64,000 nucleotides of DNA from Sphyrna mokarran. Lineage: Eukaryota. The stretch covers positions 19,158,001 through 19,222,000 of the forward strand of contig JAGIQG010000029.1 in NCBI GenBank assembly GCA_024679065.1. The letters run 5' to 3'. Both the position numbers and the translations under genes were made by a program. The notes under the pieces were generated by a model. That model saw only the letters and a program-made list of their open reading frames with translations, was not told the origin of the DNA and searched no databases. Positions within the stretch are counted from its first letter, which is position 1; every line of letters begins with the position of its first letter. Shown in pieces: positions 1 through 64,000 of the stretch.

Positions 1-12432: not shown

Positions 12433-15368
12433 AGAACATAGAACATTACAGCACAGAACAGGCCCTTCGGCCTTCGATGTTGCGCCGACCAATTAGGAAC
12501 AAGCAGTGACCCTCTAACCTAAACCATTTCCCTTTCATCCATAAACTTATCTACTAACCTCTTAAACGCCACCAAACTTGGCGCATCTACAACTGACGCA
12601 GGCAGGGCATTCCATACCCTTACCACCCTCTGGGTAAAGAACCTACCTCTGACATCCGTCCTATAACTACCACCCCTTAATTTAAAGCTATGTCCCCTCG
12701 TGCTAGCTTTCTCCATCCTATGAAAAAGGCTATCACTGTCCACCCTATCTAAACCTCTAATCATCTTATATGTTTCAATAAGGTCTCCTCTTAGCCCCCT
12801 TCTTTCTAACGAAAACAACCTCAAATCCCTCAGCCTCTCTTCATAAGACCTGCCCTCCATACCAGGCAACATCCTGGTACACCTCCTCTGTACCCTCTCC
12901 AATGCCTCCACATCTTTCTTATAATGTGGGGACCAGAACTGCACACAATACTCCAAGTGCGGCCGCACTAGATTTTTGTACAGTTGCAACATGACGTTGC
13001 GGCTCCGAAATTCAATCCCCCTACCAATAAAAGCTAAGACTCCATATGCCTTCCTAACAACCTTATCGACTTGATTGCCAGCTTTCAGGGATCTATGCAC
13101 ATATACACCAAGATCCCTCTGTTCATCAACACTATTAAGAGTCCTACCATTAGCCCTATAATCTACACATTTGTTATTCCTGCCAAAGTGAATTACCTCA
13201 CACTTTTCCACATTAATCTCCATTTGCCACCTCTCGACCCAGCTCAGCAACTTGTCCAAGTCTCTCTGCAAACTAGAACACCCCTCTTCACTATCTACCA
13301 CTCATCCGACTTTGGCGTCATGGGCAAATTTACTAATCCATCCTTCAATACCCTTATCCAGATCATTTATAAAAAGTACAAACAGCAGGGGCCCCAAAAC
13401 AGATCCCTGAGGTACACCATTAGTAACCGAACTCCACGATGAATATCTCCCATCAACCACCACCCTCTGTCTTCTATCTGCTAGCCAATTCCTAATCCAA
13501 TTAGCTAAATCACCCTCAATCCCATACATATGCATTTTCTGCAGATGCCTTCCATGGAACACCTTATCGAACGCCTTACTAAAGTCCATATATACCACAT
13601 CAACTGCCTTGCCCCCATCCACCTCTTTGGTCACTTTTTCAAAAAACTCAATAAGGTTAGTAAGGCACGACCTACCCTTCACAAAACCATGCTGACTGTC
13701 CCCAATCAATTCATTTCTCTCTAAATAACTATAAATCCTATCCCTAATAATTCTTTCGAATACTTTGCCCACAACAGAAGTAAGACTCACTGGCCTATAA
13801 TTCCCTGGAAGGTCTCTCTTCCCCTTCTTGAACACTGGGACCACATTCGCTATCCTCCAGTCCTCCGGAACCACACCCGTAACCAACGACGACCTGAAGA
13901 TCAGAGCCAGAGGCTCTGCAATCTTCTCTCTTGCCTCCCAGAGAATCCTAGGGTAAATCCCGTCCGGCCCAGGGGACTTATCCAACTTCAAACCCTCGAG
14001 AATATCTAGCACATCCTCCCTATCTACTTCAATACTTTCCCGTTTGCAACCCTGTACCTCAGTGTTCTCCATAACTACATTTACATCTCCCTGTGTGAAT
14101 ACCGAAGAGAAATATTTATTCAGTACCTCTCCAATCTCTTCAGGCTCCACACACAACTTCCCACTGCTGTCCATAACTGGCCCTAACCTTGCCCTAACCA
14201 ATCTTCTATTCTTAACATATCTAAAGAAAGCTTTAGGATTCTCCTTGATCCTATCAGCCAAAGTCTTCTCGTGTCCCCTTTTAGCTCTCCTCAACTCACT
14301 CTTTAGCTCACTCCTGTCTAATCTATAGCTATCCATTGCACTAACTGAGCCTTCAAGCCTCATCCTGACATAAGCCTCTTTTTTCCTTTTAACCAGCGAA
14401 TTAACTTTTTTAGTACACCATGGTTCCCTTACTCAACCATTTCCTCCTTGCCTGACAGGGACATACGTATCAAGGACTCGCAGTAGCTGCTCCTTGAATA
14501 AGCTCCACATTTCAGATGTGCCCAGTCCCTGTAGTTTCCTAGTCCAACCTATGGACCCTAATTCCCTCTTTATGGCCTCATAATTACCATTCCCCCAGCT
14601 ATAACTACTGCCCCCAGCTTCATGCCTATCCCTATCCATCACTAAGGTGATCGTAACCGAATTGTGGTCACTATCACCAAAATGTTCACTAACTTCCAAG
14701 CCTAACACCTGGTCTGGCTCATTGCCCAGCACCAAATCCAATGTAGCCTCACTTCTAGTTGGCCTATCTACATACTGAGTCAAAAAACCTTCCTGCACAC
14801 TTTGTACAAAAACTGACCCCTCTAACGAGCTAGAGCTATAGCTATTCCAATCAATATTAGTAAAGTTGAAGTCCCCCATAACAATTACCCTATTACTTTC
14901 ACTCCTGTCCAGGATCGACTTTGCAATCCTTTCCTCTACCTCTCTAGAACTTTTAGGAGGTCTATAAAAGACTCCCAACAGGGTGACCTCTCTTCTCCTG
15001 TTTCTAACCTCAGCCCATACTACCTCAACAGACAAGTCCTCATCAAACTTCCTTTCTATCACTGTGATACAGTCCTTAACTAATAATGCCACTCCTCCCC
15101 CCCTTCTACCTCCTTCTCTACTCCGACTGAAGCATTTGAACCCAGGAACCTGCAACAACCATTCCTGTCCCTGCTCTATCCATGTCTCTGAAATGGCCAC
15201 AACATCGAAGTTCCAGGTACTGGTCCAAGCTCCAAGTTCCTCCACTTATTACGAATACTTCTTGCATTAAAGTATACGCATTTCAAACCATGCCCTACTC
15301 CACCCGTACGCTGCTGTGTTTTACAGTTCTCATCTATGACCCCCCTTTTCTTGTCCCTCTTAACATCC
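12433..15368 (-). mobile_element. young CR1 (HER1-like) LINE with near-complete ORF2 (APE endonuclease + RT)
   Basis: CVYFNARSIRNK, ISETW, GDFN, SDH (APE); [30 protein letters not shown] (RT). (TTCTATG)n-type tail at 12433; 13-bp TSD aatccactcagtt (12420-12432) / aatctactcagtt (15369-15381). Confidence 0.97.
12519..15290 (-). pseudogene. CR1 ORF2 (APE-RT) with about 3 disablements
   Basis: ORFs 14433-15245, 13302-14363 and 12519-13301 share one frame, separated by single TGA codons at 14433-14435 and 13302-13304; one frameshift near 15246; catalytic FADD reads FAHD. Confidence 0.92.
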
Positions 15369-15381
15369 AATCTACTCAGTT

Positions 15382-16130
15382 TGTAACATTTGTATCAAAT
15401 GTTATGAAGTTTAAAAGAAATGAAACTGGATGTACCACATGGCATTGACCTAGGCACTGGAAGTGACACTGGCAAACTTGTGCCAAAATTGGGTCTACAG
15501 ATTAATCCAGCAAAAGCCTGACATAGTTAATCTCAGTGAATCAAATCTTATAGATTATGACCCTGACACCACCAATACCATCCCTAGGAATATTTAGTCC
15601 CAGCAACAAGGCTGACCCACCAGATGTGACGCCACACTGGTACACAGTTCAGAGGAAGTTACCCTGGAAGTCCTCAACATCAACTTTGGACCCCATTAAG
15701 TCTGATAACATCAGTCAAACATGGGCAAGTGAACCTCCTGCCAATTATCATTCATCATTCCCTCTCAGCCGCTATATCAGTATCCCTCCTTCTTGTACTC
15801 TGATTAGGGCTTTCAATGCCCATCACCAAGAACAGCTCAGTAGCATCCACTATTGATTGAGTTGACTGAGTCCAAAAGGACATAGATGCAGCAGGTGGTG
15901 AGGGAACCAACAAAAGGGAAAAACCTACTTGACCTCATCTTCACCAATCTACCTGTCACAAAGCACCTGTGCATGACAGCATTGGTGAAAGGAATCACTG
16001 CAGCCTTGTGGAGGCAAAGTCCATTGTAATCAGGACACCCTCCTCCATGTTGTGTGGCAGTACCACCATGCTAAATGAAGTGAACTTTGAAAAGATCTAG
16101 CAATTCAAGATTGGGCATCCACAAAGCACT
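15382..16130 (+). mobile_element. family-B CR1-clade LINE, 5' UTR and decayed APE endonuclease
   Basis: RLIQQKPDIVNLSESNL...TIP, AFNAHHQE (GDFN.HH.EW), EPTKGKNLLDLIFTN and DSIG..NH (SDH). Confidence 0.8.
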
Positions 16131-16131
16131 T

Positions 16132-16374
16132 TGAGAAAATCCCCTAGTCGCCACACTCTGATGCCTGTTCTGCTACACTGAGGGAGAATTTAGCATGGCC
16201 GATGCACCTAACCACACGTCTTTCGAATTGTGGGAGGAAACCAGAGCACCTGAAGAAAATCCACGCAAACCCAGGGAGAACATGCAGACTCTGCAAAGAC
16301 AATGACACAAGCTGGGAATTGAACCCGGGTCCAGGAGCTGTTAGGCAGCAGTACTAATGACTGTGCCATCATGC
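16132..16374 (-). mobile_element. V-SINE, alternative tail (partial)
   Basis: Same head and core; tail begins ggcgactaggggattttc on the minus strand. Confidence 0.85.
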
Positions 16375-16379
16375 TTTTG

Positions 16380-16860
16380 TCACAGCTACAAACCTCAGCC
16401 AGACTTGACTATTCCAGTTTTTCCTGGCCAGTCTCTCATCCCTATGCTCACTGGCATACTTTGACTTCTTGCCCATTACACTGCACCCCTGTACTTCTCC
16501 CCCCAACCCTCCCACCCCTGCCATGACTGAAATTTACACTGTTGTGTTTAACGCTTTTTATAACCTTTTTCTCTCTCTACCTCTCTGCAACTCTTCCAGA
16601 ATTGTCTGTTCTCACCAGTTTGACTTCATGTGCTTCTCACTCTTCCTTTACCCTACCATCATTTCTTAAAGCCCAATCTCTAATTCCAAAACCCCACTGC
16701 CGCTCCATACCCCTCTTCTCTTTAAGACCAATCTTAAAAGCCTCGTCTTCAAACAAACTTTTCAACAATATTTTCCTTTGGTTCAGCATTTATCTTTTCT
16801 TGCAACCCTATGCTGAACCACGGGATATTTTAATAAAAATGTTATTGAGGTGCAGGCATT
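16380..16860 (+). mobile_element. old L2 LINE 3' end
   Basis: gacttgactattcc (LDYS) and tctttaagaccaatcttaaaagcc (FK..LKT.LF) motifs in a pyrimidine-rich tract. Confidence 0.5.
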
Positions 16861-17295
16861 TGTATTGCAGGTTATTACAATTGTGTCCTTTCCACAACTG
16901 AGGTAGAGGCATGCAAGTCTCTGCATAATTCCAAGGTTATAACCACTGGTGAAGGTTGTCCTTCTGAAGAACAGTTCGTTTCATGAAAAAGATGTGCACA
17001 GCAAGTCAACAAAATTATCTTGATCAACTGATTTGCCTACTTAACCCCTTAAATGGTTCAGAGCTGCTCTTTAATTTGATCTGACTTCCAATAATTGATT
17101 GTTATTCCCTGCTTTGTCTGTGATTAAACATATCTAGTAGGTTAGGTTGTTCAAAAGTACCCAGAGTGCAGCTCATATAGGCTTCTTGTGAAGTGCAAGA
17201 GGGAAATTCTGCATAACTCTCATACTGGCCAGATGCACTTACTCTTGTTTATGCAATCCTGACTCCTGCTATGTCCAACATCAATCACTTTAGTG

Positions 17296-17369
17296 CATGC
17301 TGTGGCTCAGTTGGTTAAAGCACTTGTCTAGTAAACAAAAGATCCTGAGTTCAAATTTCAGTGATGCTT
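17296..17369 (+). pseudogene. tRNA-Thr(AGT) pseudogene
   Basis: gtggctcagttggttaaagcacttgtct-AGT-aaacaaaagatcctgagttcaaatttcagtgatgctt aligns end to end with vertebrate tRNA-Thr(AGT), anticodon 17330-17332. Stem and B-box positions carry substitutions. Confidence 0.8.
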
Positions 17370-17464
17370 CAGTCTAACTGGCCAATGCATGGGATTTACA
17401 TTGGAAACATCAAAAAAAGGCATTGACAAGGCTGTAATCCTTACAGTAACAGTGATCAATGTGG

Positions 17465-17560
17465 GTGGCACAAAGGTTAGCACTGTTGCTTCACGGTGCC
17501 AGCCAGGGACTCAAATTCAATTCTGGCCTCAGGTAACAGTGTGAGGTTTGCACCCTCTCT
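17465..17560 (+). mobile_element. V-SINE 5' fragment
   Basis: ggtggcacaaaggttagcactgttgcttcacggtgccag...ttcaattctggcctc...gtttgcac. Confidence 0.65.
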
Positions 17561-17725
17561 TCACTCCAGTGTAGTTTAGCTGCTAGTTGTTCCCCAAATG
17601 TGTGGAGCTAGTGTATGCCCCACTGGAATGAAACACTCTGGCAGGATAGGAGTGGCATAGCCAGCGTGGCGAATTCAGTCCTGGGTCCACTAATAGCATT
17701 TAAATGATATGTAAAATGTCATTTA

Positions 17726-18988
17726 TTAGAACATAGAACATAGAACATTACAGCACAGAACAGGCCCTTCGGCCTTCGATGTTGCGCCGACCAATATAAA
17801 AAGCAATGACCCTCCAAACCAAACCATTCCCTTCTCTTCCATATACTTATCAACTAACCTCTTAAACGCCACCAAACTTGGCGCATCTACAACTGCTGCA
17901 GGCAGGGCATTCCACTCCCGAAACACCCTTTGGGTAAAGAACCTACCTCTGATATCCGTCCTATAACTATCACCCCTTAATTTAAAGCTGTGTCCCCTCG
18001 TGCTAGCTTTCTCCATCATAGGAAAAAGGCTATCACTGTCCACCCTATCTAAACCTCTAATCATCTTATACGTTTCGATAAGGTCTCCTCTTAGCCGCCT
18101 CCTTTCTAACGAAAACAACCTCAAATCCCTCAGCCTCTCTTCATAAGACCTGCCCTCCATACCAGGCAACATCCTGGTAAACCTCCTCTGTACCCTCTCC
18201 AATGCCTCCACATCGTTCTTCTAATGTGGGGACCAGAACTGCACACAATACTCCAAGTGCGGCCGCACTAGAGTTTTGTACAGTTGCAACATGACGTTGC
18301 GGCTCCGAAATTCAATCCCCCTAACAATAAAAGCTAAGACTCCGTATGCCTTCTTAACAACCTTATCGACTTGACTGCCTACTTTCAGGGATCTATGCAC
18401 AAATACACAAGATCCCTCTGTTCATCAACACTATTAAGAATCCTACCATTAGCCCTATACTCTATACATTTATTATTCCTGCCATAGTGCATTACCTCAC
18501 ACTTTTCCACATTAAACTCCATTTGCCACCTCTCGGCCCAGCTCTGCAACTTGTCAAGTCTCTCTGCAAACTATAACACCCCTCTTCACTATCTACCACT
18601 CCACCGACTTTAGTGTCATCTGCAAATTTACAAATCCATCCTTCAATACCCTCATCCAGATCATTTATAAAAATTACAAACAGCAGGGGCCCCAAAACAG
18701 ACCCCTGAGGTACACCACTTGTCACCGAACTCCACGATGAATATCTCCCATCAAACACCACCCTCTGTGTTCTATCTGCTAGCCAATTCCTAACCCAATT
18801 AGCTAAATCACCCTCTATCCCATATATCTGCATTTTCTGCAGAAGTCTTCCATGGGCCACCTTATCAAACGCCTTACTAAAGTCCATATATACCACATCA
18901 ACCGCCTTACCTCCATCCACCTCTTTGGTCACTTTTTCAAAAAACTCAATGAGGTTAGTAAGGCACGACCTACCCTTCACAAAACCAA
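17726..18988 (-). mobile_element. young CR1 LINE, 5'-truncated in RT
   Basis: ORFs 18492-18980 (GRSCLTNL...[10 protein letters not shown]...FADDTK) and 17726-18211; (TTCTATG)n tail; closely matches the 12433 copy. Inserted in a Harbinger-like element (about 17565-19200). Confidence 0.96.
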
Positions 18989-20269
18989 ATATATATATTA
19001 AATATATAAAATAATGTAAACTATCATATAAATGCTAGTCCCCACCGATTTCCAGCGTGGAGCAGACCACATTGGAAATCCAGTGCTGGGAAACACTAGC
19101 AGGGTGCAAATGCTCGCAGGAATCCCGTGACTCGCCCTCTGTGTGATTTTCCCAGACCACTGTGCTAGAAAATTAGTGCAGCAGAAGGACAGAATTGCCT
19201 CCGTGCAGTGTGAGAGAAAAGGTTGGTGAGCTTCAGGTACAACATAGCCAAGTGAGAACATGATGTGATGAAGAGGAAGAGCTGGATTGATAAAGGGCGG
19301 GACTGGGTATTATATATTCCTGGACACAAGGGTCGAGAATTTTGAAGTGTCATGAAGATTCCACAGATGTTTAAAAGAGGCAGACAGAGCCAAGATGCAG
19401 AAGTCCCATTCCCATTTTTGCTGGTAGTGAAAAGGGAGCGGGGTGTGTTTCTCATGGCAGGAAAATCAAACACTGTGCTTGGCCATTTAAACTCAGTGAG
19501 TCAACAGACCTCACTTTGGCACGTCTAGGAGCCTTAAACCGCAGTATGGAAATCACAAGTTGGAGTAGAAGTAAACGCTCTTGAAGGGCACTTACAGACT
19601 GTACATCTGTCATATCGGAAGTTTTATGCATCACCTCTTTTTTAAACTTTAAAAAATTGGCTGCAGGTGTCAGTGAGAGTTAGAATAGTCACAGCTGGAT
19701 CACCTAGATCATTGTGTAAGAAAGAAAAACAATTGCATCTGGTCATGTTGTTTCAATCTAGCTGTTTGTTGACATTTATTTAATGGCTTTTATTATGCCA
19801 CTGTGAATGTTTGGCTAAGTTTCAAAACCTACAACAATCTTAGCTTAGCCTTTTAGTTCATAACCTGATAGACACCTTAAAAGGCTATGAAAGGAATAGT
19901 TGTTTTTGGTATCGGGCTGAATATAAATTTGTTTGATTATTTTTGTAAGAGATTAATCTTGGGGAAGGGACTTAAAAGGGGATTGTGGAGATTTGTTACA
20001 TTGTTTCTGCTATTTAAGATTTGCCTTACTAAAATTTCTCTCAAAGCAGCCTCATTATTTAATAATGAAACTCGTTATGTAATATTTGACCGTGTGAAAA
20101 AATTTGCTGTATGTTTATACTTAGTCTCTTTTTGTGGGTTTCTCCTGCAGCAAAAACAGTGTTGCGGTAATGTTAGTTTGTACTTGTCAGTATTTCAGAA
20201 TGAAGGGCAATTGGGAAGCATGATCTTCAAAGAAATGGGAGAACAATCAAAACAGCAAACACAACTAGA

Positions 20270-21120
20270 AGTAGCAGTTCTTTTTTCCTCTTCATCATCC
20301 AATGAGCTCTCAACTTCCTCTACTGGTAGGGCCTCACCTTTCTGCATAGACAGGTTGTGCAGAGCATAGCAAACTGTGACTATGCAGCAAACCCTCTCCA
20401 GTGCATATTGAAGAAAGCCACCTGAATGGTCTGAGCATCTAAAGTGCACCTTAAGAAGCCCTGTGTTTTCTCCTTAAAAAAATGTGTGAAGCTATGAGCA
20501 GCATACCTCTCCTCAACATGGGTTTGAGGACACATCAGAGTCACCAAACACTGTTTTAACTCTTACTCTCCAACTACCATTCCTCCAGATGTTCCAGCCC
20601 CTTGAATAACATAGTACCTGCAAATGACAGAGGATGTAGGTGTCATGGTTTACACACTCGTGTACGATGTGCTTGTGATGGTCACACACCAGTTGCACGT
20701 TGATGGAATGGTTACCATAGTGATTAATAAACAAGGAGGTTCTGTCAAGCAATTCCTAAAGCAATGAGAGTGCAGTCCGTTAACCTTGTATAGTGTAAAG
20801 CTGGTGAATCTTTGAGCTTGGATTTCTTTGTCCAGTGTAAACCTCACATAATAATGGGCCTTCCTGCCAAGGGCATCGACCTTTGTACAGCAATGTGTTG
20901 CAAACTGAGAGATGGTGCACAGGTCCACTTTTGATGCATAAAAAGACCCGCATGCAAAGAAATTGAGTGCTGCCATCACCTCAAAAGCCACTAGGGAAGT
21001 CTCCAAACCCATGTGACATCCGGTCTTCACAAAGAATATGGCATATGTGATGTATGAGTTCTCTGGACAATTGCAACCATGCCTGGCAATACATTTCATT
21101 CATTTGTAATTAGGAAACCT
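20270..21120 (-). pseudogene. decayed PIF/Harbinger (HARBI1-like DDE) transposase
   Basis: VMAALNFFACGSF...DLCTISQ, FINHYGNHSINVQLVCDH and HFRCSDHSGGFLQYALERVCCIVTVCYALHN, followed by an acidic tail; these are hallmark Harbinger transposase blocks split over three frames. Confidence 0.88.
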
Positions 21121-22129
21121 TTTGAGCATGAGCCTGTGATGTAGCAAATCATCTCAGCTGTCTGGGTCTCTATTCCTTATCTTCTTGTTCATATCAGGCT
21201 CCTTCAGCCATGTCCCCTGGATTGTGCCTTCTTTTGAAATGCTCACATCAGCTCTACTCCCTCCTCTCCACCTCTACTGTGCTTGATGCAGCCTTACCCT
21301 GAGATGCTAAATCTTACACAAAGGTGAGCTACATTCCATTCCAGAGATAAGACATCTGGATCCCCTAGAGGGAATGGTAAGATCTGAATAAAATGATTGT
21401 TCTGTACTCCATTCTTTGAAGTTACTTTCAGTTGCTTTGGTCAATGAGTGGAGTCTGTTTAGCCACTGATAAATGGCATTCATTACAAACCCATGACTGC
21501 CCTTCACTGATGAGATGGCAGATAGAATGCAGTTGTGGCCCTTTCACTCTTGCTTTCACTGTCCATGGCTGTATTTCTACCTTATGCTCTGTCAGCATTG
21601 AAACTTTGATGTGAGAGTTCTGTCCATTATTTCAACAGCACTGAATGAATGAAATAATTGGTTTTCTGTCGCTCCCTAGGCAATGAGATCTTTCCCCCTT
21701 GTAACGGACCTGGGTCCTGTCCACTGTTACAGTATCAACAGGTAAGTGTAGATCTCAAGAAGGAATCCCTTTGCCCTGTGTAGCAACCCTCCCACACTGC
21801 CTCACAATCCTCCCAGACAGAACTGACCCTATTTCATCTTTGCACAATGCCATTGTTCTAGGACCTCAAGTTGGTGCTACTAACACCTGTACTTCAGGGT
21901 CCAGTTTGGCTTTCCCTCCCTAACTGTCTGCAAACCTCCAGTTTACCCAATGTGGTTTGCCCCCCAATGTGAAGATAGAGCTACTACTGTTATTCTCCAG
22001 CCTTCCCTACTTATATAGGATCCTATCATTGTAGTGGTGTTGTACATTCCAATATCTGCCTTCCAAGCCCATCAACTGCGAAGCATCCATGCCCCATGTG
22101 GACCACTACGCTCCCCATCTGTGACTGTG

Positions 22130-22560
22130 TGCACATTTACATACAGAGGTGAATGCCACCATGACAGCTCTATATATCTTCCTTATCTTCAGGCTGCAGA
22201 TGCTTCCAGTTAGCATCACCATTCCCTCTACAGTCCAGTACAAAACCTGCAAAGCCCAGTGATATCGACTGTAAGACAACCCTGCACATTAAGCTATGCA
22301 TTTTCTATGGAGCACCAACACCTGCCCCTCCCTGCAGGTGGGGTACACAATGCTTCCAATGATTACTCCTGCTGGAAGCCTGTTGCACGAAGTTCTGACT
22401 GTCCAGGTCCACATAACCCCTGGACTACCTGTCACCTGTGACTCCTTTCCAACTTGCAGGAAGAATCTCTGCAACACTAATGAACAACCACAAGCCTCCC
22501 AACTCCCACCACATATCATTCTAGAGACTCTATGTATTGCCTTCCAATAAGTGATGACCT
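22130..22560 (-). pseudogene. possible decayed Myb gene partnering the 20.3-21.1 kb transposase
   Basis: SQVTGSPGVMWTWTVRTSCNRL loosely resembles VSS.....RTW.QCRKRFNDL; tctgcag acceptor near 22195 on the minus strand. Confidence 0.3.
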
Positions 22561-23769
22561 CTTGTTTGTCGGTGTTTCAAGTAATCTTCTTGGGGTCCAA
22601 CCTCACACCATTTGATCTTCTCCCTGCCATCCACTGTTCATCATTCTCCTCCACCTCTCTGCCCTTTTGCCCTTGCATAACCCCCTTTCCCCTTGCCCCT
22701 TTGTTTTCATCAATCCCACTGCCACCTCGCACCCACCGCTCCAGTTGAACTTCAGTTGGTTGAAGTGGAAGATGCATGAGTCACATAGCACAGTGCTTTC
22801 CCTGGAGCTGGAAGGCAGGAAATTTTTTAAAAAATTATTATTCCAATTCAATCAAATCAAGTCCAATTCAGGGATTCAACAAGTTGAGACATTCCTGATC
22901 CAAGCTGACAAGACAGGGCTCTCACCTCCTGTCTTGGGTTTAAACTATGTGATCCAAGCTGATTGGGCTAGGCATTGCACTTCCTCCAAGGTTTGATCTG
23001 ATTTGCATCTTAGCCAAAAGGCCGAGATGCCACTTTTAAAAATTGCTTTAAATGAAGCTAAAATGCAACTAATGATTTCAACCAAGCACAGCATGTTGAT
23101 ACCACTCTTGATCTTAGCCAAAAGGCTAAGAAGCGATGGAAACCAAGAAATAGTCTGCCTCAGTAGAGAGATGCTCAGTGCAAAAGAAGCAGCGTGGTGC
23201 TATGCCAGGTACGCCTTTTATGTTGTACTTACCTCAAAGTCTCAAAAGAACTGAGGTTCTATTTGTGCACATCAGTCCTTTTCAAACGGATTTGAGGACA
23301 AGATAATTTCCCACTGGTGTAACACAAGATCAGAAGGTGTGGGGAGATTCTGGCAAGCAGTTGATTTAATGAACTTTCTTGACATGCAAATAGCAGTCAT
23401 GCCAACAGTCAGTGGAAAAATTAAGCCGCCATTGGTAATTGCAATGTGTTATTATGCCAGGAGGATATAACTTTTCACTTCCCACTAGATTCTCTGCTCC
23501 CACCCACCACCAAACCTGCTGCAGACAGGATGAGAGAATTCCAAATTATTAAATCCAAAGAAAGAAAGCGAAATATGTTCAATTATTGTGAAAACTGGTG
23601 CAGGAAAGAAGAAAAATGGCAGGTAGCAAAAACTGGAAAAAAAGCAACAAATATGGAAACACAGAAGCTGATCATCCAACTCAGCAGCCTAATCCTGCTT
23701 TCTCCTCATAATCTTTGATCCCATTCACTCCAAGTTCTACATCTAGCCTCCTCTCAAATACATTCAGTA

Positions 23770-24450
23770 ATGTAAGATAATAAGAATTGTTGAAAAAACT
23801 AATGTGTCTATCCAGTCTATTGCCTTTACAGACTATCAAAAGTATTCCAGCAAAATTTAAGAATCTAAATCCTATTTTCCAGCAACTTTAAAAGTCTGAA
23901 TCACTGCAGATTATGAGTAACTCACTGCACATTAAAGTGTCATGAGAACATAACAAAATCCATTAAGCGTGCTCCATTCCATATCCATGCATGATTATTC
24001 CAATGTGGAGTTCCATCTGACATCCTTTATATCCTTCTTGAGGCACTGTTAAATCTCTTTAAAGGCTAATATCTTCGCTTTTATTCTGACCCCAGAATCC
24101 TTTTCAGGGATTTTATTTCACATGCCCACATTCTTGAGGGGAAAAAAATTAACCTTTAACTCACTTCAGACTTTATGAAAGCTTACTGTATGCTCTCATC
24201 CAACATATTCCTTCCATTTTGTGAAAGACATGCATCATATCTCTGACTGTTCCACTTAGCCCAGGAAAAATATATTGAATGATTTGAGCTATGCTTTGTA
24301 ACAGAATCCAGCAAAGTGAGGGATAACCTTGCTTATTTGCCTCTGAACTTTTTTTAATGCATCTATATCCTTTCTTGAGGTAGATGGCTAAAACTGCATA
24401 CCATATTCCAGAACAGCAACTCTATTATTCTTCTGTAAAGTAGTTACAGC
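23770..24450 (-). mobile_element. very old CR1 3' fragment
   Basis: tatcctttcttgaggtagatggctaaaactgcataccatattccag is the reverse complement of an LEY.VQFW.P.LKKD-type motif. Confidence 0.5.
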
Positions 24451-25730
24451 CCTTAATACTTGTTAGATCAATTGAAACAGTAGCTAAAAAGATGTTCTTA
24501 CAATGTAGCAATTCTATTCTGAACTATCTTTAATCCATTGTTTTCTCATTAGATTGTTCAAAAAATAACCTGCACCAGGTAAGATTGTTCAAATGAGTTT
24601 GCTAATTAACAAAATTCCAACTAACAAAGAACTTGTTAAGGTTAAGCATTGTAGAAAGCATTAAAATAAGATAGATTATTATCCTTTCATGTAATAAAAA
24701 TGGACACTATTAAGTACAGGGGTATTATTATCCAATCTGTGGGATTTTAGTATGCTTGCAACAAAAGAATCCAATAGCTCATAACTTCAAATGCAATAAG
24801 CAGTTTAATGAATTCATGCAATTTCAACATTATTGTTTTTCTTCACTCAAGTGTTTACTTGCTGTAATTTGGATGTGCCAATACTAAACATATGAAAAGA
24901 AATACATTACTTTCCATGCTGCTCTCACCAGCTGCAAGTAGTCATTCTATTCTTTGTAACAGAATCCTGACAAAAGATGTTGTCTGCAAGATGTCATAAC
25001 TCAAACAATCAGTGACCTGACTGCTGATAGTTGAAGGTTTATGTTAAATTAATAAACTGACAAGAGTCCTCTCAATAAAAGAAGTTTGGGTTAACTGATA
25101 AGGGATCTGGACTACTATTGATCTTCACCATTTCCAGTGACCACAAATTTAACAATGGAGGTCTACCCAGTCAAGGATTCAGTCATCTCTCCACTGGATG
25201 CCACTTGTGAAACACTAGCACATTTTGCATGGAAGCAGTAGCTATAAAATTCTGAACTTCTTAAAATGCATTTATTGTTTCTCATAGCATCAGGTCTTTA
25301 TTTATTCAGACTAGAGGATTTCAAAAATAGCCAGATTTCCATCTGTCTGATAAATGTGTGGTGCCAATGCTGGCAAATTTGCACGATCAACTTCATTTAT
25401 TTATTTTTGGGAGTGAGATGGGGTGCTTATGGCAGTATATTGCTTGCTACTGCAGTTGCCAAACCGGTAAGTGGCTAAATTAGTAGTTTAAAGTGCAAAG
25501 TTCAATTATTTTTCTGGAGTATCAACAGAAGAAACATTCTTTGCCTTGCTACTTTCTTAATGGAAAATTAACATCGATTTCCAGATGTTGCAACTTCTAA
25601 CAAATGTTCTGAAGGCTTTACTTAGATTACAACAAAAAAAACTAAACGAGTCATAACTTGGCAGATGGCAGAAGCGAAGATGGTCAAGGTGGTCAAATGA
25701 ATGATGGAAAGTAAATTAAGGATAATATGC

Positions 25731-26000
25731 TAGTCATAAGTAGGCTTACATTAACACTGCAATGAAGTTACTGTGAAAATCCCCTAGTCACCACATTCCA
25801 GCACCTGTTCAGGTATAATGAAGGAGAATTTAGCATCTAACCAGCACATCTTTTGGACTGTGGGAGGAAACCGGAGCATCCAAAGAAAACCCACACAGAT
25901 GCAGGGAGAATGTGCAGACTCCATACAGACTATGACCCAAACCAGGAATCGAATCCAGGTTTCGGGAGCTGTGAGGCAGTAGTGCTAATTGTGCCACAAT
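25731..26000 (-). mobile_element. V-SINE, alternative tail
   Basis: taggcttacattaacactgcaatgaagttactgtgaaaatcccctag tail plus V core and head. Confidence 0.88.
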
Positions 26001-26598
26001 GGTCAAAGTGGCCAAATCAATGGGCAAGGATCCAGCCTCATGAGTCCCACACCCATTTTATCACATCAACATGAAAATGAGAAATATCCAGTGAAAAGCA
26101 AAACAGAGCTTTGTCTTAGCTGAATAACGGGTGGCAAACCACAGAAACTTTTCTACATATTTAATACAAAATATTCTGGAAACATTTAACAAGTCAGGCA
26201 ACATTTGTGGAGAGAGAAATAAAGCTAACAATTCAGGGCAATGATTTTTAATGGACATAGACCTCATAAAAGATAATTCACAAAAGCCATTTAACAATAC
26301 TGAATAAGTAGTAATTCTCAGAGCATAAAGCATCAAACAATAATGTATTGCTGCTTACTCCTGATTCCATCTAATTCACAATCAACATTTTCATCAGTGG
26401 TGGAAAACACACCGTTATATCTTAAAATAAATGGCACCTATGAGTGTGTGACCACATTAGCAATATTAGTACACAGTTAAGTTTCTGTTGCAGAAAACCT
26501 CAGCTGTACAATATTTTATAACTGTATGCATATACTAATGTGTACCTTTGGCTCCTAAGGCATCAGGGGCGATTCTCCCAGCCCACTGCGCTATTCTA

Positions 26599-27078
26599 GC
26601 ACAGTAAGAAATCTCACAACACCAGGTTAAAACCCAACAGGTTTATCTGGTAGCAAACACCACTAGCTCTTGGGGCTCTGCCCCCTTCATCAGGTGAGTG
26701 GGGAGTTCTGGGTTCAGGGTTCATGTCACACTATTTGTAACCCCCATGATTTGCCTGGGCTCGCAACATCTCACTTACTGTCCTGTCTGCCGAAAATATA
26801 CATCTCTTTAACCTATGCTTAATGCTATCTCCACTCACATTGTCCGCACCTTTAAGACTTGATTAGCTATAAAGGCTCACATTCTAATCAGTATTCTGTA
26901 AATTGAGTGTGTGCCTTTATATGCCCTATTTATAATCTGAACTCCCCACTGAACTGACGAAGGGGCAGAGCCTGAAAGCTGATGGCGTTTGCTACCAAAT
27001 AAACCTGTTGGACTTTAACCTGGTGTTGTGAGACATCTTACTGCATTTACCCCAGTCCAATGCTGGCATTTTCACATC
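26599..27078 (+). mobile_element. Penelope-like element 3' end with inverted partial pseudo-LTR
   Basis: GFMSHYL* (26717-26740) matches the PLE ORF C-terminus after GIY-YIG; arms 26599-26700 and 26950-27045 are inverted repeats; terminal ccccagtccaatgctggcattttcacatc. Confidence 0.82.
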
Positions 27079-27820
27079 TGTTGTGGCAGTGCAGTGGGCT
27101 GGGAAACATCAGTGGAAGTCATTTAGCGGATTCCCCACTGGGAGCTGCAACCTCCACACGTCTCTGAGGATGGGATTTCTGGCATTGTCAACACTGTGCT
27201 ACAAATCGGCAAGGAGCTGACTTACATCTGAAATGTTGATTTCCATCCAGTTAGTGGGCCCGCCGACTTCAGTCCACACACTCACAGCTTCCTCCATCTC
27301 CCTCCTATCCACCCACCATCCCTCCACCCACTTCCCCCCATCTCTCAACTAGGAGTGGTTCTCTCCAGCAGAGTTTACAACACTTCCCCACTAACAGGAA
27401 ATTGGCGATTGACCCCAATAGAATGGAGGGAGGACTTGAAGCCCCCCCTCCACGAGATTGGGGGAAAAAGGGGTGCACCATGGATATTGCCAGCCTGGCA
27501 GTGCTAGCCTGCCCCCCAGAACTGCTCAAGGGGCAAAGTAGGAATGCCCAAGGGGATAGGGCATTGTCAAAGGGGCAGGTCAGTGGGTGCATGGGTGGGA
27601 AGCGTCCTGCTGCTACTCCGCACTTGGGATCAGTGACAGGGGGAGATGGAGGTGATTGGGGCTGATCATCTGAATCGGAGTTGGCTGCCGGTGGGGGAAA
27701 GACTCTGGCTGCTGGGTGGGTCAGGGCTGAGCGGGGGGAGGATTTGGGGAGATTGAGGCTGGACGAGGAGGGTTGGGGGGAACATCGGGCCTTATCCAAA
27801 GATATCTGGAGTCCTGCAAT

Positions 27821-27865
<45 letters not shown>
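27821..27865 (+). repeat. poly-G run (45 nt)
   Basis: Counted directly; a 21-G run also occurs at 4059-4079. Confidence 0.95.
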
Positions 27866-27867
<2 letters not shown>

Positions 27868-30059
27868 GCGGTGGTGGTGAGGGGCTCACGCATGCAACAA
27901 TGCAGGGTCATGTGGCTGGCCATTGATCAAGCTGGCAGTGCAGGGAAACTGCACATGCACCGATCTCGGTACTGACAGATTGGCACATATACAGTGGTCC
28001 GCTCAGCACTATGCTGCTGGCCTCTCCAGCAGGGAATAGGCCATCCTTCCCAATTTTCAGCATGAATCTAGCTAAGGTAATCTGCTGTGTTCAGAATGTT
28101 GGAGATACATTTTGAAAATCCTGCCAAATACCAACATGATTTACTCCCATTTTTAAGTGAATTTGGCATGTACAATTTTTTTGGGAAAATCACCTCATCA
28201 TCTTGAGCACTTTTTGCCCATATAGCACTGGCTCTATTATGCACAGTGTGCCCACTGTATAGTGAAGGAAAAGTGAAAAGCATGGACCATTAAAACTATG
28301 ATCCTGTAATGTTCCTAAACCCTTTCAGCTGTTGTGGTTTGAGCAGTCACTACAATTTGATTAAATTAAATCCACTAGCCATCTATGAATTCAGATTTCT
28401 TGTTTGCTCGATTATTTGTGTATCTGATCCAAGTTGACACCGGAATTAAGTTTCTTTTTCTGTCTTTCAGCAATGATTGCCAAAACAGAAATAGTTTTTT
28501 CATTTTGTTAGCCTTGGTTGGATAAGAGCTGTAGGTAATCTCCGTTAAGTAAAACACTTTCCCTTAAATCTGAGAAGCAAAGATCGTCAGTGTCTGAAAC
28601 ACTGTGAGATATAGTCTCTTTAGATTTCATGTATTTGTCATCAAATAAACTGTGTTGAAATATTTTAGGGTCTAACAAACACTCCCCCAAGTGTTGAGAC
28701 TGTCAGACTAGTGAGAGTCATTGCCAACATTGAATAGCTTACTACTCATTGGCACATAAGTGGCTTAGGTTGAAGAAAAACTTGCTACCATTAGTAATGT
28801 GTTTATGATCCCTGCTTTGTTTTCTTTATAAAGATAAATGCATATTTCCCTTGACTTCTGCACTTTCTTGGCCCAGAGTAGAAATAAACCTAAACTTCTC
28901 TGGTCCTAATATTATGCAAAACTAATTATGTTGTGCCCTGTGACTGCAACCTACACTAATATGTGACACACAGGTTATTAATTCTATTGTATTCTGAGAT
29001 AATTTTATCTCTATCCTAATCTATGCCAGGTCTGTCATCAATCACTGCAAGAGGAAATATAAAAGCCCTATGGACAGTGAATGCAGTGATAAAAGTTGAT
29101 GAGATAGTCTCTGTGTTCAATGTTACTCTCCCCTCTCAATAAAATTAAGGCCTCTGTCCATGAAATGGTAATTTAACTCATCTATGTCATATTTTCAGTG
29201 GATGACAAATTGTAAAACCTGGTGCAGCCAATTACTGCTGGTTTTTAATTCCAAATAAACAGTAATTGCTATACAAAGTCAGAACAGCATAATTGTTGAC
29301 TTAATTGGGATCCCACAACACTATTCACAAGCCTTCCATAATTAGTTGCATTCAAAATACAGTTGTCATAACATAAGTGCGAAGTGCACTTAAACATATA
29401 TTTCATTTTATAAATCTTCACAGAAATTTTTAAACAATTCTGTTAATTACATACTGCAAATTGTATCTTAATTATAAATAGAAAGATTATTCCTGAATTT
29501 TAATTTACTTTTTTACATTCAACTGAGGTAAACTCACAGGCATGTAAACTAAATTGGCCTTTACAGCACTTTTTTATCAGATGCTTATGTAAGACTCGAA
29601 GATCAGGGCCATGATGTCTGCTCAAACCTCTGACAAAAGGGTGCCAGTTCAGTAAAACAATATATATGTATCAAACAGCTACCAGCAGCATGCAGAGTAG
29701 CGAGATAATGAGATAAATGAGTATAACAACATTACTTTGAATTCACTGCTGCCATTTTGCAACTCCACACTTCAGCCAGCACCCTAACATGCTTAACTTA
29801 AAGTCAAACAGTTGAACACAATGTTTTATGGAATGAAATATCATTCCCTCGGTCCCCCAAACACCCAACCCTCTCCTGCCCTAGCTCCTTTCCTCAACAT
29901 TATTGAAAGGGATCTGGAAGTATTTTCTCTTTGATTGCTGGATTATTCCTTCTGGCTGCTAATGCAACTGTACACATCTTTGGGGGTTTTCTATAATTAG
30001 CTGAAATTTAAATACACTCTAAGAAGTGTTAAGTCATTTGTGGTACAATATAAAATTGT

Positions 30060-31660
30060 GTGTTTTTAAACATGAGAAGTCCAGTAGGGCTTCAGTGTTT
30101 AAGATATCATCTCCATGACTAAAAAAGAACTTGGAATGGAAAGGAGAGGATCTAGTTGCTATGGTTCAAGTAGGAATCAATGACAAAGATAGAAGAGATG
30201 GAGTTTGAAGAACTGGGTTCAAAATTAATGAGCAGACCTCAAGTGTTACTACTTGCGTCATATGCAAATTATATTAAATGAGTGGCTCCAAGGATTTTGT
30301 AAGAGAAGGGATTTCAATTCATGAGACACAGACAGAAGTACTGGGGAAAGATGGAGCTGCTCTGCTGGAAGACAATTGTTACTAACCGTGAAACCCAGGG
30401 CAAGATCTGGGAACTAGGGTTCAAATCCCACCATAGCAGATGGTGAAATTTTCACTTTAAAAATGTCTAATGACTATGAAATAATAGTTGTTAAAAAAAC
30501 TCATCTGGTTCACTCATCAAAAGGGGGAAATCTGCTAGCCTTACCTAGTCTCACTAATATGCGACTCCAGATACTAAGCAAGCGTGATTAACTCATAAAT
30601 GTTCTCTAAAATGAAAGGTAGTTAGGGATGGGCAATAAATGTCAGTCAGCAAAGTCCACGTCCTGTAAATGAATTTTAAAACATAAATGGAGGCTGGGAT
30701 CAGCATCCTGACAAATTGCACAATAAAGGCTGTATGTAGAGCTTTAAACTAAAAAGGGGCAGGAATGGTGAAGGTGAAGATAAATTTAGAAATTTAGGAA
30801 GGCAACAGATCAGTTTAATGATTTGAATAAAGATAGGTAATGTTGAACAGGAAGGGTTAGAGAGCTAAATGATAAAAGTAAATCGATGCAAAAAATAGTG
30901 ATAAAAATATAATTAAAGGCTCTTTATCTGAAGGAATGAAGCATTTGTAATAAGATAGACAAACTAGCACCAATGGAGATAAATAATTTAGATCAAAGGG
31001 CTTTACTGAGACCTGAGTTGTAAGCTGACCAAAGTTGCAATATTCCAGGATGCACATTTCAAGGAGCTCAGCAGAATTTGAAAGGAAGAGGAGGAACTCT
31101 GATTATTGAGGATGATGTAAAGACAATAGTAAGAGAAGATCTTGGTCCAGAAGGTCAGGAAGTAGGAACAACATGTGTGGAGATTAAAAATAACATGCAC
31201 CAGAAAATGCAGGTAAGTGGTTGATAGACCTTCTAGCAGTTGTTCTATTATTGGACAGAACATGAAGCAAGAAATAATTGTTGCTTGTAAATGTCATAAT
31301 TGTGGGGGACTTTAATTCTCAATAGACTGTACAAATCAAATTAGCAAAGTTTGTAGAATGCTTTCACAAGAGTTTCCTGGAAGAATACATTGTGGTATCA
31401 AATAAGGATTATGCTATCTTCTATTTAGTATTGTGTAATCTCATAACAAAATATCCAACAGGAAAAGTAACCATAAGACAACTGAATTTCATGCTACATT
31501 TCAGGATAACATACTCTATTTCAGATCAGGAATCTTAAACTTAAACAAATCAATTACATACGTACAACAGGGGAGCTAATGATGGTTGATTGGGGAAATA
31601 GACTAAAAGGTATGGTGAACCACTTAAAGGAACAATTCAAAATATTCAACAAACATAAAT
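30060..31660 (+). mobile_element. old CR1 LINE 5' portion: ORF1 esterase (SGNH) and ORF2 APE remnants, interrupted by SINE-B
   Basis: VGIND, EFEELGSKL.SR, NEWLQ and YWG (ORF1 esterase); ALYLKE*SICNKIDKL and VGDFN (APE). Confidence 0.7.
30385..30682 (+). mobile_element. SINE-B (tRNA-like head + family-B LINE tail)
   Basis: B box gggttcaaatccc; core gaaatctgc...ccttacctagtc; tail tagggatgggcaataaatg...aatgaatt. Confidence 0.75.
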
Positions 31661-31719
31661 ATAGTTTTAAAAATTGCACTTAATGAAGGTTCTGCTAGTG
31701 AGAATGCTGTCTCTAACAC

Positions 31720-32100
31720 AAGACCAATTTACTCCAATGATCCCAAGACTTGAGGAGGGAAATGTGGAAGCATTTTTCATTTCATTTGAGAAGATTACAA
31801 AGCAAATGAAATAGTCAGCAGAAAGTTGGACTCTGCCAATGCAGAGGAGGTTAACAGACAATCTAAGCTATGCTATGAGATTTCAGCCAATTATGAAGTA
31901 ACTAAGAAGGAGCTCATGAGTTACTTCCTGAGGCTTATCATCAGAAATTCTGAACCCTCTGAAAGCATCCTGAATAAATGTACAATGAATTTGAAAGGAT
32001 CGAGCAACTCGCTTTTGACTAGTCAACTTAGTCACTTAAAATCAGACCATCAATGAAAACCCATGAGAGATAATTCACCTTGAGGAGTTCAAAAACTCAT
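31720..32100 (+). pseudogene. Gypsy (Gmr1-like) gag remnant
   Basis: IPRLEEGNVEAFFISFEKITKQMK*SAESW, ELLPEAYHQKF and EIIHLEEFKN match vertebrate Gypsy gag motifs (P.F.E.DVE.FF..FEK.A...WP...W; PEAYRQKFR; LEEFK). Confidence 0.72.
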
Positions 32101-32599
32101 TCCCTGGGCAGTATTTTCCAGCTGTGCTTGCCCCAACGCCAGAAATCCCTACTCAAGGTAAATGTCTACTCCAGCTACGATTTCCTTGGGGCATGTGGGG
32201 ATGGGATAATTCTGCCCCCTGTCTCTGTAAAGACCAATGTGGCAAAACAAAGGGTGCCCAATGTGAGACAACAGCCCATAAAAATGAACCCCTTATTTGT
32301 TTAAACTCAAGAAGGCTTTTCTGTCCGAGATATTTGTAACTAGTAGTTAACTACATAACATTTAAAGGCACATTTATCCTTTCAAAAATCAAAACAACAG
32401 ATAGAGTCAACTAGGAAATGAGATAAAGTGGGGAACTCCTTTCACCCTTTCTCACCTGGTCATTATTACAAGCTGTAGGAATTTTTACAAGTACATATTG
32501 TTGTGATCCTACAGACCACCAAAGTTTCTGTAAGGTCCAGTTAGGAACCAATAACATCTTACAGTAGACAAAATTTGAGATTCAAGATATTCTTTAAGG

Positions 32600-32770
32600 G
32601 TGATGGATATCTGGAACTCGCTGCTGGGAGCAGTGGTGGAAGCAGATACAATAGTGACTTTTAATGGACATCTTGACAAATACATGAATAGGATTGGAAT
32701 AGAGAAGGGGGTTTTAACTCAATCAAGCAGCATGGTCCTGTTCCTGTGTTGTAATTTTCTTTGTTCTTTG
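32600..32770 (+). mobile_element. short CR1 3' end
   Basis: WNSL...VVEADTIVTF..HLDKYM followed by cctgttcctgtgttgtaattttctttgttctttg. Confidence 0.8.
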
Positions 32771-34332
32771 AATAAGATTCCATGGGTTTTGAACAAACAA
32801 AAACAAAGGTAAAAAAAGTAAAACAATTTGCCACATCAATTCATACTCTTAACATACAGAGTGGAATTTTAAGCTCATGTTAGCCATCACACTAAATGGT
32901 GATGTCGGCTCAAAATCCCATGAATGTCAAAAAATTAGATGCTTGTTGGCAACACCTCTTTTCCCAATGTTTTACATCTTTCGCCCATGACACAACAAGG
33001 TTTCTGTCCAGAAAAGTTAGAAACTTAATTTAAATACATTAGCATCTAAGTTACGAACAATCCCACCAGGAATGCCACCCTCTTTGAATATACATTAGGT
33101 ACTATCATGACATCACACCAGCATTGTTTACAACAACTTCATAAAATTATGAAGGCATCCTTACCTCTGAAGAGGATATCGGAGGTGAGTGTGCAGGTCA
33201 CCAATGCTTACCAGGGTGTCGAATGGATAGAAAGCACCGGAAAGGACTAACCAGCTAAGTCATTCATGGGGTCTTGGCAGTGGTGCGGGGAGTATTTGCT
33301 ACTTTCAGGCTTTAGTGGGCCTTCATTATTGTGGACGTCTAGTTTGGCATTTGGTGTAGATTTTGTGCTTCTTGGATCTCCCTTGTTGTTGTCTAAGCAA
33401 TGTTTTCTTGGATGGTTTATCTTTTTAGAGTGGCAGCTTCAAGTTGTTGGCAGCAGGTAAATTCACATAGTTGGCACAGGAGGTGATTGAGAGGTCCCAG
33501 GGTAGGGCTCAATGCCAGCCTGCATGGGCAGTGTGGAGGACTCTGACATGGGATAGTAATATGCTCCTTGGAGCCAAAAGGTCACTGATGCAGAGGGGAA
33601 GTTGAGTGCAGTCACGTTAATCCTCCACCCTCAGGTTGCAATGAGCTATTTGGATGTGCAATGTCACTGGTCATGGAGTCCAGGCTTTCAGGGATGTAAT
33701 CATGGGAAGCTTGTTTGATCCACAATACATGAGAGCTGGGAAAATGAAGGTGAAGTCTCAGAATTAAGCTGACTGCAAATTGGAGTCTTGAAATGAATCA
33801 GATGAACTGTGCCAGCTACAGGGGAAGCCACTTCCCTAATCAGATCCCTGATGAGTCAATTATGCCCATTAACAGAGTATTGTAATGCATGATTTTGTCA
33901 CTGATTGGCACTCACTAGTTAATTCTTTGACACCTGAGCCCTCGAGTTGCCTCATCATGTGGTGCCTCATCATGTAACTTGCCATCCACAACCTCGGGCT
34001 TGACGTCATTCGTGGCCTCCAGGAGGAGCTGATGTGCAGTATGAGCACACTACTGCTTGCACAGCATTTTACATCAGCCTTACACCCCCAAACCCCACTG
34101 GGGACTGGAGCCCCAAAGTCAGAGCCACCTCACAGAAATGCTCTCTGCGCCCTTTGATATTGTAGGAATATTCTGTAGGCTGCTGCTGTTTTGGGCAGTT
34201 TCTCTTTAAGGGGCTGCCCTTTTTACTTTATCCCTTAATTTGTCTAACTTAGTTTAATTGTTCACTTTAAAAAAGTTGGGTCTTGAGTCCTCAAGCAATG
34301 AATTCTGTTCCTCATACATCTAATAGAGAGGT

Positions 34333-34552
34333 CATGATGTGGAGATGCCAGCATTGGACTGGGGTGGGCACAGCAAGAAGTCTCATAACACCAGGTTAAA
34401 GTCCAAAGTTTACTTCGAATCATAAGCTTTCGGAGTGCTGTTCCTTCATCAGGTGAGTGATCAGCATTCATCTGATGAAGGAGCAGAGCTCTGAAAGCTC
34501 ATAATTCCAATTAAACCTGTTGGATTTTAATCTGATGCTGTGAGATTTATTA
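34333..34552 (-). mobile_element. PLE-derived fold-back element with two hammerhead cores
   Basis: Terminus catgatgtggagatgccagcattggactgggg; inverted arms around 34460; 12-bp TSD taatagagaggt (34321-34332) / taattgagaggt (34553-34564). Confidence 0.82.
34468..34504 (+). ncRNA. minimal type I hammerhead ribozyme motif
   Basis: CUGAUGA-A-[GGAGC aga GCUCU]-GAAA-GCUC; conserved core, 5-bp stem II, palindromic AGCU stem III, NUH = CUC at 34498-34500. Confidence 0.65.
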
Positions 34553-36564
34553 TAATTGAGAGGTGACACAGATGTGTTTCATGGCAGGATTTCATGTCCC
34601 TGGGAAGTCAGCATACAGTTCAAGTCAAAGCACTCACATGCCCTCAGTCCTCACCCTTGGACTGAGCCACTAGGACTACATAAGGTAGATGCCCATCGGC
34701 CAGATATAGTTGGGAGAGGCTAGTGTGGGGACATGGCCACCATATGAGAGAAAAGGGAGTGATGCTCATTGGAAAGAGCTCACATAGGGAAACGTGCATA
34801 GGTGAATGGCCCATACCTTGACAGGGATATGGGTCATTGACAGAAATCCTCAATGCTCACATTTCTGTTTCCTTCCTTCCTTGAGACAATCATGGTAAAA
34901 ATGTTATCTTGTGTTGCCTACTCAATGACCTAAACAACAAGCTTCTATTTGAAATCAGCTCTGATGACCTGTTAAACTCTTCACAGAGGCTGACTGAACT
35001 GTGTATTTTGCTTTAGATAGATTTTCTATCATTTGCATTTTCCTTAGATTGAATAAGATAATGTATGTTGTGGTCCGACAGTAATGATATCAATACACAG
35101 CTGCTAATGGATACAACTATCCTCTTGCAGAGGATGGCAAGGCTCACTGAGTTATTGCAGACAGGGCCACACACGGAGGTGATATGGAGCAGACACCACC
35201 AGCCATAGGTGTACTGGAGGAAAGCATCATACCTTCAGATGAAATTTCTTCCTTCCATCAGCCTTCATTAGCTTAGCAAGTGTTTAAAATTCACTTCGAT
35301 GCTTTTGAAGGTTGAAATAATATTTAACCTCAAACGTAACTGTTTTTCTTAAAGTGCACACAATTTTTAAATTTAGATATGCAGGTCAGCTTTTCTGCTT
35401 CCATTATTAAGCTTGCATACCAAACACAGCTATGAATAATAAGATGCAAATGCACCACAACTATAGGAGCCCTATGACAATTATTAAGAAAAAAACCTTA
35501 GATCTTTGACTTTCAGAGATAATAGTAATATGTTCAACCAGGATCAAATTAACTGTAGTCAGTTCCAGTCAACTGAAGGTTCATGGCAGTCATGATTTTG
35601 TAAATAAATCATTTTGATTTCTGTGGGTCAGAAGGGTGAGGCTTTTGTCATGAAACCCATTGATCCTGGTGTCCTTGAATGCTGAATCAGAAGTCGGTGG
35701 AGGCTGCAACATTTAAGGTGCAGAATGTTCCAATGCTTTTTAGATTTGGTTCCTGCTTAGTAACAAGTATGGGACCATCAGAGTGTTTTGATAGATCATC
35801 CAATTAATTCAAGGATCAATGACAGCTCTACTTGAGGCAGTCAGTTTTAGAGGATCTACCAGCCAACATGTGCATAGAGACATAAACAGATAGAGCTTCC
35901 AGTGAAGTTAAATTACAGAAAGAGCTATGGGAAGCAGACTTTAAAGAAGGCTATTGGACCAAAGATATCCCTTTAGAGCAGTAGTATTCTGTCTGGCACG
36001 GCCATAAATCTGAAAGTGTGCTTGTAAGTGGTATTGAATGTACTTGGGAATCCAGGGAGAAGGAATTTTGGAAGGTGTAAATGAAACCTTGTAAGGTGGA
36101 TCATTGATAAAACCATTCAAGATCTTCAAAAGGTGAAGCTGGGAGTCCCTCATGAGTCAAAGATTCAACAAGATTGTTTGGATTTGGTCTTTACTGACAT
36201 CTGGCTGGGTTTTTGAGAAATTCATGGACTCTATTTTGATTCCATTTATCATTTTCTTTGAAGTGTGGTGTATTCGAGGACAGTTTGTCTACTAATTCAC
36301 ATATACCTCATGCTTATCCAGAATGTTAGAGTATATGATACATACTGTAAATTGTTTCATTTTTCTGAACTTGTGCAACAAAATTTGTTTTTCTTCATTC
36401 AAAACCCATGTGTTGAATTCCAACCGTTATCTACTTTAACAAAACATTATCGGACATTAACCTGATCTCCATCCATGTCCTGGGGTGCTGGGCATGGGTT
36501 ATAACACTTTATAAGAATAGCACAGATAGTGGAGATTAGTCAAGACAGCAGAAACATTGTTAAA

Positions 36565-36900
36565 ACAAGAAAGAACTTGCAATCACAAATGCACATTTTA
36601 TGACCTGAAATGGTTGCAAAACATTTGACATACATCTGCAATATAGAGAGACATAATACCTATATTATAGAAAGAAAGGTCCCATAAATGACAATGAGAT
36701 AAAGGACCAAATAATTTGTTTCTGTGATGTTGGCGAGATAACAATAAAGCAGCAAACAGGTCATGAGGGAGAAACAGTGACCCTCATATTGCTCAGATAG
36801 TTGAAAAGTTAATCTTTCCTTATTAAGTATCTGTTTAATAGGCTGGTGTATGCATGTTCTTTTTGTTTGAAACATCACACAAGATGAACTGGAACTGAGA
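36565..36900 (-). mobile_element. ancient Deu-domain-type SINE (SacSINE1/AmnSINE1-like), highly diverged
   Basis: aagaaagaacttgca (L2-type tail, reversed), caatgagataaaggaccaaataatttgtttctgtgatgttgg and gggagaaacagtgaccctc resemble recalled Deu-SINE blocks. Confidence 0.5.
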
Positions 36901-37517
36901 CTGATTGTACCCAATGGTTTTTACCATATTTGGTGTTCTGTATGTTTTAACCTATGTGGAACATAGCAGCTCATGAACTGAAACTATTAAAGCATTGATT
37001 GTTATTAACTCAGAGAGATTAAAATACATATATATCACTAGGACCAAGAAGGTAACTTTAAACTGAACCACAGACAGTAAAATGATAATTTTGAACTGGA
37101 TTCCTGTTTAACATTGGGCCTTCATTGGCAAATGGACTTGCCATAGTTTTCTGCAGGTGTACTTCTAGATCTGCACAAATCTGTCAGAAATTTTTCCGGA
37201 AGCAGGTAAGGTGGCCCCACATACCCACACTCCAACTGAGGCCATCAAATAACCAGTTAAAGGAGGAGGTGATGGCCTAGTGATATTATCACTTGACTAT
37301 TAATCCAGAAACTCAGCTAATGTTCTACTAGGGCCTGGGTTTGAGTCCCACCATGGCAGGTGGTGGAATTTGAATTCAATAAAAAGTATTGGAATTAAGA
37401 ATCTACTGATGAACATTAAACTATTGTTGATTGTCAGAAAACCTGTCTGGTTCATTAATGTCCTTTAATGAAAGAAATCTGCTGTCCTTTCTTAGTATGG
37501 CCTGCATGTGTTTCTGG

Positions 37518-37742
37518 TTACACAGATGCCGGCGTTGGATTGGGGTGGTAAGAACTCAGTAAGAATTTAGCAACACCAATTTATAATCCAACCGATTTAT
37601 TTGATAGTAAAAAAGCGAGCTTTCAACACTCTGTGTCTTCCTCAGGCATTTGCCTGAGGAAGACACAGAGTGTTGAAAGCTCGCTTTTTTACTATCAAAT
37701 AAATCGGTTGGATTATAAATTGGTGTTGCTAAACTCTTACTG
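37518..37742 (-). mobile_element. PLE-derived near-perfect hairpin insertion
   Basis: Arms 37557-37648 and 37651-37742 (92 bp, one mismatch, 2-nt spacer); terminus agatgccggcgttggattgggg; duplicated target tgtgtttctgg (37507-37517 / 37741-37751). Confidence 0.88.
37651..37686 (+). ncRNA. minimal type I hammerhead ribozyme motif (exact mirror on the minus strand at 37613-37648)
   Basis: GC-CUGAGGA-A-[GACAC aga GUGUU]-GAAA-GCUC-GC; predicted cleavage after 37682; only 2 bp of stem I remain. Confidence 0.65.
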
Positions 37743-39364
37743 TGTTTCTGGAGCCATAGCAATGTGGTTGAGTCTTAACCATCCTCAGGCAACTCGGGAT
37801 GGGCAATAAATGCTGGCTAGCCAGACATCCATTTCCCCCAAATGAATTTGTTAAAATGGTTCTGAACGGTCTTGCCTCATCCGAGAGTGCCCTCCCACTC
37901 ACCCCTTGACTTTTCAATACAATATCAACCCCCTTGCTTTTAATTTCCGACTCCACCATATCCCCCAACTCCAACACCAACCCTTCCACCATCCCTCCTC
38001 CCCCCACCTGAGCCAAACTTTCTTCTGCTCCTGCTAAAGTTGAATTTACCCTCCCCTCCACAAGAATCCAAATTTGCAACAGTAACATCCTTCTAAGGAA
38101 CACAAGTCAAATAACAAGTGAAGATTATTTCACCTCAAAATAAGAATAACAATCTTACTTAACAACCTGTCATGCCATTATGCATGAAAAATATTGAATA
38201 TGATGGAATAGGACATGGTTTCCTCTTATTGAGATATATTTTCAGTAATTTAACAGAGATCTGTTGATACTATATTTCATTTAATAGAATGAATATTATC
38301 ACAACGTGGAAGATAAGTAGGGGAGATGCCTCGTGATAATGGCATCATCTTTAAGTGAGAGAGAACATGCGAATTTCATGCTTTTCACAAACAAGTTGGC
38401 TCGCTATAAAAAGCACACAACTATCCTTAAATCAGTGTCATCAAAAATGGCATAAGGCTGAGGGATACAAAAGGGAAGAAAGCAATGTTTATCCTTTGTG
38501 TGCTTTTATTGCAATTCATCTTTCCTAGAATATTGCAGTCTCTTTTTCAGGAAAGAAAGATTCTAGTTAATCAATCAAACCAACTCAATCCAGGGAGTGA
38601 TACATGACAATTCATTTAGCAGCATAACAGAATAAGATGAGTAGACATAAATTACTTTCCCCCATTGATTAGAGTTTTGCTTAAAGCATTTTTTTAAATG
38701 AAGATAACATACAACATATGAAATAATTAGGTGCCTCTACTAATCCAAAAGTTATCGGGATATGACCAGATCAAAAATATTGAATCCTATGAATTATATC
38801 TAATGAATGAAGAGTCACATGCAAATTTGACATTTTGATTGTAACATATTTATCAGGAATCATTGAAATAGATTAATGTCCTTCAATGGCTTGAAAGTTG
38901 AAATTTTTATTTTATACATGAGACCTCAATTATTTTAACTTCTTGTTCAGAACATAATTTACTAATTCACAAAAATAGACTTTTGCATGATCATTCAGAC
39001 TTAAGTAGATCAAATTTTGAATTTTAGCTTTTCATTTTTATCCTCTTTTAACTTCATAAAAGCCAGTGTTAAAATTTGAACATCTTAGCCTATAAATCAT
39101 TAAAAGCAATATTAATGGGTGATGCTTAAACATGTTCATGTGTCATTGCTCTGCTTATTAATTAACTGTAGTATCACCAATTTAAAAATAGGTTTAAAAA
39201 GCAAGTTAAATGGAAATGGCAAAGGACTGTTGAGATAAATATGTTAACACAGAAGGCCCAATTTTACCATCAAGTTGTGCCCGTTTTCGGGTGTGAAAAC
39301 TTGGTAAAGTCAGGTGTGAGGCAAGTAGCGCAATCCACACCAGACTCTGTGTCTGTTCTCCCTT

Positions 39365-39483
39365 GTAACACCAGTTTTAAATCCAACCAATTTATTTGAT
39401 CAAATAAATCGGTTGGATTTAAAACTGGTGTTGTCAGACTTCTTACTATGTTTACCCCAGTCCAACGCCGGCATCTCTACATC
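39365..39483 (+). mobile_element. minimal PLE fold-back insertion (no hammerhead)
   Basis: Spacerless 66-bp palindrome 39367-39432 (one mismatch) plus terminus ccccagtccaacgccggcatctctacatc; 13-bp TSD tctgttctccctt / tctgttttccctt. Confidence 0.82.
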
Positions 39484-39609
39484 TGTTTTCCCTTTACCAA
39501 GGGCCAAAAATGGCCACGAGCGGGACCACATCCAAAACAGAATTCATTTGCATGCATTTAAATTGACTTAATGGGTTGCATGCCTGAACATAACAGCACA
39601 ATTTGGGAA

Positions 39610-39812
39610 CGGTCCTCCAAACCACACATCATTCTGACTTGGAAATATATCCTTTACTGTCACTGGATCATAATGCTGGGACTCCCTCCCTAACTGCACT
39701 GTTGGTGTACTTACACCACTTGCACTCCAGTGATTCAAGAAGGCAGTAGGGGAAGGGTAATAAATGCTGACCTAGACAGCAGCATTCTCGTCCCATGAAT
39801 GAATAAAAAAAA
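39610..39812 (+). mobile_element. family-B LINE 3' end
   Basis: ctgacttggaaatatatc...ctccctccctaac.gcactgt...taataaatgctg...cccatgaatgaataaaaaaa. Confidence 0.75.
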
Positions 39813-42089
39813 TTAGATACAGCACCACACCTTCAAATACGTAACAAGCTCCCAGTTTCACATCCATGTCTCATCACCTCCACATAGTTCCACTTATTAA
39901 GCGATGGCAAGTATATCACCCAAACACAGTGCAACACCATCACTAACATCCTTTTCTTTCTCCTGCAGGCCAAGATCATATACAAAAGAGAGCAGAACCA
40001 GTACAAGACACGGATATTTGCATATGTTAATCCATTGAAAAAGCAACTCTCTAAATCATGGGGCTGGCTGTAATAGACTCTGTGGCACTCAGTGTTGCAG
40101 AGAGTATTAAGGTTGAAAGCACGTTCCTTCCTTATATACCTCACCTCCCAGCACACCCTCATCCTGCTTTCCAGCTTGATGACCAAACTCCAGATAGTGT
40201 GACCCTAAACCTTCTGCTTTCCAGCCCCACTTCTGCCCCTCACACTGACTTTCCTCACAACATTTTTGTTTTCGCACAATCATGAACTGCCACTAGAAGC
40301 CCCAGGAGTAGAGAGAGCGACAGCACAGCACTGAGGAGGAGGCCCCATTACTTGATCTGATACAATGTGGACAACAACTCAGAGACTGGCATTACACAGA
40401 GCTTGGAGACAAGTGGAGAGTTGGGATGTGCATGTGGTGAGTTACAGGACATGTGTACTGGAGCTGGGCCAAGGGAAAAGAATGGTTTGTCAATTCATTG
40501 GAGTGCGCTTTAACAGCTTTGGCTGATCTGTCAGACAGCTTCCTGCCAAGGAGCATGAGAAATTCCAGCTTGAACTTGGTACAGGGTATTGTGCAGAGCC
40601 TGCCCTCTGTGCAGCCTCTGTGCTCGTTCTGTCTTTAAATAATGCTGGTGGCAGGGCCTTGCTTGCAGCCGACTAATTGAAATTTAGATAAACTTGTTGA
40701 ATTGGTTTGTCTCATTAAAATTCAGGGAACTGGCATCACATCATCTGGTAGGGCAGTGTGACATTAGGACAGCACCAGTTCACCTGCTTCCAGCACAATC
40801 AGAGGACATCTGTGTGAGCACACTTCTCCTGAGCGTGCAATATGTGAACCATATCAGAAGCAGCTGGCAGTACAGTGGACACCCAAAGTGGGCAATTGGC
40901 TTCCACAGCACTGCTAGAGAAGATGTTATAGATAAGAATTTCACACCCATGAGCTAAGAGCACATTTCAGATTCTTACTAGAGTAACTAGTGGTGCTAAC
41001 CATCAGCCAAATTCAAATTCATTTCCCAAGACGTGTGCGGCCAACAGTGCTACACCAAACTGGAAAGGGATATTGCATTGTTAATGATTTGTCCTAGCAT
41101 TCCATTAATCATATCCCACCAATCCTGAGAATTCAAACCCAGAGTAAGAAGGAACAACTACAATTGGGTTAATATAGAAATTGTCTAAAACTGTAATGCC
41201 ATTTCTTAATTTTGCCTATTGTTCTCAGGCATGTGGTTGCTGATAATATCCATCTCTATCTCTCTGCCACTCTCTTCAGCTCATGTACAACACCATGCTT
41301 TTTGCTTGCCCAACATCAAGCTATGAGCAAGGGCACATGTGAATACTTTAATGTGTATTCATTTTTGAAGGTGGAAAGATTAGCCTTGGGCACATATGGG
41401 ATTGAAAAACAACAAGACTAGTCACACAGAGAGCAAATTACATTCAATGTTGAAGTAGACAACTGCAAAGAAAGATAACAACTATAGCTGACAGGGAAAT
41501 AAGAAACAAATACGTGAATGTAATAACAAATGGAAAAAGGTTAAAACCAATGTTTTTTAGAAAAAAAATCTAATTTACTCCTGAATCAATATTTAGAATT
41601 TTTAAAAAATTAATTACAAAGAAAAAATTAGCCTTAAAATGTTTTACATTTAGGTTTTTGGAAATTAAAAAGGAAGATTGGTTCTTCTGGTGAAGTATTG
41701 TCATTGTTCATTTTCCTCCTATGAGCATTTGGAAATTTGACTTGGAGCATACTGAATAATCCAGACTATCCATTAGGAATAGCAGTGTGGCTGAAAGATG
41801 GGAAATCTTTTCATGCCTCAAGGCAAATATTAGCGGCTTGTTTATCTCTCTTCATTCTCCACTAACCTCTCTCTCTGTCCTGCACTATTATTTCTGAACT
41901 TTCCTTGTCACGATACCATTCCATAACTGTAATTTCCAACAACTGTGTCCTTTTCATATGCTTTTCTTTTCCATTATTCTAAACTCTCAAGGGATTAGCT
42001 CAAATTCCTAAATTGTCCCAATTATATATGTATGTGGGATATTATAGCTTCACTATCCTCCTTTTTACAGCTCTATCAACTTACAAACC

Positions 42090-42270
42090 TACGAAATAAG
42101 AGCAGGAATGGGTCACTTGGCTCTTTGAACTTACTCTGCCATTCAATAACTTCATATCTGATCTGATTGTAACTTCACACCTATTCCCAGTATTCTTTCA
42201 CCTCCTTGTCTATCACTGCTCTGTCTACCTCTATCTTGAAAATATTCAAAGACATTGCTTCCACTACCTG
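42090..42270 (-). mobile_element. old CR1 3' end, target of the young CR1
   Basis: gaaatagagcaggaatgggtcacttggctctttgaacttactctgccattcaataa, similar to 63610-63680. Confidence 0.6.
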
Positions 42271-42275
42271 TGTAC

Positions 42276-43499
42276 TTTTTTGAGAAAGTGACCAGAGAGG
42301 TGGATGGGGGTAAGGCGGTTGATGTAGTATATATGGACTTTAGTAAGGCGTTTGATAAGGTGGCCCATGGAAGACTTCTACAGAAAATGCAGATGTGTGG
42401 AATAGAGGGTGATTTAGCTAATTGGATTAGGAATTGGCTGGCAGATAGAAGACAGAGGGTGGTGGTTGATGGGAGATATTCATCGTGGAGTTCGGTGACG
42501 AGTGGTGTGCCTCAGGGGTCTGTTTTGGGGCCCCTGCTGTTTGTAATTTTTATAAATGATCTGGATGAGGGTATTGAGGGATGGATCAGTAAATTTGCAG
42601 ATGATACTAAAGTTGGTGGTGTGGTAGATAGTGAAGAGGGGTGTTTTAGTTTACAGAGTGACTTGGACAAGTTGCAGAGCTGGGCCGAGAGGTGGCAAAT
42701 GGAGTTTAATGTGGAAAAGTGTGAGGTAATGCACTTTGGCAGGAACAATAAATGTGTAGAGTATAGGGCTAATGGTAGGGCTCTTAATAGTGTTGAGGAA
42801 CAGAAGGATCTTGGTGTATGTGTCAATAGATCCCTGAAAGTAGGCAGTCAAGTGGATAAAGTTGTTAAGAAGGCATATGGAGTCTTAGCTTTTATTGGTA
42901 GGGGGATTGAATTTAGGAGCCGCAGCATCATGTTGCAACTGTACAAAACTCTAGTGCGGCCGCACTTGGGAGTATTGTGTGCAGTTCTGGTCCCCACATT
43001 ATAAGAAAGATGTGGAGGCATTGGAGAGGGTACAGAGGAGGTTTACCAGGATGTTGCTGGTATGGAGGGCAGGTCTTATGAAGAGAGGCTGAGGGATTTG
43101 AGGTTGTTTTCGTTAGAAAGGAGGCGGCTAAGAGGGGATCTTATTGAAGCATATAAGATGATTAGAGGTTTAGATAGGGTGGACAGTGATAGCCTTTTTC
43201 CTAGGATGGAGAAAGCTAGCACGAGGGGACACAGCTTTAAATTAAGGGGTATGAGTTATAGGACGGATATCAGAGGTAGGTTCTTTACTCAAAGAGTGAT
43301 TAGGGAGTGGAATGCCCTGCCTGCAGCTGTTGTAGATGCGCCAAGTTTGGTGGCGTTTAAGAGGTTAGTTGATAAGTATATGGATGAGAAGGGAATGGTT
43401 TAGTTAGGAGGGGCATTGCTTTTTATTTTGGTCGGCACAACATCGAAGGCCGAAGGGCCTGTTCTGTGCTGTATTGTTCTATGTTCTATGTTCTATGTT
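42276..43499 (+). mobile_element. young CR1 LINE, 5'-truncated in RT
   Basis: ORFs 42255-43004 ([27 protein letters not shown]) and 43062-43403 joined by frameshifts; tail ttctatgttctatgttctatg. Confidence 0.96.
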
Positions 43500-44548
43500 G
43501 AGGAAGGGCGTTTCATATCTTTTGTATTATTCTTAACATTTCAACATTCCACCTCGTCTCAGCAATCAGACTAGCCGGCCCAATCACAATATTCAACATT
43601 ATTACCTTAGCCAATAACATTCTACCTGAAAATAGGAATAGAGCTTATTGCCCATGTAGTTCCTTTCCCTTTATCAAGGAAATCTAATTCACGTCATTAC
43701 CACTAACCAAGGCCGTTATTAACATCTGTGATTTATAACTGGTGAAAGGAGTCACTCTTTTGCTGGAACCTGGGCCTCCTTTATCAGCTTGAGGGACTAC
43801 TCCAGCCTTGCTTGAATTTGCTCTCTTAAATAGCAAGTCTACGATTAAATTGGCCTTTCACATATTCAAAAATAGAAAACAGAAGCTGCTTTTCTATGCT
43901 TCATTGTATTCAAGAAGTTGGCATGTCAACAACTGTGTTTCCCATCATGTTGCATTCAGGACAAAATTGGCCAAAGTGCATGAGGCAGGATTGAAAATAC
44001 AGTTTAAGTTTATAATACTTGGTTAATTTGTAGATATACAGTTATAATACCTTTACAATTTATAATACCTTTACATATATTGTTCCAGGCACATTGTGAA
44101 TTCTTACTATATATAAGGCACTTTATAATTACTTTAACCTAATCTACTTTTTATGGTAAAACTAAAAGAAGGGCCTCATACTAAAAATTCTATACCACTC
44201 CCGATCAAACACAAAATCATCCTTTCAGCTCTCAACTGGAAGTTCCAACTTAGTTTTGTTAAAAGTCAATAATTTCCATGGAGATCATACCACTATGGCT
44301 CTACGAACTTTAGCAGAAAAAAGAGAAAATAAATTGCCTGCTGATTCATTACTGCTGCTGGCATAGATTAAGCTCATCCCCGTTAATTCTAAATCAATTT
44401 TACATTTCACACCTGAATACATGTTGACTTTGCCTGCCTCTATCATGGATGTTCACTGTTCTTTTCTAGATTTCCTCGGATTAATAAAACAGGTAATGAT
44501 CCTGGGACTTAATCAAAAAAATTGTGACCTGTCCCTCAACTAAAGGTT

Positions 44549-44862
44549 AATCATAGAATCCTCACAGTGCAGAAGGCCATTTGGCCCATTGAGTCTGCAC
44601 TGAAAATAATCCCACTTAGGCCCTATCTATCCCTGTAATTCCACACATTTACCCTGTTAGCCCCTGACATTAAGGAACAATTTAGCATGGCCAATCAACT
44701 TAGCCAACATACCTTTGTAGTGTGGGAGGAAACTGGAGCACCCAAAGGAAGCCCACGCAGACCATGGGGAGAATATGCAAAGTCCACACAGACAGTCACT
44801 TAAGCCTGGAATGAAACCCTTGTCCCTGGAGCTGTGACGCAGCAGTGCTAATTACTGTGTCG
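44549..44862 (-). mobile_element. HE1-like V-SINE, CR1 tail
   Basis: aatcatagaatc..acagtgcagaagg tail, V core and head. Confidence 0.88.
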
Positions 44863-45840
44863 TTCTGTTGGCATTTTCATTACGAAATGTACTTGCTTCA
44901 TTAGATGTGGAAATCGTACTTCTCTCAACCAATTACAGTGATGTATATTACCCAAAATCAAAAACATATACTGTAATATACAGTGCTAGTTATTCTCTGC
45001 ATATAATAGTCCAGTGTTGATAAATTATGTCATGGAAGTTCTGATTGATTGGGGTCCAATATGCCATTTGGGCGACATAGAGATCTCATGACTGTGAGGC
45101 TTGAGTCTCATCTAATTACATCAGGTGAGCTGGAGGGGGTAAAGAGGCCTCAAGGCACAACTTAGCTGGTTCAACAAAGGAAAATAAACCACAATTGCCA
45201 CTAGAAAGATAAGTACATATTCTGGAAGCTGATCACAAAAAAACCCCAAAAAGTGCTTGAAGAATCATTCAGAATTCATCATGTTTGTCATTACCAAGTC
45301 ATCATAAAACCAGTAATTGGCGGCAAAGAAGAGATATACCATGAGATCCAATTATCCACAAATATTGGGACAATTTTCCATTAGTCTCAACAAAATTGAA
45401 AAAAAATTGCAACTTTGCTTTGAGCCACTATAGTGAAATTAATTGCCATTCATGAAGTTGCTGGTTTACAGAATTAATATTAATTAATCTTGCCAGAGCC
45501 ACTTCGGGCTGATAATTCATTTCGTAAGAACCCTGTTAATGTTGAGATTTATAGTCCTGTAGTGTCATTCAACCTTGGAAACCGTTAAAACTATGAAGTT
45601 TAACTCTAGCAGTCAGTGATTTTTTTAAAAATATGTATTTTTTCTGCCGCGTAGTATTTTTGTGCCAATCTTGTCATCCTGTAAACTTTGGAATTCTCAC
45701 AGTGCGAAACTAGTTTAACTCTAGGAAATGGAAACTTCCTTTGAGAAAATAACTTTGAAATACAAATAATTTGAGAAATGATAAATGCTCGTGTGCAGGG
45801 AAATTGATCATTTAGAACTTATTTTAGATCAGAACCAGTT

Positions 45841-46158
45841 AGAATAGAATCATAGAATCACTACAGTGCAGAGGGAGACTTTTTGCCCATTGATCTGCAC
45901 TGATCAAAATCCCACCGGGCCCTATCCCCATAACCTCACCTATTTACCCTAGCTAGTCCCCTTGACACTAAGGGACAATGGCCAATCAACTTAACCTGCA
46001 CATCTTTGGATTGTGGGAGGAAACCAGAGCACCTGGAGGAAACCTACGCAGACATGGGGAGAATGTGCAAACTCCACACAGTTGCCTGAGGCTAGAATTG
46101 AACCCAAGTCCCAGGTATTGTGAGGCAGCAGTGCTAACCATTGTGCCATCATGTCATC
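45841..46158 (-). mobile_element. HE1-like V-SINE, CR1 tail
   Basis: Same tail, core and head as 44549-44862. Confidence 0.88.
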
Positions 46159-46224
46159 CAGCTTACCAGACTGATTTCCGAGATGGCAGGATTGACATAG
46201 GAGAAGAAATTGAGTTGGTTAGGA

Positions 46225-46630
46225 TTGTATTAACTGGAGTTCAAAAGAATGATGGTGTCAGAATCCCACAGAATTTGAACAGGACTCCATAGGGTGGATG
46301 CAAGAAGGATGTTCTTGATGGTGGAGGTGCCCAGGACCAGTGGTCACAGTCTGAGGATACAGGGTAGATGATTTAAGACATGGATGACAAGAAATTTATT
46401 CACTCAAAGAATGGTCAGCCTATTGAATTAGCTACCACAGACAGTAGCTGAGGCCAAAATATTGAATGTTTTCAAGAAGCAATTAGATATAGCACTTAGA
46501 TATAGGGGTTAATAAGATACTGTGGGAAGGCAGGATCAGGCCAATGTGTTGGATTATCAACAATGATCATAGTGAATTAGCAGAGCAAACTTGAATGGCT
46601 GAATGGCCTACCTCTGCTCCTATGTTTCTA
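46225..46630 (+). mobile_element. old CR1 3' fragment
   Basis: TSGHSLRIQG, RNLFTQR and VFKKQLD; 3' stem gctgaatggcctacctctgctcctatgtttcta. Confidence 0.8.
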
Positions 46631-47519
46631 GAGTTCCCAAAGATCTCTTTCATTGGGACTTCCACATGGGTGTGTTTTACACTAATTGATAGCTTAATAC
46701 ACAACATTACTATGATTGTATCAAATAAATATCACAACAGTAGAAGGCAAACTAGATGGGTTTTGATCTTTTTCTCATCGAACAATTTCTACGTCCTAAT
46801 GAAAGTAATAGAATGATGCACTAATAATGAAGGATTTGGATAGTAGGCAAGATTTTCTGGCTGTTCATGTGGACAAAATTTTCTGGTCCTGCTACTGGCC
46901 AATGGTGGGCCACCTCTCACCTCCGCAAAACAAGCAGGCTAGAGAATCCTACCCATAATTTCTAGACTCCATGATCAAGAAATTTTCGACATTCTGCACA
47001 GCTGCTTTGTCATTCAGCCATTAACTTCTCAAGGACAATGTTACAAGGCTGTGCCCCTTTTATTTCTGAAAGCATCATTTTTTGATTTTCAACTGGCTGG
47101 AAATTTGGCAAATAGAAGTGAGGCAGAGTAAACTGCTAAACAAAGTCACCTTGGTGGCTTTCCAAGGTGAAGGTGAGTAACAAACAAATCACTTTCAAGA
47201 GATTATGAAGACAGAGACATTTCCTACGCTGATTGAAACTAATATCTGTCTAAGGAAGAGACATTGAAAATGCAAAGTATTACGTACTGAAACAATGGCT
47301 GCAGCAGACAAGTCCACCCAAAACTACTTTGAAATACAAAATGAGTGAAGTGTTTTAAAACATGACTTATAGCCACTAGAGAGTTTGCAAGTGACACAGG
47401 TGGTGTCAATAAAATCTTCAGCAAGAAAAATGAACTGAGGGCTGCTCTCTCACCCTTTCTCTCTTTTGGTATAAGTGTGTCTGCTGGATTAAACTCTATA
47501 AGAAACCTACCAGCAAACT

Positions 47520-47832
47520 GGTGGCACGTTGATACAGTGGTTACTCCCTCACAGTGCCAGGGACCCAGGTTCAATTCTGGCCTTGGGTCATTGTGTGGAG
47601 TTTGCATATTTTCCCCGTGTCTGCGTAGGTTTTCTTTGGGTGCTCCAGTTTCCTCCCACAGTCCAAAGATTGTGCAGGTTTAGTGGATTGGCCATGCTAA
47701 TTTGTCCCTGAGTGTCAGGGGGATTCAGAAGGTAAATATGTGGTGTTACATGGATGGGATCTTGGTCGGATTGTAGTCGATGCAGAGTTGATGGGCCAAA
47801 TGGCCTCCTTCTGCACTGTATGATTCTATGAT
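47520..47832 (+). mobile_element. HE1-like V-SINE, CR1 tail
   Basis: Complete head, core and tail ending tgattctatgat; aactg on both flanks. Confidence 0.9.
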
Positions 47833-49019
47833 CTAACTGAGATCTCATAATAATTGCAAGTTCTTCTACAACCGAGCATATCAAAAAAAAGTTAACAAAA
47901 TCAGCCACAAGGACAATCAAAGGACACTTAATCACATATTATTTTAATTTTTTGTCTGACCATGGCATGTGTGCGTATGTGTGTGTCCAAACGAGGGTTG
48001 ACTGTTTCAGGTTGCAATTTATTATTGTTTTCAGCTTCAGTAATTAATAAGTTTGCTCTTTTTTTGAATTAAGTAAACCTTATTTGATTGACTTTATATT
48101 GTGCACTGCTTAAATAATTAGATGCATTCTGATTTGGAAAAGGCATATCCTCTTTAAAAAGAAACTTAAACATTTGTTGTGTCCAGTCACGGAGGCTGAA
48201 TAGATGGGAGTGAGTTCACCTTTCCTCACCTGCTAAGAACAACCACAACTTGCAAACACAATTGGATTACAGTATCCTGTTCTCTTCTGGCTTACATTAT
48301 TCTTTTTCCTTTCTCTTCCCCACCCACATCCCCTCTCCTAACCTCCCACACATTCTCTTAACCTAAACTCTTTCTTCCCTTCTCTGTTTCTCTTTCTGTA
48401 TCTAACTTGTCTGCAGTGCACCTTATGTTCTTCTCCATCATTCATTTTGTTTCTTTATCTGGTCTTTTCTTTCATTGATTAAGAGAATAAACCATTAGGC
48501 ATGATAGTGACAATGTCCCAGATGTCATATTGAGATTGCTGTGCCATCATTAGTTCACATTTTCATCAATTTGTGCTGCAGATATGATGCAGATTGAAGG
48601 GTGAGGTAAAAAGTCCAATTACCGCTCACTCTAACTTGTGCCTTTCCAATGATTCCTTGTCCAACACTTTCAAACAAATAGATTAAACTTTGAAAAAGGT
48701 TACATCTGGAACTATTGCTGCACTTTTATCCTTGCTATGCCTTCATGATTATATTTAATCTATAAAAAGAGATCTAAATTTAAAAAAAGCAAATCTCTCC
48801 CTTGAGCACAACTCATTTATGTTTCCAATGCTATTACCTGATTTATTGCTGTGTGTGATTGCTCCTGGTACGAACAGTCAATTCTTGCCAAGTGAATAAT
48901 CTGTTTTCCAGAAAGAAGATGTTTGCAGATTCATTCCCAGTATTTATTCAAATGAAATTTGTATTGAACTGTAGTTGATTTAGGAGAATCACCGTCTCAT
49001 TTCTTCAGTAGGCAAAGGC

Positions 49020-49205
49020 ATTCTGTGTGGTGTAGCACTCAAGGAAATAGACCAGAAGGCCTTGTATTTGAGCTCTGCTGTGTGAACTAATATCACACAG
49101 GCAGCAGTTAAAATGCTGTAATTGGCCTCAGGGTAGAACAAAAATCAACCATGAATTGGGGTCCTTGACCCTTGCTGGAAAGTGCCCAGACAAGACTCAG
49201 TTTGA
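49020..49205 (+). mobile_element. ancient tRNA-derived SINE remnant (family uncertain)
   Basis: tagaccagaagg...ggcagcagt...aattggcctcag...aaaatcaacca...tgacccttgctggaaagtg resembles recalled ancient vertebrate SINE blocks. Confidence 0.4.
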
Positions 49206-49734
49206 CAAGGCTATTTATCAAGAGAGCTGCCGCCACCTATGGGAGTAAATCACAACAAAAATCAGAGCCTTCTAGAGGAGGTGAGAAAAGTGGAAAAAAA
49301 TATAAAGGGCTCACTGTCCTTTTTAAAACAATCATTCATTGGCATAAGTTTATCAAATTGAATGAAGGCTGATGATGTCCTACTTCAAGGAAGCAAAATC
49401 TGCTTTCATTAAAAACACTGAAGAAAGGAAAAGTGACAGGCTTTTCTTTTTAACTGAAAGGGTTCAGTGCAAGAAGAGATTTCTCCTGAAGTGCAAAGGT
49501 GACCTTGGGGTAAATGTATTTGAAAAGGTAAGTATAATGATTCCAGGAGTCAGCTGTAAAGGAACAGTGTTTTATTGCACAAAATAAAGTAAAATCACAA
49601 ACCTGGGGTGAACACAAACAGGCCCCAACTGGGACAATGCAATAAAGGTCTGACTCAGGGGCCTGCTTTATGCAGGGCTCAGTATACAAGCTCTACCTGA
49701 TGAGTTAATTCCAATCCCCAGGGAGTTTGTATTT

Positions 49735-49992
49735 AATAAATTAAAGTTTATTTATTAGTCACAAGTAAGGCTTATGACTTAACTGTGAAATTCCCCTAGT
49801 TGCCACGCTGTGACACCTGTTCGGGTCAATGCACTTAACCAGCATGTCTTTCAGACTGTGGGAGGAAACAGGAGCACTCAGAGGCACAGGCACAGGGGAG
49901 ATGTGCAAACTCCACACAGACAGTAATCCAAGTTGGGAATCAAACCCAGATTTTTGGTGCTGTGAGGCAGCAGAGTTAACCCTGTACTACCA
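49735..49992 (-). mobile_element. V-SINE, alternative tail
   Basis: aaagtttatttattagtcacaagtaaggctta...ctgtgaaattcccctag tail plus core. Confidence 0.85.
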
Positions 49993-50159
49993 CTCAATGA
50001 GTCCTACAGGGAACTCAATCAGTGATTTCCCATGCAAATCATGGGGGTTATCACAGTAAGTAATTTACTTGTATATATTAATCATGTTGGACCACCAAGA
50101 ATAAGTCCTTTCTATCATTCTATCCTAATTTCCAACCAAATCTGAATTCTTGCAAGCCG

Positions 50160-50400
50160 TAATCATAGAATCATAGAATCCCTACAGTGCAGCAAGAGGC
50201 TATTTGGCCCATCCAGTCTGCACCGATCACAATTCCACCCAGGCCCTACCCCCATATTCCTACATATTTACCTGCTAATCCCTCTAACCTATGCATCTCA
50301 AGACACTAAGGAGCAACTTTAGCACAGACAATCAACCTAGCCTGCACATCTTTGGACTGTGGGAGGAAACCAGAACACCCAGAGGAAACTCACACAGACA
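50160..50400 (-). mobile_element. HE1-like V-SINE, CR1 tail (5'-truncated)
   Basis: aatcatagaatcatagaatccctacagtgcag tail and V core. Confidence 0.88.
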
Positions 50401-50764
50401 AGTAATATATTATAAAAATGCTAAAAACATACAAGAAAGATCAAAGCAATAAAAAGTCCCTGGCAATGAAAGCCGTCATTCTATTTGCCATTTCTCAATT
50501 GGTATAATATAATTTTACCTGCAAAATTCAGGAAGAAGATGGTTTTCCATGCCATAATCAACCCAACTGAGGTTTTGATCATGCTTTGGGCCGTCTGCAA
50601 TATGCTGGCCATGCCCTCACAGAACTAAATTAAGATCAGTGTGGTTTATGAGAGGTATCTATTGCCAATAAATCATGAAGGAGCTTCTTGAATGTTTCCC
50701 TTTGCTCTAATCTCTATGACTAACAAAGAATGTTGCAAGTGCACTTGTTCCTTTAATACAACTA

Positions 50765-50937
50765 AACAAACCTGCTGGATATCTAAAATCAAAAAAGAAA
50801 ATGCTGGAAAACTCAGCAAGTCTGACTGTAGCTCTGGAAAGATAAACAGAATTAACCTTCTAAGTCCATATGACTCTCCAGAAGAGCATTTTCTGTTTTT
50901 ATTTCAGATTTCCAGCATCTGCAATATTTTGCTTTTA
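50765..50937. mobile_element. short inverted-repeat element of a second PLE-like family
   Basis: tgctggatatctaaaatcaaaaaagaaaatgct pairs with agcattttctgtttttatttcagatttccagca; related fragment at about 26160-26250. Confidence 0.6.
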
Positions 50938-50974
50938 CCCCCACACCCTTCTAAATTAGGGTAGGGTTCTATGA

Positions 50975-51970
50975 ATCTATGATTCTCATCCTGTCCAAGT
51001 TTTTCTTAAATGTTAAAAGTGAGCCTGCATTTACCACTTCATCCGGCAGCTCATTCCTCACTCCCACCACTCTCTGTGTGAAAAACCTTTCCTTAATATT
51101 CCCTTTAAACTTTTCCCGCTTCACCCTTAAGCCCATGTCCTCTAGTTTTTTTCTCCCCTAGCCTTAGTGGAAAAAGCCTGCTTGCATTCACTCTATCTAT
51201 ACCTACCATAATTTTATACACCTGCATCAAATCTCCCCTCATTCTTCTATGCTCCAGGGAATAAAGTCCTAACCTATTCAACCTTTTTCTGTAACTCAGT
51301 TTCTCAAGTCCCGGCAACATCCTTGTAAACCTTCTCTGTACTCTTTCAACTTTATTAATATCCTTTCTGTAATTAGGTGACCAAAACTGCACATAATACT
51401 CTAAATTTGGCCTCATCAATGTTTTATACAACCTCATCATAACATTCCAACTTTTATACTCAATACTTTGATTTATAAAGGCCAATGTTCCAAAAGCACT
51501 CTTTACAACCCTATCTACCTGTGACACCACTTTTAGGGAATTATGTATCTGTATTCGCAAATACAGATTTGTATCTGTATTTGTATCTGTATCTGAACAG
51601 ATACAGATCTGTTCTACTACACTCTTCAGTGTCCGACCATTTACCATGTATGTTTTACATTGGTTTGTCCTTCCAAAGTGCAATATCTCACACTGGTCTG
51701 TATTAAACTCCATCTGCCATTTTTCAGCCCACTTTTCTAGCTGGTCTGAATCCCTCTGCAAGTTTGAAAACTTTCCTCACTGTCCACTATACCTCCAATC
51801 TTTGTATCATCAGCAAATTTGCTGATTCAATTTACCACATTATCATCCAGATCATTGATAATGATGACAAACAACAACGGACCCAGCACTAATCCCTGTA
51901 GCATGCCATTAGTCATAGGCCTCCACTCAGAAAAGCAATCCTCCATTACCACTCGCTGGCTTCTTCCACT
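50975..51970 (-). mobile_element. 5'-truncated CR1 LINE
   Basis: ORFs 51827-52042 ([24 protein letters not shown]) and 51105-51761 (WQMEFN, RPNLEY.VQFWSP, RGDL..VYKI). Confidence 0.92.
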
Positions 51971-52084
51971 AAGCTTAGGACTTATTCTTGGCTTGTTATT
52001 AATTCTGATTGTAGCTACTTTCAATACATGATCTGAATGCATATTTTAACTTCCTTACAAACAGTTTAATCCATGACACTGAGA

Positions 52085-52405
52085 AGGCCTTATGGCACAG
52101 GAGGTAGCATCTCTGCCCCTGATCAAAAGCTCCGGGTTCAAGTCCCATCTCAGGACTTGATGGACAAGCAAAATGCATTCGTAATGTGGTCAAACAGGTT
52201 GAGCGTCAAACTGTAAATCCTTCCAACATGCCACTGGTGGTAAGGATGGGAAAGACTCCTGGTCAGCCACGTTTTATGTGGAGTGATGCCCTCAAGCTAT
52301 TGGCCCCTGATGACAGACTAGTGACCTGAATTACTAGCTATGGAAAATAATAAAAGTCTGCTTTATTGCAGTACTACTTGTGGGAAGAGAATTGGAATTG
52401 GAACT
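52085..52405 (+). mobile_element. tRNA-derived SINE, single copy in the window
   Basis: A box tggcacaggagg and B box gggttcaagtccc, a unique body of about 230 bp, and an (ATTGGA)n-like tail. Confidence 0.6.
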
Positions 52406-53519
52406 CATGACCCTAATCTGGAGGTTAAACTCAATGGTTATAAAGCACGTGCCTCCACCACAAAATATTTCTGATAAGTTGGAAAGGCAGAGATTTTATT
52501 AAAAAAAAGGCTTATGTTCTAATTTACAAACCAATCATTTTGATTCCTGCATGCTAATAAATCAGTTCTTGATATCCTTGTGAGTTTTGACTTTGACATA
52601 AAACCACACCCACTTAACTAAAGAATCTAAATTAATTTTCGTAACAGCGTTCCTGATCTACAAACAGACTATAGTGAAAAATAGCTGTGCTATAACTCAG
52701 TTTTACAGTGTAAGGATCACCAGCTGCCTCATGCCTTATGTGAAGAGTGAACAGTGACTGATCTCCAATAAATTAAACTGATGAATTCTACAGAACCATA
52801 TCCAGACTGCATTTGAACAGAAAACAGACTATTTTACAAGTCCCCATCTAAGTTCTTAGCTTGCTGAGTAACATGTGCACATTACACATCATTGTGCTAA
52901 TTTAATAGGAATATGCAAAGTAATTTTAGCCCTTTCAGACTTGAAGTTTCATTTGGAAAGACTTCTGACATTTCGACTTGCTTCTCATAGGAAATTAAAA
53001 CATATACAGCTATATTTTAAGTAATTAAAATAAATCACATTAATGAGCAGATACATGGAGATGCAAAGTTTGTACTGATAACATAAGATAGCTTACAAAG
53101 AGAGATCTAGTGGGTGGAATTGGATTATAAAACATCCAATTTTGAGGAACTTTAAGGTATTAAATCTATTCCAACGTGACTAAATCTCTGATGTAAATGG
53201 AGTTACAGAACATGGTGAACTGACTGCTAAACACCATATGGTTTGTAATGCACCTGGCTTGATAATTATTGCAGCTCATAATGCAGTAATTAATAGTAAT
53301 TAAAATTTTACTTAATGAGTTTTAATATTTTGCCCTTTTTAGGGCTGGAATAATTTCATAGAAATATTGTTGACATTTTTGTCCTTAGGATTTGTGTTCA
53401 TTTGAAATTGGTTCAAGAAATGAAACAAGGCATCTTAAGGTATATGTGTTAGTGACAGAATCTGAGTCCACCCCAACCTGTTAGAAGTTAGCAGTATTTT
53501 GCAGGCTTCAGGATATCTA

Positions 53520-53670
53520 TCTCTCTTTGAAAGCTCTGACTGTGACACTATATTCTGCACTCTCTCTTTTCCTTTCCTAAGTACAGTATATTTTGTCTGT
53601 TTAACGCAAAGAAACAAAACTTTTCACGGTATACCAATACATGTGACAATAATAAGTAAAACAAAAAAAA
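53520..53670 (+). mobile_element. Rex1/Babar-like LINE 3' UTR
   Basis: acactatattctgcactctctc...aacttttcacggtataccaatacatgtgacaataataa, recognised from memory as a Rex1-type 3' end. Confidence 0.55.
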
Positions 53671-53689
53671 ACTATTAATAAACAATAAA

Positions 53690-54022
53690 GCAAGTATGCC
53701 TGGGTTTGCTAACTGTATTTAAAAGTGGATTTAAACTGTGCATGAATGGGGCTTATTTGGAACTGCAAAGTCATGAGCTGGAAAGTAAAGTTGTTTCCTT
53801 TCATTTTTAAATGTTGTTCAGCAGTTAATGGTTAAGCTGATTCATTTGTTAGAGTTAAATTTATACTATGTTATTAACTAAAACTTGTTTCACTATAAAA
53901 AATCCCTATTTTGTCAGTGAAATCATTCCTGGAAAGAAATATCCTATCCTCACAAAAGAGAACGTTGTTGGGGTTTAGTCCGACTTCCTAATATAAATTG
54001 GAGTTCTGGTCTGGGACCATAA
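53690..54022 (+). mobile_element. LTR-like fragment
   Basis: Homologous to 8660-8997. Confidence 0.55.
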
Positions 54023-55427
54023 TATGAGGAAAATGCTCCTACGGGGGGCAATTTTCCTATCTCACCCACTATGGGAATTGTGGCGGACAGAAGGCAGACC
54101 ATGCAAAGGTCCATTAACTTGGGCAGGATTTTCCGATTTTGGGGTAAACATGACTAAAAAATCCCACTAATTATTTCCATCCCATTGAGTAGCAAGACAA
54201 TGGGTCCTTTACTTTCAATTACCAATAAAGGATAAAGTTTATTCTGGGTGGTGTAGCGAGTTTGCCCTGATCTTTAACTCTCGGATCAAATCCATTCCCA
54301 AATGTTGTCCTACCACAGCCACACTACATCATATCTTAAGTGGCACTTAAAGGAATTAGTCGCACACTGTACTATGCTAAATATGCAGAATACCAACTTA
54401 TTTTGTAGGTTAAATTCTAAACAGCTCATTAAAAACACATGATTCATTTTGCGCTATAATTGCATTCAAAAATTATCCATTTGGAGCCATTTGCAATTTT
54501 GAGAATTTACAAAGAGCCAAAAATATCTCATCCAACAAATCAGATGGCATAGTGATTGTTTCATTTTACTGAACCATTGCTTGTTGTTTATTCAGTTAAT
54601 AATAAATTGCAATAAACAATATCATCAAATTTAAGTAAATTTGCATTTTTCACATTATCCATCCCACTGCTAAGTCCTATAGACAGATTTCTGTCAACAG
54701 TTAATTGTCAAAATAAAATTTTAATTTTTTTTATACGCAGAAGAATGCATTATAATGATGGAACACTGCAATACAAAATGACTGCAAGGATGACATATTG
54801 AAACTAATGAACTCTCTTAGGGGACACAATTCATGCAATTCCTTCTCTCATGAAATGAGGAGATGTGTGCAGAATTATTACAGGGCCCTTATGGCTGTAA
54901 GCAATAAACATAGGTGGAAGTTGGACATGCCTCCTAAAAGTCATTTTGTTATACATAAATCATTTTGATAACATGACTCCTTCTGCTTAAGAAACAAAAG
55001 CCAATCATTATTGCAGATTTAGTGATTCTTTTCTGCTAAATTGAGCAATCTAAGCGAAGGGGAAGCACGAAGATCAGCAAGATCAGGAGGGAAGATGAAG
55101 CAAATAAAGAGGCAGGCGGCTAAATACAATAGCCTCTGAAACTGAATGCAGGGGTTGTGAGGCGTGATTAATCCACTCCACTTGTACTGCAATGCAGGCA
55201 GTACAGCAACATCATGCTATCTGCCCTTTTAAATACAACATTCTATCAGTGCTAACCATGCTGCTGCTTAGCTGGACAGCTGACCAGGGTATCAATATTA
55301 TCAATAGCTAGCATCAGTTAAAGCTGGCCTGTATTGTTGAAAGCAAACCTAATTCTTTTAAAGGAGAGAGGGCATTGTGGATGGAGCAGTATTCCAGGTC
55401 CTTGGTAAGCTTGAATGTGACCAAGGG

Positions 55428-56290
55428 AATGTTGGCACAACATGGGAAAAAGTAGACTCCATGATTTTCAGTTGTTACACTGGAGGTCATGCAGAGGAGT
55501 GAGATATTCTGAATTGGCAGGAACTGGAAGACTCTTCAGAAATAGGATCAGATGGGTAGCACGGTGGCATAATGGCTACCACTGCTGCCTCACAGTACCA
55601 GGGACCCGGATTCAATTCTAGTCTTGGGTCACTGTGCGGAGTTTGCACTTTCTTCCCGTGGTTTCCTCCAGGTGCTCTGGTTTCCTCCCACAATCCAAAG
55701 ATGTGCGGATTAGGTTGATTGGCCTGCATTTAAGTTGATACTAGTGTTAGGGGGATTAGCAAGGTAAATGAAGGTTACGGGAATAGGGTCTGGATGGGAT
55801 TGTGGTCGGTACAGACTCGATGTTCCAAATGCTTCCTTCTATATTGTAGGGATTCTATGATTTTATGATTCAGATGGCAGTGGGAGCAGATAAACATGGA
55901 GGATAATGCTAGGAAATAAACCTTGAGGAAGGTGGATCATTTCCATAGTGGGTAAAGTCAATGAATGCATTTTCAGATACCATGTTATACCAACAGCACT
56001 AATCCCAACCCCCTACAAACCCATCGCTCACCTACCAACCTCTCAATCAGGACTTGTATCTGAATTTCATATGCTTCACCATATCTTCATTACCATTGCT
56101 GCAGGTCACAGTTACAGCTGACAGATATTCAACTATCACCACTGCATCACCCAAATAGATTGCATGACACTCATTGATACACTTCCCTTTCTTTTGCAGG
56201 ACAAGTTGATGACAACAGGAGGCAGCGGGAACTAATCAGAGGAGAATAGTGCACGTGCATATCCTGGACCCTATACAGTAGCTAATAATG
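55428..56290 (+). pseudogene. decayed two-exon Harbinger Myb/SANT gene, interrupted by a V-SINE
   Basis: MLAQHGKK*TP*FSVVTLEVM.QRSEIF...WEQINMEDNARK, gtaaag donor near 55952, then cttttgcag|GACAAG..NRRQREL.RG...HIL at 56200. Confidence 0.65.
55554..55870 (+). mobile_element. HE1-like V-SINE, CR1 tail
   Basis: Complete copy; TSD tcagatgg. Confidence 0.9.
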
Positions 56291-57139
56291 CCATTCCTAA
56301 GACATTCATTACTGAAGTTGTGAATAGCAACAAGAGTGAAACTATTGGAAATGAAGATATTCTTGTATGTAATCCTTCCTCTTGCATCGCACTTCTTTCT
56401 CATCACAGTTATAGATGGTGTTAGCATGCACTTCTTACTATCTCCCACCTTATGACACAATCTTACTTTCATGTCTTTCTCCTTTCAAACACAAGAGATA
56501 CAACTTGACAAGCTCTGAAGGAGCAGCAAGAAGATAGCAATGAAAAGAGAGCACAGTCTTTTAATATTAAGCTTGCAATGACCATCTCAATTGTTGTCTC
56601 AGTTGCTCTCTAGAGGCTAACTACACGTGTGATCTGCATATATGTGTTATGATGGCAACCGGGGGATGGGGAGAAGATGTCATCATTAGATCTCCCCATG
56701 AGACTCATTGAATATGAGCTCCCTGTTAGGTGAGAGGAGGCTTGCTCAATAGAGAAGGAGCAGCAGGGTCCACTCAAACCAACATGGATAGGCTTGGGAC
56801 CAATCTGCACTCTGTTACCATTGAAAAATAGTCAGGTAAATAAAAGAGTAATTGGGGACAGAACACTGGCCTCAGTTAGATTATTACAATGGGAGACTTA
56901 GCACAGCAGACCTGCATCCATGACAGGGAAAGGATAGCACATGTACCAGGTACTGAAGGCTAAGGTCACTAATGGGTTGCGCTGAAGGGGATTCAGTTGA
57001 GCACTTCAGTGAGCTGCCTAAAAGAGGCTGAAATGCTTTGGAAAGCCTGCAATCAATGCTTGGGAGCATGGAGGAGTCCTTGGCACAGATCTTTGCTTAA
57101 AGCCCATTCTTTGCAGTATTCTTTTTTTCCCTCGGCCTG

Positions 57140-58360
57140 AGCTATTTGCCATAGAGCTGGAGGCAATGGTTGTCTCCATGGTGGCATGGTTGTCCTACAT
57201 GCAACAGATCATGATGAAACTTGGCATCCAATCTTCGGGCTCCTCCAGTGTGACCCGGGGAGTGGAAGTGTTGCTTCCACATACTAGTGGTCTTTAGTAC
57301 GTTTTGAATGGCAGCATAGCTTTCATTGTATGCATGCTGCATGTATATACACACTGCAGTCATCACCTTTGAGACCGCGTCGGGTTCTCACCATTTAATT
57401 TGCTACAGTCATTCAAATTGGGCAGCATGGTGGCACAGTGGTTAGCACTGCTGCTTCACAATGCCAGGTTCGATTCTTGGCTTGGTCATTGTCCATGCGG
57501 AGTTTGTACGTTCTCCCCATGTCTGCGTGGGTTTCCTTAAAGTACTCAATTCCCTCCTACAGTCCAAAAGACGAGCTGGTTAGGTGCTAAATTCTCCCTC
57601 AGTGTACATGAACAGGTGCCAGAATGTGGCATCTAGGGGATTTTCACAGTAACTTCACTGCAGTGTTAACGTTAGCCTACTTATGACACTAATAAATAAA
57701 CTTTTAAATGCAGCCAGCACAATGACTGCCACAAAATGATAGCATTATCATAGTTGGCAGGGCGTCAACCTGTAAGGAATGGATTCTCTTTTGGTTACAA
57801 TATTGAGCAAAATTTACATGTGGCATTTACAAAACCAAACATGTGTATAACCAATGTCACATTGCAAAATGAGGAATCTTGCAATCCTAGTGAAGCTGCA
57901 CACTGAGTCCCTCTGCTTGTCTCTGAGAAGAGAAAATGCAATATAGTTGGCTCTCATAAATAGAGAGCATCGACATTGGACGGCAAACTACAAGATGTTG
58001 CAAATGTTTCTAAGCTATACCCTGGAGGGAATCAGATGGGTAAAATTTAATCACTACAGTACATTCATAGATACTAGTTCATACCTATGTCTGAGGTTTC
58101 AGTTACAGCAGATTTCAGATTTCAGTGAGGATGGCTTTACTGAAGTTTAGACAATGCTCACATTGTCTCTCACTACTGTTCAGATAAGAGAATTGATCCC
58201 TGAAGGACATAGCTGGAATGACCTCCTGCTGAGTGCCCTTCTATCCCTTGTTTCTCAACCTCTTCCAGCAGCTTGCCCTGCTCTGTGTTCATTCTCCAAA
58301 ACATGCTGCTTTCCAAGGATTGGCTGCTAATGCATCCATGACTGGAAGAAAATAGTTTGC
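57140..58360 (-). pseudogene. decayed PIF/Harbinger transposase, interrupted by a V-SINE
   Basis: ALSRR..FRDQFSYLNSSERQC..LNFSK.ILTEI, NICNI.*FAV, RDKQ...FTRIARF..LQCDIGYTHV and YNESYAAIQNV...WKQHF...GHTGGA. Confidence 0.8.
57420..57705 (+). mobile_element. V-SINE, alternative tail (complete)
   Basis: gggcagcatggtggcacagtggttagcac head; tail ggggattttcacagtaacttcactgcagtgttaacgttagcctacttatgacactaataaataaacttt. Confidence 0.9.
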
Positions 58361-58829
58361 GCATAAGTCTTGAAGTCAGCCAGAAACATCAGCCACACCA
58401 CATCCGTTGGCATCTTGAAACAAATATATAGAACACTAAGCACTTGAATGATCAAAGCAACTGCCAGAAGATTCAACTTGCAACAAATTTGAAAGTGCTT
58501 GATGATATTTGTAAATGATGTTGGTAAAGATTCTTCTTGATGCTGAACACATTTTTAGTTGAGCCAGGATAAGAGATGATCTTATGATAATTGGTTGAAA
58601 TATTGAGCTCCAAAATGACAGTACTGGTATTAACTAAATATCACACTCTGATTTATGTCATGAACTGCCTGCTTAATGTCTGGAAAATGTTCACTATGTA
58701 TGCGCCCACACCATCACCATATGACAACTGGCACAATTCACCCAAAGGTGTATGCACACATGCCATTTTGAACACCAAACTGGCAGTGCTAATGATCTAA
58801 CTTTCAAGTAATTTCTTCAGATTATGAAA

Positions 58830-59583
58830 AAAGTCCACCTTGCATGCTGCAAACCTGGATAATGTTCAAGCTTGGACTGAAGTGTGGTTGTTATATTGCT
58901 TGCCACTTCAAGTGCAAAGCAATGACCAACTCCAACACAATCTAACCATTTTGCCTCATCATTCCCATCACTAAAATCCCCATTTTCAACATGTTGGGGA
59001 TGACATTGACTAGAAACTTAACTAGACAAGCCATATTAATACTATGGCTACAACAGGTCAAGTGCTGGGTATACTGTAGCGAGTAAACCATTCCCCGAAT
59101 ATTCTCAAAAAGGTCAACAGCAACCAGGACAAAGCATTCTGCTTCATTGGTGTCCCATCCATCATCTTACTGTTTCCACATTCACTCCCTCCACAATCAG
59201 CACATTGTGAAAGCAGTGTGTGCGTTATACAAGATGCACAGCACCAACTCTCAAAGTCTCTATCAACAGCTCCTTCCAAACCTTCATTTTATATATCATT
59301 TTGAAGAACAAAATCAGAAGATGGGAGCATCACCACCTGCAAGAGTCCCTCCAAATTACACACTGTCCTGACTTGGAACCTCTATTGTTGCTGGGTCACA
59401 AACTTGGAAACAAACTTCCTCACAATATTGTGGGTGTTCCTACACCACATGGACTGCAGCAGTCCAAGAAGGAAGTTCCCCACCACTTTCTCAAAGGTGA
59501 TTAGTGATGAACAACAAATGCTGGCCTTGATAGGAACACTCAGATCTCATGAAAGAATAGAAGAAAATAATTACAAAAAAAAA
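58830..59583 (+). mobile_element. family-B LINE 3' portion
   Basis: LDNVQAWTEVW, NMLGMTLTRNL (NILGVTIDQKLNW-like) and the shared 3' tail. Confidence 0.75.
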
Positions 59584-59709
59584 TGATGTCACCAAGCTAG
59601 GATTTCAAAAACTTGAAAATGTGGAATATACTATCAAAGATTCATGAGCTACTGGGCCTTACAGCCTCTGCCTTTCAGACTTTAGAATCTTCCAGGATCA
59701 TTTTCTATG

Positions 59710-59908
59710 CTTATAATTTGTATGGTGCTGGATTTGCCCATTTGAATTTTGCAACCTGTCAGTTTGGAAAGGTTGACTCTGAGTGCTGCTCCCTCATCAT
59801 TAGATTTAGGAATTATTGATTAATGAAGAACAGTGCTGAGAACAGGCCTTTCTAAACTGTCAGGATTGCGAAATTCAAACAGGTGAACCCTATAGCATAC
59901 AAATTAAG
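59710..59908. repeat. diverged inverted repeat (about 90-bp arms), probable ancient MITE
   Basis: aatttgtatg...tttgaattttgcaacctgtcagtttggaaagg pairs with cctttctaaactgtcaggattgcgaaattcaaa...catacaaatt. Confidence 0.75.
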
Positions 59909-60174
59909 TTGATATACTTCTTTGATATTGCCTAAAACTCAATGCAGAGCAGATCAGCCAGAGCACATTGTAAGCAGAAAACACAGAGCCTTGGTTAAAG
60001 CTAGGATGGGGTACACTCAGAAAAGCTTATTGAGCAGATCACCTCACAGGGAGTATAAGGCCAAGAGTGCTTCATGAAAAATGTAGACCAGGGACAATGA
60101 AATTATATCTTATTTGTAAAAGCACAATGGGGAGAGGCCAGAGGACATAGAAGGAAAATGGGGAAACTCAGGAT

Positions 60175-60456
60175 GGGCAGCACAGTGACACAGTGGTTAG
60201 CACTACTGCCTCACAGCGCTAGGGAACCTGTAGAATGCCAGCTTGGATCACTGCCTGTGTGGAACTTGCACATTCTCCCATGTCTACATGGGTTTCCCCC
60301 AGGTGTTCTGGTTTCTTCCCACAGTTTGAAAGACATACTAATTAGATGTATTGGTCATGAGTGTGGCGACTAGGGGATTTTCACAGTAACTTCATTGCAG
60401 TGATAACGTAAGACTACTTATGATACTCATAAATAAACCAAGCTAAAACTAAACTA
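60175..60456 (+). mobile_element. V-SINE, alternative tail
   Basis: Head, V core and gtggcgactaggggattttcacagtaacttcattgcagtg tail. Confidence 0.88.
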
Positions 60457-63400
60457 ATCAGGTATTGAATACAACAGGCAGAGTTAAGGCAGTGAGGAGA
60501 TTGCACATGGTGAATATAACAACATAGTATCACATTGATTTTTAGGATATGAAAAGCTTTAAAAAAAATTCAGAAGATTAGTGAATGGCTATGACATTGT
60601 AAAACTGTATTAAGTTAAGAAATAAGAGAAAATGGGATATAGTTTCAAATAAATTAAAAGACGTCATAGCAAAATTATCATTGGAAAGCTAATAAGCAAA
60701 TTGAGTGAGCCTAACATTATGAGGTAGGGTGGCCCTTCAAGGGGGTGTTACCTAAAGGCCACATGATCGGACTGGATCCTATAGATTATCAAGGTGGGAA
60801 GCAGAGTCAATCGGGAGTGAGGGCAATACCTGGAGTCAAGGATGTCCTACAGTCGGAGCCAGGGAGGAAAGTTGCTCAGTTATATAGTTACTGCAGTCTG
60901 ACCTTTTGTATAAGGAATTATTTATTGTTGGCATAAAGCCATTGTTAATTCAAGTCACATTGAGTTGCCCTCAATCTATTTCACGTCATAAAGAGTTTTC
61001 AGGACTTTTTAAATTCTTAAATCCATATCCTCACTAATTTCTAGGGTTAACACTGCGGCTAGATTAATTGTGCTTCATATTTCTGTATAAAATTCAACTA
61101 GATGGAGGTCTGCAGATAAAAGTACTTTTATTGAACTATACTGGTTTTTGCTGAAAGCTTTTAAAATGCCAGAAAATTAGTTTAAATTTTTGTTATACGG
61201 TATGAGTAAAAATAATTGCAATATGCTTCTAACCTAATTTACTGCAAGTCCACTCTATTAAACATCTTTGAATATTGTTTCATACGTTATTGATAAGTGT
61301 GCACAAGAATATTAAAAAATATAACTGTAATAAAAATGTGAAAGCACCTGTTGGTTTATAAAATTACAAAACAGGAAAGGAATGGTTTAATATCATTCAT
61401 ATAATCAAAGTATGAATATATGAAGAAGCAGATTAAGCACATAGGTTCTTGAAACATTCTGCTAATAAAATAATGAAAAAGACATAGGGCATTAAATGAC
61501 ATCATTTAATGACTTTTTTAAAATCATTTTGCTCACAATTGAAAGTCAGGACAATTTTCTCACTTAATTGGAAGTGCTGAGGAAATCCTAATTGGCACGC
61601 TGCCTATCAGTGCTCTTTGAAGGTTGGCAGATCCCTGTTCCAATTTCAGTGGTCAGCTAGGAAAATTATTTGAGCCCCTCACTAATGCGAGTCATGTAAT
61701 TGTTCCACACCATCCGCCTGAGGCCCCATGATGCATTCTCGGGAACTATGTTAAAACACATCAATTAACACTTTTGACAAAACAATCAGCAAAAAAATCA
61801 TGCATAACTCTTAAGTGTTTTGTTTTAATTAACTTATTTTTGGGATGTGTCAATGCTGGTTAGCCTGGACTTGTTGCCCATCTCTGGATGCATCAAGGTG
61901 GTAATGGTGAGAAAATAGGCCCTCCTTACATAGGAGCCATTTTTACAATGGATAGCTTTTGGGGTCAATGGGGATGGCTGGATGTTTGTCCATTTAGAAA
62001 CAGCAAAATATATTCATTCAATGACATTCCAAAATCTTCTTACTGTTGGATGAGGTGATGGACATTGAGACTTACATCTTTCATGTGGTAAAATGTGGCT
62101 TTATGGAATCCAAGAAGAGTAGAGATAATGCATAATTTACAAACACAGCTTGGAGAAACTTAATTATAAATACAATCTGTTATCAGAGATCTAGAATTAA
62201 TCTACAATCAAAATTGCCTCATTGGCAGATATAGTCTGATAGTGAGCTCAGTCAGTTCAAACTTCCGAGCAATTTCGCTTCTCAGGTCACTGAACCATTT
62301 CTCTTATAATTTTTCTCATGGTCTAATATCTGTACTTAAATGTAATCCTTTCTAACTGATGGCATTAGTGACACAAGGTTTCTGAATGAAAATGTTACTT
62401 TACGGCAGATTGCATGTTTCTAAGCTCCGCCTATGTTAAATTCAAGGAGTCGATCTCTATAATTGATGGAGGTTCCTTTATTGAGCTATAATGTTAAACA
62501 AGTCAAAATAAAATGCTTCCTCAGCAGCACATATCTATATTTAGCTTTGCATTATTTCCTGTATTGTCCAAGTAATGCAATTTCAAATCTCTGTGAAATT
62601 CTGTCCATTATGAGCATATTTTAAGCAGCAGGTTCACTTTTTAAGCTGCAGAGTCTATTTAACTCCAAGCGTTTAGTGCAACTTTCATAATGTGTAATGC
62701 AGCCTGGAAATTTTGCGGACTTGGTGAAGCAATAATACAGCTGGATGGGGCTTCCACACACTGCCTTGGTTTCCTTGTGACTACAGTGCCAATGCAGTCA
62801 GAATAGACGGTTGGGATTTCGTCAGGGGAAAGCCCTGTCTTGGGAGCAAATGGAGGTCCCAAGCCTGCACAGGGAGCCAGCAGGACCAAGATGGGAATCT
62901 TCCTGATGCTGGCCTTTTAACTGGCAGCTGCCAGGCCTGCTGTTTCTCCAGGCTGCCAGATCATTCAGAGAAGCCGCAGCTCTGTGGTCTTGAGAGCACC
63001 ATCAAGAAAGGTAGCCACTGTTGGGCTGCATGGTGAACAAGACAGTTCCACCAATTCAAGGTGCCCTCACAGGGAAGTTGGACTGGAGGATCTGATAGAG
63101 TTTTAGGGAGACATTTTGGGTAAGGTCAAGCATCAGATCAAGCCCAAGGTGGGGTGCAATGCCTTATCTTATCAACCTGGTCTTTTTTGTCTCTCTTGTG
63201 GGGACCATGAATTGGATTTTGAATTTGTTTTTTGGGACAAGCAAAAATGGATTTGGGTTTGCCCAGTCTAATTTGAGCATTGGCTTTGTAACTTTAAGGC
63301 TGGAGAGAGTTTTAGAGAGAACATTGAGCTTTCAGTAGATAACTGCATTTGTTTAAAACACTTATCTGCAACTGTGCTTAAATTGTCCTCCCTTTTTCCA

Positions 63401-63599
63401 GTGTCCTTCTAGGGGAGGAAAGTGGCAAGGGAATTCAGAATCATGTCAAAATCATGTTCAGGACGGAATATTTATTTCAAAGTAACATCAGAAATGGACA
63501 GTATCAGGGAAATAGAAGACCAGACATTGCAGTATTGTAGATTGGGGTGCACTTTTGGATGATGGAATTTTTATGCTGCATTTCATCTCTGACATATTT

Positions 63600-64000
63600 A
63601 AGAGCATAAAAAATAGGAGCAGGAGTACGCCATTTAGGCCTTCGAGCCTGCACCACCTTTCAATAAGATCATGGCTGATCTGAAGTGGATCAGTTCCACT
63701 TTCCCGCTTTCTCCCCATAATCCTTAATTCTCTTGTCTATCAGAAATCTATCTACTCATGACTTAAATATATTCAACAAGGTAGCCTCAACCACTTCAAT
63801 GAGTAGAGAATTCGAGAGATTCAGCACCTTTTGAGTGAAGAAATTCCTCCTCAACTCCGTTCTAAACTGCCCCTCCCCCTTGTTTTTAGACTGTGTCCTC
63901 TAGTTCTGTTTTCCCTTTCTAAGCGGGAAGAATCTCTCTACCTCTACCATATCTAGCCCCTTCATTATCTTATATTCCTCTATAAGATCCCCCCTCACCC
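63600..64000 (-). mobile_element. CR1 3' end, running off the window
   Basis: ataggagcaggagtacgccatttaggccttcgagcctgc 3' stem; minus-strand RGDLIEEYKIMKGLD, RTRGHSL and RRNFFTQKV..S.NSL. Confidence 0.9.

Follow-up and report, generated by a model that had tools for sequence, protein, structure and literature searches.

Short fold-back insertions in Sphyrna mokarran: truncated ends of a Penelope-like element, probably paired anew at each insertion

Complex insertions of EN+ Penelope-like elements (PLEs) have been described as carrying an inverted pLTR and a tail of 30-40 bp on one side only (PMC3846280, PMC8557442, PMC2377424). One of these texts attributes the one-sided tail to resolution by the endonuclease, the mechanism of tandem and inverted insertion has been called undefined (PMC8557442), and the available sections of the three texts give no quantified junction positions or arm concordance. 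In metazoan PLEs, minimal hammerheads have been reported as dual motifs on opposite strands, 100-700 bp apart, interpreted as probably truncated PLEs (PMC4209133). The Poseidon protein PAc of an anole cleaves and extends both strands in vitro and is predicted to form a dimer; two internal start sites bracket the tail, and the hammerhead lies upstream of them, its cleavage being unneeded (PMC11167929). The accessible main text of that paper describes no head-to-head products or cDNA stop positions. Both the fold-back layout and opposite-strand minimal hammerheads are already in print. A survey of titles and abstract openings, which took in few subscription papers, returned no account of the PLE fold-back mechanism considered here.

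Within a window of 64,000 nucleotides of the S. mokarran genome, we recovered all four fold-back insertions reported by the initial annotation (E1-E4; Table 1). Their common terminus, with a few substitutions, is present on only one arm in each case. The two E1 arms (26602-26708 and 26939-27043) pair at 86%, E2 is self-inverted across 34375-34551 (76%) and E4 across 39367-39432 (97%). The arms of E3 are 98% complementary, with a minimum free energy of -163.4 kcal/mol (z = -31 against 200 shuffles). TSDs of 11-13 bp, also reported for three of the insertions, were located at E2, E3 and E4. For E1 we found no convincing TSD, the best candidate being 9 bp with two mismatches. TSDs of 8-17 bp flank 32 of 33 sampled short fold-backs. 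A Pfam scan of 17 of the 30 long reading frames in the window returned only remnants of LINE-type reverse transcriptases and endonucleases.

Table 1. Positions of the four fold-back insertions and their parts within the window
Feature	Position	Strand	Description
E1	26599..27078	.	PLE insertion of an older subfamily; its inverted arm is short and tail-less, the tailed arm longer and 5'-truncated
E1 short inverted tail-less arm	26602..26708	-	Ends ~20 nt upstream of its core
E1 short-arm core	26693-26664	-	GAAA mutated
E1 long arm	26717..27078	+	PLE 3' UTR/pLTR and tail; 70% identity to L188 3' end
E1 hammerhead core	26954..26981	+	Decayed, with disrupted stem I and G at position 17
E2	34333..34552	.	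Old short fold-back, left-side tail, arms 76% alike
E2 TSD	left 34321..34332, right 34553-34564	+	12 bp, 1 mismatch
E2 core, tailed arm	34424..34452	-	Stem II down to 3 bp
E2 core, tail-less arm	34472..34500	+	Stem II 5 bp, stem I 2 bp
E3	37518..37742	.	Young short fold-back, 96-nt arms, left-side tail
E3 TSD	left 37507..37517, right 37741-37751	+	11 bp, exact
E3 one-sided tail	37522..37552	-	Unpaired in hairpin
E3 core, tailed arm	37617..37645	-	From motif scan
E3 junction	37646..37653	.	At short inverted microhomology of parent sequence
E3 core, tail-less arm	37654..37682	+	Stem II 5 bp, stem I 2 bp
E4	39365..39483	.	Shortest of the four, right-side tail, without hammerhead
E4 TSD	left 39352..39364, right 39482-39494	+	13 bp, 1 mismatch

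The PLE origin given in the initial annotation is borne out by a near-full-length copy elsewhere in the genome (L188), which consists of an inverted arm followed by pLTR-ORF-pLTR. Its ORF encodes RVT_1 (E = 7.5e-9) and then GIY-YIG (E = 8e-5), both above the cut-off, and a CX4CxxC linker is visible in the translation. A CX2-5CxxC linker between reverse transcriptase and endonuclease defines the Neptune/Nematis clade (PMC8557442). The E3 arm is 96.9% identical to the L188 pLTR over 127 nt, and E4 and E1 are 81% and 70% identical to L188. Judged by sequence, E1-E4 are ends of an abundant PLE of Neptune/Nematis type. They display the hallmarks of EN+ PLE insertions, namely direct and inverted pLTRs, 5' truncation and a one-sided tail of 30-40 bp. 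As far as the published descriptions extend, the agreement includes an inverted 5'-truncated copy beside a direct one, the TSD, the linker of the parent and a tail running into the ORF start, as the E3-type tail does in tandem copies. The insertions differ in that both copies are cut down to ~35-130 nt (~370 nt for one arm of E1) and the ORF is absent.

To search for hammerheads, the pattern CTGANGA..GAAA was scanned on both strands of the whole window, which gave 12 matches. Five lie inside the elements (26954+, 34472+, 34452-, 37654+ and 37645-), each followed by AGCT. They match five of the six cores initially annotated; in the sixth (26693-), GAAA is mutated. The cut positions predicted earlier (34500 and 37682) are right by counting. 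An Rfam scan returned no hammerhead family up to E = 5, so that the hammerhead call rests on motif and covariation; sub-threshold matches to mir-553 and sok over E3 reflect the hairpin and were discarded. Among 300 intact cores in pLTR context, whose selection required the core, AGCT was found in 289, the extra A in 295 and C, U or A at position 17 in 298, in line with the minimal-hammerhead motif described at the outset. Stem I shows T-A/C-G swaps between subfamilies and has 6 bp in several of them, with just 2-3 bp in that of E3. Stem II pairing reached 3.75 bp against 3.2 bp in shuffled sequences, a weak control with 8 types and a shuffle maximum of 3.75 bp. As in the metazoan PLE motifs described so far, there is a CUGANGA core, an extra base before stem II, family-wise stem variation and a palindromic 15.1-16.1 without stem III. 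The reported motifs differ from those here in that the closing pair of E3 is G-U with a stem I of 2 bp, and in that the two motifs approach each other to 8 nt within a perfect hairpin (PMC4209133, in the parts available).

Cores occur on both strands because the insert is a palindrome, and they are not independent evidence. In folding computations, the ribozyme fold within the hairpin costs 26.7-52.4 kcal/mol, with a stem II probability of at most 3e-9. Both cores are thus predicted to be sequestered by the hairpin and the ribozyme motifs to be inactive inside the fold-back, which contradicts the earlier idea of a working self-cleaving motif on both strands. With such a folding cost (27-52 kcal/mol), cleavage of host transcripts by these inserts is unlikely. 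Transcribed stubs would more likely give long double-stranded RNA than cleave.

We sampled 90 tailed arms in contig order from 1,375 exact anchors. An inverted arm adjoins 53 of the 90. The tail is absent from all 47 inverted arms extending as far as the pLTR end, and most end 35-43 nt short of it. In two further samples anchored without the tail, a tailed arm was paired with a tail-less one in 66 of 71 and 31 of 33 mated arms. The two arms of a copy tend to have the same variants, with concordance in 26 of 31 (stem II), 30 of 32 and 21 of 24 cases against shuffled means of 8.5, 15.4 and 11.6. Conversion between arms after insertion is unsupported as the origin of these mirrored variants: in the old E2 family the arm difference is 0.157 within copies and 0.155 between them (24 copies), indicating no homogenisation. 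Arm ends are likewise matched, with a median difference of 9 nt in 81 pooled pairs against 30 nt after shuffling. At the 81 junctions, 47 show an overlap of 1-10 nt, 10 are blunt, 22 contain filler and 2 have a larger overlap. The longer arm is the tail-less one in 48 cases and the tailed one in 24. Since either arm may be longer, a single cDNA snapping back on itself is excluded; such a strand, being tail-less, could also not provide the tail for copying.

Arm ends pile up from 25 nt upstream of the hammerhead core to 8 nt into it, including arms without a nearby mate in three subfamilies. Per nucleotide, the hot spot exceeds the background in all three (2.14 vs 0.28%, 1.12 vs 0.67% and 1.40 vs 0.22%), being weak (under twofold) in the subfamily of E4, and only in that of E3 does it have a sharp upstream edge. 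Inspection by eye found no TATA box upstream of the hot spot that is conserved across subfamilies. Near -21 lies a putative site of initiator-like or splice-acceptor-like consensus. Of 18 RNA runs, all made up of contigs, four were aligned to a tandem copy; they carried no information on starts, ends or strand and showed no 5' end of an RNA.

We consider it probable that each insert represents two 5'-truncated ends of an autonomous PLE set head to head, remade at each insertion as both target strands prime on one RNA, with hammerheads predicted to be inactive in the hairpin. In this process, the PLE endonuclease would cut the target in a staggered fashion, giving TSDs of 8-17 bp. Priming by one strand would take place at the end of the tail; the other strand would start 35-43 nt upstream of this, using the same RNA or source. 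Both cDNAs would end at about the same place, mostly near the RNA 5' end just upstream of the hammerhead. On balance, we slightly favor the transcription start as the nature of this stop zone. The cDNA ends would then be joined by microhomology or short filler, the further-reaching arm setting the flip or flop of the centre, and the stubs would afterwards decay as passengers. The pairing of tailed and tail-less arms, their common variants and their similar ends fit the two-site priming known in vitro from the anole PLE. That two-start evidence comes from a Poseidon-clade element, whereas the PLE here is of Neptune/Nematis type; moreover, in the described part of the anole system the ORF starts in stem II, and here it starts at the tail end (PMC11167929).

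Independent truncated inserts had been one of two readings offered initially, and the centres favor it. In the position-ordered sample from the E3 subfamily, 34 of 35 short fold-back centres are distinct, as are 23 of 25 in the E2 family. A single self-copying family does not account for E1-E4. With most sampled copies lying on one contig or a few, the samples exclude large master families but are compatible with many small clones. The exact E3 junction has 28 copies in the genome, with the tail on the side of E3 in 12, on the opposite side in 14 and unscored in 2. At least 4 variants of stem II occur among these copies, which come from several subfamilies, and both arms of a copy carry the mirrored variant. 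Breakpoint uniqueness, which the initial annotation had set against a self-propagating family, thus holds largely, with one exception: two copies (L177 and L181) have the same unique centre. Over a core of 229 bp they agree at every position (100% identity), and this core contains an 11-nt filler and a variant in one arm. Their tails lie on opposite sides, their TSDs differ and their flanks are unrelated. At least one existing fold-back has therefore been copied, via RNA or by gene conversion.

It is accordingly a possibility, though a tentative one, that transcripts of short fold-backs are, at least on occasion, inserted anew in trans, so that the fold-backs act as non-autonomous units, with twin priming on the hairpin RNA yielding a heteroduplex and a flipped centre. 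The L177/L181 pair, the occurrence of the E3 junction in both orientations, the same variants in several of its 28 copies and the ability of pLTRs to mobilise sequence in trans (PMC3846280, in part) all agree with this. However, the centre of the pair was found only twice, at loci on one contig separated by 5.7 Mb, an arrangement that fits local gene conversion better than random re-insertion; a second unique centre that we examined has 1 copy, nearly all sampled centres differ, and the E3 junction coincides with a natural microhomology and recurs in several subfamilies. More speculatively still, the two reverse transcriptases of a PLE dimer might follow each other along one RNA from starts separated by ~40 nt, with a different target strand priming each and the cDNAs joined at their stopping points; twin priming of this kind on the transcript of a hairpin would re-insert the fold-back with a flipped centre, making it a self-regenerating palindromic mini-element.

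That arm ends record hammerhead cleavage in vivo, the cut RNAs serving as templates, appears improbable. It would explain why E4 turns at 39399/39400, ~12 nt downstream of the cut-site position of the parent, and ends after the cut site are indeed more frequent in the E4 subfamily with its 6-bp stem I (26 of 122) than in the E3 subfamily with 2-3 bp (7 of 158; Fisher P = 2e-5). But truncation is heavier throughout the E4 subfamily (0.89% per nt beyond the cut site, background 0.67%), and no such excess is seen in a third subfamily, whose stem I has 4-6 bp (8 of 105; 0.32 vs 0.22% per nt). The ends are spread across 20 nt, and we found no pile-up at the cut site, including in the subfamily with the best stem I. 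In the anole element, the available text reports no RNA reads ending at the cut site (PMC11167929).

Less probable again is that short fold-backs are longer inverted insertions whose centres disappeared after they had integrated and whose arms stay similar through conversion. Long palindromes are generally unstable, and the correlated arm ends and short junction overlaps would suit such losses; yet in three subfamilies the ends accumulate at a single RNA position, also in arms lacking a nearby mate, and arms of old copies are not homogenised. Against the favored reading, such central deletion of longer palindromes after insertion could also correlate arm ends.

Non-LTR retrozymes resemble the inserts in being short, non-coding and PLE-derived with type I hammerheads, and differ, where described, as head-to-tail tandem repeats processed to circular RNA, E1-E4 being single head-to-head pairs with varied junctions (PMC7229834; bioRxiv 10.64898/2026.07.22.740005). 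The other initial reading, a retrozyme-like family in which a few masters replicate by hammerhead cleavage and put ribozymes on both transcript strands, is very improbable as the main source: the full-length look-alikes among the top similarity matches of E3 and E2, which had suggested clonal families, are query-selected, and position-ordered sampling gave varied junctions; the layout is head to head, E4 has no ribozyme and the hairpin outcompetes the ribozyme fold; and the conservation of core and AGCT with subfamily-specific stems is explained by inheritance from autonomous parents.

As objects, E1-E4 are likely ordinary debris, dead by-products of insertion. The main value of such stubs lies in the record they keep of how PLEs likely copy a single RNA onto each side of a cut in the DNA. 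Thousands of them form a genomic read-out able to test the twin-priming model, through the pairing of a tailed with a tail-less arm, the agreement of both arms in variants and length, and the zone upstream of the hammerhead where arms stop.

All four insertions of the initial annotation (E1 to E4) are present where and as it described them. They are real, a further instance of a known insertion type of endonuclease-positive (EN+, GIY-YIG) Penelope-like elements (PLEs), whose insertions have the same layout in the accessible parts of PMC3846280, PMC8557442 and PMC8969392. Each consists of two head-to-head copies (arms) of the PLE terminal repeat (pLTR), with a one-sided extension of 30-40 bp, the tail. 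The target-site duplications (TSDs) claimed for three of them were recovered (E2, 12 bp with one mismatch; E3, 11 bp, exact; E4, 13 bp with one mismatch), and a search at E1 gave none that was convincing. By eye, the 13-nt flanks of E1 (26577-26589 and 27090-27102) are mutually inverted copies with no direct TSD, and the insert could occupy the loop of a further hairpin repeat. The E3 hairpin is predicted to fold at -163.4 kcal/mol (z -31).

Features in the window and related loci elsewhere in the genome
Feature	Position	Strand	Description
E1	26599-27078		107-nt inverted arm and longer arm bearing the tail
E2	34333-34552		short hairpin, tailed on one side
E3	37518-37742		short hairpin, tailed on one side
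E4	39365-39483		short hairpin, tailed on one side
tRNA-like segment	17303-17361	+	matches Rfam at 33.5 bits; probable SINE head
Truncated U2 snRNA-like copy	22988-23137	-	Rfam E 7e-6, slightly below gathering score; 5' part seemingly repeated
LINE remnant	12500-15245	-	first three copies 91-95% alike; RVT_1 and Exo_endo_phos matches at 12519-15245 and 42240-43004
LINE remnant	17726-19034
LINE remnant	42240-43495	+
LINE remnant	51105-51776
SINE-like repeat, many copies	e.g. 16189-16373, 25733-26005, 44681-44868, 45972-46154	both
Near-full-length PLE, E3's subfamily	L188:86-5039		1.8-kb inverted arm; one ORF break
Separate short fold-back	L188:5790-6020
L177/L464	G000:C1:73.385 Mb		fold-back, 229-bp core with unique filler
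L181/L465	G000:C1:79.090 Mb		fold-back, same 229-bp core, tail on other side

Of the annotated hammerhead cores, five are intact (CUGANGA/GAAA; 12 loose matches in the window) and the sixth has a mutated GAAA; E4 has none, and an Rfam scan gave no hammerhead match. The motif matches the minimal PLE hammerhead of PMC4209133, where, in the portion available, dual opposite-strand motifs are described as probable truncated PLEs and no activity is reported for a single motif. AGCT is present in 289/300 intact cores. Stem I shows compensatory swaps between subfamilies; for stem II, whose covariation the initial annotation proposed, the shuffle control is weak (3.75 vs 3.2 bp shuffled, shuffle maximum 3.75, 8 types). 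A working self-cleaving motif on both strands was not borne out, as folding predicts that both cores are outcompeted: within the inserts, adopting the catalytic fold carries a penalty of 26.7-52.4 kcal/mol, and the probability of stem II is at most 3e-9, making cleavage of a read-through transcript unlikely under this model. Arms end past the cut site in 26/122 cases in E4's subfamily, which is more truncated throughout, versus 7/158 in E3's, and a subfamily with a 4-6 bp stem I shows no excess of such ends (8/105). A pile-up of ends at the cut site was looked for and not found. At one locus (L369) both arms stop just before the cut site. Sequence comparison suggests that cleavage may be unneeded for the spread of E3's subfamily. 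Stem I measures 6 bp in some subfamilies and 2-3 bp in E3's, which is young and abundant (at least 98 arms); related subfamilies keep 6 bp.

A motif search with the tail and its continuation returned 430 exact places in the genome, and several of 30 inspected loci extend into one common reading frame. The parent-type copy L188 has an inverted arm followed by pLTR-ORF-pLTR, with an ORF that one break splits into frames of 247 and 572 aa; the 572-aa frame matches RVT_1 and GIY-YIG and contains a CX4CxxC linker, a mark of Neptune/Nematis according to the available text of PMC8557442. Identity to the L188 pLTR is 96.9% for an E3 arm, 81% for an E4 arm and 70% for an E1 arm. Exact anchors across 2.77 Gb number 1,375 and 2,897 for E3's subfamily, 474 for E4's and 3,417 for a third.

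None of the 47 inverted arms reaching the pLTR end is tailed, most ending 35-43 nt short. Two further samples were anchored outside the tail, each using 90 of 100 listed places and excluding arms with less than 250 nt of upstream sequence; in these, 66/71 and 31/33 mated arms form tailed/tail-less pairs. The two arms agree in their subfamily variant in 26/31, 30/32 and 21/24 pairs, versus 8.5, 15.4 and 11.6 after shuffling. Old copies show no later homogenisation (arm difference 0.157 within, 0.155 between), and therefore the match likely dates from insertion itself. Among 81 pooled pairs, the median difference in 5' end position between the arms is 9 nt (30 shuffled). The longer arm is more often the tail-less one (48 pairs, versus 24 in which it is the tailed one; P = 0.006), and an overlap of 1-10 nt is seen at 47 junctions. 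Arm ends are concentrated between 25 nt upstream and 8 nt downstream of core C3 (37/82 arms at risk; 0-13% in other 35-nt windows), with end rates per nt, relative to background, of 2.14 vs 0.28%, 1.12 vs 0.67% and 1.40 vs 0.22% in three subfamilies; only E3's subfamily shows a clear upstream edge, at about -20 to -25. In three fold-backs (L101, L102, L104) the same site just 5' of the conserved box is G in the tailed and T in the tail-less arm, which may reflect a source with two differing pLTRs, or query bias. At two loci (L117, L134) a copy extending into the ORF is preceded by another tail in inverted orientation, and one locus in E4's sample scored tail plus tail (two arms).

The available part of PMC11167929 describes an anole PLE protein, a predicted dimer, that cuts and extends both strands, has two internal start sites bracketing the tail and inserts uncleaved RNA. 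We propose that priming by one target strand would begin at the tail end and priming by its partner some 40 nt further upstream, both on a single RNA or source, and that both cDNAs would end near one place and then be joined head to head. As the PLE transcript begins in the pLTR (PMC2377424, part available) and the start sites lie near its front, reverse transcription of the 5' pLTR would reach the end of its template within about 90-150 nt, leaving stubs like E2 and E3. The weakest step is taking the stop zone as the 5' end of the RNA, to which we give slightly better than even odds: the upstream edge is clear in one subfamily, and the RNA data available here were contigs. A literature search, judged by titles and abstract starts and covering few subscription journals, found no account of twin priming for PLEs.

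The initial annotation weighed independent truncated inserts against a retrozyme-like family. The former is supported, as truncated inserts of EN+ PLE type; non-LTR retrozymes are recognized by a tandem arrangement (PMC7229834 and bioRxiv 10.64898/2026.07.22.740005, in the parts available) that these inserts lack. Similarity searches with E3 and E2 found full-length look-alikes among the best 40 of 769 and of 6,501 candidates, respectively, and therefore anchors were sampled in contig order. For E3's subfamily, 91 of the first 100 listed, minus one reference, gave 90 tailed arms: 53 with an adjoining inverted arm, 16 without and 21 extending past the retrieved stretch. Short fold-back centres were distinct in 34/35 cases, and 23/25 differ in E2's family. 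The exact E3 junction has 28 copies, of which 12 have the tail on one side and 14 on the opposite side, 2 being unscored. At least four stem II variants occur among them, each mirrored in both arms. This junction coincides with a short inverted microhomology in the parent and can therefore arise repeatedly.

One pair counts against formation anew at each insertion. L177 and L181 are 100% identical over a 229-bp core that contains an 11-nt filler and a variant present in one arm only; their tails lie on opposite arms, their TSDs differ and their flanks are unrelated. Such a flip would be expected from twin priming of a hairpin RNA, and also from gene conversion acting locally or from an error in the assembly; the centre has exactly two copies in the genome, 5.7 Mb apart on one contig. 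A second unique centre has one copy. The samples span few contigs and are compatible with many small clones of this kind.

We conclude that the inserts are most likely inert, and that their modest value is as a record of the insertion mechanism.
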